A DNA stretch of 61,747 bases, counting the filler. It is 11 parts of 11 records of this genome, joined end to end, with 100 filler letters (N's around TTAATTAATTAA, not from the genome) between each part and the next. Parts side by side here need not be neighbours in the genome. Positions count along the whole stretch, not along the records: positions 25,439 to 29,355 come from SRR7504441_9863; 10 more parts are not named here. The stretch is one strand, 5' to 3'. The notes under the pieces are model-generated. The model worked only from the letters and a program-made list of their open reading frames with translations. It was not told the DNA's origin and did no database searches. Position 1 is the first letter of the stretch, and each line of letters opens with the position of its first letter. Of this stretch, positions 1 through 61,747 are shown one piece after another. The translations under genes were made by a program, and so were the position numbers.

Positions 1-48
1 CGCAACGCACAGCGCGGCCACCAGCAGCAAATGCGCAGCGCTTTTCAT
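1..48 (-). CDS. 5' end of a probable secreted protein (runs off window edge)
   Basis: Reverse strand reads MKSAAHLLLVAALCVA, a signal-peptide-like start. Confidence 0.5.
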   Translation of the reverse strand, partial: MKSAAHLLLVAALCVA

Positions 49-820
49 GGCGATGCTTGGCGATTGAGTCGCCAACGGCAACAATAATAATCAGGTGGAT
101 TTTTTTTTCATCCTGTCGACTCTTGAGTCTTGATACGGTAGGTTCTTGTTCCGCTAGTACAATGGATACAACACCTACTCATCGTAAGAGTAGAGGTTCA
201 ACTTATTATGGTCATTAGCACATACGATGCTTGCACGCCACACTGACCCATATCTACACACACACACCCCTTCAGCTACCCTTCAGCTGGCCGCTAGCGA
301 CCTGCCCCGTCGCCGCAAACCCGCACTCCTCCGAGACCACATGTTTGTATCCGCCCTTATCTACCATCAACGGGAGCTTCTCTCGAGCTGCCTCGGCGCC
401 TAGACCGACCGCTCGGCCGCCTTAGATACACGGCTACCTACCCCATAGGCAGTCCGAGGCTGCAATCACCAGCGCAAACCTATTCCGGGGCCCTGCTCCG
501 CACTAATAGACAGGCCCAGCCAGCCAATACACCCAGGCCGTACGTCACGATGCATTCCGACTGCCCCCGTGCCCACAGCGCCGGAGCGGCCATTGCCAGC
601 AGGGCTTCACTCCCTGCCCCCGAGCCTCGCCCGACCCCCTTCAGGACGCCACCTCGTTTCGCCTCATAACGGCTCAGCGACAGCCACAGCCCCTGGCGCA
701 GTCGGCCCAAATCTGCCCCCGGGCTCGTCGCCGCTCACCGCCGCCGGGCCACACCGGCTTGCCCGCCGATTGGTACATTCCAGGCCACAGGCTCGCTCGT
801 CAACTCCTGCGGCCTCTCAC

Positions 821-3800
821 ATGAGACCCCCGACCAGCCCCAACCGGGCGCAGCGGATCAAACAGCCGGTCCGAGGTCATGTAACGCCCCAGCGCCCGCG
901 CCGACCTGCTCGCCGGCTCCCGCCGGCTGGCGCCGCGCAGCTACCCAAACTTGAGCACAGCGAACACTAGACGCTGGCCGTCCTCCGCTTCCCCTGCGAG
1001 CGCCAGCGCGCTGACCGGGTGGGTGCCGGCCTCGATGGCCGGCCGGGCCTGCTCGATCAGCTGGAGGACCGCTCGGCGGATGGGCCGGGCCGGGGAGAGC
1101 GCGACGATCCGGAGGACGGCGCAGCTCATGCGGGGGAGCACGCGGGCCCTGGCCTCCCCTGGGTCGGCGCAGCAGCCCCGCCCGCCGCTGTTCCCCATCG
1201 CACAGTCCCCGCTGGGTGTCTGCTCGGGTGGGGCTGGAGAGATCCCTTCGAGTTCAGCCGTTGGGTGCAAGGAAATGAAGATGTTTGGGATAGGTGAAGC
1301 GGGCTAGGATGCGCCGGGCGAGCAAGCCCCGGAGGAAGCCTTCTCCGTCCTCGCAGCAGGGCTCGGAGCTGGCTGCGGAGCAGCGAGACGCGCCCGCGGC
1401 AGCCAGCCAGGTCGCACGCCCGGACACGCGGCGGCTGAAGGAGCCTGAGGGTCTTGCTGCGCGTCTGGTTCGGCTCCACTCGGACGCCGGGCTGGCGGCG
1501 GCCTGTGCGCGAAAGGACGAACCCAGACCGGACGGGTCAGGCCTGACGAGGCACGCTGAGGAGGAGTCCAGCGCTCCAGAGGTGGAGCCAGCGCACACTG
1601 CGGACAAGGCAGCGGTGCCAGCGGACGAGCAGGCTGCAGCTGCACAGGGGCTGCGCTTGCTGTCCCCGCCCGGTGGATGCCGGTTGTGGCTCCATGAGGA
1701 GGACGTCGGGACCGGGCCGCTCACCGTGCCTTGCCAGCCCCTGCCTATCTAGCCCAGCCGGCAGGTGGCGACGCTGGCGGGAGTCTCGTGGCTGGCCACG
1801 CTGCAGCCTGCCCATCCGGACGGGTTATTCAAAGCCCCAAGCCTAGGCTCACCCGTGGGCAGGGTGGACCTCACTCTCTCCCGCCCGCCCCGCGAAGGTC
1901 GCCTCACCATCACCCTCCGCTGATAGCTCACAGGTAACCCGGAGCCTCCAAAGCGCGTATCCGAGCCCTGCCTGCTGAGCGGCCCCGGCACGCCAACACA
2001 CAACACGGAGCCGCTGGAGGTGCCACCGCTCAGGGCGTGCTGAGCCCGGGCTACAGGAGGCCGACATCCGGGAGAAGCTGGCGCTCGCGGAGTACCGGGC
2101 GGCTGACTTGTTAGAGATCAGCAAGGTGCTACCGCCTCACCGGGGATGTGGCTGTAAACACCGCGGGCAGGCGGCCGTGAGTCAGCTCCAGCGGGTGAAG
2201 GCATCGCCGTTGCTGGCAGTGCTCCGCCGGAGGGTGGGAGACTCCAACAAACGGTGAGTGTCGCCGTGTGCACGCAAATCGACTTGAATCACGCGACAGG
2301 AGGGTGGCTAGTGTGATTGCCGAGTGGATGGCGGGGGCGCTGCAGGATCTCAACCGGCAGCTGGAGCCGACAGCCACTGAGGAGCCGAGGCTGGAGAGGT
2401 TGGAGTCCGTGAGTAGGCGTTGCTACGGGGGGGCTCAAGGGGGGGCAGGAGAAGGCGGCGGTCGAGGAGGAGCTTGCGATGATGAATCACATGCTGGTGC
2501 GGGCTGGACACTGTCCTAGGCACCAGGCTGGGGATAGGTCAGCGTCAAGACTAACTCGCACGTTGCTGGAGGGCGCCACCTTGTGCAAGTATATATCAAC
2601 CAACAGCCTGCATGCAACTGAGAGCTTGGCATAGGCCGGCCGGAGGAGGGAATCGGCCGCGTGCGGTGGGGCGCTGGCACGGTGGCATCGATCGACCGCT
2701 CGAGCTGTGCTCGAGGCTAAGGTGCTATCGCTCAAGCTGGCGCAGAATACCCGCATCGAGGCGCGGCGAGCCGAGAGCAAACGACTGGGGACCAGGGCGC
2801 TGCGGCTGTTGGGGCTAGTGCTGCGGCGTCGGGGGTGGGAGGCGGCCCGTCGCGTAGCGAGGCTCTGGCGGGCCAGTCAGCAGCGGTGGGGCGGCAGCGT
2901 GGAGAGAGAGGTGGCGGTGGTTGGCGCGCTCGGCTCAGGGCGAGATAGGTAGAGCAGAAGCTGGCCCGAGTTATGCTCGAGCAACGGACAAAACAGGTGA
3001 TTAACTAGTCACTGTTTGCTCAGCAGCCTGACCGCGGGTGCATAGGGCCAGCGGGTGAGCGCGGTGCGGATGCTCGTTCGGGTTGAGTCTCGGCACATGG
3101 TGGGCGTTGCAGCTCAGGCGGTGGGTTGCTGGCGCGTGGCAGTGCGGCAGTGGCAGGTATTGCTGGCCTGGCACAATGTAATTACTGTGATTGTAATGAC
3201 CGGGCACTAACAGTGGTAATGTTACAAAGCAATGCTAACAGAGGGTGTCAGGACGTTATGGATCGCCACATGGAGCTATTCGCCCGGACAATTGAAGCCC
3301 GAATCCGCGGTCTCCGGCTGGCCAGCGCTGTGCTCCAAAGGATGAGCTCGGCCGAGACGGCGACCGCTGTGCGGGCGTGGCGGGCGCACCAGTCAGCCAA
3401 CCCACTTGTGGGCGTCGAGGCCGCTCAGGCGGAGTGGCGCCGACTCAAGCGACAGGCAGCCGGCGCGGCGGAGTCGCCGGCAGCGCTGTGGGCGGATATG
3501 GATGGCCGGGCCTTGGCTGTCGCGGAGTTGGCGCACCGGTGTCGATTCGGATGCATGTTGCTCTCTCTTGCTATTGCCGGGCGAGGCCAGCTCTTCGCAC
3601 TGCACCGGTGGACGGTCAATGCGATGAGGGCTGCAAAGGCTGAGCTCGTGGACCGAATGGACCTCGATATGGGCACTCTCCGCTGTGCGGCGCTTGCTCG
3701 AATCGTGCAGCGGTTTGCTATCGTGGCCGAGCACGAGCAGCGGCAGGCCGCAAGGACTTGGCGGATTAAAGTGCGTTAAGCAGGCCGAGTGAGCTGTGAC

Positions 3801-6223
3801 GGTGGTTTAGGTTAAGAGAAGCCAGGCGGCCGAGGCCCAGCACGAGTGGCTCCAGATGGTCCAAGCGCTCCAAGCCAAGCTCGACTCTCTCGTCCAGGCG
3901 ACCCAACCGCAGCCCGTGAGAGCTGATCCGGACTGGGTGCAGGGCTCGCAAACAGCGGCGCTTCGTAAGCTGCAGCATCTGGGCTTTCAGCAGGCCGCGG
4001 GGAGGCTTGTGCCGCTCATAGCGGTCTGGCGGAGCACAATGCGGCAATTCAAACGAGATTTGGAGATCTGGCGCGCAGCCTTTGACGACCGGTTGAGGTA
4101 ATAATGTGCTAGTTGGGCGCTCGAGCTCTCCGCAGGTCTCTCCAGTTGCTCCGGGGGACTGCAACCCGGATCTGCAAGGCAAGTGCAGGTCGCCACTGCC
4201 TTGAAAGCAGTCAGACTGACAGCAATGACTGTGCAGTCGAAGCGCTCCGCTGGTGGGCGATCAAAACAGCGATTGCAGCGCCCATTCTGGCCCAGTCCCG
4301 GAGTAACTGCAGAGTCCAAGCGATTGCAACGCGCATGCTGGACAAGTCCGTGATGAAGCGGACGAGGCGCGAGCTTATTCTGGTCTTGAACCAGTGGCAG
4401 ACGCAGCAGCAGCAGGCCGCTTTGCTTGAGACGACCAGATATGTTCAAGCGCAGCGGCGGGGGCAAGCGGTGGCTGCAACAGGCTCTGTGCTCGTCCAGT
4501 GGAGGCAGAGGCTGTGCCGGTCGTCGCTGCACCAGTGGAGAGCGGGGCTGTTCGAAGCAGCGGCCTCGACAGTGCGGCAGCAGATGGAAGGGTTGCTCGC
4601 CAGTACGCTGCTGGACACAGGCCTGGTCCGAATGCGCAGGGTGATGGCTCAGGCCATAACTTCCGAGATCAGAGGGGGCTGTGCTGCGGCGATACGCGAC
4701 TGGCGGCTGCAGGTGGCAGCTGGTGTCGGTCTGTGCTCTGAGGGCTGGGGCAGGTGCTCGATGCCGCGAGGGAGTTTCGGGTGCAGGTGCGACCCGTCTT
4801 ATATCACAAATACTTGCCCCATCATAGCTGCCTGACACGAGCACAGGTGCATATGGCGGAGGCGGCGCGGGTGCAGATGCTACAAGCCTTTCGCTATAAG
4901 AGGGCCTCCCGCCGCACCTCACTGCTGCTTCTGACTCAGCTGCTGTCGCGATCAACTCTACTGCAGGCCAAGCACGCAGTGGTCGGTTGGCGCTCCGTGC
5001 AGACCCGGGACATGGGCACGCAGCGGCATGCGCTCAAGCTTGCGGGGTCCGTGCTGGTCCAAATTGGCTCGGTCGCAGTCGGGCGCGCGTTCTGGACCTG
5101 GCACGGGGGACAGCAAGCGGCCAGCGCTCACATAACCGAGGTTTCGGTCGCGTGGCTTGCCGGAATCCGGCGGGTTCGAGCGGTGACCAACCGCAGGATC
5201 TCGCAGCAAGTCGACGCGGCGGTGCAGGTGAGTTGGGGTGCTGGGTGTGGCTAGCATTGGGTCAGGTGTGGCGGTGGGCGTGTCAACACATCAACTGGGA
5301 GAAGGAAGGTTTCCAGGTGCTTGCCGACGAGGTGCGGCCAGCCCAGGCTCCCTCGCCTCACCGGATCGGCCGGAGGTGTCGCTGATGCGTCTCAAGCTCA
5401 AAGCCAAAATGGGTCAGGACATGCGCACCGCCGGTGAGTCGCACCTGGGGCAGCACTCAGCGTTCCTAATGACAGGTCTAAGAATTGGGCGGCAAGCTCT
5501 CGCCCGCCGTCAGCGGGATGCAGTCAAGGCTGGGCTAGTGTGCTGGCGGATGAGTCAACAAGAGTGTGCCACCACCTCCAAACTCCGGCAGGAGCTCTCA
5601 GAGAAAATGCACGCGCTTCAGCAGTCACTTGGAAAGGTTGGCACTGCTTTGATCCCCCCAACAGCTGAGCCTGCTGGTCTCAGGAAGCGTTGAGGGTCAG
5701 CATCGAAGCAAGGCGCTCCGAGACTGTAAACCGTTCTCTCAAACAGGAAGTAGCTAGAGTCCAAGCGCTGGTGGTGAAATCACGACCTGAGCTGGAACCG
5801 CTTTCCGATCTCGGGAGGCGGGCGCGGATGCTCCGCCGGATTGCGCACTGGGCGATTCAAGTCAAGTGTAGGGGCGCGGTGCCAGCTTGCTGATTGGGCA
5901 TGCTGAAATTGGTCTGGTAGGTGCGGATTTGGCACATGGAGGTGCTCCTTGGGGCGATGCTCTCGGTATCTGCTGGTACTGGCCAGTGGCTCTAGCCGTG
6001 GGGGGTTTGCAGATGATGGATTACGAGATTGGGAAGAGAGAGCAGGAGGTCGTCAAGTACGCGTGGGCGGCGGAGCAGCTGGAGCGGCAGCAGAGCGGGG
6101 CGCAGGCACTGCTGTAACTGAGATGGAGGCTAACGTTGTGGGCAGCGCGAGGCGTCACAAGTGGCGGTGATGGCAAGCGATTTGAGTGCTAACCTTGATG
6201 GGATCCGGCGCGACTTTGCATAG
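821..6223 (+). CDS. Large multi-exon helical/coiled-coil protein with recurring xxxWR/WQ motifs (Sfi1-like); start and exon borders approximate
   Basis: Chain of + strand ORFs (2268, 2707, 3126, 3856, 4113, 4754, 5238, 5690) linked by short GT..AG introns. Repeated AVRAWR, RTWR, LNQWQ, VQWR, VGWR, VCWR motifs. Stop TAG at 6221-6223, then AT-rich DNA. Confidence 0.45.
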
Positions 6224-6475
6224 GGACCAGACGCGCTTTGATTCATGAATCGGTTGATTTGCTCTCGTGCTCTATGGATACAATCATACATGTATATAAT
6301 TTACATAATTTGGACATCTTTATTCATTTCTTGGTAATTTTTGGGATAAGAAAATTAATAGACTCCTAGGTACTCGATTCCGAGTCCTGAAGATAGGAGC
6401 CCCCACTTATTACTCGTAGCACCGCATGCCACTCTGGTGAGGCAGTATATATATAAATCCTAAAACATTAGCAGC

Positions 6476-6575
6476 NNNNNNNNNNNNNNNNNNNNNNNNN
6501 NNNNNNNNNNNNNNNNNNNTTAATTAATTAANNNNNNNNNNNNNNNNNNNNNNNNNNNNNNNNNNNNNNNNNNNN
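6476..6575. other. Artificial contig spacer
   Basis: N-run + TTAATTAATTAA + N-run, 100 nt. Confidence 0.98.
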
Positions 6576-6680
6576 CACCCCCTGGAGCTGGCGACTTATG
6601 ATTAAGCACCGAGGCATTCGGAGAACAACAGCAACACGGCGTCCGTTATTTCGCGGGTGGCCGTGGCCCGTGGATCTCCG

Positions 6681-7760
6681 ATGGGTGGCCCGGTCTGGCG
6701 CCCAGTGCTCGGGCTGCTACTCCAGCTGCTCCTGCTTCCGGGCGCCAGCGCCGATCTGGCCCGCGGGGCGCTTCGCTTTGGGCTGATCACAGACCTACAC
6801 TACGCCGACTGGAACACGACCGGGACCCGGTACTACAGGGACTCAATCCCCAAGGCCCGCGATGCGGTCAAAGCCATCGACTCGTATGGGCCAGACCTCT
6901 TGGTCAACATTGGCGACATCAAGGACGTCACTGGCCCGTGCGGGACTGCCGCCTCGACCAAGGCCGGCAACGTGAGCGCGGCATGCGTGGCGGAGACGCT
7001 TGGGTTCGTGGACAGGATCCAGGGCGAGGTGGCTGGGCTCTACCGCGGCCCAATATACCACGTGCTCGGGAACCACGACGTCGACATCCTCAGCCAGCCC
7101 GAGGTGCTTTCCCATCTGCGCAACTTCAACCAGACGAAGACGCTGGACCACTACGCGATCCGGACCTCCACCAAGCTTCGCTTCCTGGTGCTCAACGGCA
7201 ACTTTAACGCGGCCAGCGAACCGTGGTCTGACTTGAACAGCGGCGGGGTGCCAGGGCGGGCGCCGCACGGTGAGGCCTGGGACGGAGCCTGGGTGAACGC
7301 GGAGCAGCTGGAGTGGCTCGCAGAGGAGCTCGCTCAGTCCAAAGCCGCAGGCGAACGCGTGATCGTGTTCCTCCACTACCGGCTCGACGGTGGGCCAGGT
7401 GGCCCCGTCAACTGCACGGCGGCGACGGAATGCGGTCGGCGGAATAACAGCGCGTGGGTCGATGACTGCACACTTAAGAACGCCGCCGCAGTCAGGGACG
7501 TGCTCGTCGGTTCGGAAGTGGTGCTGGCCACGTTTGGAGGGCACGACCATATCCCGTACCCGCCTTGGAGCACCACGGGCGGTGGTGAGACCGGTGGCGG
7601 CGTGCTGCTCTTCACGCACCACGGGATGATAGAGGGCTCATACGCCAGCTCGAATGCTTACTCAGTGGTCGACGTTGATCAGAACTGCACAATTCGCGTC
7701 ACTGGCTTTGCCAACGCAACGTCGCTCACGTATCCGGGCCCCGCAGGGTGCACCATTTAG
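6681..7760 (+). CDS. Secreted calcineurin-like metallophosphoesterase (ADP-ribose/CDP-alcohol diphosphatase-like), intronless
   Basis: Signal peptide; motifs DLH, NIGD, GNHD, FLHY, GHDH in canonical order. Confidence 0.85.
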   Translation: MGGPVWRPVLGLLLQLLLLPGASADLARGALRFGLITDLHYADWNTTGTRYYRDSIPKARDAVKAIDSYGPDLLVNIGDIKDVTGPCGTAASTKAGNVSAACVAETLGFVDRIQGEVAGLYRGPIYHVLGNHDVDILSQPEVLSHLRNFNQTKTLDHYAIRTSTKLRFLVLNGNFNAASEPWSDLNSGGVPGRAPHGEAWDGAWVNAEQLEWLAEELAQSKAAGERVIVFLHYRLDGGPGGPVNCTAATECGRRNNSAWVDDCTLKNAAAVRDVLVGSEVVLATFGGHDHIPYPPWSTTGGGETGGGVLLFTHHGMIEGSYASSNAYSVVDVDQNCTIRVTGFANATSLTYPGPAGCTI

Positions 7761-7917
7761 TGATGGCGCCGGCGTCGGCATAATTATGATGACGAAAGTC
7801 GAAATGGGTTGATTCATAGGTATTCATAGGAATCATGGGGAGTTGGTCAATAGAGACAGAATGTTAGCGCATATCAATGTGGACAGTCTAACTACTGTAC
7901 AGGATAACGTTGTGGCT

Positions 7918-8004
7918 AGTACTTCGGACAAGTCGTTTATCAACCCACCAAATGTTGTACATAGCTAGTACAAGCATTTACAAGTACTTCGGACAAGTCG
8001 TTTA
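7918..8004. repeat. Intergenic direct repeat AGTACTTCGGACAAGTCGTTTA x2
   Basis: Copies at about 7918-7939 and 7983-8004. Confidence 0.8.
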
Positions 8005-8402
8005 CCCCGGGAACGGCGTCCGTTATTAATTTTCGCCAAGGTGATTTCCTAGTACATGTAGTCAGTGAATTGTCAGTTTTCATTTAAAATTGTCGAACTG
8101 TTACCAAAGTGACTCATACTCGTATGATCGCGTAGATCGTAGAGTGAGCCTGCAACGCTTTCTATTCGCTTCCTCTATACATGTTCCTATGTTCCTAGAA
8201 TGATCAATGACCTGCAATGACATGAAGATTGTAACTCCATCGCTCCATCTCATTCATCTTGAGCACAATCATGACTATGAGCAAAACGGAGGAAAACCCA
8301 TACGATGCATTTAAGTTGCGACTTGGTTCGTAACGCGTTCCTACATGTTTTGAACATGTAGGTAAAATCGCAAAAACATGCAGGGTTGTCGGGCAATGCC
8401 GA

Positions 8403-10568
8403 CTAGATTGTTGTGCTGTTCCAGTGTGCGTCCCTCAGCCACTCAGCAACGATGTATGGGTGAAGGTCCTCCCATTCATAATCGCCGCAAGCGGCTTCGG
8501 AGTATTGATGCATTTGCTTAATCTCAAACATGATGTTGTACGTCTCCCCTTGCCTTTGAGCCCACGGTGGCTGCCTTGGCGACCTTTGAAGGAGACCAAC
8601 CAATGCAAGTTGATCACGAACAAAGGCTTTGTGAGAAAGTCGCCCAGTTTCCAGACGCCGTTCGAGATGAATGGTGGCATCAAGTGCATCAGTTGGAGAG
8701 ATCCAGTTAAACGGCGCAGCGTCAATGATCCAGCATCTTTCACTGCGAACACTCCTGAAGACGATGCTGGGAGGCATCTCTTTCGGATCATGCTGGGGAT
8801 CGTAGTAACCAAACGGCCCAGCGGTCAGTCGGTTATCCAGAAACTCTTCAGGATTAGCATCAGATCCTCTCATGCTTCCCTCCAGCAGCGCGACAGATAG
8901 ATCAGACTTACGCTGCACCATAAATCGCATGTCAATCGCGTGTACCCGGTCCAGTGGATAAATGCTGGCACCAGTGGATGAAACACCGAGTGGAATTTCA
9001 CTGATGAAGTGCTCAAACTGTGCAGTGCTCACAGCACCCTTGATGAAAGCTCCGTCGCCAAGAGCGACCGGAAACGCCATTGTGCCCACTGGTGAATTAA
9101 ACTCTACCCAGAAGCTGAACTTCTCATTCATCTCGGCAGTAGTGGGTAGAGATGGCGCCGGTGCCACAATCTTGGACCACAGCTGAGGATCAACTCCCAT
9201 GGCAGAGAAGGCACTATTCCTCGGCTGCGCCCAGTCAACCTGCACCGCCTCTCGCCACAGCTCCTTTTGGTAGATTCTTTCGATCTGGCGCCAGCGGACA
9301 GATACCATGGTTGCTCGAGCTAGATCTTTCGGAGCCAGCTTCAACATGATCAGGCGCAAGCCTGCGAGGTGCTTGTCGGTGGAACCCTCTGGCCCATTCA
9401 CCACAAGGTTACAAGAGGAGCCATCGTCTCGTTTGCAGAGTGGTTCCAGATGCGGTGACGGCGGAGCCGGAGGAGGCTGAGCAGCCGAAGGACCACCGAG
9501 CTGTGCAGGTGTGGTCGCACCAGCCAGCTGAGTGGGGATCCGTCCTCCGCTGTACATTGAAGGAGCTGTGTCAACTTTAGGAAGCTTGTCAGTATCAACA
9601 GGCGCGTAGCAACGCATGAAGCGAGCTTGTGAAGCACCTTCATGGCTCGCATAAATAAAGCCACCGGAATCCAAGCAGAGCTGACCTCAACGTCAGCTGG
9701 GTGTGCATGAGCCGCACCGTGTCAGGAGTTGCGTCTGGCTGGACTTCCTGTCCTCTTCACCAAAAGCGCATGGCCACCTGCTGACGCAGATCAGAAACCC
9801 CCTCGTGTGGCATACCTGCCGGCTCGAGCGGTGGCTGGTGTGTGTGTACCCCCACCAGGCTCACAGCGAATCGCAGCGGGTCAACTTTACAACATTTCCC
9901 GGTTTTCGGCGTACTTGCTCATGACCAACCGCATCGGGCTTTTCGGCTTCATTCGGAAATTAACTGAACCGCGCACCTTGCCACCCTCGAGAAGCAGGGT
10001 ATACCAGGCGTCCCGTCAGGCCCAACGACGATAATCTCGATTGCATTCGTCTTCGGACCCCTCTGGAACGATTCTTGTACCACCAGCACGTCGCCCTCGA
10101 CCAGTCCGAGCTGCCCAGCGCGTTCTAGCCCACCGACGGCGGTATGGAACCTCGGCCGGCGTGGCGGCTGGATCAATCCGAGCGCCAGTAGTGTTCACAT
10201 CTCTCCGGAAGAATGCCCGGTCAACGACCCAGCGTACGTCATCGAGGACCGGCAGATTAAACACGTTCGCCGTATAGTCATCAATAAGCACTTCCATCCT
10301 CTTGTCCCGGGGAATTTTGTATTGGACTGCCACCCCCTCCTCACACCGGGCTGTGGGAGCCAGGCGGCCGGCTTGCGTTTCACCTTCGACGCCATCCTGC
10401 GGCGCACCAAGGTGAGCCAACATGGTGGGATACGTTGCGAGGCACCCGGCTGACGAGCAGATGGAGGCAGTCAGAATCAGGTCGTTGGTAACTCAGGTCG
10501 CGGAGCGGTCGGTCACCGCGCATCAGCAATGTCCTGAAGTCTTCAGGATGGAGATGGAACCGCGCCAT
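8403..10568 (-). CDS. Tandem SUMO-like domains + F-box + unknown C-terminal domain (spliced)
   Basis: Spliced exons give CLHLLVSRDG..VQYKIPRDKRMEVLIDDY..RIDPAATPAE/LGLVEGDVL and FRMKPKSPMRLVMSKY..GQEVQPDATPDT/LCLDSGGFI (SUMO-like). F-box-like LIMLKLAPKDLARATMVSVRWRQI in ORF 8403-9674. Confidence 0.6.
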
Positions 10569-10606
10569 GTGGAAGTAAGTCGAGCCGGATGTCCGTTACC
10601 AAAAAA

Positions 10607-11996
10607 ATGGGCGCTCTGCGCTTTGGCCTCCTCTTGGCGGGGCTGGTGGCGTCAGGCTGGGGGATCCGGCACCCGGGCGGCTGGCACACAGCTGCAGACA
10701 TCGCCCGAATCCGGGCGCAAATTGGATCCGGCCGCGAGCCGTGGGCCACCGCCTACAAGGCGCTGATGAACTACAGCGGAGTGGGCCAGCTCGGGTACGA
10801 GCCGCAGCCGCAGCCGGTGGTGCATAGGGACTGTTGCGACGCCCACCCGGACAATCGGGGCAACACACAGTTCGAACAAGACGGGATTCAGTCGTACTAC
10901 CTCATGCTCAAGTGGATCGCCACCGACGACAGCCGGTACGCGGACACAGCCGAGCGGGTGATCGACGGTTGGAGCGCGGTACTGACCGGGTTCGCCGGTC
11001 ATGACCAGATGCTCGCCGCCGGGATATACGGTGCGTGAGCTGTTATTAGCGCTGATGGCCGGTGCGGTAGGCTCGCATATGGCCCAGGCGGCCGAGTTAC
11101 TGGCGTTCGCCAAGCCGTCGTGGCCTGGCAAGCCACGGGCGCAGGTACATGCCGAGCAGATTGAGCACATGCGACTGATGAGTGAATAGGATATGTTTCG
11201 CAACGTGATCCACCCCGTCTGCTCAGAGTTCTGTGGTCGGAGCAGCAATGGGCCGCCACTGCCTAAGCCTCAGACCTGCACAAGCGGTGCGAACGGCAAT
11301 TGGGACGCGTGCTGCATGTCTGGGGTGGCTTCGTGGGCAGTATTCCTCGACAACGCGACAATGCTCCAAACTGTGCTCGACTACTACAAGGCTGGTCGGG
11401 GCAGCGGCAGGCTTGAGCATTATATCTACGAGAGCGGGCAGTGCCAGGAGTCTGGGAGGGATCAGGGGCACACCCAGCTCGGGCTGTCCAAGCTGACTGA
11501 GACAGCGCTCACTCTGTACAACGCACTCAACAACACGGAGCCGTTTACATATGCAAACTACAGGCTACGGGCCGGGCTCGAGTACACCGCCCGGTACAAT
11601 CTGGGTGGGCAGGTGAAGTTTGAGCCGAACGGAGGCTGCCCGGGCTGTGAGAGCTGCCGCAAAGTCTATCCAGGCGACTGGTGCTTCAAGGCCGTCTCAA
11701 ACCGGTCAGGATGGACTCAAATGTGGGAAATGGCGGCCGCAATCTTCGGGAAGAGCGCTCCGTACACCCAACGGGTGGTGGGCTCACAGACTTGCCAGCG
11801 TAGCCTGACTGGCTCCTACTGCGATCCTCACCCAGTGTGCCAGCCACCAGCGCCGCCAGGCTCCAACTCGCACTCGGTGTGTATTGACGGCGCCAAGTAT
11901 GGCAATGGGAGCGAGAGCTACAGGCCGGAGCAGCTAGGAGAGGGCCCCGGGCTTGGTACGCTCACCTTCTATGGAATGCCTCAGCCACCGCTATGA
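10607..11996 (+). CDS. Secreted alginate-lyase-family-like protein
   Basis: Signal peptide; HPGGWHT..REPW, NGNWD, GQCQESGRDQGHTQLGL motifs. Introns 11031-11070 and 11145-11189. Confidence 0.75.
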
Positions 11997-12261
11997 CATT
12001 ATAGTAAGAGCTAGTAAGTCTATTATAGTGAGCGCTAGTAAGAGCTAGCCGGCGCCTAGACCTACATGCGCATGCTTGTATTGAAGGTGTCAGATCTTTA
12101 GTATTGAACGCACATTTACCCATTGTGATTAATTTTTAATCAATTTTCATTCGTTGTCATTCGTTGCCCCGGTCTGCTTACGGTCTGTACGGTCTGCTAT
12201 CATTATACAGATTATTGCAGCCTGCAACAAGACGGATCCATAATTAATCCATACTAGTACA

Positions 12262-12963
12262 CTACATGAAGATGGCAACACAGATGTGTACCAGGATGAC
12301 AGCCAAGAGCCATGCGGCTGACAACCGCAACCAAAATCTTTGCTCTTCTAGCGTTGCTTGAGGTGCCATTTTTAAGCAGCCATCGGGTTGTGAGCTCTCC
12401 TCTGGTCTGTCGCGCCACTCCTCTTCTGCCGGAACTTGGCCTTTCGTACCACTCAGTTCGATTTCACTTTCATCGTCTTGCAGAGACTTGAACAAAGGCC
12501 GAATCGCAGACCTCGCCCTGATGTTCGATTCGATTATCTCCGTGCTCGTGGTCCGCAGCTCCGCCACTTTCTCACGGAATGAATCAACAAGACTGTCGGA
12601 GCTGCCTTGCGGTGCTGGCTGTGTTTCTGCCATATGTTGCGTCGCCTGGAACAAGGCCAGTTCCTTCTGCAACTTGCGCTCCGAGCTTTGCACTCTCACG
12701 AGCTCCACCTCGACCTCATTGTTCGTAGCAGTCAATCGCTCTATCTCATTGCGCATTGATACCACAAGCTGTTCAGAGTCTTGGAGTTTAACCTCAACAT
12801 CCCTGCCCCGGTGCCATTCTTGCAACTGAGCTATCTGTTCCTTCAAATCGTCCACCTCTTGGGTGGAGCTCTGCGACCGTGTCACTTCCGCTTCAGCTCT
12901 AGTTTGCAGCCGAGTTATTTCCGCTTCAGATCTGGTCTTAGCGAGCCTCAGCCCAGCGACCTC
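12262..12963 (-). CDS. 3' part of a coiled-coil protein with C-terminal transmembrane anchor
   Basis: Heptad-rich ORF ending WLLAVILVHICVAIFM; truncated at contig edge. Confidence 0.6.
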   Translation of the reverse strand, partial: EVAGLRLAKTRSEAEITRLQTRAEAEVTRSQSSTQEVDDLKEQIAQLQEWHRGRDVEVKLQDSEQLVVSMRNEIERLTATNNEVEVELVRVQSSERKLQKELALFQATQHMAETQPAPQGSSDSLVDSFREKVAELRTTSTEIIESNIRARSAIRPLFKSLQDDESEIELSGTKGQVPAEEEWRDRPEESSQPDGCLKMAPQATLEEQRFWLRLSAAWLLAVILVHICVAIFM

Positions 12964-13063
12964 NNNNNNNNNNNNNNNNNNNNNNNNNNNNNNNNNNNNN
13001 NNNNNNNTTAATTAATTAANNNNNNNNNNNNNNNNNNNNNNNNNNNNNNNNNNNNNNNNNNNN
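12964..13063. other. Artificial contig spacer
   Basis: N-run + TTAATTAATTAA. Confidence 0.98.
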
Positions 13064-13729
13064 CAGCTCAGGCAGCTCGAGACGATCGATGAGGCGGGGG
13101 CCGCACCCAATGCCCATCGTAAGTCCGCGCAACGTACTCGACCAGCTGTTCAATCTCCAGCCCTTGCAGCGCCTGGACTTGAACACAGTCCAGCTCAATC
13201 TTATTGGCCGGTACTCTGATCAGGTCAGGATCTGCTCTAGATAGTGGAAGCCAAAACCTGGTTGAGAACGAGATCGCGGAGCAGGGAATGCGATTCGACG
13301 TGGATCGGTTCGTAATCGGGGATGACGGGGTGCGCGGCCGCCGGGCTGGGCGATTGAGTCGGTGTTGGCGTGCTGCAGCAAGAGTATGGCCACATCAGCA
13401 ACTGCCCTTGGTACTTGCCAGTGGTGTCGTACTCAGGGGATGAGGTGCTGATGCGGGTCGGCGAGACCAGTCAAAAATCGGCCAGCTCGGTAGCGCTGTA
13501 GCCTGGCCCAAACCCGGCCCAACATTAATTACTTGATGAACGAGATGAACGATTAGCATACGAATCCATTATTAAACATTAATTAAATAGCAGCTCAGTC
13601 ACACATCAACCACGCTGTGTGGCTTCTCCTATGGTTGGTTAGTTAAAATTATGCGGATCCACGCAGCGGCTCGCCGGTCGCCCAGGCGGGCCTCTCCAAT
13701 CGCCCGCTGTGGCTGGAGCGGCCGCAGCC

Positions 13730-14056
13730 TCAGCTGATCACGCAGCAGCACCCGTCGTCCTTCTTCTTGCCCTCCTCCCTGCGCTTGGCGTCGGCCTTGA
13801 TCCTGGCTGACTTGCTCGTAGGCGTTTGCCTCGGACCGGGCAGCGACTTGCCCTCCGCCAGCGCCTGCTGCTCCCGCTCGGCGAACTCGCGCTCCTTCTC
13901 CTCGCGGGTTTCCTTGGACGGTGCCGTCCCGTCCTTGCACAGGGGCGGGTTGAGCGCTCGCTTGACGAACTTGTCCTTAATGCTGCTCTTCTTGGCCGTC
14001 TTCGGGGTCTGCTCCCCCCCGGACTCCTGCTCGGCTGCTGGCTCGGCGTCCGCCAT
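13730..14056 (-). CDS. Small charged protein with C-terminal CaaX prenylation motif
   Basis: 108 aa ending KKKDDGCCCVIS. Confidence 0.65.
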   Translation of the reverse strand: MADAEPAAEQESGGEQTPKTAKKSSIKDKFVKRALNPPLCKDGTAPSKETREEKEREFAEREQQALAEGKSLPGPRQTPTSKSARIKADAKRREEGKKKDDGCCCVIS

Positions 14057-14164
14057 CGCGCCGGCCTCAACTCAGGGCACAGGCAGTGCCCGTCCAAACA
14101 CTCGGAACGCTGCAAAAAAACAACGGCACCAGAGCCAGCAGCAGCCACAAACGTCGTCGGCATC

Positions 14165-17100
14165 ATGCGAAGAGTAGGCGTCGTCGGGACTGCATTCCTT
14201 GCGCTGGGTGTGCTGGGCTGGGCGGCGGAGCTGCTCGGGCCGCCGGTGGAGCAGCTCAACTGGACCAACTCGCATGGCGGCCCGATCGGCCATCCCGGCG
14301 ACCCCATCGAGCTAATACGCCCGGCCGCCCGCCCGCCGGCATCCAGCCCACCCTGGGCCGGCCGTACCCACCCGGCGGCCCCGGAGTTCGGGTACGCCGA
14401 GTCGGCCGGGTTCCTGCAGGCCGGGAACGACCTGGGCACGGTCAGCGTGAGCAGCGTATCCGAAGCGCTCGCCGCGTGCAGCGCGGCCATCATGTGCCGA
14501 GGGCTGACGTACCAGGGTGGACCTAACGGGACTATCAGCGGGCCGACCACCGTCTACCTCAAGAGCGGCACCGCCCGCTCCGGGGGCGCCCCCTGGGCCT
14601 CCTGGGTGAAGCAGGCCCCTGTGGGCCCGCCCAGCCAGCAGATCCAGTCAGCGGACGACAAGCTTGTGCTCGGGCTTCGGGCCGACTCGTTCACAGTCCA
14701 GTGGCTCAACCTGTCCAGCGGGGTCCCGCAGCGGGATAACTTCTCGTTCGTGCCCCCGCTCTCGCCGGGCTCAGCGCTCCCGCCTGTGCAGCACCTTGGA
14801 GATCTCAATCTCCGGGTCGGAGGCTCGGGTCAGTGGCGGTACTACAGCTCAGCCTGGGGCCCGTTCAGCGCAGCCGCCGCTCCGGTGCCGCTCCGGCCGG
14901 GCGAGTCGGCGGCGCACGACATCACGCCGCTGCTCCAGGCCACAGCCGACCAGCCGATTGGTCTGAGCGTGCGCCGCTCATACGGCCCGATGGGCGGGGC
15001 GGGTCTGGCAATGCAGTTCGAGCTCCGCAACACCGGGCCGGCGGCGGTGGAGGTGGGCGGGCTCGGGATGGCGGTCCCGGCGGCGGTGTCGCAGGACGTG
15101 CACATAGGCAGGGACCATGGGTGGGTCGAGTGGCTTCGAGTCCACGTGGACCAGCAGCTCCAGCTGGACCAAGAGTGCCTTGTGGCCACCCCTCTGCACC
15201 CGACCGGCGGCCTCGAGAACTTCCGGCCGATCTTCGAGTACGGCGGGGGCGGGTTTGAGTGGACTGTCCTCTCCAAGGCGTGGGCGGAGGAATGGGAACG
15301 GAACCAGCAGTGGCCGTACCTCTACATGAGCACAGAGCTCAACCAGACCGGTCTATGGCCCGACCCGCGCAGCCCGTGGCCGGCCTGGGGCGACGGCGGC
15401 CAGACGGTCCGGACCAGCATCGGGCCTGCCTCCCACTGGAATCCGCCCAGTTCCTGGGTCCTTGAGCCCGACCAGACCGAGATGTTTGGAATGCGGCTGT
15501 CGGGCTGCTCCGGGGGCCCGAGGACCCGCGACCAGGCGCTAGCGGCGGCCGGGGAGCCGGTGCTCCGGGCGGTGCCGGGGTACACGCTGAGCACGGCCAT
15601 GCGCTCGGCGGAGCTGTTTGTGACGTTGCCTGCCGGGCTCACTGTGACTACTGCCGTCTCGTTCCCGCCTGAGGTGCTCTCGATTGGACCGCTGAGCACC
15701 CGAGCCGGCGTGGCGGTGGTGCCGGTGGTCGGGTCGGCAGCCGGCCGGGCCAGGCTGGAGGTCAAGTTGAGTGACGGCACGGTGGCTGTGGCGCATTATC
15801 TCGTGCTGCCGCCTCTCGAGCAGCAAGTCTCGCTGGTGGCTCACCACTGGGCTGAGGTGGCCTGGCTGCCCAGGGAATTCAATGACCCTTTCGGCCGATC
15901 GGCCTCGGTGATGCCCTGGGATCGCGAGGACAAGCGGCACAGGCTGAACGACGGCAGAGCATACGGTACAAGCTGCACAAAGCCGGTGCTGAGCTGGGCT
16001 GTGCAGATGTCGGCCTGAGCGACGACGCTGGGGCGGCCAACCCGCTAGGGTTCGCGACTAGTCAGGCGTTCGCCCCGGAGCAGTCGACTGTGGCCCGGCT
16101 CGATGAGTACATAAGCAGCACGCTGTACGGCGTCAAGCCGGACACAGCGCACTGGCCGCTCAAGAGTCTGCAGCTTCCGGAGCCGAACAATGGGGTGCGG
16201 ATGACGCTCTTTTATTACAACCAGACCCACTTTCCGTACAACTATACCGAGCAGGCGGAGTGCGGGGTGGTGGCCGGGCTCAACTACAACTGGTGCATGA
16301 CCGAGGCCCAGGCCAACGCCACCTACCGTGGGTTCAACTACCCGCATCAGATCGCCACCTACTACGCCATGTGAGCCGGCCCGGTCTGCTGGCTGCTGAG
16401 CTGTGGGCAGGTATCGGGTCGCTCGGTGCTCTCTCGCTGGCCACCTGCGCCTGTGCTGAGCGGGCTGGCAGGAACCACCCGAGGATCAACGTGACCCAGA
16501 GCTGGGCCTGGTACCTCCAGCGGGCGGCCAACACAACCATCCGGCTCGGCTTTGCCAGGATCGGGTACATGGACGGCACCGTCACCCGTGAGGTTCTCCG
16601 CTCAGTGCTCGAAGAGGCGCAGGCCGATCCATCGTCGATCTGGACTTCGCTCGGCGCCAGGATCCTCGCCGGCGAGAGGGCGCGAGCCGAGTATTTCAGG
16701 ACGGCGCCCAACCCGTACGGGTCCGAGTTCTCGTACGACACCACGGGGCAGGAAGAGGTTGTGGTCTGGCTGCTTTATTTCGACTACGACGACGATGCGG
16801 CCCGGACTGTGAACCATATCCTACAGTACATGCGGAACTTGCCCAACTGGGCGTACAACGGCGGCGCCATCGCCACCGACGTGGCCAACGGCGGCAAGTG
16901 GTTGGTCTCGGCCGGGACGGGCCGGGGCGACTATGGCAAGATGCACTACCGGGCGGGGCTCAATCAGATCCCGTTGATCGAGTGGTACAGGCGGCACCCA
17001 GACGACCGGCAGACCCTCGAGATCGCTGTGGGCGCCATGAGCGGTCAGTTGTCTAATATCGACCAGACAGGGGCGCCGTCGATCTACTTCCACGCGTTTC

Positions 17101-17591
17101 CGCACGTGATGGAGCACGACGCGTACTCGGGCGACTATGGGCTAGGGTTCTTTGGGTCTTCGCTCGAGGCATCCGCCACGCTGGTGGTTGACCGGCAGCT
17201 CGGGCCGCTCTGCTACCTATGCGACTTAGCCGCCAGCAACCAAACCGGGGTTTACACGCTGATGCCGCGCGACGCGTACCACCAACGGGTGTATCTGGAG
17301 CCTCTTGGGCTTTTCGTGCAGGCCGACGCCGGGATTATCCAGTCAGTCTCACTCGATATGCCCCGATCAAGGATCACAGTCATCTTCGGGCCGCCTGATG
17401 CAACCCCGGCCCGGACCCGGAGCTACGACCTGCTGCGGCTGCGGGTGGACAAAGTGTCGTTGCCCGACGCAAAGAGGCCGGGCACTAATTTCTCGGTTGT
17501 GGCGCCGGGGGGTGTGACCAAGTCGCGGTCTGCGTTTGAGATACCTGGCTCTGACTCGGCTGTCTCGGTGAGCATTGCGTTCGATCAGTAA
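14165..17591 (+). CDS. Secreted DUF5695-like putative glycoside hydrolase (spliced)
   Basis: Signal peptide MRRVGVVGTAFLALG. Motifs HLGDLNLRV, DPFGRSASVMPWDRE, GLSDDAG, RGFNYPH, PYGSEFSYDTTGQEE, YSGDYGLGFFG across ORFs 13826, 16090 and 16260. Confidence 0.7.
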
Positions 17592-17845
17592 ACTCATTCG
17601 AGTCTGGCTTAAGCAATATATGCTCCCAGCGCCGCCATCAGCTGTAAGTCAAGCGATGGCTGGTGATGTCACATGTGGTACTTACACAATCATGCACTGC
17701 ATCAATGTACAAGTACGAGTACTTGCGTACGCAGTATTCACAAATAATCTCTTGACTCTTGAAATTCAAATGATCTACAAATGTACTACAAATGATGATT
17801 AACTTGAAGCCGTGTGATTATAATTCAATTGTGCGCAGGCTAGGT

Positions 17846-18769
17846 CTAATCATGCGTGGCTTGAATGAGGTGCGCCTCGGCCCACCAATACGGAAAGACC
17901 GGGCTGCTTTGCACGGAACTAAACCCAGCGCTCCTTAGCTCATCCATCCACCCGCTGACCGGCTGCTCATAGTTAGTCGGCCGACCTCCCTCGAACGCCC
18001 CGAGCATCACCGGCACCAAGAATCCATCGAGCACCCGCATACCAGTCTCCCCCAGCGGGGTGTACTCTGCCACACCCTTGGCATACGCCTCCAGCACGGA
18101 CTCCACTCTCTCAGACTCTGGGCCATCTCTCACACACGCTGGCACATCAAACTCCGCCAAGAGCAGCTTATCGCACCGACCGGCAAGCCACTCGAACACC
18201 TCTGCCCGCTCACCCGGCGGCAGGCTCTGCAGCGCGAAGGTGGCCTGGGCGACCTCCCACCGCCGGTCGCCGGCTCGCTCCATGAACTCCCGTACCGGCA
18301 TCCCGTGTGGCACCGCCGCCCGCCCCACCAACGGCCTCAGCCGCTCCATCGCCGCCTGGAGCAGCTCGGCACTCGGCTCGACCATCTCCACCCCGGCCGG
18401 CCGCACGCTGCACCGGCCGACCGCCGGGCCGAGTCCGAGCCCGCTTCCGGTGCCAATGTCCAGCAGCCGCCAGTCGGCCCGCTCCGGCTCAGGCCAGGCG
18501 GCGGCGAGGGCGGCAGCTAACTCATTGTATAGCCCCACGTTCCCACCGTTCTGGATGAAGGCCTCGAACGCCCCGGCGTCGTCCTGATACACTCCGCTGC
18601 CCCGGCCAGCCCGCTGGCTGTAGGAGGCCACCCGGTCGAGCAAAGCGCGCAGCGGTGGCGGAAGACCTACCGACCCGGCCAGCGCCGCCTCCAGTGCCCG
18701 CCCGGCCGCTGCTGGCCCGCTCGCCCGCCGCTGCTCCAGAAAGGCCGAGAACAACCGCGCCGCCGACAT
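17846..18769 (-). CDS. Class I SAM-dependent methyltransferase, intronless
   Basis: Motif I LLDIGTGSG, VEPS acidic loop, ATFALQSL; likely start MSAARLF. Confidence 0.8.
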   Translation of the reverse strand: MSAARLFSAFLEQRRASGPAAAGRALEAALAGSVGLPPPLRALLDRVASYSQRAGRGSGVYQDDAGAFEAFIQNGGNVGLYNELAAALAAAWPEPERADWRLLDIGTGSGLGLGPAVGRCSVRPAGVEMVEPSAELLQAAMERLRPLVGRAAVPHGMPVREFMERAGDRRWEVAQATFALQSLPPGERAEVFEWLAGRCDKLLLAEFDVPACVRDGPESERVESVLEAYAKGVAEYTPLGETGMRVLDGFLVPVMLGAFEGGRPTNYEQPVSGWMDELRSAGFSSVQSSPVFPYWWAEAHLIQATHD

Positions 18770-18907
18770 CGCGGTAATCTCAAACCGACCGACGGACAAA
18801 CGGTGTAGTAACCGACCGGTCTCGACGCTCCAGTTGATGCTGCCACCTCCAGTAGACACAGTACAGTACACCGAGCACTCGGTCGGTTTCACCCGTTTGT
18901 CCGTTAG

Positions 18908-19534
<627 letters not shown>

Positions 19535-19792
19535 GCTCATCATATAGAGTGATAACAAAGTTAATACTAATCGATCGATCAGTCAGTTCAGCCAGTGACC
19601 GATTGATTACATGTACTAATCAATTATTCATAGATTCAGTGTTCAATCTTGAGTCTGTCAGTAATTGCATTCCCCCTACTCTAGCTAGCGGAGTACTGGA
19701 GCTCCCTATATTGCCAAAATATTACCACTCTGTCGGTTTGTTGCACATTTATTGATTAGTTTACGCTTAGTTATCGTTTGCGTTTAGTTCAT

Positions 19793-21282
19793 CTAAGGGA
19801 TGAGCCGGGCATCTGACTCAGTGGTCGTATTGGCCCAGTGCGCTGACCCAGGAGCCTGAGGAGTCGCAGGAGCCTGTCCCGCAGCGGCGCCCACTGTGTA
19901 ATCGGTGTATTGCTCAAGCAAGCTTGGCCGTCTGCCGCTATCCGGGGGCGACTGGTCCAGATCTAGCGGCGGCATCCCCTGAGCCAGTGTCGAGCCGCTC
20001 CGGCCTCTCTCAGTATGCAGCAGCGAACCTATAGCGCCAAAGAAGCCCTCGTGCTTGAAGAACAAGGGCTGGACTGCCTCGTCGCTCGTGCCGGGCGCGC
20101 TGAGCGTATTCCAACTGACAGGCCGAGTCAGATCCGGCCGGCCGGCCGGGGCACCTCTCATTCCATCGGGCCATCTGAGCCACAATCGTCTGGGTGCCGA
20201 TCGGATTGTGGCGGAGGAAGCCGCCTGTGAAGAATATGGTAGGCATCTTATGCATCTTGGCGTTGAGGTGGGCGATTTGGCAGACGTTCTGGGCCACCAT
20301 CTTGCACAGCGCCCTGCAGACGTCCTGCTTAGGGCAGTTCTCAGGATTACTCTGCGCTTTCCCAAAGAAGCATGCTGTCAGGTCGGCAGGCAGGACCTTC
20401 CCGCCTATCTCTAGGTCCTTGCCGTAAATATCGGCCACCCGCAGATTCACCTTGCCCGGCTCGCCCGCCGCTGCCAGCTCCATGGCCTCGTCAAACGACT
20501 CCACGCCGGTAAGCATCCGCGCTAGTCCGTAGAACGTCCCTCCCCCGAGCGCCGTCCCACTAACACGCACAAACTGACTTGGGGAGAGCACCTTGACGAT
20601 GCTAACGCCCGAGCCGATGTGGCACAGCAGGAACGGGAACAGCGCCGGGCCGTGCACAGGCACTGACAGCTCGCGCCAGTCACCAGGGCTCTGCTCGGAT
20701 AGAGTGAAGGTCTCGTTCTCGACAGACTGGACCATGAACGAGATCCCGGCGATCACAGTCCCAAGCTCGTCCTCCGGCACCAGTTGCACCTCCAGCGTAT
20801 CCGCCCACAGCTCCTTGTACTTGTGCGCGCCCCCCCCCGGTGGCGTAGATTTCAGTCAATCCCGCCTCGGGCCCGATCAGCCGGCCGCCGCGGGCCTGGT
20901 TCTCGAGCGAAATCATCTCGACCGCCTGCTCCATCCGGCCGGTCTCGAACGTGATGAAACTCATGGTGCTCCCAGAGTCTGGGCACACATGCTCCAGCTC
21001 CTTATGCCGGCGGCCAGTGGCCCCGTACTCCCTAGAGCTCCGTATGAACTCGGAGAGGGGCCGGGGCGAGGCGAACCCGCGGGGGCTGCCCGCTTCGGGC
21101 GGCCTCTCGATGAAGACGACCTTGGTGAGCGTGCCGCCGATATCGAATCCGAGGCAACTCACTAATTCGGGCACGGTCCAGCACTCTGAGCCGCTCCGAC
21201 TGAGGTCCGGCCTGAGACACGGGCTGGGCTTGGGGCTGCTCGCCGGCCCGGCCGGGTTCGCCTTGGGTTGCCGATTACCCAT
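19793..21282 (-). CDS. PANK: Type II (eukaryotic/Fumble) pantothenate kinase; apparent 1-nt frameshift in a G homopolymer
   Basis: DIGGTLTK, ATGGG, HIGSGVSIVKV, GTALGGGTFYGL, HEGFFGAIG motifs. Confidence 0.9.
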
Positions 21283-21413
21283 TGCAGCCGCCTAGCGCCC
21301 CCGCGCCGCCCCCCGCGCAGGGCCTGCCGCTGTGGCGGGATTCCTTCCCGCTTGTGGACGTTGTGGTAGGAAATGCTATCAAAAAATCACCCCACGTTGC
21401 GCTCAGAGAAAAA

Positions 21414-21561
21414 ATGTCGGCCGCGAACAGCACCCCGCTGGCTGGCCTGCTGGGCGGGCTGTCGGTGGAGGAGCTGCTCCAGCGGTCGCCGGTGAGCCCG
21501 GAGGTGGAGGACAAGATGATCTCGCTCGAGGCCGAGCTCGAGGCCCCCCCCCCCCCCCCCC
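21414..21561 (+). CDS. 5' fragment of unknown protein
   Basis: ATG after an A-tract, open to the contig end, divergent from PANK. Confidence 0.4.
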
Positions 21562-21661
21562 NNNNNNNNNNNNNNNNNNNNNNNNNNNNNNNNNNNNNNN
21601 NNNNNTTAATTAATTAANNNNNNNNNNNNNNNNNNNNNNNNNNNNNNNNNNNNNNNNNNNN
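21562..21661. other. Artificial contig spacer
   Basis: N-run + TTAATTAATTAA. Confidence 0.98.
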
Positions 21662-22541
21662 AGAGAATGGAGCCGTGGCCTCGCGTCTCGTGGCGATACG
21701 CCAGGCCGGCCCAGGAGGTGGCGGGGCTGACGGACCGGGCGGTGGCTCGCGAGTTCGCCGCGCTGGCCGTCGCCAAGCAGATCCCGCCCGCAGTGGCCGG
21801 GCAGCTCAGCCTGTTCCAGAAGCGGCAGCTGCTCACCAACACCGACCCGCAGGCCTGCGCCCGCACCGGCCCGCTGCCACCCAGATGGAGCCTGCGGAGC
21901 AGTGGGCCGTCACAGCGAACAAATCAGGCCCGGCAGCGCGATCACCGACTCTGGCGTCTTGTGGCGCCAGGGGCAGCCCGGCTGGGCGAGCCCGAGGCTG
22001 CGGTGCTCGAGTGCGCCGAGCGGGCGCTGGCCACCGCCATGGTCCAAGCCAGTCGGCGAGACAGAGTCCCACCCTGACGCCAGCGGACGCCCCGCTGGGA
22101 CGCAGTTGGGATGCAACTCGGGCCGAGGAGCACAGTGCGCAGCATCATCTGATCCGAGAGCTAATCACAGGATTCGCTGTGTGCCATGCTCGCCGGCGGG
22201 TTACTATCTGCTAGTCGTGTCTGGTGTGAACGACGGGCCAAGCCGCTAGCCGACCAACTCACAACTAGCGAGCATGCAAGCAAGCTCGTACTCGTACTCG
22301 TAGACGTATTGGATCTGTGGTCACTCACATTACACTCACATGTGATACACATGTGACTATAAGTACGCACTACGCGAACAAGGCGCAGACGGTAATCCCT
22401 CGATTAACAATTTAACGATGATAGATGCGCCTTTAAAGTTAATTACAATATACAAAACAATAGACTGTGCGTCGTCGTCGGGTGAAGCGGAGATAAATGC
22501 TGCAGACAATGATGCACAATCATACGCTCCATGCACACCAT

Positions 22542-23917
22542 TTATCTCTCCTTCATCCGACGACGGATCTCCTTTTTCTTCCGCACAATCTCGATGTAAA
22601 GCTTCTCGCGGTAGTCGTTAATCGTGTACTTGGTGTTGTCGTCGATAGGAATCGAAATCGTGCTATTGGGCCTTGGTTCATCATCTGGGTTGTGGAACTG
22701 GGATACGAATGGGTGGCTCAGGGCTGCCTCGGCGCTGATCCGCTTGGCTGGGCTGAATTGTAGCAGCCTACGGAGCAGATCCAGGGCTTCTACAGTGCCA
22801 TGAGGGAACTGGTCTTGCAGCGTCTTCTTGGCTGTAGGCGGAATGCTCTCAAGCATGGTGCCAGCAAATGGTGACTTAATCGCCTCAATCTCGTCGTGAG
22901 ACGGCCGGCCGGTGAACTCGATGATTCTTTCCAGCTGGTTCATCGTCGACGAGCCTGGGAAGAGCGGCTTGTTTGCAAGCAACTCCCCCAGAATGCAGCC
23001 AAACGACCAAATGTCGACGCCCTTGGTGTACTTAGTAGAGCCTAATAAAATCTCGGGCGCCCGGTACCATCTCGTCGCGACGTAATCTGTCAGCACTGGA
23101 GCTGGGCCACTATTCGGGTTTTCGAGAGACGCAATTGAACGAGCGAGTCCAAAGTCACAAACTTTCATCTGACAATCCGAATTGAGCAGAATGTTGCTCG
23201 GCTGTCCCGCGCGGTCAGTCAGCTGTCGGCTCAGCGGGCACCTTCATATCTCTGTGGATGATGTCGGCTGCATGCAGGAACATGCACGCCCGGAATAGCT
23301 GATACATGATGTACTGCTTGTGGATATCTTCTAGGATGTTGGCCCGGATCACCGCGTGCAGGTCGGTCTCTGCCGGGCACACGACGTCAGCCACGCTCCA
23401 ACCGAGGATCGGCTGGCGGCAGCTAGAGCAAGGCGGCGCACCCATGTATTCGAAAACCAGGTAGATGTCCCTGTCGTTGTCGGCCTTGAGGACATTGCCT
23501 AGCCGGATGATGTTGTCGTGTCCGGTCATCTCTTGTAGGTACATGATCTCCCGGAACGTCCGCTGCGCGTCGGTGGCATTCTGGAACGCGTCGAAGATTT
23601 TCTTCAGCGCCACCACCTCCTTGGATCGCTTGTCGATGGCTTTCCAGACGATCCCGTATGCCTGCCCCCCCCGGAGTCAGAGCGGCGCGGGGGTGATCGT
23701 CGGCCAAGACCGGGCTCTAGGCCGGGACACGCCGACACGGCGCCGTTCGCCCGGGGCACCCGAGCCGGGCAACCCGGGGCGTTCCGAGAGAGATGGACCG
23801 GGGCGGCGGGGAAGACGGGCGGAAGGGAAGGGAAGGGGAGGGAGGACTCACCCCCTTGCCAAGCTTCTGGCAGATCTCATACTTGCGCAGCACATGTTTG
23901 TCTATGTCCTCTGACAT
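22542..23917 (-). CDS. MAPK15: Mitogen-activated protein kinase 15 (ERK7/8 family), 4 exons
   Basis: [71 protein letters not shown] introns with CTGAC branch points. Confidence 0.93.
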
Positions 23918-24376
23918 GCTTGGCTGCCGAGGATGTGCAGCCGAGGCCTGTGCCGATTTGAGGAGAAACACAGAGCCGTTGTCAAGTCTCAAGCTGAAGG
24001 CCCTCGCAGACTGGAGCTGATTCCTTGGCAATTTTCCGATTTTCGGAGCGGTTGTATCGGCCTTTTGAAGCCTTGGCTTGTCCTGAGAGTTTACTCATGA
24101 GAGTTGCTAGGGCAATCTGTCTTGACCTGTTCTAGATCCGCTAATTTAAAAGTACCTGAGGTTAGTGCGCTTATTGCTCGCTAAGTATACACCATGGTAT
24201 ACACGGCGTGCGCAATCCCATTTGTTCATGGATGTTCTTTGAATGCGCATTTATTACGAAGCTCTAGGCACTCCGCATGACCGGAAATGACATGTTGCAG
24301 TCATGAATGGTTTTGCGATCCGGGTGTGACACTTCCGCAACAGCGTTCAATGAGCCATTGAATCGAGCGGAGTTGG

Positions 24377-25338
24377 CTAGGGCGCAGAGAGGCGGAGCTG
24401 CAGCTGCTGGACCGCCTCGGTGGTGAGCACCAGATCCTTGCGCAGCAGCAGCGCCACCCTGCCCGCCGGGCTCAGCAGCCGGCCGGACCAGCCAGCCTTA
24501 CACATTGGCCATCTTGCTTGGCATCACACGCACGTTCGGAATATTCCGGGACGCCACCTCGAAATTCTCGCTCTGCTCGTTCAGCTCGCCGTCGATGAAC
24601 AACGCGTCCAGCAGCCCGCGCTCTGACCCGGCGGTCGGCGCGAGGCGCGCGGAGGCTCACCCTCGAGCATCTGGTGGAGCGGCTTGGTCTTGTGGCTGTC
24701 GAGTTGGAGGTCCTTAAGTACCGTCAGCCGGCCTTCGAGCAACTGCCCCCCGCTCCACCCCGCGCCCGCTCGCCGGCGCGCCTTGGCTGAGAGAGTAGAG
24801 CGGAGTCCGAGCGCCCGCACCTGCACAGACGACTCACGAGCGCTCCGCCGGACCGGCACCTTCTTGGGCAGCGTGTAGGACCAGTCCTTAGGCTTGGGCC
24901 CGTGCGCCACACCCCCGCCCACCCTATGCGGTGCGCTGCGCCCTCGGCTCAGGCAGGCCTGGCCCGGGATCAGACCGGGCGCTGCCCACTCGCGCGGCCC
25001 CCGAGCCCTTCTGTTTGCGCAGCTTGCGGGTGGAACCGCGGACCTCTCCGCGACTTTTGCTGCTGGCGGTGCCCTGCCGCCTGCACGCCCGCTGCCACAC
25101 CACCACGCGGTGCACGATGTCTGACAGACCAGTCGGCCCAGGGGCCCGGCCGGGCGGGGCACCGCGTCTGATGGGTGTTCCGAAGACCTCGGGGTCGAGG
25201 ACCATCGTGTCGAGCTGCTCCCCCTGCAGCGTCTGGACCGGCACCTCCATGCTGCCTGCCCCCGCCGGTCAAGCCGGGCTGGTGGTGCGGTGCGCCTTGC
25301 GCCGGGACGAAGGCCGAGGGCGGAGCTGGCTGCACCTG
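24377..25338 (-). CDS. MRPL4: Mitochondrial ribosomal protein uL4 (5'-truncated, spliced)
   Basis: [48 protein letters not shown] motifs. Confidence 0.9.
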
Positions 25339-25438
25339 NNNNNNNNNNNNNNNNNNNNNNNNNNNNNNNNNNNNNNNNNNNNTTAATTAATTAANNNNNN
25401 NNNNNNNNNNNNNNNNNNNNNNNNNNNNNNNNNNNNNN
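25339..25438. other. Artificial contig spacer
   Basis: N-run + TTAATTAATTAA. Confidence 0.98.
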
Positions 25439-25629
25439 TAAAAGTTTAAGGTGAGTTATAACTCTATAACTTAGCAATATTGGAAGACCCCATAATTTGC
25501 CGTCCCGGCGCCGACAACCCCGACAAGCTCCAGCGCTGTAGGGCGTCCAGCGGCACCTGACGTGGGTCGGATCGTGTCAGAGGCAGTGTAGAGCGTGGCG
25601 GCCTGCCAGAGCTGATTGGGGCTGAGGCC

Positions 25630-28600
25630 ATGAAACTGTGGGTTCGGTACGGCGGGCTGCAGCCGACCAAGGTGCTCGTGGAGCCGGACGAGGACGTGGA
25701 CGCAGTCAAGGAGGCCGTGATTGCCAAGCTCGGGCTGACTCAGCTTGCAGCCGGCCTGCTCCTCCGGGCGGCCGACGGCCGGTCTCTCGACCCGATGCTC
25801 AGCCTGGCCGAGCAGCAGGTGCCGGAGGGCGCCCAGTGCACTCTCGAGCCCATCCAGCAGCCTGCCCCGCCCGAGGCTGGCGGATCGCCCGCACGGCCAC
25901 TCTCGCTAGCGGTCTTTTTCAGCGCGCCGCTGGTGGGCTGGAGCAAGCAAATGCCGGAGACCCCGCTAAGCCTTCTGGACTACAGAACCGAGCGCGAGCT
26001 GCTCATCGACTCGTTTGCGCACGCTGGCAAGGAGATCAGCCTGAGCTTCCACTTCGCGACCTCCAAAATGCTGCAACGGGCCCTGATGGAGGGCGCGACT
26101 GCACTGCACTACTCGGGCCACGGGAACAGCTCAGCCCTTGCGTTTGAGGACGGGAAGGGCTCGGTGCACATGCTCAACGTGCAGCAGCTGCGAGGCCTGT
26201 TCGAGAAGACTAAGGAGGGCGGGCGGCGTAAGGTACAGTTTGTGTTTGTGTCGGCGTGCTACTCGCTCGAGATCGGCCGGGCCTTTGTGGCAGCCGGGGT
26301 GCCTAGCGTGGTGGCCTGCAGCATGGACGACCGAGTTTCCGACACCGGAGCCCGCACGTTCGAGGATGCATTCTACGTCTCGCTGGCCCAAGGCGATACA
26401 GTGCTCAGGGCCTTCGAGATGGGCCAGCAGGCGGTCTCGACCTCCACATCGGCTGTGGCCCGTGAGGACACCAACAAGTTCTTCCTCCTCCCCGAGGTGA
26501 CCCCCCATCCCCCCTTCTGGGCCTACCCAGCCGGTGGCAGAATGCTGAGCATCTGCACTCGCGGTCGGTGTTTGGCAGCGCTAGGCTGCTTGACTGCAAG
26601 TGGTCGCTCTGGGAGGGATATCCTACTATTGGCTCAATTCCGCCTCCCATCGAGGGATTCCAGGGCCGCAACCTCGAACTGTTCACCGTGCTAGATCACT
26701 TGCACCGTGGCCGGTTTGTATCTGTAGTGGGAGGGCGCGGGATCGGCAAGCGAGCGCTGGTCACGGCGCTGGCCAATTACTGCTCTGAGCGGGAGCAATT
26801 CAGAGAAGGAGTGCTCTGGCTGGCAGCCAGCGGGATGCATAGCGTAGCGGAAGTGCATCAAGCGATAGCGCAGGCGGCCGGACGGGAGCCCGAGCTGCCT
26901 CCCGAGGGGCTTTTGGCCGGACTGCAGATACTGCTTGTTCTTGAAAGCTGCGATGGTCTGCATGCCTCGGCACGAAGCCAGTTTGGGAGGTTCCTCGAGG
27001 GCTTGATGCAGGAGCAGCAGCTCTCGATCGTGACCACAGCCTGCGAGCCGATCGGAATCCTTACTGACGTTGTCGAGAAGGTGCTGCTGCTAGACAAACT
27101 CTCTCCGGCAGATCAGGCAATCATGTTCAGTCGGAGAGCCCCTCGAAGGATTAGACCACAGGAAGTCGGGTGCAGCAGCCCGGCGCAGCTGTCTTCGTGG
27201 CTGAGTAACAACGCCAAGCTGATTCAGATGACCCCACGAGAGGTGGTACAAGCCACACGAGAGCTAGTCCAGAAGCCGCTCAGCCAAGTGCTCGGCCTGG
27301 CCAGTAGCAGTGTGCCCACCCACCCAACCGAGCTGCTAGAAGTGCGAAGATTCTACGAGGCCGAGTTGCCCACTGTAGGCGAGATTGTGGTAGTTGAAGT
27401 AACCTCGGTGACTGAGCTTGGGGTGTTTGGCAAGCTGCTTGAGTATGGGAACGCCTCGGGTGGTCACCACCGGCTGGCCGGGCCGATCCAGGGCAGGGAT
27501 CATTCTGCAGAAAGAAGTCAGCCGGCGACGGATGGATGAGGCAACGCATTTCAGAGTGGGCAAGAAGGAGTACGGCCCTATTGCTCCCCGCCAGTGCATA
27601 ACTGACTGATAGTTGGGTATAGTGGATTTTTTAAAATTTCGCGGCTACGCCGCTACGCTTGACGACGACTGTCAGGTATGTTCGTGTGATCAAGGTAGAC
27701 ACGAGATCCAACACAGTGGACCTGAGCAAGAGAAAGGTGCTGGCTGGCTGACTGGCTGTGGCAAATGGGGGGGCAGGTTAATCCAGCAGAGCGGGAGCAC
27801 GCCAAGCAGCAGTACCACAAGGGCCTGACAGTGCGCAGGATAGTTGAGATGGTTGGGTCGCAGTGCGGTATATCGGTGGCTGAGCTGTTTGAGCGAGCTG
27901 TCTGGCCTCTGCACCGAGCGCACGGGCATGCATACGATGCGTTCAAGCAGGAACTGTCGGATAGGGACAGTGTGCTCAGCGAACTCTCACTCCCGTTGTC
28001 GGTGCACGATGCGCTGTACGAGGCGATTCTAGTCGAGATGAGCCAAGCCCTTTCCAAGGTGGCACTCAGCACGCAGAGTCGAGTGCTCGATCTGTCGGCT
28101 TGGGGTCTCAAAGCACTGCCCCAGTGCTTTCTCGAGCTGCATGCACTGCGCACTTTGAACCTCGAATCGAATAAGCTGGTACGCCCTGCTTGCCAGCCCA
28201 AGCTGATTTGGGCCAAGGTCGGGCTGCCGACGAGCATTGGTAGCCTTAGCTTGCTGGAGGAGATCAACCTCAACAACAACAAACTCGAGGGCCTGCCTCA
28301 TACCCTGCCGGAACTGCGCAGTCTGCATCGGCTCTACCTGCACAGTGCTGTTCAAGGTTGTCATAAGGACGCAATTTCGATCATTCTGCGGTCAGCGCTC
28401 AGCTGCAGTGCCTGGTAGACGCTTGATGTGTGCTGGTGCAGCATGCCAGCGCTAGTCGAGCTCAACCTCTCTAACAATCAGCTTTTCGAGGACTCGGATC
28501 CCGAACCTGGTACGCAGCTGACTGCTGAGGTGGCTGACCATGGGCCAGGTCTACTGCCTCCCGAATTTGGGGCGTCACTTATGGCACTGGAGTCGCTTGG

Positions 28601-29199
28601 GATCAGTGGCAACTGCATAGAGACTCTGGAGCATTGTGGGTTTGAGCGGCTGGGCCGGCTCACGTTTCTGGACTTGAGTAGCAACCGAATCTCACAGGTA
28701 GAGTGCTGGTGGGCGATGGCGAGTGAATGGCAGGTGCCAGAGCTCTCGATGCTTCACCGGCTGAGCACGCTCAATATCAAGTCCAACACAATCATGGAGC
28801 TGCCGCCAGTGGACAGCTGGACCAGCCTGGAATCCTTGGTGTGCTCTTACAATCGTTTGGTTAGCCTGCCAACCCTGGCCCCGCTGTCTAGACTACAATA
28901 CCTCGACCTCAGTCACAATCTGCTTAGCATTCTTCCGAAGGTCGGACCGGGTTTGCCCCTGGACTGAGGGCTTCTGCTGACAGAATATTGGGCAATGCTC
29001 GTCTTTGACCGATTTGGTTCTTTCGGACAATCAACTGGAATCTCTTCCACTAGAGCTGGCCAACATTGCATCTCTCGAGCGGTGCTTGGTAAATGGGAAT
29101 CCGCTAGTGGCAGTTCCCTTAGAACTAGGTAAGATCATCAACGTTGATCGGGATTCGCTGACTGAGCTTAGCAAACAACTGAGTGCGACATTGTTTTAA
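25630..29199 (+). CDS. NLR-like protein: ubiquitin-like + CHAT protease + NB-ARC/STAND NTPase + integrated eIF2-alpha domains 1-2 + LRR
   Basis: LHYSGHG and VFVSACYS (CHAT His/Cys), GGRGIGKR and LLVLESCD (Walker A/B-like), RFYEAELP..LLEYGN..EVSRRR..VDLSKRKV..AYDAFK (eIF2-alpha), LxxLxLxxN repeats. Introns 26497-26540, 27460-27496, 27570-27675, 27737-27776, 28179-28217; later LRR introns not fully resolved. Confidence 0.85.
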
Positions 29200-29355
29200 G
29201 ATGACTAAAACTCAGTTGTGATATAATTAATTAAGCTATTATTAAGCTATCACAGGGTCGACAAGAAGGCGGCGACAAGGGCGCGCTTCATTGACAGAGG
29301 AGCGGGCAGTGCTTTAATCTAGTGTAGCTCTGAAACTGTCAGACGTATTAAATGA

Positions 29356-29455
29356 NNNNNNNNNNNNNNNNNNNNNNNNNNNNNNNNNNNNNNNNNNNNT
29401 TAATTAATTAANNNNNNNNNNNNNNNNNNNNNNNNNNNNNNNNNNNNNNNNNNNN
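29356..29455. other. Artificial contig spacer
   Basis: N-run + TTAATTAATTAA. Confidence 0.98.
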
Positions 29456-29643
29456 ACATTCATTTTGTACATTCAACTTAATTCAACTACATGATTGTAC
29501 TGTACATAAAGTACTCATGTCTCAGTTTAAATTAAGTTTTACTAATGTTATAACTAATCACTATTGAGCTTTGCAACAGTCCCGATTCATTATCGTGTTT
29601 ATGTGGCAAAGCACGCCTTGTGCAAACCATTCGTCGCTTGTGC

Positions 29644-32600
29644 TTATTGCTCAGCATATGACTCCATGCACAGTCCGAACACCTGTGTGATGCATGGGTG
29701 ACTTTCTATGCGCTTTCAGGGAAGCCACCTTAATGCCGTTTGTGTAGCTGGCTCCGGGTACCTTCTCGCTGTCACCAAGCAAGTCGTCGGGACCTCCAAT
29801 CTGCACCGAATCATGTCACTCTGTAGCCACATGAGCTGCTAGACCGGAATGATGCACACTTCCTTGCCAGTCATTTCTTTCAGAATCACAGCAGCCGGAA
29901 TGGTGCCACCTGAGACCACACCAGCGTGAGTTGGGCTGGCTCAGAGACAAAGCGTCTCTAGATACAAGTGTACCTTCCCTGATCGCGTCCGGCCCCTCAC
30001 CATAAACTTCCGTAATGGCTGCACCAGCTGCCGCATAGATGGGCGCTGCCCTGTCGGCCATGAGAGGTGACACTGCAGCACACCAACATGCGTCATAATG
30101 ACCAGTGGCTCGAAGGCACCTTGCTGATCACAGACCACGTCTAGTGTGTTTGCGCTACCAAGCCCAGCAAACGCCTCTTCCAGGCACTTCTTGACACTTG
30201 CTTCAACAGCGCCGTGGTCAGATCCATGTGGGGTCCGGACGCCAAACGTGAAAGTCACACAGTTGGGCATCATGTAGGCGCACACATGCGAAACGGGCCC
30301 TGGAGTCGTCGAGCTTTCCACAGAAAGCAATGACAGAGAAGGATCCAGCCATCGGCTCTTCAAGAGCGCGCTCTGGTTATCAGCAGCAGCCTTTGCGATG
30401 CCAAGCTGTTTGCAGTATGTGTCGATGTCAAAAGCAACCTTCTCCGCATTTGCCACCTCAGCGGGATCAGTTTCAACCTGGAGCTCAGCAGTCAAGCTGC
30501 CTGTCGTCAGAGCACTCATGAGTGCAGCCGCCTCAGTCATGGCCTCGTGGACAGTGCCGCCAAATGAGCCAGAGTTCAGGTTCTGGCTACCTGCACTGAC
30601 TTTGACTGTAAAGTGCATCACTCCACGGAGTGCGTATGTCACACATGGCTTTTGGGCAGTCAGCCAGCTGCCGTCTGAAATGCAGATGGAGTCCACATCA
30701 CTCACAAATTCCTTGACCTTGCTCCCTGATGCAAGTGCACTGGAGCACGCACAGCCGGTGGTGTCGATCACAAGCTTGAGGTTCACAGGGAAAGCCTTGC
30801 CGAGCTTGACATACGCATCAGCAGTGCACATCCATGCCACAATCGGCCCCTTTGCATCTGAAGTGCCACATCCAAAGAGGTCTCCGCCTGCCTTTGTCAG
30901 GATGTAATCCCCACCCTCCTCAGTGTCCAGGTGCCCGTATACACACAGAGTCTTGGTTGCGGCGTCTGTCTCTGGGGCACGGAAGCACACTCCAATCAGA
31001 CCGTCATCTAGACTCACGACCTCGATCGGAGTGTCTGAAGAGCTCTGAAGCTTTGTGGCTTGGTCCTTAACAAGCCCAAGCGCACTGCTCTCGTTAGAGC
31101 CAGTCTTGGTCTCGAGCTTGACGTAATCTGCCAGCACCTTGACGTAGTCATCCTGGTGCTCATCCACATACTCGAGGAACTGCCGCTTGGGGTCGCTAAA
31201 CGAGAAAGTCACCTCCGCTGTGCACTGGCCTCCGGAGTTGCTCAGCACCACTGTGCTTGTGCTTTCGGTGTTGTACAGATCCATATTTCCCACCACGCCC
31301 ACGATCTTGCCATCCTCAGCCAGGGAGAGCCCCTCAGGCAACGATTCGCACGTGAAGGTGCCCTTGCCCTCGAACGTGGGTTCAAACTCGACTTGCGAGG
31401 CCATCAGGATGTTGAGCTTGTTACCGTTCGGATATTCGAGCCCGGACGGTGGCACTTCAAGCACGGCAACCGCGAGCTCTGTGCTCACTGAGCCGCCTGT
31501 GTTGGTCGCCGTCACTGTGTGAGTAGATTCGCCCACAGCAGACGAGTCTGGCACTCCAGTCACACTGCCAGTCGCACTGTCGAAGCTCAGCCCGCTGGGC
31601 AGTGCTGGTTCGATGCTGAAAGTCACTGGGGTTGCTGGCTCCACAGTCGGAGCACCGCCACCCTCCTCGATCCCAACCTCCGCAATGGCCTTGATCGCAC
31701 CCTCATAGCTGATGCTAGTGGGCGGTGCATCGACGATGATGATATCGACTTTGCATGTCTGCTCGCCACCGCTGTTGGCCAGCTTCAATGTAGTGGTGGC
31801 CTTCTCGACCGGGGCCACTGGTGTGCCTGAGATCACCCCAGTGGCAGGGTCGAGCGTGATGCCCTCTGGAAGCGGATTGGCCGAAGTCTCACTGAACGCG
31901 CTGAACACTCCCAAGCAGCCCTCTGGGGCCACCATGGGCTTGGTAGAGAACTCTTCGCCCACTGTCAGGCTGAGAGTCTCGCAAAGCAAACTAGTGGGCG
32001 GCGCATGCACCACTTGCACTGAGATCTCCGTCGACACCTCCCCGCCAGAATTCCACGCACTCACTGTGTGTTTGGTGCTCTTCGGCTCAAGAATCTCGTC
32101 GTAGCTCTCGGCGGTGCCGCTGATCAGTCCAGTCTCGGGGTCGAAAGTAAGGCCAGGGTGCAGCTCCGGCTCGATTTTGAGCGTGACCTTGGTATCAGCC
32201 GGCGCGACGGTCGGGGCGACTGAAGTGCCATCGGCGCCGACAGTGAAAACGGCACTCTCGGCCTCAAATGTGATGCTGGTCGGGGGCACCTCTTGCACCA
32301 TGATGTTGACAACACACTCAATGAACCCGGCACTGTTCTCGCAAGTGACAGTGAAGTCTGTTGCAGGGCAGCAGCCCTCGTTAGTTGGGCAGCCGCTGAT
32401 CGCGCCAGTCTCATCGTCCAGTGTCATCCCGGCCGGCAGTTCCGGCTCACAGTCGAAGGTCAGGTTCTCGACCCCATCAGGCGTGATTGTAGGCAGCATA
32501 ACCTCGAGCTGCTGCCCTGGCGCAAACACCCACGGAGTGCCAGCATACTCCATGGTCTCCGGCTCCACGTCAAAGCACTCGTTGTCGAACGCGTCCTTCA

Positions 32601-33870
32601 CGTTCTTGAGGTAGAGCACCAGCGACACCTGGCCCAGGCACTCAGCCCGAGCCTCTCCAGCTGCGGCCGACCTCGTCGAGCGCCCCACTAACCACGTCCT
32701 GAGCGTCAATCAGCTGCTCGACCTCGTACTCCTTTTCCAAGAAATCAAACGCTGCTTGGCACGCAGCGAGCGGGTCGCTCTGCCCGCTGACTGAGCCCGC
32801 GCTTGGCCGGGCACTCACCCCTCGCAGGCTGTCAATGTCGAAAGAGCCCTCGCGCTGGCTCTCGACCAGGGCTTCGAACGGGACGCCCGGCATCACACCC
32901 GGGGTCGGGTCGACGATGTCGATCTCGTACCCGAACTTCTTGATCCGTTTGTTGAACCATTTGAGGATCAGCTTGGACGAGCGAGGCAGGTCATACCTGG
33001 CTCCGGGGCTCAGCCTGGGCCAGAAGGCGCACAGTCACGTTGTGATCAGCCGCCAGATGAACGAGATGACCAGCTTGACCCGGCCATCCAGGAAATCTTT
33101 GGCGATAATCCCCTGGTGCGGGATCTTCAGCTTGTCGATCGCCTGCGCCGGGTCAGGCCCGTGCCGGCCAGCTAGCGTCAGTGATGGGCTGGATGCCTTG
33201 AAACAGATGTTCAGATTGTCCAGCCAAAGCGCCGTGTACCGCGCATTGTTCTTCACTCGCACCTTGAGCCCAGGCTCCAGCGTTTCGAGCACCTGACCCA
33301 CGCCTGATCGGCCGGGGCCGCCCGGATCCGCACCCGCGCCAGAGTGATCCCGGTCTTGAGCGACTCGATCAGATCCTCGACCGGCTCGAGCCCTGCTCCC
33401 ACGGCTCCCATCAGACCGGCGCCCGGCCGGCGGGGGCAGCGCACCGGCCTTTTTGAGCTTCATGTTGCACCACTTGGTACACACCCTGAGCGACACGTCG
33501 ACTGGCCCGCCGAGTGAGCCCGCGGCCAGCCGGCGGACGCACGGTCGGTGCCCGAAGTTCCGACGCTCCGCATCACCTGCCCCGCGCTGTCGGTCACCAC
33601 CCGCGCGACGCCCGAGCGACAGCGGCGCCGGCCGGGTTGGGCAGGTGAAACAGGCTCGCCAGCCTGGGGAGGTGGGGGGCGGGCAGGCCGGGCCGGTGGG
33701 CGGGCGGGCAGCGGACCGTAAAGTTGTCGGTCTTCATGATCTCGCCATCCACGGGCTTGAAACGCGACACCTGCCTCGCCCGTGACCCCACAGCCGAGAC
33801 AGCAAGCAGGCGGGCGGCTGTCGATAGCAGCGGCACACAAGCCGGAACGGCCGGGGGCGGGAGGCACCAT
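29644..33870 (-). CDS. Tandem calponin-homology domains + about 5 He_PIG-type Ig repeats + degenerate M20 (CNDP2-like) dipeptidase
   Basis: TKWCNMKL..DLIESLKTGITL..FIWRLI and LKWFN..AFDFLEKEYEVEQLIDAQD (CH1/CH2). LPxGL(S/T)xDxxTGxISGxP repeats. CVYGHLD, GTSDAKGP, PVNLK, ISD, YALRG, REGGTIP (CNDP2-like). Confidence 0.8.
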
Positions 33871-33914
33871 CGTTACGATTTGCCGTTGCCGTTGGTCCAA
33901 GCGAGGTTGGCCAG

Positions 33915-34494
33915 ATGAAGAGCTGGGCACTCGTGGGGGTGCTGGTTGGGCTGGCAGTGGGGACGACGGTGCTGGACGAGGCCGGGCTGGTGCTTCTAGA
34001 CCTCGGCAACGTCACCAGCCTCAGCGCCGGCGCCGACGCGGTCCCGCTGGTCCGGACCAATGTAATGAGCTCGTCGGCCCAATTTGGGGTGGAATCCAGC
34101 GCGTCACGCGACTGTTGATAAATATGTCACCGTCTGCAAGAAGTGGTATGTGGACATTGTTGACAGTCTTGGATTATTCCTTACTACAATCAAAAAGCAA
34201 CAAACGATATGCTGTGTAGACCGGACATTGATTGATCGCTCTGAAGAGTGTTGGAACGCTGTGCTACTAGAGAACCAGCCGGGAACAACAAATAGCACTA
34301 ATAGTAGTCTGTCCTTTGACAGAGTCAGTCTGAGCACGGAGTCCAACGACTTGGGCGAGTCAGATTTGCTGTTAGATGAGCCATCAGGCCAAGACGCGAA
34401 AGATGTCCTGGAAGAGGCTAGAGATTTATTTGAAGGTGCAAAAGCTGATGTAGATGAGGAGGATGACAACAACGATACATATGGCATTGACTGA
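33915..34494 (+). CDS. Small putative secreted protein with acidic tail (spliced, unknown)
   Basis: Signal-like MKSWALVGVLVGLAVG; D/E-rich terminal ORF ends at 34494. Confidence 0.4.
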
Positions 34495-34577
34495 CATCAC
34501 AAATGAGAGGTGAGCCGTCCTTTATATCAAAATTAAATGAGTGAAGCAAATCATCTGTGAATGCGTTTTTACGAGTA

Positions 34578-35630
34578 TTAGTAGCTGAGCAGGTCGCCAC
34601 CGGCTCCGCCATCAGGGGCATCCGTCTGATTGACACCCTTACGATCCAGCTCCACCAAATACACCGCCTCGGCCGCCACCAAGAACAGCTGCTGGCCAGC
34701 TGTCCACGCACTCACCGCCAGCTAGCCGGGCCGCACCGAGCATGAGCTGGCTAATCTTAGCCCCAGCGACGCTGATCCGGACCAACGGCCCCTTGCCTGA
34801 GCCCCAGACCAGCACCTCACCCTGAGCGGCGACGTAGAGCCGGCCAACTGGGTCTAGCTCAAGCGCAGCTGGCTCGGCATTCAGCTCCAGACGCGCCGGC
34901 TCGCCCGATCCGAGCGCGTGCTGATCCAACTGGTGCAGCCACACAGTCCGGCCGCTGGCCAGAGCAAGCCTGCCAGCCTCGAGCCTCACAGCTAGCGCCT
35001 GGCCACCGATACGTAGCGAGCCCTCCAATGTGCTGACAGCGCCTGGCCCGGAGCTGCACGCCGCAGGGCACGGCCCGCACCGTCGCCCCATCGGCAATAG
35101 TGCACCCGAGTGCCCGGGCCGTCGGCCGCCAGCCACCACACTGCCTCCGGCTGCACCGCGCGCACCGCACCGTCCGGCAGGTGGCCTTGGCAAGCCTGTG
35201 GCCCGGTTGAGCCGGCTGGATACCCAGCCTGGCACCAGGCAGGACGCCGCCAGCTGCCCACGGGATACCGGCACCATCCCCTGAGCCGCTGACCTGCCGC
35301 GGTTGGCTCCAACTGCGGCCCGGGCCAGCGCACCATTGGTACCGCCGGCCAGAGGCCCGGTCTATCAAGAGCAGCTGGCCCGGCCCGGCCCATTCGAGCG
35401 CCGCCTCCGTCAGCCCTCGCCCGATCCGGCGGGCCGAGCCCTGTGCTGGGTGGGCGGTCGGGTGGGGTCGGCAGGTCTACCTGGGTGCGGGCTGAGAGCA
35501 GCTTTGTGGGCCGCAGCCGGTCCAGCTTGACGATATAGTCCGGCTGGGCCTGCTCGGCCAGCCATTTGTAACCCAGGATCAGCCCGGCCACGCACAGCGC
35601 CGCCTGGGCCCCCACGGCCGACCGGGGCAT
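34578..35630 (-). CDS. Unknown protein with N-terminal hydrophobic segment (spliced)
   Basis: ALCVAGLILGYKWL followed by ORF 34639-35277; exon borders uncertain. Confidence 0.4.
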
Positions 35631-36106
35631 AGGCCTGAACGCCGGCTCCCACAACTCGGAGAAGTGTTCGTGGACCTATACCCCTTCCCAGATTAGATAG
35701 AGGCTGTCAGTAGTTTAATCCTTTCCTGTGCGCATTCGTGCGCACTTGAAATTATTTTACTATAGGATGCTGCAAAGCGGATATGACCTACAAGACTTAT
35801 AACCGCGTCGCTCCGCGGAGGAGATTTCTCCGCGGCGCTTAGCTGATCACTGGCCATTTCTTTGATGAACAAAAAGAAAAAATGAGCACGGCTTGTGCAC
35901 ACGTATACAAAGCGATGCTTGGGGGCACCGGCTAGTAAGTAGTGATGAGGCCGGCCGGTAGCCGATCAACTACCTGTCGATCGCGAACGCGTACCGACCG
36001 GCGAGGCGGTGGATTTTTAAATTTTGTAACGAATGAGCTCGTCGGATCTTTTAGTGACTAGTTCACCTTAGTTCACTAGGCACGCGTACACACAATAAGC
36101 CCATAG

Positions 36107-37040
36107 TTATAAGATGACATCTCGATGTGATTCGCGATCAGGTTGATCAGCGACGGAGTAATAGTTGCCAGATTTCATAGAGTGCAAAGTCGATGAGCGG
36201 GACCGCTGGCCTAGCAACACCTTGGACCTATCAACCATTCCAGCCGCAAGAGATTGATGCAGTGATAGCGGTCGGCCCAGATTCTGGCCATCGAACGAAA
36301 GCTTATCTTCCGGTAAAAGTGGCAGCTCGGAATCATCTATCACCCCTAGATCTTGAACAAACCCAAGCTTCTGCATGAGCTGGTAATTGGCTACTTTGGC
36401 CGCGTCCTGCACCACAAACCACACCAAAACGTACGCCCAGACTAGTGCGATCAGATCCCACTGAATTCGCTTCATCCCGGACCCAAACGGCCAATATGCA
36501 GAGAGCAGAGTCGCAGCCACCACAGCAATTGCAGCGGCTGCCATCACAATATTCGAAGGCCGCTGAGTCCAAAACCATCCCTTGGTGCGAGCGTTGAACA
36601 CAGAGCCATAGTCGGAGAGGGAGATCTTTAGGTACATCATTGTCTGGATCTCGCCATACTCCAATGGATCTATTCCGAGATGACACAGCCCACCGTCACC
36701 ATCAGCGCCGCTCAATCCGAGCTGCAGCAAAATAATGGAGGAGATGAGTGCCACGAGCCCGATCGCTGATGAAATCCAATAAAGCAGCTTGAGATCCCAA
36801 GACTGCGGCTTGAGACTCGCCTCAGCATTATCGTAGGCTACAGAGACAATGGTGCCGTCATTCAGGATTGTGATTGTAACCAAAGCAATCACAGGAAGAC
36901 CAAAGAACTTGGCCCAGTCATCCGGGTCTCCGTCTGGTTTATACTCACTAGGGTTGTACCCAAGCGACGAAATCAAGAAGAAGAAGAGCAGCTGCTCGGT
37001 GCAGGCCACGCGGTAGATCACAAAGTTCTGCATCCGAGTG
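36107..37040 (-). CDS. Plasma-membrane P-type H+-ATPase (type IIIA), C-terminal part
   Basis: RMQNFVIYRVA, ITILNDGT (conserved M6 Asp), YLKISLSD..F.ART, multiple TM helices. Confidence 0.9.
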
Positions 37041-37140
37041 NNNNNNNNNNNNNNNNNNNNNNNNNNNNNNNNNNNNNNNNNNNNTTAATTAATTAANNNN
37101 NNNNNNNNNNNNNNNNNNNNNNNNNNNNNNNNNNNNNNNN
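37041..37140. other. Artificial contig spacer
   Basis: N-run + TTAATTAATTAA. Confidence 0.98.
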
Positions 37141-37303
37141 GAGTATCTAGCTCCAAGTACGAGCAAGTTGCGTCGCTATCATTACGTTAGCCCCGTAAAG
37201 CGCTCAATTTGCTAGTTCATGATCATGATTGTCTTCGGGATCGTAGATGACAGATTAATTGATATACAAAACAACTTTTAGTCTTTTACAATATACCATA
37301 GGA

Positions 37304-38908
37304 TCATGCATCAGACCCCGCCCACTTCCGCCACACAAGTGTTAGGTAAGGTGCGGGCCGCGGAGGGCTCTCAAGCCGGCCGTGCAAGTTGCACGGCGTC
37401 AATTCGCCTGGGCTATTCGGCCGGCTTTCCCTCAAGTCCTCCATAAGCTGATTAATCTGGCGGAGCACTGGCGACCCGTACGCTTTCCCGTGCAGCCACT
37501 CGAAAGCATTCGGCACCCCAGCATCCCGCTCACCCAGCGAGTCTACAGATGCTGGCTCCGCAGTCGGCGGCTTGATAACCTTGCACTCCTCTTCTGTTTG
37601 GTGTAATAGGTGCTCGTGTAGTAATGTCGGAGCGCTAAACAGCCCTCCGACCACGGCGGCGCACACCCCCGGGGCAGCCGCTCCGGACCGGTCCTCCTGT
37701 TGCTGCGCCAATCGATTCTCGTGCTGCTGAGCCACTAGATATCGCACCCGCGTCTTGTCGGGCCGCTGCTTGCACGGCCGCTCCCGCCGCTCCCGCCGCT
37801 CCTTCTTGGCTCTCTCGGCCCCGCCCAACGCGGCTTGCACAGCTGCCGCTGGAGTATGCCAGCCCGCCCGTCGTTCCTGCCAGCTGCTGAGCCGCACCTG
37901 TCGCGCGTGCTCTAGGCTTGAGAGCGCGGCCGCGTATCGCACGATGCTCGTTTTAGGCAGAGGATGGCGACCCGAGCTGGCCAGTTCCGGTCCCTGTATG
38001 ACATCTGCTCTGAGCTTAGCCTCCAGGGCGTCGAATGCAGCCACGGCCGCCTCCACCTCCGCAGAGGTAGGCTCATCCTTGACCATCACCGCAGCAAGAG
38101 CGTCTACTGGCCCAGAGTCCCACCCAGCCGCCGTCAGCGCTGCAGAGGCCTCCTTTGCAGTGTCGCGCGCAGTGGCTTGCTCGGCCTCCACCTGCGCTAC
38201 AGCCTTCGCCCTGGCTGCCTCCTGTGCAGCGGCCCGCTCACGTTCTGCCTCCTTCTCCTCAGCAGCGGCCTTCAACCGCGCCGTCTCCTCATCTTCAGCA
38301 GCCTTCACTCTGGCTGCCGCCGCCGCAGCAGCCGCCCTCTTCCTAGCTGCCTCCTCAGCCGCCTTGAGCCGCGCTGCTCCCTCCGCCGCAGCCTTCACAC
38401 GTGCTGCCTCCTCCGCGGCGGCCTTCACACTTGCCGTCTCCTTCTCCTCGGCAGCCTCCAGACGCACTGCATCGGCCTTCGCCCTGGCAGCCGCGGTGTC
38501 TTTGTACAGGTCACGCAGAAGCAGCGCCTTCTCCGCCTCCCCAGCGGCCCTCACTCGCGCTGCTTCCTCCTCGGCGGCTTCCAGCTTGACTGCCTCCGCC
38601 TCCTCAGCGGCCTTCAGCCTGGCCTCCGCCTCCTCGGTGGCCTTCAGCCGCAGCATCTCATGCACCACCTTGGCCTCCTCCACCAGGTCCGCACTAAGCT
38701 GCAGCAGTGAAGGCGCCTCCTGCCTGTGCAGCCGCTCGTTGCCTAACCACTCATCGTGCTGCTGCATCTTGTTCATCACGCGAACCGTCTGATCCCGCCA
38801 GTCCGCCGACCCCCCGTCACCAGCAGCCGAGTGCATGGGCTGCCGCATCTTGTAGATGTATGTGTACCCAAGTGCGGGTGCGCTGCCCTTCATCAGACTG
38901 ACAGACAT
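37304..38908 (-). CDS. Ala/Glu/Lys-rich low-complexity helical protein
   Basis: Long ORF with repeated KAAEEEAAR-like units at about 38150-38650. Confidence 0.55.
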   Translation of the reverse strand: MSVSLMKGSAPALGYTYIYKMRQPMHSAAGDGGSADWRDQTVRVMNKMQQHDEWLGNERLHRQEAPSLLQLSADLVEEAKVVHEMLRLKATEEAEARLKAAEEAEAVKLEAAEEEAARVRAAGEAEKALLLRDLYKDTAAARAKADAVRLEAAEEKETASVKAAAEEAARVKAAAEGAARLKAAEEAARKRAAAAAAAARVKAAEDEETARLKAAAEEKEAERERAAAQEAARAKAVAQVEAEQATARDTAKEASAALTAAGWDSGPVDALAAVMVKDEPTSAEVEAAVAAFDALEAKLRADVIQGPELASSGRHPLPKTSIVRYAAALSSLEHARQVRLSSWQERRAGWHTPAAAVQAALGGAERAKKERRERRERPCKQRPDKTRVRYLVAQQHENRLAQQQEDRSGAAAPGVCAAVVGGLFSAPTLLHEHLLHQTEEECKVIKPPTAEPASVDSLGERDAGVPNAFEWLHGKAYGSPVLRQINQLMEDLRESRPNSPGELTPCNLHGRLESPPRPAPYLTLVWRKWAGSDA

Positions 38909-38965
38909 GGAATCATAACGGTTATATCCCACCGGCAGCCCACCGGCAGCCCACCACGTTCAGTG

Positions 38966-40489
38966 ATGAGGAGGCAGGTTGTATTCGGCGTGCTGATCGG
39001 GGTCGCTGCCGCCTCCTGGCCGCTCTCTCGGGGCACCGCCACCGGCGCCGGGCCCGACGGGCGAGTGCTGGACGTCCGACAGTTCGGCGCAGTGGGTGAC
39101 GGCGCCACTGACTGCACCGGCCCCATCAGTCAGGCCCTGGCGGCGGCGCACGCGGGCCCGGCCACGGTGCGGATCCCCGCGCCCGGGGTCTACCTCACTG
39201 GGCCGCTACTGATCAACCACACCGACGGGCTCACCCTGGAGATCCAGACCGGGGCCACTCTGCGATCCCTCGGCTGGGCGCACGCCCTCGCAGGCCACTG
39301 GCCGACCGCAACCGACATTGAGCGCTGGAACCAGACCGGCCGGGCTGGGCTGGACTACGCGCCAGTGCTTTGGCTGCAGTCAGTCCACAACGTGCTCCTC
39401 ACCGGCGGTGGCGTGCTCGACGGCGTGGGCGAGAGCGGTTGGTGGCAGAGTGCGCTCCGTCCGCCCGCGGCTGGCTTTGTCAGCTGCCCCCTGCCGAGCT
39501 GCCCGCACTGCGTCGAGTCGTGCCCGGCCCGGCCGCGGCTGTTGCTGGTCAAGGACGCGAGCCTGGTGAGCCTGGTTGGGCTGGAGCTTCGGCATAGCCC
39601 GTTCTGGACACTGCACCTGTTCAATTCGACCGACGTAGAGGTTTCCAGAGTCAGAATACGCAATCCGTCCGGGCTGCCGCACGGCCAAGAGCCGTTTGTG
39701 CGTGATTGGGGGTATGGGCCGAACGCCGACGGGATCGATGTCGAGCACAGCCAGCGCGTGCTGATTGACAGCTGCGACATTGAGTGTGGAGATGACGCGA
39801 TCTGTCTCAAGGCCGGGTTCGGGCCTTCGGCTCTGCCTGGCACCAGCGAGGTGCTTGGAGTGAACAATTCGATTTTCACCTCCTGCCCGCACGTGGTCAT
39901 GAGCAACAACGGCACTCCCGGGTTTGCCCCTCCGAGCATGCACCGCAATGATGGCTGTGGCGGGATCAAGCTCGGGTACGGCACCTTCAGTGGGATCAGC
40001 GACGTCCGGATGGAAAGGAACGTCATCAAATACGCGGGGCAGGCGATCAAGATCACCGGCCACCTCGGGATGGGTGGGCCTATCAGGAATGTGAGCTTCT
40101 TCGACAACAAGGTTGTGCGCGCAGGGCTGGCTGTCAATGTGGACCTGGCGGTGAGTCATCCGACCCCCGGGGTGGGGCCAAGCGGAACGCGGACCGACCC
40201 TGGACTGCTGAGCACAGTGGATGGGCTGTCGATCGTGCGACTGAGTGCAGCCGGCAGTGTTGGGTGCTATAATAACGTCACGGAGGGTGCATACTGCGGA
40301 GGCGCCGGGTGCTTGCTCGGCAGCGAGCTGGCCGCGCTCAGGAACGTCAGGCTCGAGGATGTCAATATCAGCTCGAGTGGAGGCCAATCGGTCGGCTGGA
40401 GCTGCGCCGATGTGACCCCGAATGCTGTTGGAGTGCAGCCTGCCAGCTGTGTGCCCGCTGGGATCGATTTCGTTTGCAGCCAAACATGA
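38966..40489 (+). CDS. Secreted glycoside hydrolase family 28 (polygalacturonase-like), intronless
   Basis: Signal peptide; FGAVGDG, YLTGPL, SPFWTLH, PNADGID, GDDAICLK motifs. Confidence 0.85.
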   Translation: MRRQVVFGVLIGVAAASWPLSRGTATGAGPDGRVLDVRQFGAVGDGATDCTGPISQALAAAHAGPATVRIPAPGVYLTGPLLINHTDGLTLEIQTGATLRSLGWAHALAGHWPTATDIERWNQTGRAGLDYAPVLWLQSVHNVLLTGGGVLDGVGESGWWQSALRPPAAGFVSCPLPSCPHCVESCPARPRLLLVKDASLVSLVGLELRHSPFWTLHLFNSTDVEVSRVRIRNPSGLPHGQEPFVRDWGYGPNADGIDVEHSQRVLIDSCDIECGDDAICLKAGFGPSALPGTSEVLGVNNSIFTSCPHVVMSNNGTPGFAPPSMHRNDGCGGIKLGYGTFSGISDVRMERNVIKYAGQAIKITGHLGMGGPIRNVSFFDNKVVRAGLAVNVDLAVSHPTPGVGPSGTRTDPGLLSTVDGLSIVRLSAAGSVGCYNNVTEGAYCGGAGCLLGSELAALRNVRLEDVNISSSGGQSVGWSCADVTPNAVGVQPASCVPAGIDFVCSQT

Positions 40490-40683
40490 TTATGCACGGA
40501 GTCTACGCATGCAGCGCTAGCCGAGCGGATTGCATGGCGGATTGAGGATGGATCTAGATGGATGTCATGACTATACTATGTTATATTCATAGTAGATTTA
40601 TCATAGATAGTGAATGCAGAGATTGCAGACAATTAGATCAGTTACACATGATTATACAGTAGTTGTAATGCGTGACATAATTA

Positions 40684-40783
40684 NNNNNNNNNNNNNNNNN
40701 NNNNNNNNNNNNNNNNNNNNNNNNNNNTTAATTAATTAANNNNNNNNNNNNNNNNNNNNNNNNNNNNNNNNNNNNNNNNNNNN
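40684..40783. other. Artificial contig spacer
   Basis: N-run + TTAATTAATTAA. Confidence 0.98.
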
Positions 40784-41232
40784 GACAGTGATGATGATGA
40801 TGAAGGGTCACCGGACACGATTGATGAGAGAATGGAGGTGATGGCAGTAACCAGGGCGCAGCGGCGGGCTGCCGAGCTGGATGCGATGGAGCAAGACGAG
40901 CTGGACTTTGACATGACAAATGAAGTTGATGATGATGAGTTTGGTGATGGGCCAGAGGTGATAACACATCCTGTCTTTAAATGTGCAGCACCCGTATTTT
41001 GGCGGCGCGCCGCGGACGCAGCTGACCGGGAGGTCGCCGTCGTCGGTCTAGAGCCAGCGCGCGCACTCGGACGCCTCGACCGCCGCAATCCGCGCCCTCT
41101 TCTACCCTCCTCCGCCTTCTCGCGCCGGGCGATCTGGTTCAAGCCCTGGCAGCGCTAGCTACTAGCTACCTGTACTCACGCGCCGAGCAACGACCTTTGG
41201 GGGATCTGGCTTCGCGCGCCAGACCTTGTGAC

Positions 41233-43656
41233 ATGTTGTCGGTGCGCTGGTGTCGGGGCCTGGGGACTGACAATGGTGGCCGGCAGGCTCTTGCTCACGT
41301 CGTAGCTCTCCTGCTGGCCTCCGCCGCGCTGGCCTCCGCCGGCGGCAACGGCACCATCGGGCAGCCATGCAGGGCGGGCGAGAACGCCCTAGGCCTCTTC
41401 CCCCACACAGACCTGCAGGGCCGGGTGGCGGTTATCACCGGAGCCGACTCCGGGATCGGGCTCGAGATCGCGCGAGCCATGGCCGCCCGCAACGCCACCG
41501 TCGTGATGGCCTGCCGCAAGCTCACCTCGGCTCAGGCGGCCGCCGACAAGATCCGGGCCTCGGTCCCGCGGGCCCGGGTAGTGATACCGAACGCGAGCAT
41601 GGACCTGTCCTCGCTGGCGCTGGTCCGGGACTACGCTCAGTCTGTTCATGAGCTGCTCGAGGGCGGCCCTGTCCACTGGCTGATAAATGACGCGGCCATG
41701 GCCAACAACCCGCATGGCTACACCACAAACGATACCGACCCGGCCGGCAAGCCGTACGAGATGCTGTTCGAGGTGCCCCGGAAGGTTCCGCGGGCCGGCC
41801 GGAAGTTCCGGGTGCAGGTGAACTATGTCTCGCAGTTCCTTCTCACCCAGCTGCTCCTGCCGCAGCTGAGGAAGGCGGGGAGCGGACGGGTGGTCAATCT
41901 CGTTTCAAAGGCGTACCGGATGGCATGTCCGATGGCTATGCGCCGGGGCTGCATGGACCTGGACACCATGCCGCCCCCAGTCGTCACAACTGACCCGAAC
42001 AAGACTGTCCCCATCCTCGATATCAAACCTTCCAATTACGGTATCGCGAAGCTCTTAATGGTCCGTTGGACCGAAGAGCTTGCCAGCAGGGAGCAGGCCG
42101 CCGGTGCCCCGCCGAATGTCCGCTGGTTGATGTCCGTCGGCAGGCACCGGCGTGACGGCGTACAGCGTTGATCCTGGGTTTGTGAACACGTCGATGGCCG
42201 GTCAGTCGTCGCCTTTCTGGAACAAGCTCGCCTGTGAGGACGAAGGTGCCTCCGTCACCTCGCAGCCTGAGAGTGTGGGCACAGGCCGCAAGGGCGCCCC
42301 TTGCCCGGTCCCTGCTGACCAGGGAGCACTCACACCAACCTTCCTTGCGCTCGCTCCCGGTGTCGAGGCCGATTCCGGGAAATACTTTGAATGGTGTGCC
42401 ACCGCTCCTCTGGTGATCTGCTCCTGGCCACCAGCGCTAACAGAATTCAACGCAAGGTGCACTGCTTGGATTCGGTGAAGGATCTCGTACACCAAACCTG
42501 TGCGCTCGGTGAAGAGGCCGACAAGAAGAAGTTGTGGGATCTCTCGCTCCAGTGGTCGGGCGAGCATGCCGCCCCTCTCCAGCCGCAGGCCGCCGAATTC
42601 GAGTGCCCAAAGCCGATCGAGCCGCTGTGCAAGTTGGTTGAGACTCCATTCTGCTTTCTCCAGTGTGCGTCCCAGCTCAAGGCTTGCATCTCTGACTGTG
42701 AGCTTCCTACTCTTTTGTGCTGCCAGCTGAGTGCGCGCAGCTGGCTGCAGGAGCTCGCTTACAGAGGCGTCCGAGTGTATGGCCAAGTACCACAAAGCGA
42801 GCGCGGCCGAGCAGCTTCGGTGTCTCATCCCTGATAACAAGCTGAGAGACGACTTCTTCCTGTGACTGTTACCTTCCTGAAAAGGAAATAATCTGTTAAC
42901 ACAGGTGCACGATGGACACCCACAGCTGCATTCCGGTGCCGCACGACAATACTTCTTATCCAAGCTGCCGGGAGCACAGCCTGACGGTGCGGTCTGGTCA
43001 TTGCCGGGGCTGAATGTACGGCAGGGCGACAGTCATTTTGCGCCTGAGCACCTTGCAGGCTCTTGGTGGAAGGTGCGGTCCTACCTGTCGACCGCAGTTC
43101 ATTTGCTGTTACTGCAGGTGCGAGGGTGGACCGAAGGGGAGCAGTATGAGTGTCGGCCGTGCGCTCAAGTCGAGTTTTGGAAGGCGGCTCCAGCGGTGCG
43201 CCCGGGACTGGTTGGGTGATTGATCAGTCGCAGGACACGATGGTGATCTCTTCGACCTGGTATGAGAAGGATATGAACAATAAGACTTGGACAATGAACG
43301 ACACTTCGCTCTTTGGGCCCCGTCCGGCGCATGCCGGGTTCCCGACCCGGATGGAGCATACTGGCGCCATGTACGGGCTGAGTTATCTCGAAAACTTCAC
43401 GGTGCGTTGCCAGGTGGTTGTTTGGCTGACTCAGTGCGGTTAGGTTGTACATGACGGCACTGCAGAGTCTGAGCCATTCGTGTTCCTGTATGGCTGTGGT
43501 GGGACCAAACAAGGCCGGTATGTGACAGGGTTCGTTTTGGCCAAGAGCAAGGTTGTGTCGGAGAGTCTGCAAGGAAGGATTGACGCAGTGGCGACTGCCA
43601 ACGGATTCGCTACTGACAAGTGGTGCCAAGTAGACAACAGCTGCCATGCTCAGTGA
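41233..43656 (+). CDS. Signal-peptide-bearing SDR (retinol dehydrogenase-like) fused to a VDE-like Cys-rich + lipocalin region
   Basis: TGADSGIG, YGIAK, VDPGFVNT, KLWDLS, continuing without a stop into CFLQCASQLKACISD, then GSWWK and ..VDNSC. Confidence 0.7.
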
Positions 43657-44213
43657 TTGCTTTCTTGAGCTACTATTGATGCCGAAGTTCCCGTAAGAAA
43701 CGCTTTACCTTAGTGAAACCTTTGCAGTAGTCGAGCAAGCCTACCATCTATCATAGCCGTACAATACTTGCTAGGCCGGAATTTGTTGTCCTTATGGCAT
43801 CGGTCAAACCATTTCGCGTGATACAATAAAAACGCGACTAGCTCGAAATACAGTACATGTACACTACATGTCATTGTAGTACTAACGACCGATTCGAACC
43901 TGCATAGCGCACGCACGGTCACGAGGTGAGAATATTGATCAAATGCATGTTCACCGGCACAATCTAGGCGCAATCGTTTCGAGCGGCCATGTGCCACAAC
44001 TTTTTACCGTAACAGGTTATCTATTCACAATTATTCATGGATCTAATTTTGCCTTTGTGATACCTTTGTGACATTAATTCTGAATCATGTACATAGTGCG
44101 TCATAGAGATCGCGCGCGGAAACACTCAATGGCAGGCCATTCCCCGTCTTGTTATGACTTTTGGAGGCTACTACGCTTTGTTGTCCTCTGTCCCGAAGCT
44201 TGGACTGCTGTCG

Positions 44214-44313
44214 NNNNNNNNNNNNNNNNNNNNNNNNNNNNNNNNNNNNNNNNNNNNTTAATTAATTAANNNNNNNNNNNNNNNNNNNNNNNNNNNNNNN
44301 NNNNNNNNNNNNN
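44214..44313. other. Artificial contig spacer
   Basis: N-run + TTAATTAATTAA. Confidence 0.98.
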
Positions 44314-44483
44314 CGCCCTGCTGATGAATGCAAGCCCTGCTGATGCAAGCCCTGCTGAGCATTGTCCCGATTAGCGCATCATGATGTAGCATTGTAGCGC
44401 AACCCCCTAGCTATAGTGTTGTACTCGTACGTAACTCGTACGTACAAGAACACTCAATACGGTACCGTCTTGTACCAGATTCA

Positions 44484-45927
44484 CTATTTACGATGCATGA
44501 TTGATCGATCACATATGATTAAATCGCTTTTAAAGTCGACCGGCATTTGTAGCTCATCAGCATCAACAAAAGCACAATGCCGGCCATACGGAACCCGAAT
44601 CTGCGGATGAAGCAACAAAGCCGATATGCTCGGGAGTACGCCGGCCACACCAGCCAGTCCATCCAACTAGCCATTCGCGCGGCCCACCGCATCCGCCGCT
44701 CTAACAACTCGGGCCTCCGCCGAAACCCCTCCCGGGCTTGCACAATCTGTCGCCCAGGGCTCAACCAAGGCCCCGCTGGCTCGCCACCCCCGCGCGCGCC
44801 TTCTGGTTGAACCTGCAGCCGTGCGCCATTGGCAGCACCGCACCCACCAGCTCTGGCAGCCCGGGCTTGACTGGCCTCCGGTCGCCGGGTTCCAACGGAA
44901 ATGCCAGCTGGGCCGCCCGCACGAATCCATCCAACCAGGCGACCCCGAGCCCTGTGTATTGCCCAAACGCCTCGCTGCCCGAATGTCAGCGGGCACGGCG
45001 AGCGAGCCGGACCAGACGGCCTGCTGCAGCTTGTGGGTGGAGGCCCGAGCAGTGGCGAGCCGGCGCGGGGTCCACGAGATGAACTCTTGCAGCATGGTGT
45101 CGTTTTCCTCGACACTCGTGCAGACGTTGTACTTGTCTTGGATACCCAAATGATACCCAATCAGCCTCCAGCAATGTACCTGGCCCATGCTCCCGGCCGG
45201 CATCCCTCATGACGGGCCACCATGCCCAGCTTGTCCGCTGGCTCCACGCAACCGTGCCCGAGCTGCCTTTCGATCAACTGGATGGTCACAGCCGAAAACC
45301 CAAGTTGCACCTCAGCAAGGTCGAACTGGCTGACCGCCAGCCCGTGCCCCTCCATCACCCCGCCAGCCCGCCGCCGGGCCAACGCGTGCATGCACCGCAC
45401 GCTGTACACCGACCGCCGCGCCTGGCTATCCGACCGGTCCAGTGGGTGGTTCAGCCAATCCGACACGTGAAACGCTGTATCCCGGTACCGCCGGAAGGTC
45501 TGCTCGGTGTTCTGCGCGTATCCAGCCGACACCAGCACCTCCGAGAACCGCGAGATCGAGAATCCCACCAGCAGCGCCCCAAAGAGCGCCACGAACGCGG
45601 CTGTCCCCGACGGTCAGCCGGTGCGTGGCGGGCGGGCGCACAGCCCTGCAGCCGCTGCCAAGCCTGCTGGCCCCGGGCAAGCAGCTCGGCGTCCAGCCAG
45701 TCCGGTTCGGGCTCCTGCCCCAGCCCTGCCGGGGCCTTGATTCCGTCCCGAAGCTGGGAGAGGCTCATCCGGTCGAATCGAGGGTCCCCTTTGTCCAGCC
45801 CGGGCAGCAGCCGGCGCATCAGGCCGGTGTACCCGGGAGGGGCCAGACTGGTCCGCTGGTCCCAGGCTGCACGCGCATGGCCGGCCATCGGGCACTCCTC
45901 CCCAGGGTGCATCGGGCAAGACGCCAT
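44484..45927 (-). CDS. ER-bound oxygenase MpaB/rubber-oxygenase-like (DUF2236) protein (spliced)
   Basis: PDWLDAELLARGQ, RRYRDT, VRCMHALAR, SQFDL, HCWRLIGYHLGI motifs. Confidence 0.75.
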
Positions 45928-47538
45928 TCCCGCCTGGTCAACAACTCCCGGTGTCGCGACTTCGCCGTTAGAATCCCCTTGAGGCTGCCAAGGGCTAGCT
46001 ACGTATCCATGGAACAAGAACCTTAGCCACCCAGGCTGGAGGGCTAGGGAGCCCTTACACAGCGCTAAGGTGATTGACCTTACAGGAGTAATGTTCACGC
46101 AAAAACACAATGTCATCAATATGTCAACAAATAAGTACGGGCACATACTAATACTGGTACGTACGTACGTAACATCGTGCATGTGCGTACCTGCATGACT
46201 CAATCGTCTTCCTCCCTCCGGCATTCCGGCTCCACCTCAGCGGCATCCTTCGATAGCGATTGTCACGGCATTTCGGCATCTGACGCATCTCGACCTCTAG
46301 CTTCCAGCAATCAACTCACTGCGTAATCCCGCCTCCGTGTAGCTGGATGTTGTAGCTTTCATCGGGGAAAGTCATGTTGTGATAGTCGGTCTGCGAGCCC
46401 TCGACGACTTTGAACCCGTCCTCGCCCTTCTTCATGCTGCACCACATTGTGCGTGAGACAGGACAACAGGCGCCCGCATGAATGAACAAATGGACTTACT
46501 CCACCAGCCAGTCTTGGTAGCACTCTTGTGCGTACAGCTTGACCACATCACCGTCGACCTTGGCCCGGGCGCTGACCGCATCGGTCAGTCATACTCACGA
46601 GACGGCGGCGCTTACTATCGCAGTTCCCGCCCGGAGGCCGGCGAAGCATCAAATGCCTGGCAAGCGAGGTCCTGTCACAGCGTCACGGCGCGCAGCAGAC
46701 CCAGTAGCAGCCGCGACGCGGCGACAGCCTTGAGGGGCGTGAACGAGGCCACGGGTATGAAGGGCGGGGTAGGGCAAGCGCCCACCAGGAAACGGTATAT
46801 AGTTCAGGCTGGCGGACGTGGCGTGGGTAGGGCGGGGTGGGGCGGGGCGGCAGCAATCGCAGCCAGCAAACACCCGTCTCCGCCGCCCCATTCGGCCGCT
46901 CAGGCAAGCTCGAACCCATCAGAATCGCTGCGGGTCACGAAGGGGCAAAGCACGAGGGGGTGCTGGAGCTTGGGGGCATGCATCTATGAACATCGGATTC
47001 GGGCAGCAGACCTTCTCTTCCTGCGAGCTTGGCTGCGCACCCGGAACATCATCCGCGTAGGTGAGTGGACCGTTGAACTGCACAGGCGGGAACGCCATGC
47101 CTGTGGCAGATTTTACGTTACAAGTTGAAGTAACCGCTGCCTGCTTGGCCGTCGTCTAGGTCGTCATCCTCTAGTCATCCTCATCGTCGCTAGAATCATC
47201 GCTATCGTTATCGTCACTGTCCGGACCACCTTCGGATGCGCAGCACTTTGGGCACTCACCGTCGCTAGATATCATCATCCTCTTCATCATCGTCGCTCTC
47301 GTCGCTCTCCAGTCAGACTGTCTCCACTCGCAGCACGCACCTATCCCGTGTCGGCGGTGCACAATGCTCGGCCACGCACCATGCTCACGGCCTCTGCACA
47401 AACTGCTGACCACCTCGGCTTGGTCCACCTCTCTAGTCCTCGAGCCTACCTGGCCATGGTACTATACACTCTGACTCACTCCTCGCTCTGCCGGCGCGGC
47501 ACCATAGTTGTTATTTTTGGCATCGCGGCTCGAGCAGC

Positions 47539-48573
47539 ATGCCGTGCCCGCTGCCGCCGCCGATCGGCAAGCGGACGGATCCGGATCTGCTGCTGACCGA
47601 TGAGCTGCCGCAGCCGTACCGGATGATCCAGACGGTACCTGGCCGGCGCCGCCCGGCCGAGCCGCCCGGGGCAGGAACTGTACACAATCATAGACGAGGC
47701 CTGCGACATCGGCTGGGCTAGGCTGCAGGAGGAGGAGGAGCGCGCCCGTAAGCCCGCCACCACGGTGCCCTATCCGGTCCGACCGCACGCTTACCCGGTC
47801 GGCAGGCCGAGCGGACGATCGGGCCGATGACGGAGCCGGAGGGCTTGGGTGGGGTGGCCATGATGACCGATACTTCCAGCTGCGCCAGGCCGTTCTTCGC
47901 GCGACCGGACGGGGGGCTGGTGGAGGTGTATGAAGATGGGGCCCCGCTGGAGGCCCCGCGGCCGCCCGAGCTCGGGGAGGGCGAAACGGCCAGCTGGGTT
48001 GCAGCCACCCGGTGCAACGGGCTCGAGATGGTGCTCATGATTAGCTCCAACGACTACTTGTTCATCTGGCGCCGCTCCACCGCCGACCCAGCCCCGCTCG
48101 CGCCGGCCGACCCGGCAGCCGACCCGGCGGAGCCATCTGACCAGGATGAGCGGCGGGTCGTCCGACGCTTGTGACAGCGCTCGAGGATGGATGCACCGTG
48201 GTGTGGGACATGGCGTGCGGTAGCTGCAAGTTCGTGCTGGAGCGGCACCTGGGGCCGGTGCTGTTTGCCCAGATAGGCCAGTCGCACATTGTGACTGTTG
48301 GCGAGAATGATAAAGTGATACGGAGCTACAGTCTGGACTCGGGGCAAGACCGGCAAGCACACGATAGAGCAGGGCACTCAGCAGCTGTGCATGCCTCGTG
48401 AGGCGTCGCCGTTCAACATCCCGAATGTGGCCCAATTTGATTTGATCGGTCGGGTGCGTGAGTATAACCAGCACCGGCACGGCCAGCGCCGGCTACGCGA
48501 GATGCGGACCAAGAAACGATTGCAGGTGATTGTGGATACAATGAAGATGAATGACGGCGGCGCCCTCAGATAG
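47539..48573 (+). CDS. Short protein with WDR93-like N-terminus (spliced; 3' end uncertain)
   Basis: DPD..DELPQPYRMI recalls the WDR93 N-terminal motif; WD-like TALEDGCTVVWDM downstream. Confidence 0.45.
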
Positions 48574-48673
48574 GGGCCGCTTTTCAATCAAGTAATAAAA
48601 GTGTCGACTCAGATAGATTTAAGTTTAAACACATGTACATGTGTACAGTGTAGATCGAATCCGCGGCTGCATG

Positions 48674-49691
48674 TTAGCCATGATCGTCTTCGCTAGCATC
48701 GAGCATCAACTCATCGAGAGCCCAATGGGCCAATTCCGCCTCCTCAGCCTCCCCACAGAACAGGCATTCCTGGAGCACGGCCCACCCCCGGCTGAACTCG
48801 GCATCTATCTGCTCCGCCCCCTGCCAACTGACTGTGGCCGCAGTATCAACGTCCGGGAGCAACGGGTCCTGCACGCAGTGTCGGTACGTGGCCCAATCCC
48901 AGCCGGTCGCCCTCTTGGATACAAACCGTGGGCTGGCCAGGCTCACCACTCGCCGCTTGGTGGCCGGGTTGGCGTGCAGTTGCAGGAACCCACACAGCAG
49001 CTCAGCAACTGTCTCCTGATTGGCCGAGCGGAATTCAGATGGAGTATCCGGCGGCGGACTCTGGGGAAGCACCGGCGGCTTGCGGAGCTGCAAGAAGTGC
49101 GCCACCATCAGCGTCAGTGCGTACGAGGATAGCAGCCCCTCGCTCGGGTTTTTAATGCGGCGCCGGCCAGCCTGCCCCTGGCTCAGCGCCCGGCCCGCCT
49201 GCCGGCACCCAGTGCTTTATCAACAGCACCAACGGCCGGAACCGGCAGTCGCAGTCGGCCAGTCTGGCGAGCAGCGCCGTGTTGGCCGGGCCATCCTGAC
49301 GGTTGAGCACCGCATCCACCGGCACCCCTCGCGGACTCACGCACTTGAGTACAGGCACGCGGGCCGCCAGCACCGCCTGCACCTCCCACCCGGCCGCCGC
49401 CAGCGCGTTCCCTGCCCGGCTGAGCGACAGACGCTCCAGCGCCCGGCCGTGAGCGGCCCGGTCGTCCGGGTGGGCCGACACGGACAGGGCGACGTCCACG
49501 TCGAACCGGCCCGCGAGGCAGAGCCCGGCCGGCACCGAGCCGAACAGGGCCGGTGGGCTGGTCGAGGGCATCCCAGCCAGCCGCAGCACCTCGGCCAGCG
49601 CCGCTGCCTCGGCCTGGGCGGCAGGGAGCGGCGGGTCGGCTGGGATGAGCCTGGCCAGCAGCTCAGTGCACGCCAGCTCCAGCGCTCCCAT
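48674..49691 (-). CDS. Cid1/TUTase-like non-canonical poly(A)/poly(U) polymerase, 2 exons
   Basis: FGS..G.....DVD, ARVPVLK, VD, FRPLVLLIKHW/A..R.I....G.LSSYAL, VQDP motifs. Confidence 0.8.
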
Positions 49692-49893
49692 CCGCGCAGC
49701 CTGTCTTCAGTGCAGTGGCTTCCGTTTGAGCATGGCGGCTCTTCTGGCCATGGCACGAAGGCAACTAAACTCGGCGAACGAGTTAGAACCGCGAGTCTAC
49801 AAGAACTACATAAGCACAGACTACCTGTACTGTATTAATTGATGAACATTTTATGTTGAATATATTCAATTCATTCTAGATCTTCATATTACT

Positions 49894-50380
49894 TCATATG
49901 GGCTCGGAGCTCACAAAGCACTCGATCAGTGAGCTCGTGCCCCCAACCCAACAAATTTGATTCGCGACGACGGCCGCTGCAAGTCGCACATGTGACACCG
50001 CCAGGTCGCGCTTGCGCCAGCTAGGGGTGGTGGGGTCCAAGCAGTCCACCCTTGATGGTCCATGGATGTCGGACCCACCCACACCACCATTTCCGCCTCC
50101 AAAGCAGATCTGGCCACCAATACTAGCAGCGGCGAGCTCGTAGCGCCGAATGCTCAACTCTGACACAGAATGGCTCACCCGCACCGAATCTGGATCTTGG
50201 ACGCAATAGAGATCTACAGCACCAGATCCATCACCCATCGTGACGTTGATCTCTCCTCCACCAAAGACAGCACAGCCGCAGTGGGCAGGAGCTGCCAGCG
50301 CTTCTGCGACCATGTGAGATCCAGCTGAGCCCACCAGGTCGAGGCTGGTGCAGGTGCAAAGCTCAATGGTTGGGCCTGGA
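49894..50380 (-). CDS. Kelch-like repeat fragment
   Basis: R..LAAAS.G..ICFGGG and R.LAAAVV...ICWVGG repeats; 5' end unresolved, may be a remnant. Confidence 0.45.
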
Positions 50381-51043
50381 GCATGCTAATGTCCTACACC
50401 CTGCCGACCCGCTTTGATCATGGTTTATTCACTGTATGGGCGCACGTTTTGGACAGCAAGAAAAATGGCTATGTTTGCGTTGGAATGCTGGGCACGTGGC
50501 TGCCAGTCATGAGTGGCAGCACGCTGCAAATCTGGGAGAGGGAGTATGGCCAATTACTGACTTGGGGTGCCATCAACACTTTCAGCTTCTACACTGCAAT
50601 CGGGATTCATACTGAATGCCTGCTGCGCAGCTTCGCGAAGCTCATGCCCATATGAAGTCTCCACACCAAGTCCTCCACGATACGTATCCACTGGCAGGCA
50701 CAAGGTGTGGTGCAATCATGGTATGAATCCACACGTTCTGCACACGCGCTTTACATGTCTGGTTCCATAATGTATGTGATTTTTAATATATTATAATAAT
50801 ATATTGTATTAATATATGATATCGTTAAGTACATGTACGACTCGGACATGTACTGTACCCGCAACCGCGAGACGGCCAGGGTACTTTACAGTGTGTAAGG
50901 TGCATGCGTTGAGGATTCTTCACCACGCCACGAACCTTTACCAGGGAACGCAGTTCCTCTATGCCACGATGGGTGTCGGGGGTCCGTTGTTCAGTCCCAT
51001 TGCCTGGCTTGGGCTGAACACAGCTGCCTCGGGCACATTCTCA

Positions 51044-51143
51044 NNNNNNNNNNNNNNNNNNNNNNNNNNNNNNNNNNNNNNNNNNNNTTAATTAATTAAN
51101 NNNNNNNNNNNNNNNNNNNNNNNNNNNNNNNNNNNNNNNNNNN
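51044..51143. other. Artificial contig spacer
   Basis: N-run + TTAATTAATTAA. Confidence 0.98.
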
Positions 51144-51681
51144 CGGCCCGTCCGAGCTGCTGCGCGGCCCGCTCGGCTCGCTGGGCGAGGGCGTGGCCGG
51201 GGTGCGCTGCGGCGGGCAGACCGTCCAGCTGTTCCCCGGGGCACTGGGTGCGTTCCAACGGCTGCTGGCCGGAGAGTACGGCAGCGAGATCCGAGTGGCT
51301 GCGGCCTCGTCGGCCGACACGCCTAAGGCAGCGCGCATCGCGCACGAGTGCCTGGGGGCGCTGGAGGTTGCCCCCGGGGTGAGTGTCAAGCAAGCGTTCG
51401 CCACGATCGGGGGCGGGTTCGGTGATGAGCGCAACCTGCAGATCGGCCGCACCCGGCCGCTGTCGAGCGACAAGGCGGCGACTCACTTCCCGATCCTGCG
51501 GGAAGGCTGCCAGATAGACTATGATCAGATGCTGTTCTTCGACGATTGCAACTGGACAGACCATTGTGCTGAAGTCGGTCGGCGGTGCAAGGGAGTGACA
51601 TGCGTTCGGACACCGAACGGGTTGACTGCGGAGGAATGGGAACGCGGGATGCGCGAATATGCAGAGAGGCACCAAAGCTAG
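51144..51681 (+). CDS. MDP1: Magnesium-dependent phosphatase 1-like HAD phosphatase (5'-truncated)
   Basis: LFPG, AASS..TP, K..HF, YDQMLFFDD, GLT.EEW..G motifs. Confidence 0.75.
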
Positions 51682-52016
51682 CTGCATAAAAGCTATTAGA
51701 GCACCTAATCATTTACAGACAGTTGAATCTTATCTGACGTGATTTAGATCTGATTGGTCCCTAATGCCAGTATACATGTAGCGGGCACCAGAGGCCTAAA
51801 TATTAGAGGCCAAAGGTAGGCCAACGGTCGTAAGCATGCTTGTAGTTATATTGTAGTTAGATAATAAACTTCGCATTAATTATTTGAATCTCAAAATTAA
51901 TTTGTTCGGACCGAATTTCTTCACGCAACAAAATTAAAACAAGACAAACATATGCATGCAAGAGCGAGCGGAGCGAGCAAGACTCGCAGATTATAGTCTG
52001 TACAGCTATAGCACAG

Positions 52017-55000
52017 CTAGCGGCCTCCCAGCGCCGGGCGGAAGGCCTTGCTGCCAGCCTTGAGCATATCCCCAGTCACTCCACCAACAAAGTTAGCCAC
52101 TTGTCTCTGCATTCTGGCCGCGGCGCCATCCTCTTCGCTTTCAAACGCCCGAGCCTGTCGCAACCAATAAGACCACCCACAGCAGGCCCTCCACCTGAGC
52201 TCGCAGGTCTTGCTGTTGCCAGACCATGATTGCGTCCTCTGGCCAGCGACTGCTGATCCAGCCTTGGACCGCACCATCACCTGCAGCCGGCCTCACAGCG
52301 CGCACAAGCTGACAGCCACCTGATGCCACCCATCCGAGCGTGAGCGCTGCTGTGGCATAGTCGGCGTGAACAATGCTCGAGATCGGGGATGGGAGCTCTG
52401 TGATCACCGAAAGTACCGTGTGGGTCTGTGCGCACAGAGACTGCACCAGGCCATCTACGCTCCCAATCCAGACCTGCCCAGCCCAGATTAGCATGCTGTG
52501 CTGGGTGGGCCTGCACCTCACGGTCGCCATTCCATGCCAGCGCTGTGATCGGGCTTGCGACTGGTCCAATGGTAGCAGAGCTTGAGGGCTCCTTCGATTC
52601 TCCACTAAATAAATTGACTGAAATCGACTTGTCACACACTGCCCACAAGGACTGGCCACACACGCTCCCGACCCAGCACACGGCGCTCACAGGGCCCAAT
52701 GCGCCCAGTGTAGTGACTGCCGACTGTTTGATTGGGTCCAGCCCGACCAGTCCAGCCTCCCCCCCCAGCCACATCAGCCCGGTGGCTGGGCCGTCCACTG
52801 CACAATCCCAGATCTTGTGGTTGCATATAAACCTATTCGACTCGGGAGTCCCCCCAAATGCAGCAATGTGAAACGGCTCTGTTTGCCAGTATACCAACGC
52901 GCCGTCTGATGACCCTGACAGCACTCCTGCTGGATGAGAGCGAGTTGCAATAAACTTGATTTCAGCAATGTGGTGAGAGAGTCTCGGCCGTGCAGACCCA
53001 TCATAGTTGCACCGTTCAATTGCGCCAGAGCTGCAACCCAGCCACACCTCTGAACCTGTGTCGCAAGCCACCAGCACTTTGGCTGTCTCGATCGGATGCG
53101 CCACAGAACAAGCCTCGTCACCTGTAAGCAACCCTGTCACTTTTGTGGGCTGATGGGCTAAGCACCGCTTGAAGTGTCCCACATCGTGATCCAGTTTGTG
53201 GCTGTTCCAGTGCGCCAAACTTGCAACCCCTCAGCCACTGAGACCAGTTGAGTTTTGTTTCCACTGTCCGCCTCCTTCACGTAGGCCGGTTCGAACATAT
53301 AACTCAGCGAGCTGAACGAGCTCCTGGCATACTGCATCTGGAGCCGTGCCATCAGCTGTGTCGGGACTGCGCCCACTTCGCTGCTATACGCACGGTCCAC
53401 CTAGCCCACCAGCGTCAACCAGCCAGTCAACAGCTGCACACGCACCAGGGCTTGAGGGTTTGACCACTGTGCGGCCACTCTACGGAGCACCGCCACCAGC
53501 CCTGGGCCGGTGGTGGCCTCTATTAGCTCGTCCGCTGCACAAAGCACCACTAGGCATGCCACTCTGAGCAGAATCTTTGGACCGACAATCAGAGCACAGT
53601 CCCAGATCCGACCCAGTGTGTCTGTGGGGAACACGCCGACATAGACGTGTCGAAGCCATTGGGCGAACATCTCTGCCAGTGCCTGTTTGGCTTCGGGCCC
53701 AAGGCTGAGCACGTGATTTCTAACACGAAGCGGCGCTTTGAGCAGGACCAAGTCGAACGTTGCTGAGCCTATTATGGCTGGCATCGCTGACGAGACATGT
53801 AGGGCCGGGAAAACACCAGAGCTGACTGCATGGAAGAAGATCCAGAACGCATCGGTCTCTCGCAGGTAGACCATCATCTGGGCGAGCATTATGTGCATGC
53901 CTGAGCAGTACCCAACTTGGGGCTGCAAAAAGGCAAACGCAGTGAGGATCTGGCGCAGCTGGGCCGCGCCCTTGCACAGGCAGGCTTCAGGCCCCTCCTG
54001 CATCCCATCCACTCATGAGCGGTTCACAGTGATAATGAAGCGCACCTCAGGAACATCCTCCTCCAGCTGAGGCAGGAAGGGCGCCTGGTCCGGCGACTGG
54101 TGCAGGAACTCCAACACCTTCTCGTACGTGACTGACGAGTACTGAGTCTGCATCCGACGGACGATCATGTGGTGCCACGCCTTGATCCGAAGCGACTTGG
54201 GCATCCCACTCAGCACGAGCTTTTTGAGCGCAGTACGCTCGATTGAGTCGTACCTGCCACCAGACAGCTCAGCGGGAGCGGCCGGCGCTCGGCTGACCCA
54301 TTCTTAAACACGTCATTCCAGCCCACGTCGCGCTGCTCCTTCTGATCTTGCGCTCCTTGCAGCGCTTTCTGGATCCGGTGGTCGGCGAGAATGTTGCGCT
54401 CGGCTTCCATCCGCTGCCGCCGCCGCTCCTCCCTCTCTCGCCGTGTGTTCCTTGTGGACCCGACTGAGCCCTTGGCGCCTGTCACGGCCCATCAGCAAAT
54501 CGAGAAACAACGAGTTGGCACCGCCTGATGCATCGCTGGAGGAGGGCCGCCGCGACCGGACATTTGGCGGACTGGCTGGCCTGGTCGCGTTGGCATTGGC
54601 TGCTGAAGGCTGCACGTAGGAGAGGCAGTCCGCAAGCAGCACCACGTTGCTCGCGCACTCTACAAATACCTCCTGGAGGATCTCGTTGCCTTTGTCGTTC
54701 TTGAAAGTGCAGGCCACCTGCGTCCTGCTCAGCCGACAGCACGACAAGCCAGCCACCTGCGCGTCCACTGTCTCTGCAGACGGTGGCCGCAGGTACCAGC
54801 AGTGCAACAAATGGTTGACCAGAGTGCCGATAGCGTCTATGTGCACCGCAGTCACTCCGAACATGAAGAAGCACTCCCATAGCAGCTCGAGCTTGGGCTC
54901 TATCGATGCTTTGGCCAGCAGCACCAGTGCCGCCAGCGAGCTGACTGAGTAACTTGTTTTGGTGGTGCTTGGGGTCGGCACTAGCATAGAGAAGACTTGC

Positions 55001-56855
55001 TTGGCGTTGCCAGGCTCGGGCACCAGCCCGCCAATTATATCGATCAGCTGCTGGTGCGATAACTCCAGCTCACCACTGGACGGTTGCGCAGCGGCCGCAG
55101 CTGCAGCGGTCTCGATCGCGCGTTTGACCTGGGGCAGATCGAGCTGAACCAACTGATGCAGCTCCGCCACCTCCGGTCGGACGCACTTTACCTGCACACA
55201 GCTCGGGCCGATTGGCCGGGCGGGCACCTCGGTTTGAGCAGTCGCCAGCTGCTCCATATGCTCACTGGTGAGCGCGTCGACTTCGTCCTTGGTGAGCGAG
55301 CTGAAGTTGCCATGCGCGGCCGCCACGAGCGAGTCGGCGTCGTAGATCGACACAGCCACCTGTGCCCAGCTTGCACCGGGCGGCGGGCTGGGCGGGCCTT
55401 GTTGATGCACGCGATCATTGTCTCTGGCGAGGTGCACTGCAGGATCTCATCCTTTGCCATGAGGAATATAGACAGAGCCACGCTGCCGCCAGACTCAGCT
55501 GGCGCGAGGGCGCTGGCGGCACCGGAAGAGCGCCAGTCGGCCGTCGATGAAGAACAGATCCCAAACCCGCAAGACTGTCTCAGTAGGGAGGTAGTTTACG
55601 AAGAACGATAGAAACCACTGATTCACGAGCATCGCAACCGACACGCCCGTGGCCTGCATCGCCTCGGCTACCACCTGCGCGCCCAGTCAGCCAGCTGAGT
55701 ACCGGGCCGGTCGACCGGTAGATGGGTGCGCAGCAGCGACTCAAAGACGCGCTCGTCAGTGCGGTTGCCGATCAGGTCTCGCACAAAGTAACTTGGCACC
55801 AGCTTCTCGACGAAGGTAATCATCGACCAGTAGGCGTCCTCTTCCTCGAGCAGCAGCAGCAGCATCCCTGCCAGCCGGTGAGCCGCCCCTCCCGCAGAGC
55901 CGCACCGGCTATGAAATTCATCCCTTGGCAATACCCGATCCGCGGCACTCGGAACGACACAGCCGACAGCACACGGCGCAGCTCCTCGCGGCAGGTGCTC
56001 ATGAACGCCAGGTTGGACGGGAAGGTCCGGTCCACATCCCGGTCGATCTCCTGGGTGGCCGTGGTTACCTGCCGAACGCTGAGCGCCGCCCGCGGAAGGG
56101 CCGCGCCTCTCCAGCGTGCATGTCGAGCAGGTGCGAGTACTGACCGGACTCGGTCCGACTGCCGTGCACCTCCTCGCAGATCCGCCGCCAGGACTGCACC
56201 ACTCCGGCTGAGCCGCGCCCGTCGGGGGCCGCACCTCCGGCCGGAACTCGTCCGGAATTCCGCGCATCGCGTACAACCGGAGCCCTTGGACAGTTGTGGG
56301 CGGCTCGGACTGGGGCTCGCGCGAGAGGAGCCAGGTCAGGCAGGAGTGGGCCCGCCATTCCTCGATCAGACGCTGGGCCTCATCCTCGCTCAACGACAGC
56401 CGCTGCCGGACTGCGTCCCGTAGCACCGGGAACCTGGCGGCCAGTCAGCCGAGCGCTGCCGGGGGGCACCCGTGCGTGTCGACGACCGCATCGGCGTAGC
56501 TTTGGGCAGCGTCCGGGTTGATGGGGTAGTCCCCGAGCCCACTCATCTCGGGGCGGATGAGGAGCAGCTGGCCAGGGCCATTGCAGTTCGTGAAGAAGCC
56601 GTTGCCGTTGGCTTCGCAGCTGATCTCGGGCTCACGCCTGCCTCGACTGCTCGAGCGCACCCGGCAGGCGACGGAGAGGATGCGTGCCCTTCTAACTGCT
56701 CTACTGCTGTGGCCCCTTCTTCTTCTCGCCTCCTCGCAGGCGGCGCTGCGCACGTGCCGGCCGCCCCCACCGTGCAATGCAACGTGCCGCGAGGGCCCAA
56801 CATGCCTGGCGATTGCTGGTATTCCCAGCCGCCGCGACCAGGTCCGTATTCGCAT
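52017..56855 (-). CDS. Large protein with two Rab-GAP TBC domains, an EF-hand-like linker and a C-terminal WD-like region (start approximate)
   Basis: GIPDEFRPE, IDRDVDRTFP, GYCQGMNF, EEEDAYW (TBC1); GMPKSLRIKAW, VGYCSGM, RIWD (TBC2). Many short introns. Confidence 0.7.
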
Positions 56856-57033
56856 GTGTGCACCGACTGAGAATTGCTAATGAAGTGGTGTAGAAGTGGT
56901 GAATTAGTTAAACCTGAAAGGCGCGGGCCAATGCAAGCTTCAATAAAGTGTGCGCAAATGTACCAAGAGCACTATTCACTAACTATTCGCATGCTTTTAT
57001 TGGCAATAACTATAGTACGTAAGGGTCAAGTGA

Positions 57034-57883
57034 TTATTTGATCCGGCCCTCGACCGGTTTATCTCGAAACACCTTCTTCCAGGTCTTGTTGTTCTTCTTG
57101 ACTAGCGTTATCTGCAGCAACCGCTCGCCGGTCTCTTTGTCAAAATCCTTGAGCTCCCAATCCAACTCGTCATCTTCAGTCGGCTGCACGCCACCCTCAC
57201 ACCTGCAGACCTAAAACTACACGCACCGAGATGACGTAGGCCAGAAACCCATCCAGCGCCTGCTCGCCGTGCACCACGGCTCTCAGATTTTGGACCCGGA
57301 GCTTGCGGCCCTCTGAGCCGCTTTCCCACGGCACCACTTTGCTGACCATCTCCACTTGCAAGTGCGCAGGCTTTGTGCCCTTGGGCACCACCACGCTCAC
57401 AACGCAGCTCGATTGATCCTGCCGCCGGCCAATTAGCCAGTCCGCGCCAGCGGCTGCCTGGGACCAAAAGTACTCGTCGGCTCGGCCCCCGTTTTTGGTG
57501 ATGACTTCGTCTGTCATGTGCACCACACGGTTGTGACCCTGGTTTTCGAAATATTTCGCCACATGGCCTGGATGGTCGTTCCAGTCAAAATTCCTGCCCC
57601 AAGCTCAGCCAGCCCGGTCCGGTCCGGCCACTTGGCCTCTTCCTCCCGCTGGGCCTTCACTACTGGGTTCTGGGGGCAGATCCTGTCCGGGCTCGCCGAC
57701 CGGCCGCAGCCGGGCAGTCGCACTCTTCATGCTTCTCAGTGTCCTCGTAGGTGTAGTACTTTGCGTCGCAGTAGTCGCACTGCCACATGTCCTCCGGGTT
57801 GCCCTCCTTGACGGGGACCCACTTCCCTTCGGCGCGCCGCACATCCTCGTACCGCTTAACTCTGGCGTCGAATAGCATCCTTG
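57034..57883 (-). CDS. CS/p23 (NudC-like) domain protein with a C2H-type zinc motif (5'-truncated)
   Basis: CDYC..H...C; YFWSQ/D...VSVVVPKGTK..L.V; DWEL..LQITLVK...W motifs. Confidence 0.65.
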
Positions 57884-57983
57884 NNNNNNNNNNNNNNNNN
57901 NNNNNNNNNNNNNNNNNNNNNNNNNNNTTAATTAATTAANNNNNNNNNNNNNNNNNNNNNNNNNNNNNNNNNNNNNNNNNNNN
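57884..57983. other. Artificial contig spacer
   Basis: N-run + TTAATTAATTAA. Confidence 0.98.
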
Positions 57984-58003
57984 GAAGACTGCACAGGCTG
58001 GCA

Positions 58004-59029
58004 ATGGATCTGCACCTGCCGGCGCGGCCGGGAACGGTGTGCTGGGGCTACCTGGACCCCGCGGCGCCCGACCGGTGCACGGTGCCGCCCGGGGCGCGCC
58101 TGACGGTGCGGACGCTCAACGGCAACCCGGAGGTGCTCCCGCCGGACCCGCTGGCGGCGGGGTGGAGGATCCCGCCGGAGCTGTTCGAGATCCATCGCCG
58201 GGTGGCCGACCGAGTGAGCCCCGGGCACATCCTGACGGGCCCGATCGGGGTGGCCGGCGCGCTGGCCGGGGACGTTCTGGCGGTGGAGATCGTCCGGATA
58301 GAGCTGGGCTGCTGCTGGGCCTGGACCATGTCCCGACCTTACGGCGGCGCGCTCGAGGAGCCCGCACCCAGCCACCTGCGGCACACCCGGCTAGACCCAG
58401 CCACCGGCACCGCCCACCCGGGCTGGGGCGGCCAGCTCGAGCTGCGGCCGTTCTTTGGGGTGCTCGGGACCGCGCCGCCGGCCGAGGTTGGCCGCGTGTC
58501 GTCGATCCCGCCGAGGGCCGAGTTCGGAGGCAATATCGACTGCAAGGAGCTAGTGGCGGGCACCCGGCTGTACCTGCCGGTGCACGTGCCCGGGGCCAAG
58601 CTGTTTGTTGGGGACGGGCACGCGAGGCAGGGAGATGGCGAATGCTGCGGGACTGCCTTGGAGACAAGCCTTGATGGCGAGTTCAGGCTGGCCGTGATCA
58701 AACTGACCCCGGACCGGCCGATCGCCCGGCTGATCCGGCCGCGGGCAGAGAGCGACCGGCTGCTGATCACGCTGGGGTTCGGGTCGACGTTAGAGCAAGC
58801 CGCGAGGCAGGCGATAGGCGACATGCTGAGCTGGCTGGGAGAGCTGGCCCCCGGGCTAGCACGCCAGGACGCCTACCTGCTGCTTTCGGTGGCGGCAGAC
58901 TTGAGGGTCACGCAGCTAGTGAACATGCCGACCAAGGGGGCGCATGTAGTGCTTGAGAAGAAGTGCTTGCCTAACTATCCTAACACTGCCACCGCTATGA
59001 TAACAACGAATATAAAGACCAAGTTGTGA
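58004..59029 (+). CDS. Acetamidase/formamidase family protein, intronless
   Basis: HILTGPI.V.GA..GD.L.V.I, PFFGV, GGNID, GDGHARQGDGE, DAYLLLS motifs. Confidence 0.9.
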   Translation: MDLHLPARPGTVCWGYLDPAAPDRCTVPPGARLTVRTLNGNPEVLPPDPLAAGWRIPPELFEIHRRVADRVSPGHILTGPIGVAGALAGDVLAVEIVRIELGCCWAWTMSRPYGGALEEPAPSHLRHTRLDPATGTAHPGWGGQLELRPFFGVLGTAPPAEVGRVSSIPPRAEFGGNIDCKELVAGTRLYLPVHVPGAKLFVGDGHARQGDGECCGTALETSLDGEFRLAVIKLTPDRPIARLIRPRAESDRLLITLGFGSTLEQAARQAIGDMLSWLGELAPGLARQDAYLLLSVAADLRVTQLVNMPTKGAHVVLEKKCLPNYPNTATAMITTNIKTKL

Positions 59030-59136
59030 TTTAGTTGTGACTTGCGAGGTAGACCACTAAATTACAGCTTTGCTCCACTGGCAACGAACTTTACTTAGTA
59101 TTACAATTTTGCTCACACTTGCAACAACTCGGTTGA

Positions 59137-60393
59137 TTACTTTTTCTTTTTCTTGTCTTTCTTGCCGGATTTGCCAATCTTGACACCTTGCCATCGGCAA
59201 TGGGGCAGCGATGCGAATTGTTTGTCTAACGCCAGATCTGGGCTGCACTCACGGATGTCCACCTGGCTCAGTGACCGGTTCTCGGCCATGCCCTTGGGCA
59301 GCGTCTCCAGCAGCGGATTAAAAGCGACCTGGAACTCCTTGAGATTCCTGAAGGCCCCAAAGGTCATCGGCACCGCCTTGAGATCGTTATGCGACAGATA
59401 CAGCTCCTCCAGCCCCTCCCAGCACGCCATCCGTGGCGGGACCGACCGCAGCCTGTTGTTGGCTGCCGAAAACTTTCTCATCTGCTTCAAGTCGCCAAAC
59501 TCGGGCGGAAGCGTCGTGAACTGGTTCTTGTGCAGAAACAGCTCCTCCAGCTGGGTCAGCTGGGCCATTAGTGCGAGCGGCTCCACGTCGTCCCGTTTGT
59601 TAATTAAATTATTCTGCCCGAGGTAGAGGAACTTGAGGCTCTGTAGCTGGGCAAACTCTGGCGGGAGGCTCTTGATGCAGTTGTCGTTCAGGTTGAGCTC
59701 CTCGAGTAGCACCAGATTCCCGATCTCGGCCGGCAGCTCGTTGATTCCGTTGCAGGCCAAGTTGATGTGCTTGCACGCCCTCCAGCTGCCTATGCTCGCA
59801 GGTACCATGATCAGCTTGTTGGCCCGGGCGTCCATGTGCTCCATCATGGCCCACTGGGCGTCCGGCAGCGCCACGATCTCGTTGTGCATCAGCTTGAGTT
59901 CGCGCAGCAGGTGGCATTCGGCAAGCGAGTCCGGGAAGTTGCTCACGCCGTTCCGCGAAAAGTCGATAAATTTGAGCAGTTTGAGCTGTCCAACGGTGGG
60001 CGGCAGGCCCGAGAGCAGGTTGCGCTGCAGGTACAGCTCCTCCAGCTTGGTGAGGTTGCCCAGTCGGTCGTCGAGCCCCGCGAGCTGGTTGCGTGACAGG
60101 TCCAGCTTCTGGAGAGTGGCGCAGCTGTAGATCGACTCCGGGAGCCCGGTCAGGTTGTTCACGGCCAGGTCTATCCACTCGCACTCGGGCAGACTCCCGA
60201 TCTCCTCTGGGAGCTCGTTCAGCCGCTTGTCCCGCAGGGAGAGGTGGGTCTTGCCCTTCTCGGCGGTCCTCTCCAGTTTGAGCTGGATCTTCTCGTTCTT
60301 CATCTTGTCCAGCTGCCCGCGCACCTCGTCCGCGTACGCCTCCATCTCCGGGGTCATCGGCTCCACCTTGGCCGGCTTGCCCTTCTTCCCCAT
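59137..60393 (-). CDS. Leucine-rich repeat protein (SHOC2/LRRC-like), intronless
   Basis: Continuous 23-aa LPxEIGxLxxLxxLxLxxN repeats with basic termini. Confidence 0.85.
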   Translation of the reverse strand: MGKKGKPAKVEPMTPEMEAYADEVRGQLDKMKNEKIQLKLERTAEKGKTHLSLRDKRLNELPEEIGSLPECEWIDLAVNNLTGLPESIYSCATLQKLDLSRNQLAGLDDRLGNLTKLEELYLQRNLLSGLPPTVGQLKLLKFIDFSRNGVSNFPDSLAECHLLRELKLMHNEIVALPDAQWAMMEHMDARANKLIMVPASIGSWRACKHINLACNGINELPAEIGNLVLLEELNLNDNCIKSLPPEFAQLQSLKFLYLGQNNLINKRDDVEPLALMAQLTQLEELFLHKNQFTTLPPEFGDLKQMRKFSAANNRLRSVPPRMACWEGLEELYLSHNDLKAVPMTFGAFRNLKEFQVAFNPLLETLPKGMAENRSLSQVDIRECSPDLALDKQFASLPHCRWQGVKIGKSGKKDKKKKK

Positions 60394-60486
60394 CCCCCTT
60401 CCTACTTGTACTTACCGGCGCCCACCTCTGCTACAACTCCATTTTTGGCGCGTTGTCCGTTGCGTGTGCTCGCCGGACGGGTGGTC

Positions 60487-60916
60487 ATGGTGTGCCGGGG
60501 CGGGCCGGGCGGGGGCAGTGTGGGGCAGGGGAAGCAGCGGTACTGGTTCTTCGCGAGCGAGACCGTCACCCTGATCGCCAACCCGGGCAAGAAGTACTTC
60601 GAGAACGACAAGGCAACCCGCCGGCCGGCCGGTTGGCCGAGTGCGGGCAGGTTGCCACCGCCGTGTTCCGTTGCTCGCCCGCGATGAAGAAACCGCAGAT
60701 CAAGGAGTACCTCAGCTCGATCTACGGGCTGGACGTGGTCAAGGTCAACACCGCCAACTACGAAGGCACCCCGCCCCGCCTGGCCGGCAGCCAACCCGGC
60801 GCCCAGGCAAAAAGTACTTCAACCAGCGCGCCAACGGCCGGCCCGGCTGGTACAAGCGGCCCGACTGGAAGAAGGCGGTCGTCACCTACAATAAGTCGCC
60901 CGCGCTCGAGAGCTAG
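60487..60916 (+). CDS. MRPL23: Mitochondrial ribosomal protein uL23, 4 exons
   Basis: F...P.M.KPQIKEYL..IYGLDV.KVNT.NYEGK..DWKKAVV; introns 60490-60528, 60613-60650, 60766-60806. Confidence 0.85.
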
Positions 60917-61415
60917 CCGCCGCGGGCAGCGCCGGGGTGCACGTGGTGCCAAGGCGAGTGCTGGGTCTGTGGCAGCGGGCGGCGTCGCCAGAACGAGCCT
61001 CGCGCGGCAGCGGGCGGCAGCGGGCGGCGGCGGCGGCGGCGGCGGCATTCGCAATAGCAAACTATGGGGGAACTAATAAAGACAATTAGAACGTCAAACG
61101 TCACAGGGCGAGTGATGATATCGATTAGTTACGAGTAGACATGTGTCCAATCACTGGGCAGATCGAGTCACTGGGCGGCGCGGCGGGTCTTCGGGCTCAA
61201 TCATCGGCCGGGCGCGAGGTGCTGGGCAGTGGGATTGCGCCACGCTAGTTTAACGCCAGCTGTCCGGAGTGAACACTAGCTATTCTTTACAGTGACCGAT
61301 CTAGAGGAGCGTGTGCGACTCGCTGCAGCACGTTCTGAGCCGTCAGCCTACCCGGGCCCCATCGGCACGCCGGCCGAGTGCAGACCCCCGCCGGGCTGGC
61401 AGCCGGAAGCGCAGC

Positions 61416-61738
61416 TCACTGGCTGGGTTTACTGTGCGGCGAATCCGGGTTATGGTACACCGAGTCGTGCGAGGTGTCGCTGGGCCCGACGTCCCGGCTC
61501 CCGCTGTTTTGCTGCCCGGGGCCTGTCAGCCGGGGGGGCGGGGGGAGGGCTCACGAACTGGCCGCGGACTTTGATCCCGGACTCGTTGTTGGTGAGAAGC
61601 CGCTCGTTCACGTCCTTGCTGCGGCCCGGGCTGGCAGGCGGCCGGGGGCAACGGGCACCGGATCCAGTACGGCACTGTCATCATCCCGACCACCGCCAGC
61701 ATGCAGCCCCCCGCCACCTTGAGGTTAGCTCCACTCAT
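61416..61738 (-). CDS. Small single-TM protein with RGxFxNSGSRDVGP motif (spliced)
   Basis: Hydrophobic N-terminus. Spliced VRGQF/QNSGSRDVGP resembles a small conserved uncharacterised eukaryotic protein family. Confidence 0.5.
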
Positions 61739-61747
61739 CCCCGGTCT

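Follow-up and report, generated by a model that had tools for sequence, protein, structure and literature searches.

A marine eukaryote gene that inserts an eIF2-alpha-derived domain between a STAND-like NTPase and leucine-rich repeats, with a predicted link to a CHAT protease

Introduction

eIF2-alpha is targeted by viruses, and plants have NLR receptors with integrated domains. The locus described here raises the question of whether a receptor of a marine protist carries half of this translation initiation factor as a domain of its own, and what such a domain might do. It lies in a window of 61,747 nucleotides, which joins 11 parts of 11 records of one genome and along which all coordinates are counted, in the part taken from record SRR7504441_9863. 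An earlier note on this DNA had proposed an NLR-like CHAT protease receptor with an integrated eIF2-alpha decoy; the gene model, its relatives and its possible functions are analyzed below.

Results

Gene model, splicing and expression

N spacers end at 25438 and restart at 29356, which sets the contig limits at 25439-29355. The contig is occupied by a single gene, as the earlier note had proposed, with nine small GT-AG introns in the exon model.

25439..29355, unstranded: whole contig between N spacers, 3917 bases, GC 0.58
25630..29199, plus strand: gene, ATG at 25630, stop TAA at 29197-29199; exon model with ten exons, 1052 aa
25630-26496, 26541-27459, 27497-27569, 27676-27736, 27777-28178, plus strand: exons 1-5
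28218-28414, 28442-28509, 28549-28697, 28734-28940, 28984-29199, plus strand: exons 6-10
26497..26540, plus strand: intron, 44 nt, CHAT exon to NTPase exon, predicted GT-AG
27460..27496, plus strand: intron, 37 nt, missing from transcript P0002, retained in DNA contig X2 record 9 (27404-27602)
27570..27675, plus strand: intron, 106 nt, missing from transcript P0002; the L002 acceptor lies at most 1 nt from the same codon position
27737..27776, plus strand: intron, 40 nt, spliced out in RNA (X10 record 5), missing from P0002
28179..28217, plus strand: predicted in-frame intron, 39 nt, gap in the P0148 alignment; the LRR consensus is restored once it is taken out
28415..28441, plus strand: predicted in-frame intron, 27 nt, takes out TAG 28416-28418; least certain border
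28510..28548, plus strand: intron, 39 nt, spliced out in RNA (X1 record 2)
28698..28733, plus strand: predicted in-frame intron, 36 nt, gap in the P0148 alignment
28941..28983, plus strand: intron, 43 nt, out in RNA of two studies, retained in DNA

From N to C terminus, the product comprises a possible ubiquitin-like region (Ubl), a CHAT domain, a divergent STAND-like P-loop NTPase, the N-terminal half of eIF2-alpha and ∼11 leucine-rich repeats (LRRs). This five-part architecture, put forward in the earlier note, is graded as real, with the Ubl part weakly indicated and the CHAT-to-NTPase link dependent on the model. The borders of exons 2-5 agree with P0002, a Trinity transcript of another eukaryote, and the C-terminal tail has its counterpart at the end of P0148, encoded on a metagenome contig (L002/P0148). 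The spliced peptide of the earlier note is reproduced both by the exon model and by collinear tblastn matches of P0002 on four exons.

Marine metatranscriptome contigs (polyA or cDNA, two studies) bear out the claim of a spliced, expressed gene: three introns are removed in them, and a DNA run still contains one of the three. X10 record 5 begins at 27775, and the 15 loose letters ahead of it are identical to 27720-27734; X1 record 2 begins at 28548, and the 16 loose letters ahead of it are identical to 28493-28508. The joint 28938 to 28982 (cut +2) is present in both X1 (side 88) and X10 (side 30), and DNA contig X2 record 10 runs without a gap over 28795-28997, i.e., with intron 28941-28983 retained. 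A further RNA contig (X1 record 1, 27167-27419, 99+% identity) bridges the join between the linker and the S1 domain, and independent DNA contigs match the gene at 99+%. Among the metatranscriptome contigs, none spans the whole gene and none covers intron 28415-28441. The locus is a genuine nuclear gene, transcribed in a marine eukaryote that is uncultured.

The N-terminal region and the CHAT protease domain

25630..25869, plus strand: N-terminal 80 aa, possible ubiquitin-like fold, unproven; weak PDB sequence matches
25948..26496, plus strand: CHAT caspase-like protease domain; Pfam CHAT, E 1.4e-11 / 8.1e-11
26119-26121, plus strand: catalytic His164, GHG context
26257-26259, plus strand: catalytic Cys210, SAC context

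The CHAT domain (PF12770, caspase clan) scores 42.3-44.8 bits against a Pfam cut-off of 24, and its neighbors in the protein atlas are CHAT clusters (score 0.84). The catalytic His and Cys claimed as intact in the earlier note are both intact, at the positions given there and in their motifs of the CHAT consensus (GHG and SAC). The Ubl domain claimed ahead of it fared less well. The Pfam search of the gene returned no Ubl match, the best three of 13 PDB matches are a redesigned ubiquitin (E 0.012) and two ubiquitin-like chains (E 0.12-0.17), and the single-sequence model of these 80 residues is poor (mean pLDDT 41.6), so that a ubiquitin-like nature is only weakly suggested.

The presence of the CHAT domain and the NTPase on one polypeptide is predicted from the exon model. 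For intron 26497-26540, 11 GT..AG joins that restore the frame are possible, of which the model uses one, and the join is covered neither by RNA in the metatranscriptome contigs nor by a homologue reaching this far; P0002 begins just ahead of the P-loop.

A divergent STAND-like NTPase

26661..27171, plus strand: divergent STAND-like P-loop NTPase; weak profile matches and atlas neighbors
26730-26753, plus strand: Walker A GGRGIGKR, Lys followed by Arg instead of Ser/Thr
26931-26948, plus strand: Walker B-like LLVLES, with Glu
27172..27347, plus strand: helical linker from the NTPase to the eIF2-alpha-like domain, within one exon; open frame 26466-27539, X1 record 1, collinear with P0002

The motifs were compared with the consensus forms GxxxxGK[ST] (Walker A) and hhhhD[DE] (Walker B). 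The GKR variant of Walker A recurs in P0002, and nucleotide hydrolysis may be impaired, because Arg replaces Ser/Thr after the Walker A Lys in both sequences. Every Pfam profile falls below its cut-off (AAA_16, 25 against 32.6 bits; nSTAND1, 18.1 against 27.1; NB-ARC, 16.4 against 23.5; NACHT, 13.5 against 26.7), PADLOC gives no match for the NTPase exon, and the PDB sequence search gives no significant match for the NTPase. The nearest named atlas clusters, among those listed, are mostly NB-ARC, nSTAND1 or NACHT (scores 0.93-0.98; 0.96-0.98 for NB-ARC and nSTAND1); such neighbors come from a protein-language-model feature search and are a lead, not an alignment. The P-loop NTPase of the earlier note is thus retained in its P-loop Lys and STAND-like neighborhood, although every curated Pfam threshold was missed. 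Only ∼60 helical residues separate the NTPase core from the insert, and the AF2 model of P0002 has a pLDDT of 32-73 there.

The insert corresponds to the N-terminal half of eIF2-alpha

27348..27736, plus strand: eIF2-alpha-like S1 domain, in three exons (27348-27459, 27497-27569, 27676-27736)
27520-27522, plus strand: Ser604, Ser51-equivalent
27707-27721, plus strand: SNTVD, KGYID-equivalent
27777..28061, plus strand: eIF2-alpha-like helical domain; its end is a family-specific stretch where eIF2-alpha has the linker to its C-terminal domain
28086..29130, plus strand: ∼11 leucine-rich repeats, exons 5-10; Pfam, motif count, collinear with P0148

The Pfam EIF_2_alpha profile matches exon 27777-28178 at 29 bits (cut-off 22.8), and the S1 profile matches the relative P0002 at 31.2 bits (cut-off 22). 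Two separate exons align collinearly with eIF2-alpha chains of known structure, 27336-27459 with residues 6-40 (E 3e-5; 1.4e-6 for one chain) and 27777-28178 with residues 95-157 (E 9e-7). Aligned with canonical eIF2-alpha (PF00575 and PF07541), the insert keeps collinearity from the RFYE motif at the N terminus as far as residue ∼175, with ∼35% identity. The AF2 model of the P0002 insert (pLDDT ∼95) superimposes on the yeast eIF2-alpha N-terminal domain (1q46) with a TMt of 0.91 and an rmsd of 1.5 A, a fold match that is not independent of the sequence similarity, since the alignment contains canonical eIF2-alpha rows. The central segment therefore follows the S1 and helical domains of eIF2-alpha, as first suggested, and, judged by these matches, the insert is a true eIF2-alpha N-terminal half and no generic S1 domain.

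What follows the helical domain differs from eIF2-alpha. The match to the EIF_2_alpha profile covers only positions 2-53 of 114 and the LRRs come directly after, which indicates that the C-terminal, eIF2-gamma-binding alpha/beta domain is absent. These C-terminal LRRs, also claimed before, score 63-66 bits with LRR_8/LRR_4 (Pfam cut-off 27). The docking motifs have diverged as well: KGYID reads SNTVD, SKTVD, AATVD or TGHMD in the family, with the Tyr lost in all five members covering it, and the equivalents of Ile59 and Ile63 are altered. A real translation subunit is ruled out by the missing C-terminal domain and the altered KGYID, and by its sequence the insert cannot serve in the eIF2 complex. 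The Ser51-equivalent serine and the next two arginines are kept in both members covering the site (this gene and P0002), and the basic stretch beyond the serine has become acidic or neutral.

The fusion is conserved in other organisms

The join between the NTPase and the eIF2-alpha-like domain lies in an uninterrupted open frame (26466-27539), and so does the join between that domain and the LRRs (27726-28418); the fusion thus needs no splice calls, as the earlier note had argued. Open frames, RNA contig and P0002 together place NTPase, insert and LRRs on one polypeptide. P0002 carries the NTPase, S1, helical domain and start of the LRRs in one ORF (54-61% identical; 54% over 270 aa for the NTPase exon). 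L002/P0148 carries the end of S1, the helical domain, the LRRs and the stop, with a matching C-terminal tail and an intron position shared with the gene to within 1 nt; P0001 contains the helical-to-LRR join. Because P0002 and L002/P0148 carry the same joins, the fusion is no assembly artefact: it is genuine and conserved in other organisms. For this part of the gene, misassembly or separate transcripts, the dangers named in the earlier note, are largely refuted by these two sequences and by the RNA contig over 27167-27419.

In a tree with 38 canonical eIF2-alpha sequences, all six fused-type sequences fall beyond one long branch (SH-aLRT 89; 98 for five of them), and their frames are all intact. 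The fused domains form a long-stemmed clade of their own, best read from these sequences as a paralogue that diverged and was maintained by selection. Occurrence of the family is patchy and its divergence fast, with few relatives among 1.8 billion representatives and 35-61% identity between them, and no full-length relative was found among the sequence representatives searched. A literature search found no paper describing a CHAT-NTPase-eIF2-alpha-LRR architecture, in line with the earlier statement that it is undescribed as far as known.

Discussion

Proposed function and alternatives

The likeliest reading, to which we nevertheless give slightly less than an even chance, is that of an NLR-type switch in which an integrated eIF2-alpha-derived sensor or bait drives a CHAT protease. 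The inserted domain would act as a built-in sensor or bait, displaying the surface that surrounds the Ser51 loop of eIF2-alpha to something whose usual target is eIF2-alpha itself; the most plausible candidate is a factor of a virus or other parasite that manipulates translational shut-off. Binding or modification would release LRR/NTPase autoinhibition, the receptor would then oligomerize, and the clustered CHAT domains would cut a substrate further downstream, whereupon the cell would die or arrest, much as fungal CHAT-NLRs cleave gasdermins. It is from plant integrated-domain NLRs and fungal CHAT-NLRs that we infer the immune role, the contact between bait and effector and the activation of the protease. 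The insert is a diverged homologue of a host protein that pathogens target, and an eIF2-alpha/DP71L complex is among the PDB titles of the structure matches. With its best-known partner surfaces altered (KGYID and the residues after Ser51), the bait would have drifted from its model and be a poorer mimic.

The conserved serine invites another reading, a stress-coupled death switch in which the insert would be a pseudo-substrate of host eIF2-alpha kinases and phosphorylation of Ser604 in infection or stress would turn on the NTPase and CHAT. The serine with its two arginines and the entire S1 and helical unit recognized by kinases are present; the serine is weak evidence, however, because only two sequences cover it, and both the basic stretch after it and KGYID are lost. 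In the available part of 10.1101/501411, KGYID is described as an important interface at which eIF2-alpha meets the eIF2 kinases, and also as one with eIF2B-alpha. We regard this switch as unlikely. The suggestion that the protein reads Ser51 phosphorylation accordingly keeps its serine but not its docking motif, and such a phospho-reader appears less likely than the sensor or bait. A comparably low probability attaches to an RNA- or ribosome-directed sensor, in which the S1 (OB-fold) and helical unit would monitor viral RNA or the state of the initiation complex, with no protein bait. S1 is an RNA-binding fold whose profile passes on P0002, and the available part of 10.1101/501411 places the eIF2-alpha N-terminal domain against Met-tRNAi, mRNA and ribosomal proteins in initiation complexes; the same source has KGYID touching uS11, an element lost here, and an insert lacking the C-terminal domain is not connected to eIF2-gamma or to the delivery of tRNA.

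CHAT and STAND proteins are not confined to immunity, and nothing in the present sequence data ties the gene to infection. It could then be a protease-scaffold with a housekeeping or developmental task, bringing eIF2B, a phosphatase or some other regulator of translation to the CHAT protease, as substrate or partner, through its eIF2-alpha-like part. Against this stand the patchy, fast-diverging family and the effector-NTPase-LRR build, typical of immune or death switches in plants and animals. The available part of PMC12881547 extends that build to fungi, and the contacts to eIF2B-alpha and eIF2B-delta given in the available part of 10.1101/501411 (Tyr of KGYID, Ile59, Ile63) are those altered in the insert; a non-immune regulator seems quite improbable. 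The least probable reading by far is an artefact, either an assembly that fused an NLR-like gene to the organism's own eIF2-alpha gene or a misreading of two or three neighboring genes as one. The contig is short, the assembly fragmented, no one RNA contig spans the gene and the CHAT-to-NTPase join is predicted; yet the same joins recur elsewhere, in a transcript obtained independently from a different organism and in a further metagenome contig, RNA crosses the linker-to-S1 join, independent DNA contigs agree, and frame B has no start codon (Met) ahead of the P-loop. A pasted-in host eIF2-alpha gene is rejected, since the insert is only ∼35% identical to the canonical protein and clusters with the fused copies. 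What is left of the artefact is a two-gene reading that would concern CHAT versus the rest only, i.e., the predicted join.

Returning to the integrated sensor or bait, a broader hypothesis, doubtful but still a real possibility by analogy, is that marine protists, independently of plants, integrated the N-terminal half of the pathogen target eIF2-alpha, on which antiviral translational shut-off hinges as its hub, into NLR-type receptors. Such receptors would sense viral factors (from giant viruses, for example) by which eIF2-alpha is seized or dephosphorylated, and would answer with a caspase-like CHAT protease that kills or arrests the cell. Plankton populations are shaped by viral lysis, and virus detection by marine protists is poorly understood. 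If true, this would be the first integrated-decoy receptor outside plants based on a translation factor, so that the strategy would have arisen outside plants also. It would offer a direct molecular handle on virus sensing by unicellular plankton, suggest that viruses of protists manipulate eIF2-alpha as part of their virulence, and provide a defined, testable protein, with obvious residues to mutate (catalytic Cys210, Ser604, Walker A Lys), through which the control of translation could be connected with programmed cell death in single-celled eukaryotes. Even as an RNA/ribosome sensor or kinase pseudo-substrate, a eukaryotic translation factor domain in a STAND receptor would be a new building block for receptors of this class.

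Comparison with known systems

Plant NLRs with integrated domains include RGA5 and Pik-1 with HMA and RRS1 with WRKY. Like them, the protist protein combines an NTPase-LRR receptor with an extra domain that is a diverged copy of a pathogen-targeted host protein. Unlike them, it has a CHAT protease as predicted executor in place of CC or TIR, belongs to a marine protist, holds half of a translation initiation factor between NTPase and LRRs, and has an NTPase below the NB-ARC threshold.

Fungal NLRs with an N-terminal CHAT caspase-like domain are described in the available part of PMC12881547, as is a TPR-bearing CHAT protease, itself no NLR, that activates gasdermin. In both the fungal and the protist proteins, CHAT would be the N-terminal signaling module, with proteolytic activation of a death executor as the expected output (same part of PMC12881547). 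The fungal receptors described there carry WD40, TPR or ANK repeats and no eIF2-alpha insert. The protist gene, alone on its contig, has no gasdermin or substrate gene beside it.

Unlike canonical eIF2-alpha, the insert has no C-terminal alpha/beta domain, has altered docking motifs, sits inside a 1052-aa multidomain protein and belongs to a separate clade. It shares with the viral mimics, poxvirus K3L and ranavirus vIF2-alpha, an eIF2-alpha N-terminal part without the eIF2-gamma-binding domain, which here too would serve as a stand-in for eIF2-alpha in host-virus conflict; the viral copies are free-standing. K3L is described as lacking the phospho-acceptor serine and keeps KGYID, whereas the insert, host-encoded and within a receptor, is its opposite, with the serine kept and KGYID lost. 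The retention of KGYID in K3L is given in the available part of 10.1101/501411.

The protist protein would also resemble the mammalian tripwire sensors NLRP1 and CARD8, as a receptor with an internal decoy substrate for pathogen enzymes. In NLRP1 and CARD8 the decoy is a disordered protease-target linker combined with FIIND autoprocessing, and the sensing parts are not homologous.

Gene model, splicing and expression

The gene lies on a contig of 3917 bases (25439-29355, GC 0.58), on which the following stop-to-stop frames are read.

Open frames of the gene
25561-26694 (+), CHAT frame
26466-27539 (+), NTPase frame running on into the start of the eIF2-alpha-like part
27726-28418 (+), frame that is eIF2-alpha-like at its start and LRR at its end
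up to 29199 (+), further LRR frames

Joined through GT-AG introns, these frames give ten exons and a product of 1052 aa free of internal stops. The nine introns measure, in order, 44, 37, 106, 40, 39, 27, 39, 36 and 43 nt; apart from the 106-nt one, they thus fall between 27 and 44 nt (8/9), and RNA bears out three of these. All have GT-AG ends, most starting with GTG or GTA and finishing with CAG, and introns this small may help place the organism. The nine spliceosomal-type introns, together with RNA contigs from polyA selection, point to a nuclear gene of a eukaryote.

The gene is spliced and expressed. Four runs were compared, of which two are RNA from a single seawater sample, one is marine cDNA and one is DNA from seawater; 9 of the 10 contig records retrieved from them are 99+% identical to the gene, so a near-identical organism was present and transcribing it in these samples (the tenth, record 4 of the cDNA metatranscriptome X10, has 5 differences in 36 letters and was disregarded). 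A 43-nt GT..AG stretch (28941-28983) is skipped both in the polyA metatranscriptome X1 and in X10, which comes from another study, and is retained in a seawater DNA contig (X2, 28795-28997). Record 5 of X10 begins at the acceptor site at 27775, preceded by loose letters identical to 27720-27734, and record 2 of X1 begins at the acceptor site at 28548, preceded by loose letters identical to 28493-28508. Because these loose letters are the upstream exon ends, introns 27737-27776 and 28510-28548 are removed in RNA as well. Stretches 25439-25831, 26094-26617, 27011-27141 and 27928-28451 are without cover in the four runs, which says nothing on transcription there. A further 20 listed runs had small word shares with the gene (<=0.11), which carry no weight as to habitat or range.

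The NTPase-eIF2-alpha-LRR fusion is real

Both joins of the eIF2-alpha-like insert lie inside open frames, and the fusion is therefore independent of splice calls, as the earlier note had argued. The risk of misassembly that it raised is answered for this part of the gene by the same joins in other sequences and by an RNA contig (X1 record 1, 27167-27419, zero differences) that bridges the linker and the S1 domain. P0002, a Trinity transcript from another eukaryote (EukProt), encodes in a single ORF the P-loop NTPase, the linker, the S1 and helical domains and the opening residues of the LRRs. Its identity to the window is 54% across 270 aa of the NTPase exon and 61% across the eIF2-alpha part, and it is collinear with four consecutive exons, with breaks at 27459/27497, 27569/27676 and 27736/27777. 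From the other side, the fused protein P0148, encoded on metagenome contig L002, spans the last part of S1, the helical domain and the whole LRR array; its C-terminal tail corresponds to the last residues of the product in the window, and a stop follows. The helical-to-LRR join is also present in a third relative, P0001. In L002 (1-100, against window 27570-27680), a splice acceptor (…ctgtcag|) falls at most 1 nt from that of the 106-nt intron, in the same S1 codon; this common position argues for one ancestral fused gene and not for repeated accidents. L002 is without the window gene's six downstream introns.

Other details of the gene model are predicted. The only basis for three in-frame introns of the LRR part is alignment gaps to P0148 or the need to drop a TAG. 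An alternative first intron in the LRR region (28357-28395) was dropped, as P0148 aligns better with this stretch kept. The proposal of a single transcript stands for the RNA crossing from linker to S1 and for the three introns removed in RNA, while the CHAT-to-NTPase join is a predicted intron only (26497-26540), one of 11 frame-restoring GT..AG options and without RNA or homologue support. An artefact or split gene is considered very improbable and would concern this join alone. A join is nevertheless required there, as the NTPase frame overlaps the CHAT frame and lacks a Met upstream of the P-loop.

An eIF2-alpha-derived insert unfit as a translation subunit

The spliced insert (aa 559-735) follows the S1 and helical domains of eIF2-alpha from the RFYE motif to the helical end, with large gaps absent, as first proposed; a family-specific short stretch then leads into the LRRs. 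The central segment matches eIF2-alpha profiles, with Pfam EIF_2_alpha scoring 29 bits on exon 27777-28178 (cut-off 22.8), and two exons match solved eIF2-alpha chains independently and collinearly. In the AF2 model of P0002 the insert reaches a pLDDT of ~95 and its predicted fold superposes on the N-terminal domain of yeast eIF2-alpha (1q46; TMt 0.91, rmsd 1.5 A, 170 columns). As the alignment supplied contained canonical eIF2-alpha, this fold match and the sequence match are not independent lines of evidence. The C-terminal domain of eIF2-alpha is absent, the Pfam profile being matched at positions 2-53 of 114 only, and hence the insert cannot be an eIF2 subunit.

The fused proteins form a conserved and diverged family. 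A tree compares 6 fused-type sequences with 38 N-terminal halves of canonical type; it excludes hits with incomplete cover of query positions 10-149, P0147, P0004 and P0012 as near-duplicates, and P0135, a repeat protein. A branch separates the six fused-type sequences from the canonical ones (SH-aLRT 89 for all six, 98 for five), with stem lengths of 0.39 and 0.78; two of them, P0003 and P0007, are fused-type by tree clustering only, as neither reaches a join. Both members that cover the site (window and P0002) retain Ser604 (27520-27522), the Ser51 equivalent, as well as the two arginines after it. The residues that follow are acidic or neutral, in contrast to the canonical basic, hydrophobic run. 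The KGYID docking motif is replaced by SNTVD in the window, SKTVD in P0002 and P0003, AATVD in P0007 and TGHMD in P0148. According to passages of one study (10.1101/501411), KGYID is important as a contact surface for eIF2 kinases and also touches eIF2B-alpha and uS11, and Ile59/Ile63 of eIF2-alpha contact eIF2B-delta. The insert is changed at the KGYID and Ile59/Ile63 contact positions, which makes canonical eIF2B binding or kinase docking unlikely.

CHAT, NTPase, LRR and N-terminal regions

The CHAT domain is well supported, with a Pfam score of 42-45 bits (cut-off 24) and an intact dyad: the His at 26119 and the Cys at 26257 reported earlier are confirmed, in the expected GHG and SAC contexts. 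The atlas clusters closest to it are those of CHAT families, scoring only 0.84, and a PDB sequence search with this part returned zero matches at E<=1. PADLOC gave zero matches for the window's CHAT and NTPase exons, and one weak mad8 match for P0002. The LRRs are equally as described, numbering ~11 after the insert (Pfam LRR_8/LRR_4, 63-66 bits; cut-off 27).

The assignment of a P-loop NTPase, a divergent one, holds for the P-loop itself and for the STAND-type atlas neighbours (NB-ARC/nSTAND1/NACHT clusters, scores 0.93-0.98); curated Pfam thresholds, NB-ARC included, are not reached (AAA_16 25, nSTAND1 18, NB-ARC 16 bits). A PDB sequence search with the NTPase part found nothing significant, and the AF2 model of P0002 is of low confidence over it. 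The layout, consisting of a P-loop, hhhhE, a TT-containing strand and a helical stretch, is one that we liken to STAND. In Walker A (26730-26753; P0002 residues 18-25), the invariant Lys is followed directly by Arg instead of the usual Ser/Thr, and the Walker B-like motif carries Glu. These motifs possibly mark an NTPase with altered or lost hydrolysis or nucleotide handling.

The N-terminal Ubl of the earlier note is not confirmed, since the first 80 aa give only weak ubiquitin-like matches (E 0.012-0.17) and the AF2 model of exon 1, made without an alignment, is unusable (mean pLDDT 41.6). A Ubl may possibly lie there.

Candidate function and competing explanations

Plant NLRs with integrated domains provide a precedent for a sensor or bait. 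The architecture would suit a switch of NLR type: a pathogen factor that seeks eIF2-alpha would be the trigger, the module derived from eIF2-alpha would act as sensor or bait, and the CHAT protease would deliver the output. This reading as a whole is ranked first among the triggers considered, and is put forward tentatively, at somewhat under even chances. A phospho-switch operated by a host kinase ranks below the pathogen factor because KGYID is lost, and is held to be unlikely. Sensing of RNA or of ribosomes is likewise given only a small chance, and a non-immune role less again.

A second precedent for the switch comes from fungi: passages of PMC12881547 describe NLRs with an N-terminal CHAT domain, as in the predicted product, and report that a CHAT protease bearing TPRs activates a gasdermin. 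NLRs with an integrated domain and CHAT effectors are known already; what is new is the kind of domain inserted, its position between the NTPase and the LRRs, and the lineage. Consistent with the earlier note, which knew of no such protein, literature searches (supplements not covered) found no paper linking an eIF2-alpha domain to an NLR.

Distribution of relatives

Ten metagenome loci were found with the family alignment, and types were assigned for L001-L006: L002 is fused, and L001 and L003-L006 encode canonical eIF2-alpha with its C-terminal domain (L007-L010 are outside this count). No relative was found in prokaryote genome contigs. Viral contigs yielded one locus, L011, with a canonical-looking eIF2-alpha N-terminal domain and not the fused form. 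Its 171-aa ORF (3920-4435, on a giant-virus MAG contig) covers the N-terminal half with SRRRIRS and KGFID and breaks off inside the helical domain. Either a viral homologue of eIF2-alpha or an intron-bearing host gene binned with the virus could account for it.

Word-index protein searches, which are weak evidence here, found no long relatives of the NTPase-S1 exon (proteins of 537-2000 aa) or of P0002 residues 232-428 (796-2270 aa), and no full-length relative of the gene. When all of P0002, annotated in its database with two Pfam domains only, was searched at near lengths, only P0002 itself covered >28% of the query among the 120 matches listed; high-identity matches among those listed cover ~4-8%, which fits a common C-terminal tail. 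The last ~28 residues of P0002 are common to many unrelated Trinity ORFs (up to 100% identity) and spoil word-based searches; we take this tail to be adapter-derived.

Window composition and other genes

All 10 contig junctions (e.g. 25339-25438) are N44-TTAATTAATTAA-N44 spacers. As the window concatenates 11 short contigs whose GC per kb varies from ~0.41 to 0.71, adjoining genes are no evidence for linkage. A search for paralogues of the gene within the window gave only generic LRR similarity, to 59137-60411 (-). This frame encodes a stand-alone LRR protein of 424 aa with a lysine-rich C-terminus; it shares ~30% identity with the LRRs of the studied gene and lacks NTPase and CHAT domains. 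In a 922-aa open frame at 29941-32709 (-), a peptidase M20 domain occurs together with several Ig-like repeats of the He_PIG type (E 5e-34). Two consecutive open frames, 13811-16018 and 16107-17591 (+), both match DUF5695 (profile positions 223-397 and 507-810) and probably belong to a single gene that an intron or frameshift interrupts.

Follow-up and report, generated by a model that had tools for sequence, protein, structure and literature searches.

An eIF2α-like domain inside an NLR-like gene of a marine eukaryote as a candidate integrated sensor

Phosphorylation of eIF2α is a hub of the antiviral and stress control of translation, and truncated eIF2α look-alikes have, to our knowledge, been known until now only as viral weapons (K3, vIF2α). 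What, then, is such a look-alike doing in a cellular gene? The question is raised by positions 27348–28046 of the 61,747-nt stretch of joined contigs analyzed here (the window). In this region the cell carries an eIF2α look-alike whose configuration is opposite to that of the viral ones, within a protein that has the build of a death switch of innate immunity. An earlier note on this DNA had described a copy of eIF2α and inferred a tuned bait; the segment is not a separate copy but an internal domain of a large multi-domain gene.

An eIF2α half within a multi-domain gene

Spliced at three introns, 27348–28046 (plus strand, as are all features below) encodes the S1 and helical domains of eIF2α. 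The product is collinear with canonical eIF2α and shares 37–43% identity with seven of seven canonical proteins in blastp (E 1e-40 to 2e-23); its Smith-Waterman score of 320 compares with 33.8 ± 6.0 (maximum 64) for 200 shuffles. The S1 domain, delineated by alignments, is encoded in three parts. The first (27348–27459) shares its exon with the NTPase and is covered up to 27419 by an RNA contig of run X1, the second (27497–27569) reads QKEVSRRR and continues with MDEATHF in place of IRSI..KLI, and in the third (27676–27736) SNTVD (27707–27721) replaces KGYID and is followed by LSKRK. The introns that begin with GT at 27460, 27570, and 27737 end with AG at 27496, 27675, and 27776, in keeping with the positions given in the earlier note. 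The first (27460–27496, 37 nt, phase 1) is placed by gap-free collinearity with a relative, P0002, and is present in a DNA-run contig spanning 27404–27602; the second (27570–27675, 106 nt, phase 2) is placed by the same collinearity; and the third (27737–27776, 40 nt, phase 0) is spliced out in RNA of run X10.

The helical domain (WPLHRAHGHAYDAF core, 27777–28046) ends where the C-terminal domain of canonical eIF2α begins. Pfam EIF_2_alpha matches the last exon (27777–28415) with 27.8 bits (cut-off 22.8) over profile positions 2–53 of 114, whereas the canonical protein P0006 matches positions 1–114, so similarity stops at the end of the helical domain, as the note had stated. This exon also matches yeast eIF2α in the PDB (residues 97–159, E 1.6e-6), and the helical domain has 132 library matches at E ≤ 0.001. 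The C-terminal α/β domain is absent, and LRRs start in the same exon directly after the helical domain. Since the C-terminal domain of eIF2α binds eIF2γ, the module cannot bind eIF2γ or enter the eIF2 complex, which upholds the earlier conclusion on this point.

The eIF2α-like segment belongs to a single nuclear gene of a marine eukaryote and is not free-standing; it is fused to an NTPase and LRRs, transcribed, spliced, and conserved in relatives. The gene comprises ~1,040 codons in a frame that is open throughout and lies, predicted introns included, on a 3.9-kb contig. Its predicted domain order is a CHAT caspase-like protease, a P-loop NTPase, the N-terminal half of eIF2α (about residues 557–733 of the gene model), and then LRRs, with the NTPase and S1 encoded in one exon and the helical domain and first LRR in another. 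Exon 1 (25630–26496) opens with an ATG. Its N-terminal part may be ubiquitin-like, since it weakly resembles a redesigned ubiquitin (E 0.1, a lead only), and the CHAT domain follows (PF12770, 44.6 bits against a cut-off of 24, E 1.7e-11). The CHAT region holds HYSGHG and VSACYS motifs, whose His and Cys would form the putative catalytic dyad. A GT..AG intron of 44 nt (26497–26540), the best frame-compatible candidate, is predicted to join the CHAT exon to the NTPase exon and thereby to place both domains on one polypeptide; it matches the verified introns in size class and GGCAG acceptor, and no RNA contig covers it.

The NTPase region (26541–27347) is weakly like STAND NTPases. Walker A reads GGRGIGKR and a Walker B-like motif LLVLES; with GKR rather than GK[ST], the NTPase may bind but not hydrolyze nucleotide. 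All Pfam matches are below cut-off: AAA_16 with 24.9 bits (32.6), nSTAND1 with 17.8 (27.1), NB-ARC with 16.2 (23.5), and NACHT with 13.8 (26.7). By Atlas features, the region lies nearest to NB-ARC/STAND clusters (best score 0.88, a lead only), and a search of PDB sequences with the NTPase gave no match below E 0.1. We therefore use NLR-like as a provisional label, suggested by the architecture together with this weak similarity. PADLOC found no match for the CHAT and NTPase parts of the window and a weak mad8 match for P0002 (E 3e-4). A short linker and the LRR domain (28047–29199, stop codon at 29197–29199) complete the gene, and LRR_8, LRR_4, and LRR_1 score above the Pfam cut-off on three exon translations. 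Introns 28510–28548 and 28941–28983 of the LRR part are verified by RNA, 28179–28217 and 28699–28734 are predicted, and one more is predicted in two alternative forms (28350–28418 or 28391–28441).

Contigs of three RNA runs and one DNA run, each from a separate study, match the gene at 100% identity. Among them, RNA contigs cover 26649–26891 and 27167–27419, the latter (run X1) crossing the NTPase/S1 boundary. Two of the three RNA runs supply four contigs in which introns have been removed; the third run covers exon only. This spliced evidence consists of one skip, with its joint in two runs, and of two introns inferred from loose contig ends. RNA runs X1 and X10, which belong to two studies, both show the joint, 28938 to 28982 (cut +2); the DNA run X2, which retains intron sequence, is unspliced there. 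A loose end of an X1 contig corresponds to 28493–28508, and an X10 contig on 27775–27923 carries a 15-nt loose end corresponding to 27720–27734, which is unique in the window. The runs containing the gene are from marine or seawater samples, with small shares (at most 0.13 of words); they place the gene in RNA and DNA libraries of marine origin and support no wider claim on habitat or abundance, and stretches of the gene that no reads cover carry no weight either way. Scans of the window against Rfam and for tRNAs gave no matches, and a tblastn search of the window for paralogues with the full gene model matched only an unrelated LRR gene at 59203–60276.

Residues kept and changed across the family

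The relative P0002 is a protein from a EukProt Trinity transcriptome with precomputed PF07541 and PF00575 annotations. It is 55% identical to the window product over 444 columns (E 1e-164) and collinear with it through the NTPase, S1, helical domain, and first LRR, and it matches yeast eIF2α residues 4–180 (E 2e-31). Protein identity per domain, a weaker substitute for dN/dS, served as the gauge of constraint: 59 of 87 positions are identical in S1, 74 of 127 in the NTPase core, 48 of 90 in the helical domain, and 0 of 11 in the adjacent linker. S1 is the best-conserved part (69%), and the segment is accordingly not neutral. The first LRR is highly conserved, not variable. In the AlphaFold model of P0002, 10-residue blocks over 241–400 have a mean pLDDT of 96–98, apart from the block of the Ser loop with 80. 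Foldseek with this model returned structures of the eIF2α N-terminal domain first (1q46, TM 0.92, rmsd 1.3 Å; 2a19_A, E 2e-17).

The eIF2α-like family has a single origin and at least five distinct members, and it is expressed in the sea. A tree of 117 rows, from which 15 short rows and one repeat protein were left out, groups the window sequence with P0002, P0001, and P0005 in one clade (support 0.99), which P0007 joins at 0.83; P0003 carries the helical domain and an LRR. Library searches for full-length relatives gave fragments only, the longest being P0002 with 454 residues, and returned no longer protein matching the 90-residue helical exon or the NTPase exon. Similar-length matches to P0002 (473) are uninformative, since they are taken to be driven by a sequencing-adapter/poly-A tail at the P0002 end; among the 119 listed besides P0002, each covers 4–28% of the query, many at 90–100% identity. 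A search of viral contigs with the family alignment found no relative. In metagenome contigs, five loci matched weakly over short stretches; the best of them reached E 7.5e-4 over 24 residues when checked again, and all were judged spurious.

The window domain keeps 38 of the 49 columns that are conserved at ≥75% in 28 canonical proteins. The 11 changed columns are Y32F, V33G, E42S, M44I, R56D, S57E, K79S, G80N, Y81T, and two helical positions. Ser51 is encoded by AGC at 27520–27522 within EVSRRR, and the Ser48 position aligns with Lys, both as the note had read them. Arg52–54 and Asp83 of canonical eIF2α are kept in the window domain; the two family members that cover the region both retain Ser51, Glu49, Arg52, and Arg53, and all five members retain Asp83. 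Of 94 non-family sequences, 85 have Tyr81; none of the five family members does, all of them lacking either Gly80-Tyr81 or Tyr81. The segment after Ser51 (IRSI..KLI) is not only replaced but one residue shorter, so that the isoleucines contacting eIF2Bδ according to 10.1101/501411 are lost.

The surfaces used by all known eIF2α partners (kinases, the PPP1R15 phosphatase, eIF2Bα/δ, and uS11) are the ones that changed. The docking patch for kinases, phosphatase, and eIF2B is gone. KGYID is described as the kinase interface (10.1101/501411), and in PMC8500838 M44A, K79A, and Y81A impair both phosphorylation of eIF2α by PERK and its dephosphorylation by PPP1R15A, while D83A blocked all phosphorylation. 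The suggestion that the domain presents its Ser51 surface to kinases and PP1 conflicts with these mutant data, and with the post-Ser51 segment also replaced, such presentation is doubtful.

What the domain may sense

We consider it about an even chance (roughly 0.5) that the eIF2α-like domain serves an NLR-like death protease as its integrated sensor or decoy. The domain, derived from the S1 barrel and helical domain of eIF2α, would serve as the sensing module: a pathogen factor, most likely viral, that is adapted to bind or modify host eIF2α would also engage the look-alike. Engagement would free the protein from LRR autoinhibition, the released NTPase would oligomerize, and the CHAT proteases thus brought together would cleave substrates, leading to cell death or arrest. 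Ligand, activation, and protease activity are all hypothetical here. Published accounts treat CHAT as a death effector related to caspases and STAND NTPases as sensors whose oligomerization follows ligand binding (PMC10197012, PMC10907252), and eIF2α is described as a viral target (10.1101/501411, PMC13712846, PMC8500838). By its title, PDB entry 9nb9 is a structure of viral DP71L bound to PP1 and to the N-terminal domain of phosphorylated eIF2α.

The bait proposed in the earlier note is made more concrete by the surroundings of the domain, which shares its gene with a CHAT protease, a P-loop NTPase, and LRRs, whereas the presentation of Ser51 has become questionable. With the KGY(I)D patch, Met44/Tyr32, and IRSI..KLI replaced, the domain should not compete for host kinases, phosphatase, or eIF2B, and the conservation of the remodeled surface within the family points to a specific partner. 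Several points count against a decoy: a pathogen factor that recognizes host eIF2α through the changed surfaces would miss the bait, the Ser51 region is covered by two sequences only, the first LRR is conserved where variability might be looked for, and the searches of viral and metagenome contigs gave no sound relative.

A bolder version of this proposal, which we hold more tentatively, is that a marine unicellular eukaryote guards the eIF2α node with an NLR-like tripwire, so that viral seizure or modification of eIF2α would trigger cell suicide. The wire would be a folded eIF2α half that has shed the kinase, phosphatase, eIF2B, and ribosome surfaces, retains the Ser51 loop, sits between the NTPase and the LRRs, and acts through the caspase-like CHAT protease.

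The remodeled surface could also have arisen without any outside ligand, if the eIF2α half, acquired in the distant past, were an exapted structural or regulatory module that links or packs the NTPase against the LRRs, in the manner of the helical or winged-helix subdomain of other STAND proteins, with an incidental serine. We regard this as rather unlikely. Loss of the canonical interaction surfaces with retention of the fold core fits such a module, conservation of the remodeled residues is expected of an intramolecular interface, and the lack of introns at the domain boundaries suggests an old, consolidated fusion. However, S1 is conserved beyond the needs of a linker, the surface residues E-x-S-R-R of the Ser51 loop are kept, and the P0002 model does not predict the interdomain arrangement with confidence (NTPase pLDDT 50–78).

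A stress-coupled death switch is unlikely. Here a host eIF2α kinase (GCN2 or PERK-like) would phosphorylate the kept serine under a strong integrated stress response and thereby turn on the NTPase and CHAT, making the domain a substrate sensor and not a bait. The retention of Ser51, Glu49, Arg52, and Arg53, together with Asp83 throughout the family, would suit a kinase substrate, and the P0002 model places the serine (residue 281) in an exposed, lower-confidence loop as in canonical eIF2α. Yet the domain has other residues at K79, G80, Y81, M44, and Y32, and it also differs beyond Arg54; the PERK mutants (K79A, Y81A, and M44A, PMC8500838) and the kinase interface (KGYID, 10.1101/501411) map to these replaced residues.

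That the S1 (OB-fold) barrel instead binds viral or aberrant RNA as a ligand is improbable. Pfam S1 scores 31.2 bits on P0002 (cut-off 22), and Foldseek also matches bacterial S1 domains, though far below eIF2α. But the closest relatives by a wide margin are eIF2α proteins and not RNA-binding S1 proteins, and the attached helical domain is specific to eIF2α. Moreover, Arg56, a residue that contacts mRNA in initiation complexes, has become Asp in each of the two family members covering it. The short contig in a chain with artificial linkers and the fragmentary relatives might suggest an artefact of chimeric assembly or a dead gene, such as a pseudogene or a neutral remnant of shuffled exons. 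This reading is already contradicted by the open frame, the identical matches in RNA and DNA runs with spliced RNA contigs, and the same domain order in an independent transcriptome protein, and hardly deserves further consideration.

In the literature searched (open-access papers and bioRxiv), no paper turned up on an NLR-like or STAND protein with an eIF2α domain. If the domain is a decoy, pathogens of protists would have attacked eIF2α generally and for a long time, integrated-decoy sensing would have arisen outside plants and animals, and the domain could be used as a handle for fishing out the factor, probably viral, in marine plankton. If the tripwire reading holds as well, a translation factor would for the first time be seen as an integrated decoy, and protists would have invented independently a strategy known from plants and mammals. 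Even as a structural module only, it would represent an unusual reuse of a core translation factor. Expressed in the sea and with at least five distinct members, the family is open to study.

Comparison with known systems

Compared with canonical eIF2α, the domain retains S1 and helical folds along with Ser51, Glu49, Arg52–54, and Asp83. It differs in lacking the C-terminal domain, in the replacement of K79, G80, Y81, M44, Y32, R56, and S57, in a one-residue deletion after the Ser loop, and in being embedded in another protein.

Poxvirus K3 (K3L) and ranavirus vIF2α are likewise truncated S1-fold look-alikes of eIF2α that are unable to join eIF2, and K3, a small viral protein that stands alone, is without the phospho-acceptor serine. 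In contrast, the domain described here keeps the serine and has lost K79-G80-Y81, the reverse of K3L that the earlier note had recognized, and it is cellular, intron-bearing, fused into a large protein, and accompanied by the helical domain. K3 keeps KGYID and binds PKR, according to 10.1101/501411 and PMC13712846.

The mammalian tripwire sensors NLRP1 and CARD8 also induce death by offering pathogen enzymes a built-in substrate or bait, and NLRP1B is described as an integrated decoy in PMC13037943. Their baits are disordered linkers or N-termini that are degraded, whereas the present gene would offer a defined host protein copied as a folded domain, and they act through CARD-caspase-1, whereas the downstream effector here would be a fused CHAT protease. 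Bacterial and fungal STAND NTPases and conflict systems with protease effectors combine a caspase-related N-terminal CHAT, within one protein or one system, with a P-loop switch and a repeat sensor, as is predicted here; in the excerpts of PMC10907252 and PMC10197012 the sensor is named as a C-type lectin fold or as WD40 repeats carried by a neighboring peptidase, with no translation-factor domain among those mentioned there.

A parallel in design is offered by plant NLR-IDs, in which an NTPase and LRR receptor with a death-signalling N-terminal part carries an added domain copied from a pathogen-targeted host protein. Examples are RGA5 or Pik-1 with HMA and RRS1 with WRKY. The integrated decoy hypothesis for such receptors is set out in PMC4246468. 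In the present gene, by contrast, the copied protein is a translation factor, whose S1 and helical domains are inserted ahead of the LRRs and behind the NTPase, the predicted effector is of the CHAT protease kind in place of CC/TIR, the NTPase falls below the NB-ARC threshold, and the host is a marine protist.

The eIF2α-like segment and its gene

DNA reading and all-frame translation place the eIF2α-like coding sequence on the plus strand in four pieces (27348–27459, 27497–27569, 27676–27736 and 27777–28046), with three GT..AG introns between them (37, 106 and 40 nt) whose starts fall exactly where the earlier note had put them (27460, 27570 and 27737). The joined product (172 residues) follows eIF2α collinearly, beginning at the first strand and ending where the helical domain ends, is 37–43% identical to canonical eIF2α in 7/7 proteins tried (E 1e-40 to 2e-23) and gives a local alignment score of 320 vs 33.8 ± 6.0 for 200 shuffles. 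The Ser51 codon (27520–27522), Lys at the Ser48 position and SNTVD in place of KGYID (27707–27721) also read as that note reported. Its claim that similarity stops with the helical domain is borne out by Pfam EIF_2_alpha: the last eIF2α-like exon scores above cut-off but matches only profile positions 2–53 of 114, whereas a canonical protein matches 1–114 in the same search. Thus, domain 3 is missing from the segment. Since eIF2α lacking domain 3 does not bind eIF2γ, the eIF2α-like domain is predicted to be unable to do so.

The segment had been described as a copy of eIF2α; it is instead an internal domain. S1 shares an exon with a P-loop NTPase that lies upstream (Walker A GGRGIGKR), and the helical domain shares one with the first leucine-rich repeat (LRR) of a run. 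The best full gene model, with an ambiguous intron in the LRR part and three more introns that are only predicted, has 10 exons and 1,038 codons from ATG 25630 to the stop at 29197–29199 on the plus strand. Upstream of the NTPase on the same strand lies a CHAT caspase-like protease exon (44.6 bits, cut-off 24; HYSGHG and VSACYS motifs), joined to the NTPase exon across a predicted 44-nt intron (26497–26540). The NTPase scores below every Pfam cut-off (score/cut-off: AAA_16 24.9/32.6, nSTAND1 17.8/27.1, NB-ARC 16.2/23.5, NACHT 13.8/26.7), a sequence search against solved structures gave no significant match, and a language-model feature search, whose nearest clusters are NB-ARC/STAND families (0.88), provides a lead only. 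For these reasons we word the predicted architecture as NLR-like, short of a proven STAND protein.

In both the window and P0002, the longest relative found, the Walker A motif (~26686–26709) reads G-x-x-G-x-G-K-R, Arg replacing the usual Ser/Thr after Lys; nucleotide binding by this NTPase may not be followed by normal hydrolysis. The N-terminal ~75 residues before CHAT (25630–25850) weakly match a redesigned ubiquitin (E 0.1), have no Pfam match and may form a ubiquitin-like domain.

Relatives, conservation and altered surfaces

Exhaustive HMMER scanning from the helical exon yielded 132 proteins at E<=0.001, of which the top six are other than ordinary eIF2α. P0002, a 454-residue protein from a EukProt Trinity transcriptome with adapter and poly-A residues at its end, is collinear with the window model over the NTPase, S1, the helical domain and the LRR start (244/444 identical, E 1e-164), and the alignment is gap-free at the segment's three splice junctions. 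In P0003, as in the window gene, the first LRR comes after the helical domain; P0001, P0004, P0005 and P0007 are shorter fragments. P0002 aligns to residues 4–180 of yeast eIF2α (E 2e-31). In its AlphaFold model, 10-residue blocks over 241–400 average pLDDT 96–98 except the block of the Ser (residue 281, in a loop) at 80, and the NTPase part is poor (50–78). With this model, Foldseek ranks eIF2α N-terminal-domain structures first (1q46, TM 0.92, rmsd 1.3 Å; the PKR–eIF2α complex 2a19, E 2e-17). Residues 168–211 of P0002, between NTPase core and S1, have a sub-threshold Pfam DUF7645 match (23 bits, cut-off 27), which was not seen for the window's own sequence. Hundreds of word-search "homologues" of P0002 were false, produced by its adapter/poly-A tail (residues 428–454) alone.

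A tree of 117 sequences, from which 15 rows with <85 aligned residues (P0003 and P0004 among them) and the repeat protein P0031 were left out, unites the window, P0002, P0001 and P0005 in one clade (support 0.99); P0007 joins at 0.83, on a long stem measuring 0.52 substitutions per site. P0031 (1,288 residues, highly repetitive, no aligned stretch) was rejected as a spurious eIF2α relative.

The eIF2α-derived part appears at least as constrained as the adjoining enzyme. Window and P0002 are identical at 59/87 positions in S1 (69%) and 48/90 in the helical domain (54%), at 74/127 in the NTPase core (58%) and 42/75 in the remaining NTPase region (56%), and at 0/11 in the linker preceding S1. These identities speak against neutral evolution of the segment, which the earlier note had set against its own proposal.

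The window retains 38 of 49 columns that are at least 75% conserved among 28 canonical proteins; the 11 changes are Y32F, V33G, E42S, M44I, R56D, S57E, K79S, G80N, Y81T and two in the helical domain. After Arg54, MDEATHF stands in place of IRSI..KLI, one residue shorter. The rewritten residues are common to the family (the segment and its non-canonical relatives): Tyr81 occurs in 85/94 non-family sequences and 0/5 members, Gly80 in 84/94 and 1/5. Asp83 is retained in 5/5 and Ser51 in both members covering it; canonical long sequences have Ser51 in 31/38 and Thr in 4 more. KGYID is described as the interface for kinases, eIF2Bα and uS11 that also occurs in K3, the poxvirus pseudosubstrate, and two isoleucines after the serine as contacting eIF2Bδ (10.1101/501411). 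M44A, K79A and Y81A are reported to impair phosphorylation by PERK as well as dephosphorylation that depends on PPP1R15A, and D83A to block all phosphorylation (PMC8500838). Taken with these interface data, the changes leave the fold core and immediate Ser loop in place and rewrite the docking surface of every known partner.

Transcripts and contig context

Parts of the 3,917-base contig (25439–29355) occur at 100% identity in public marine libraries of RNA and DNA, and the eIF2α-like gene is present, spliced, in the RNA libraries. Intron 28941–28983 is skipped in contigs of two RNA runs from different studies and unspliced in a DNA run. An RNA contig starting at 27775 carries a 15-nt overhang identical to 27720–27734, so intron 27737–27776 was removed; a second lacks intron 28510–28548, and another (27167–27419) spans the NTPase/S1 boundary. 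Apart from the one of 106 nt, the introns are very short (36–44 nt; plus strand, 26497–26540, 27460–27496, 27737–27776, 28179–28217, 28510–28548, 28699–28734 and 28941–28983), three being confirmed as removed. Several end in GGCAG.

The window, a draft or binned assembly in concatenated form, does not represent a single chromosome stretch: ten identical artificial linkers, each 44 N + TTAATTAATTAA + 44 N (6476–6575, 12964–13063, 21562–21661, 25339–25438, 29356–29455, 37041–37140, 40684–40783, 44214–44313, 51044–51143 and 57884–57983), lie between separate small contigs. Genes past the linkers thus give no genomic context. A separate LRR protein (59137–60408, minus; LRR_8 118 bits) resembles the eIF2α-like gene in its repeats only (26–29% identity). 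A split DUF5695 gene (13811–17588, plus), a 921-residue open frame with He_PIG Ig-like repeats (29941–32706, minus), a pantothenate kinase (Fumble) exon (20010–20852, minus) and a glycosyl hydrolase 28/beta-helix protein (38747–40486, plus), all on other contigs, are unrelated to it.

Possible roles and known systems

A P-loop NTPase and LRRs flank a fused N-terminal half of eIF2α, and the fusion is conserved and expressed. We favor, at a probability of roughly 0.5, a reading in which the eIF2α-like domain serves as the sensor in an NLR-like switch: a pathogen factor targeting eIF2α would engage the domain as an integrated decoy, and the switch would then use the CHAT protease as output. Some viral proteins do engage the N-terminal domain of eIF2α; a structure of DP71L with phosphorylated eIF2α and PP1 is reported (9nb9). 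This reading is weakened mainly by the loss of the very surfaces that known partners use, so the decoy's ligand must recognize something else. The interpretation in the earlier note is thus supported in part: the bait it proposed fits the CHAT/NTPase/LRR architecture, but presentation of its Ser51 surface to kinases and phosphatases is doubtful, the docking surfaces being rewritten.

A purely structural exaptation, which would use the retained fold core, is possible though unlikely. A kinase-driven stress switch would draw on the retained Ser51 and Asp83, but with kinase docking residues replaced it is improbable. That the domain is an RNA sensor is quite improbable, and an artefact is scarcely credible for a gene found spliced in RNA libraries.

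Searches of open-access papers and bioRxiv turned up none that places an eIF2α domain in an NLR-like protein of such architecture; the matches on eIF2α look-alikes bearing on the question were viral K3/vIF2α. The domain falls outside canonical eIF2α, having neither domain 3 nor KGYID, and outside K3-type mimics; it looks like K3 inverted, with KGYID kept in K3 and lost here. The protein is a candidate NLR whose NTPase scores below the NB-ARC and NACHT cut-offs. In its inferred mode of working, it would resemble the integrated decoys of plant NLR-IDs and the mammalian NLRP1-type decoy.

Follow-up and report, generated by a model that had tools for sequence, protein, structure and literature searches.

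A candidate actin cross-linker of a marine protist assembled from a tandem-CH head, He_PIG repeats and a dead dipeptidase

The window analysed here is a stretch of 61,747 nucleotides, filler included, in which 11 parts of the genome are joined. On its minus strand, one gene of a marine protist is predicted to encode a protein with a tandem calponin homology (CH-CH) head, five He_PIG Ig-like domains and a CNDP2-like M20 peptidase domain (Table 1). The gene model has 13-14 exons and a product of ~1146-1158 amino acids (1146 from the ATG at 33737, 1158 from that at 33870, the probable start), with a computed mass of ~121 kDa and a pI of 4.4. As it lacks a signal peptide and any membrane segment (Kyte-Doolittle means over 19 residues peak at 1.09), the protein is most likely cytoplasmic. 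The ends first proposed for the gene coincide with the coding span, one with the last base of the stop codon (29644) and the other with the probable ATG (33870).

Table 1. Coordinates of the gene and its encoded features along the window
Feature	Position	Strand	Basis or description
Whole CDS	29644..33870	-	hand-built model, script-checked, guided by tblastn of P0004
Probable start codon	33868..33870	-	ATG, GT donor directly 3'
First sizeable coding exon	33717..33770	-	conserved N-terminal peptide and alternative start ATG 33737
CH1, model residues 22-124	32996..33493	-	exons 33501-33445, 33392-33334, 33292-33197, 33142-33039; last codon completed at 32996
CH2, residues 125-233	32587..32995	-	exons 32996-32819, 32779-32672 and first 42 nt of large exon
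Large exon 9, 2509 nt	30120..32628	-	CH2 end, all five Ig domains, M20 to lid end
Five He_PIG Ig-like domains, 86-95 aa each	31195..32568	-	Pfam, motif copies, AF2 model of P0004
Ig1	32568-32287	-	He_PIG
Ig2	32286-32002	-	He_PIG
Ig3	32001-31726	-	He_PIG
Ig4	31725-31453	-	He_PIG
Ig5	31452-31195	-	He_PIG
CNDP2-like M20 domain, residues 698-1146	29647..31194	-	PDB sequence search, Foldseek, RNA-confirmed introns
Retained metal-site-2 ligands	30664..30939	-	YGHLD, SDAKG, ISDGSW
YGHLD, His99 and Asp101	30939-30925	-	kept
SDAKG, Asp132	30861-30847	-	kept, metal site 2
DTTGC replacing EGMEE loop	30751..30765	-	catalytic Glu166 and metal ligand Glu167 both gone
ISDGSW, Asp195	30681-30664	-	kept, metal site 2
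M20 lid/dimerisation domain	about 30651-30145	-	within M20
DDLLGD replacing DDGAHS	29771..29788	-	metal ligand His445 to Gly
M20 C-terminal exons	30072-29974, 29909-29845, 29800-29729, 29682-29644	-	four introns confirmed by RNA contigs

Translation probably starts at ATG 33870, followed by splicing to 33770. The proposed first intron (33771-33867, 97 nt) ends in cAG and leads to a conserved coding stretch that begins at 33770. This stretch, VSRFKPVDGEI (33770-33738), lies in frame 5' of the internal ATG and matches the N-terminus of the relative P0004. Together with the Met of 33870 it shows the same spacing as MPLNFVPRDG of another relative, P0008, whose start is fixed by an in-frame stop upstream in its transcript contig (L001). 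The 13-exon model stays in frame with 11 GT donors, one GC donor (33196, in the CH1 region, where introns measure 41-54 nt) and cAG at every acceptor. Its last four introns are reproduced exactly by RNA contigs from marine metatranscriptomes. One 1188-nt contig (X1 record 1) contains four splice joints and a second (X3 record 9) contains two, and parts of 30120-32398 in the large exon are also covered. The four RNA runs, in which the share of words found was at most 0.30, gave no contig over the CH exons (32400-33820), a null result that says nothing on CH-exon expression.

The 922-aa ORF named in the sequence-only reading runs from stop to stop over 29941-32709 (-). As that reading had it, the Ig-to-M20 join falls inside this ORF; it lies in a single exon (32628-30120) that also contains the CH2-to-Ig join and three quarters of the M20 domain. 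We infer that the CH exons are spliced to this large exon in the window organism. If the model were an artefact, the CH exons would belong to a separate upstream gene and an Ig-M20 protein would start inside the large ORF. The missing RNA contig cover of the CH exons in the four runs is compatible with this, as are the small size (21-178 nt) and GC-richness of the 5' exons and the relatives P0006 and P0009-P0011, which begin inside the Ig rod but lie on short contigs and may be truncated. Such a split would leave CH2 without its last helix, VSLVLYLKNVKDAF (32628-32587), whose codons open the large exon, ahead of the Ig rod and M20. Moreover, the reading frame is preserved across all eight introns that separate the 5' exons from the large one, each bordered by GT/GC..cAG, and the fusion is common to four full-length relatives (P0004, P0005, P0007 and P0008), one of them with its start fixed by the upstream stop. 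We consider an artefact extremely unlikely and retain the single gene assumed at the outset.

The four full-length relatives (1147-1206 aa) lie on transcript-sized marine contigs of 3.7-6.9 kb and carry CH, He_PIG and M20 colinearly, in the same CH-CH/5xIg/M20 order. Pfam finds CH, He_PIG and Peptidase_M20 in the window ORFs, in agreement with the domains first read from the sequence. Few members of the family turned up in the collections searched: 8 clusters at 90% identity and one 50%-level representative. When 1.84 billion representatives were searched with a profile of the four full-length relatives, only P0004, P0173, P0009 and P0011 of the family came up among the best 150; giant He_PIG proteins crowded this list, which therefore gives no census. 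A word search with the P0004 CH region passed P0004 and P0005 alone, which is not proof of rarity because the word index is limited and the database very large. Scanning metagenome contigs with the family alignment returned one locus, the transcript contig of P0008, and an ESM Atlas search with P0008 gave no usable match. One relative has been auto-annotated as an 'acetylornithine deacetylase/succinyl-diaminopimelate desuccinylase-like protein', which is misleading. None of the full-text literature matches listed joins calponin homology with M20/CNDP2 or He_PIG.

The head, first described as a tandem CH actin-binding-like module, is by homology a tandem-CH actin-binding domain (ABD) of the alpha-actinin/utrophin type. 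Pfam detects CH in the window ORF 32642-33034 (-) with an E-value of 4.7e-6; the match scores 27.2 bits, where 26 is the cut-off, and spans positions 3-91 of the 109 in the profile. The distribution of CH1 over four small exons explains why the CH tail in 33035-33733 (-) is weak and does not reach the cut-off (E = 0.012). The CH matches of the relatives are strong (E = 8.6e-20 for P0004 and 5.7e-22 for P0005), with two stretches each in P0005, P0007 and P0008. Residues 35-245 of P0004 align across both CH domains to residues 13-231 of the Ain1 ABD (E = 3.4e-16), to utrophin (2.8e-14) and to dystrophin (4.1e-14), and P0007 matches Ain1 at 1.9e-15. In a local HMM check of 405 gathered proteins, no CH pair was found outside the family.

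F-actin binding by this CH pair is predicted from homology. The pair might instead target a non-actin structure such as other filaments, the membrane skeleton or a partner protein, which would make the protein a structural linker rather than an actin cross-linker. Some CH-containing proteins do bind partners other than actin, and the CH pair resembles the solved ABDs to a moderate degree (E 1e-16; by eye, some 25-30% of residues are identical). An AF2 model of full-length P0004 built from 11 sequences has a mean pLDDT of 65 that falls below 50 in the CH region, too low to confirm the ABD structurally. We nevertheless regard a non-actin target as unlikely, since the match covers CH1 and CH2 alike, ordered and spaced as in the type 1 plus type 2 ABDs of alpha-actinin, utrophin, dystrophin, spectrin and plectin, and the TKW.N, DG..KL...IW.LI and L.W motifs are retained in the alignment. 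The CH pair is also the most conserved part of the protein, with 80% (CH1) and 77% (CH2) identity between the window protein and P0004.

The head is followed by a rod of Ig-like domains separated by short PPTS/PPSG linkers. Pfam reports He_PIG in the 922-aa ORF in four stretches (E = 5.3e-34, 117 bits against a cut-off of 24). The fifth copy is recognised by motif and by AF2 secondary structure, and the P0004 model has five beta modules in its rod. The 'about five' LPxGLxxDxxTGxISG repeats counted at first are exactly five, with copies of the LPxG(L/M/I)xxDxxTGxISG-like motif at model residues 283, 375, 472, 562 and 649. The five domains occupy orthologous positions in the window protein and P0004, the identity matrix between the two being highest on its diagonal. 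From the domain number, we estimate a rod length of roughly 20 nm. The rod is not a tandem repeat at the DNA level: the domains are 29-49% identical among themselves, and Tandem Repeats Finder, run on the contig, reports nothing within the gene. Filamin repeats (PF00630) were found neither in the window ORFs (Pfam, E up to 1) nor in P0004, P0005, P0007, P0008 and P0010 (E up to 0.01).

He_PIG domains are otherwise known mostly from prokaryotic surface proteins, whereas the repeats here lie within a protein that has no signal peptide. He_PIG (PF05345) proteins of marine archaea, bacteria and protists match the rod at about 25-38% identity. They include MAG proteins named Euryarchaeota/Poseidoniales, a Symbiodinium protein and an MMETSP transcript, and they combine the repeats with M60 peptidase, kelch, lactonase and other partners.

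The C-terminal domain is homologous over its full length to CNDP2 (carnosinase CN2), CN1 and yeast Dug1p (M20A), and in the family it sits behind about 700 residues of cytoskeletal modules. The CNDP2-like fold noted at first is borne out by a PDB sequence search, in which the window ORF matches mouse and human CNDP2 (2zof_A, E = 1.5e-44; 4ruh_A, 7.5e-43). Foldseek finds the same two-domain fold for the P0004 model (4ruh_A, E = 1.6e-29, TM 0.69 normalised by target). The 922-aa ORF exceeds the Pfam cut-off for Peptidase_M20 (24.6 bits) with 25.6 bits (E = 1.3e-5), and M20 and M20_dimer are detected in P0007 and P0008.

Catalytic and metal-ligand roles are assigned after CNDP2 as given in PMC6271292, which also records an Asp195-to-Glu substitution in the related aminopeptidase AAP. 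The window protein reads DTTGC in place of EGMEE and DDLLGD in place of DDGAHS, exactly as first reported, with loss of the metal-ligand His. HMMER aligns its ..IDTTGCAC.. to ..EGMEES.. of CNDP2 with no Glu and a 3-residue gap, and the loop is also shortened in the clade of this protein. His99, Asp132 and Asp195 are kept; Glu167 and His445 are lost, and His228 is an Asn. In an alignment of the window protein with relatives from 9 clusters, Glu is found at position 166 in 0 of the 25 rows that cover the site and His at position 445 in 0 of the 24 that reach the C-terminal site, and Asp101 is invariant (25/25).

In each family member, at least one of the five metal ligands (His99, Asp132, Glu167, Asp195 and His445) is missing. 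The group of P0006, P0009, P0010 and P0011 keeps the three ligands of site 2, with Glu at 195. Positions 99/132 are Asn/Lys in P0004 and Tyr/Gln in P0005. In P0007 and P0008, position 132 is Ala or Ser, position 195 is Ala, and His228 is retained; both proteins are ~50% identical to CNDP2, and P0007 is dead at four sites despite a CNDP2 match at E = 2e-137. An unrelated M20 fusion used as a control (P0122) keeps seven of eight residues, including four of the five metal ligands and Glu166. Judged by these residues, the whole family is a pseudo-dipeptidase because Glu166 and His445 are absent from the window protein and every relative examined, and the pseudo-enzyme of the sequence-only reading extends family-wide as loss of the catalytic Glu and of one metal site.

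The M20 domain is most likely no longer able to hydrolyse peptides. It could still be an enzyme tethered to the actin cytoskeleton, working with one metal ion or with a non-canonical base, as the site-2 ligands and Asp101 of the window protein would allow. Mono-zinc forms of M20 enzymes exist, and mono-zinc DapE structures are among the Foldseek matches listed for the P0004 model. We find this very unlikely, given that the general base is gone from all 25 rows and that site 1 (Glu167 and His445) is lost in the window protein along with His228. Moreover, close relatives have lost different further ligands, a pattern that suggests a site under no selection.

Alternatively, the dead M20 could act as an actin-anchored adaptor or sensor whose main task is to bind a partner protein, a metal or a metabolite resembling a dipeptide in the remnant of its cleft, with dimerisation secondary or absent. 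The retained site-2 ligands of the window protein and of the P0006 group, as well as the invariant Asp101, are consistent with such a role. P0007 and P0008, with His228 and ~50% CNDP2 identity, have lost only catalytic and metal residues, which suggests that the shape of the pocket is kept. The residues retained differ across the family at 99, 132 and 195, however, and the clade of the window protein has a shorter EGMEE loop; we view a sensor as possible but doubtful.

We favour retention of a homodimer formed through the lid domain, as predicted for P0004 in the same lid-to-lid manner as in the CNDP2 group. Two copies of P0004 720-1147 give a dimer score of 0.84, against 0.01 for the best of three controls. 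At least 95% of the contacts are common to the runs, the partner pLDDT is at least 89, and the interface is symmetric and mostly formed by the lid (906-1025). The score mark used is reached by 21/30 solved pairs of one chain and 0/23 solved single chains, and among eukaryotes by 17/29 pairs and 0/30 single chains. The prediction concerns the relative P0004 rather than the window protein and was made without use of the supplied alignment. A dimer such as the sequence-only reading envisaged is predicted for the P0004 pair, but this pass may reflect memory of the solved CNDP2, CN1 and Dug1p dimers. Of all parts of the protein, the lid differs most between the window protein and P0004 (28% identity). 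Predicted interface positions do not clearly stand out in conservation: within the lid their mean is 0.558 versus 0.494 for the other positions (permutation p = 0.05, a borderline value that we do not count as support), and over the whole M20 the means are 0.546 and 0.537 (p = 0.38).

We propose, with a probability of about one half, that the protein is a cytoplasmic actin cross-linker akin to filamin and ABP-120 that is dimerised by a dead dipeptidase. Its tandem-CH head, of the alpha-actinin/spectrin superfamily, would bind actin, and the dead M20 would still pair lid to lid with two-fold symmetry, as its enzymatic ancestors did. Because this ancestral dimer would be retained, two rods would be joined into a two-headed molecule, which would cross-link or gel actin filaments as do filamin and Dictyostelium ABP-120. 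We further speculate that the cross-linker could be metabolite-gated, a quite unlikely elaboration in which a metal or small peptide (e.g. Cys-Gly) would alter the lid-to-catalytic angle and so the angle or spacing of the arms. Such gating would use the single metal site (His99, Asp132 and Asp195 equivalents) and a remnant of the dipeptide pocket shared between subunits.

ABP-120, the Dictyostelium filamin or gelation factor, has a rod of six repeats, the last of which mediates dimerisation. Animal filamins and ABP-120 follow the same two-headed plan of an N-terminal tandem-CH ABD, an Ig-fold rod and a C-terminal dimerising end, and with ~121 kDa and five rod domains the window protein is near ABP-120 in size. 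PMC2275727 describes ABP-120 as an orthogonal actin cross-linker. Filamin rods consist of filamin/ABP280 repeats and dimerise through an Ig repeat, whereas the window protein has a He_PIG rod and a dead M20 peptidase as its predicted dimerising end. The description 'filamin-like' therefore holds for the head/rod/end plan and fails for ancestry, because alpha-actinin, utrophin and dystrophin resemble the CH pair more closely (E 1e-16 to 1e-14, CH1 and CH2 included) than does filamin, whose weak match is confined to CH1 (E about 1e-6). Once spectrin is added, the ABDs of this first group provide the strongest matches that extend across both CH domains, with E-values from 3.4e-16 to 1e-12. Membership of the filamin family was rejected: there is no PF00630, and the last Ig is followed by an M20 of about 450 aa whose predicted self-contact lies in the lid. 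Alpha-actinin membership was rejected too, as Pfam finds no spectrin repeat or (calmodulin-like) EF-hand family in the window ORFs or relatives; alpha-actinin forms an antiparallel rod dimer, in contrast to the C-terminal dimer predicted here. Relative to CNDP2, every family member has lost Glu166 and His445, and the window protein also Glu167 and His228.

Actin cross-linkers of the 'head, rod, dimeriser' type have been built several times, from spectrin repeats, filamin repeats and coiled coils. If the proposal is true, the present build, with a He_PIG rod and an ex-enzyme as dimeriser, has no canonical part except the head and would most likely be a new way to make a two-headed actin cross-linker. 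The dimeriser would then be a metabolic enzyme that gave up catalysis yet retained its quaternary structure, a clean family-wide case of a pseudoenzyme recruited for architecture. Were gating also true, the cross-linker would have been made from an enzyme fossil and prokaryote-style Ig repeats. The family places part of the cytoskeletal toolkits of uncultured marine protists outside model-organism families.

Around the gene, the longest plus-strand ORFs over it and the ORFs at 34.1-35.7 kb have no Pfam families, and there is thus no sign of an overlapping gene; Rfam gives no match in the whole window. A dinoflagellate origin, first suggested by the splice signals, was rejected. The sole taxonomic hint comes from a neighbouring H+-ATPase fragment: three of its five named relatives, which share 36-44% identity with it, belong to the stramenopiles, while marine transcripts reach 58-68%.

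The minus-strand gene at 29644-33870 encodes the three modules that a sequence-only reading had proposed, and Pfam matches on the window ORFs place all three far beyond chance. CH is found in 32642-33034 (E 4.7e-6, 27.2 bits against a cut-off of 26). The 922-aa stop-to-stop ORF at 29941-32709, with two shorter ORFs upstream in the ORF list, holds both He_PIG (E 5.3e-34, four stretches) and Peptidase_M20 (E 1.3e-5, 25.6 bits against a cut-off of 24.6), and the Ig-to-M20 join indeed lies inside it. On the best reading, to which we give a probability of about 0.5 and whose key steps we infer, the product is a cytoplasmic actin cross-linker dimerised by a dead M20 domain. Two chains would be joined C-terminally through a lid-to-lid dimer of this domain, from which two rods would extend, each made of five Ig-like domains and capped by an alpha-actinin-type actin-binding domain. 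The protein has a mass of ~121 kDa and a pI of 4.4, and neither a signal peptide nor a membrane segment was found in it (highest 19-residue hydropathy 1.09).

When residues 30-860 of the long ORF were searched against 5.8 billion proteins, 175 of the 8000 candidates scored reached E ≤0.001. The eight top matches (E 1e-213 to 1.4e-111) are genuine members of the family; the others are He_PIG proteins with different partners. Four relatives (P0004, P0005, P0007 and P0008) are full length (1147-1206 aa), derive from marine contigs of transcript size (3.7-6.9 kb) and are colinear, including across the rod. All four have Pfam matches to CH and He_PIG. For the tail, P0007 and P0008 clearly match both Peptidase_M20 and M20_dimer, P0004 matches Peptidase_M20 only below the cut-off (E 0.01), and P0005 does not match it. 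In one source P0004 is annotated as an ‘acetylornithine deacetylase/succinyl-diaminopimelate desuccinylase-like protein’. Another 16 members, largely fragments, came from a cluster look-up. Among 405 proteins, a local HMM for the CH pair hit nine family proteins and two window ORFs and found no CH pair in other He_PIG proteins. Proteins of up to 7149 aa (P0140-P0285) carry many He_PIG stretches close to those of the rod and outscore most family members on the family profile; by local HMM they have neither the CH pair nor the M20 domain. One subgroup has an extra C-terminal tail of ~125 aa after M20 (P0009 ~750-875, P0010 ~775-900) with an EF-hand-like loop, DEMDT..SG.V; both sequences begin inside the rod, and Pfam gave no EF-hand match in P0010 at E ≤0.01.

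The gene model was guided by P0004 (1147 aa), the closest relative found, using tblastn, and then checked by script. Its 13 exons, from an ATG at 33737 to a stop codon whose last base is 29644, encode 1146 aa. The 12 modelled introns are 39-64 nt long except for one of 140 nt, with 11 GT donors, one GC donor and cAG acceptors throughout. The GC donor belongs to intron 5 (33143-33196, minus strand), and by eye the introns are GC-richer than the exons. The last four introns are seen exactly as modelled in marine metatranscriptome RNA contigs, as skips of 47, 64, 44 and 46 nt whose plus-strand ends read CT..AC. One 1188-nt record (X1 record 1) spans all four and another (X3 record 9) spans two. 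RNA contigs cover the large exon in parts (30120-32398), and none of the marine metatranscriptome contigs aligned covers any of 32400-33820, where the CH exons lie. A gene-model artefact, with the CH exons belonging to a separate gene, is nevertheless very unlikely, because the last helix of CH2, VSLVLYLKNVKDAF (32628-32587), opens the large exon, which goes on to encode the complete Ig rod and the greater part of M20, and because the four full-length relatives carry the same CH/Ig/M20 fusion.

The start probably lies further upstream. In frame before the ATG at 33737, VSRFKPVDGEI (33770-33738) matches the first residues of P0004 and is preceded by a cAG acceptor. An ATG at 33870 abuts a GT, and splicing from there to 33770 (97-nt intron) would give MVSRFKPVDG, spaced like MPLNFVPRDG, the start of P0008, whose position is set by a stop lying in frame seven codons ahead of it in the transcript contig L001. 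Given the conserved N-terminal stretch, the GT after the ATG and the P0008-like spacing, we think that the CDS, with this putative first splice step, spans 29644-33870 and encodes 1158 aa; 33870 is also where the earlier reading had placed the start.

Features of the gene and of the stretch around it
Feature	Position	Strand	Basis or remark
Exons 1-4	33737-33717, 33576-33543, 33501-33445, 33392-33334	-	gene model
Exons 5-8	33292-33197, 33142-33039, 32996-32819, 32779-32672	-	gene model
Exons 9-11	32628-30120, 30072-29974, 29909-29845	-	gene model
Exons 12-13	29800-29729, 29682-29644	-	gene model
Rod, five domains of 86-95 residues	Ig1 32568-32287 ... Ig5 31452-31195	-	motif and Pfam
P-type plasma-membrane H+-ATPase, C-terminal membrane part	36107-37040	-	same contig and strand as gene; cut by contig end
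Linkers 1-5	6476-6575, 12964-13063, 21562-21661, 25339-25438, 29356-29455		
Linkers 6-10	37041-37140, 40684-40783, 44214-44313, 51044-51143, 57884-57983		

Because CH1 is spread over several small exons, its signal on the raw ORFs is weak, and Pfam recovers a CH tail only (E 0.012) in 33035-33733 on the minus strand. Residues 35-245 of P0004 align in one piece across both CH domains of solved actin-binding domains, namely those of the S. pombe alpha-actinin-like Ain1 (E 3.4e-16), utrophin (E 2.8e-14), dystrophin (E 4.1e-14) and alpha-actinin-4 (E ~2e-12). The P0007 head gives the same pattern (Ain1 at 1.9e-15). Judged from these alignments, the head is a tandem type 1 and type 2 CH module of the alpha-actinin/spectrin superfamily, and F-actin binding would be expected from the known properties of that superfamily. 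No part of the protein is better conserved than the two CH domains (80% identity between window and P0004 for CH1, 77% for CH2). It is unlikely that the pair targets something other than actin.

The rod, read earlier as about five repeats, comprises five domains, each with an LPxG.xxDxxTGxISG-like motif, separated by PPTS/PPSG linkers. Identity among the five window domains is only 29-49%, and each best matches the domain in the same position of P0004; the five-domain rod is therefore older than at least the split between the two proteins. The rod is not a recent DNA repeat: Tandem Repeats Finder on the contig found nothing within the gene. In the AF2 model of P0004 the rod takes the form of five beta modules (pLDDT ~60-86), and its Foldseek matches are cadherin ectodomains with five domains and further multi-Ig rods, with low TM-scores.

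The tail has the CNDP2-like M20 fold that had been recognised from the sequence. The window ORF matches mouse CNDP2 (E 1.5e-44), human CNDP2 (E 7.5e-43), CN1 (E 2.3e-39) and yeast Dug1p (E 7.5e-27), P0007 matches CNDP2 end to end (E 2e-137), and the P0004 model superposes on the CNDP2 structure 4ruh_A in Foldseek (E 1.6e-29, TM 0.69 by target). PMC6271292 describes the metal ligands of CNDP2 (CN2) as His99, Asp132, Glu167, Asp195 and His445, of which Asp132, Glu167 and His445 hold metal 1 and His99, Asp132 and Asp195 hold metal 2, and Glu166 as the catalytic residue. These positions were transferred, through an alignment of P0007 with the CNDP2 structure 2zof, to a MAFFT alignment combining the window model with 25 relatives, which are redundant (eight clusters at 90% identity plus the family member P0173). 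Glu166 occurs in 0 of the 25 rows covering the site and His445 in 0 of the 24 that reach it (23 have another residue, one a deletion). Glu167 is kept in 13 of 25 rows, all in the P0007/P0008/P0173 group, His99 in 12/25 and Asp132 in 10/25; position 195 is Asp in 3/25 and Glu in 9/25, and Asp101 is present in every row (25/25). Since Glu166 and His445 are absent from every row covering the sites, the whole family is, on this alignment, a pseudo-dipeptidase.

The window protein itself has lost Glu166, Glu167, His228 and His445, in line with the broken catalytic motif and missing metal-ligand His first noticed, and in P0007, the most CNDP2-like member, four sites are replaced. An M20 domain with residual enzyme activity is very improbable. 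P0122, an M20 fusion from the protein search but outside the family, served as control and keeps seven of the eight residues (His99, Asp101, Asp132, Glu166, Glu167, His228 and His445) in an alignment of the same kind; this 1199-aa protein combines WD40-type repeats with an M20 domain at 728-1171 and is, by its residues, probably an active enzyme. The window protein retains His99, Asp101, Asp132 and Asp195, i.e. metal site 2. It is possible, if doubtful, that the protein is an actin-anchored adaptor whose dead M20 pocket binds metal, a peptide or a partner.

The proposed cross-linker would depend on M20 pairing. Two copies of residues 720-1147 of P0004, a relative and not the window protein, were co-folded alongside three controls, with no family alignment as input. 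The pair scores 0.84 in three runs and the best control 0.01; at least 95% of contacts are common to the runs, and partner pLDDT is at least 89. The score mark is reached by 21/30 same-chain pair structures and 0/23 single-chain structures, and among eukaryotes by 17/29 and 0/30. The predicted interface is symmetric (941 with 938/941/942; 997 with 997) and formed mainly by the lid (906-1025), to which the catalytic domain adds some contacts. The predicted pairing is the one usual for M20 enzymes, so the predictor may be reproducing the solved CNDP2, CN1 and Dug1p dimers; what the prediction shows is likeness to M20 dimers, not binding. Two observations count against a conserved dimer. Conservation between window and P0004 is lowest in the lid (28% identity). 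Within the lid, predicted interface positions are only marginally better conserved than others (0.558 vs 0.494, p 0.05); over the whole M20 domain they are not better conserved than the rest (p 0.38).

Dictyostelium filamin has a six-repeat rod and dimerises by its last repeat. The two-headed cross-linker that we prefer would share its plan with filamin, especially the 120-kDa Dictyostelium protein, described as an orthogonal cross-linker (PMC2275727). The filamin-like label thus holds for the head, rod and dimeriser plan but not for the parts: the P0004 head matches filamin A and B over CH1 only (E ~1e-6 to 1e-5), and the family differs from filamin in having no filamin repeats and from alpha-actinin in having no spectrin repeats or EF-hands, none of these families being found by Pfam in the window ORFs or the relatives examined. 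Unlike active M20 peptidases, it lacks the catalytic Glu and has incomplete metal ligands. Each module, and the plan itself, is already known; among the papers listed in full-text literature searches, none was found to describe a CH-domain protein with a CNDP2-derived pseudoenzyme C-terminus, or the module combination. The family settles no long-standing question and would be a neat, testable example of a fossil enzyme taken into the cytoskeleton of uncultured marine protists.

The window consists of 11 contigs chained by artificial linkers (44 N, TTAATTAATTAA, 44 N), and gene order or neighbourhood across these is not biological. The gene's contig is 29456-37040, and the gene ends ~190 nt from the contig's 3' end. 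LRR-rich ORFs (LNLSNNQL, LDLSSNRI and similar) appear in the ORF list at 27726-29199 on the plus strand; they lie on another contig, so their adjacency to the gene means nothing. The H+-ATPase fragment is 58-68% identical to marine transcripts, 44% to an oomycete, 42% to a pelagophyte, 39% to a pedinophyte green alga and 36-37% to Aureococcus. Stramenopiles account for three of its five taxon-assigned matches, at 36-44%, a weak hint that the organism may be a stramenopile. Pfam found no family in plus-strand ORFs over the gene or in ORFs at 34.1-35.7 kb, and Rfam gave 0 matches over the whole window. Upstream of the gene, an AT-richer island (34069-34600) has open frames on both strands, one of 141 aa with an acidic tail on the plus strand and one of 130 aa on the minus strand; neither has a Pfam match, and the island may correspond to a UTR or to an exon from an unrecognised gene.
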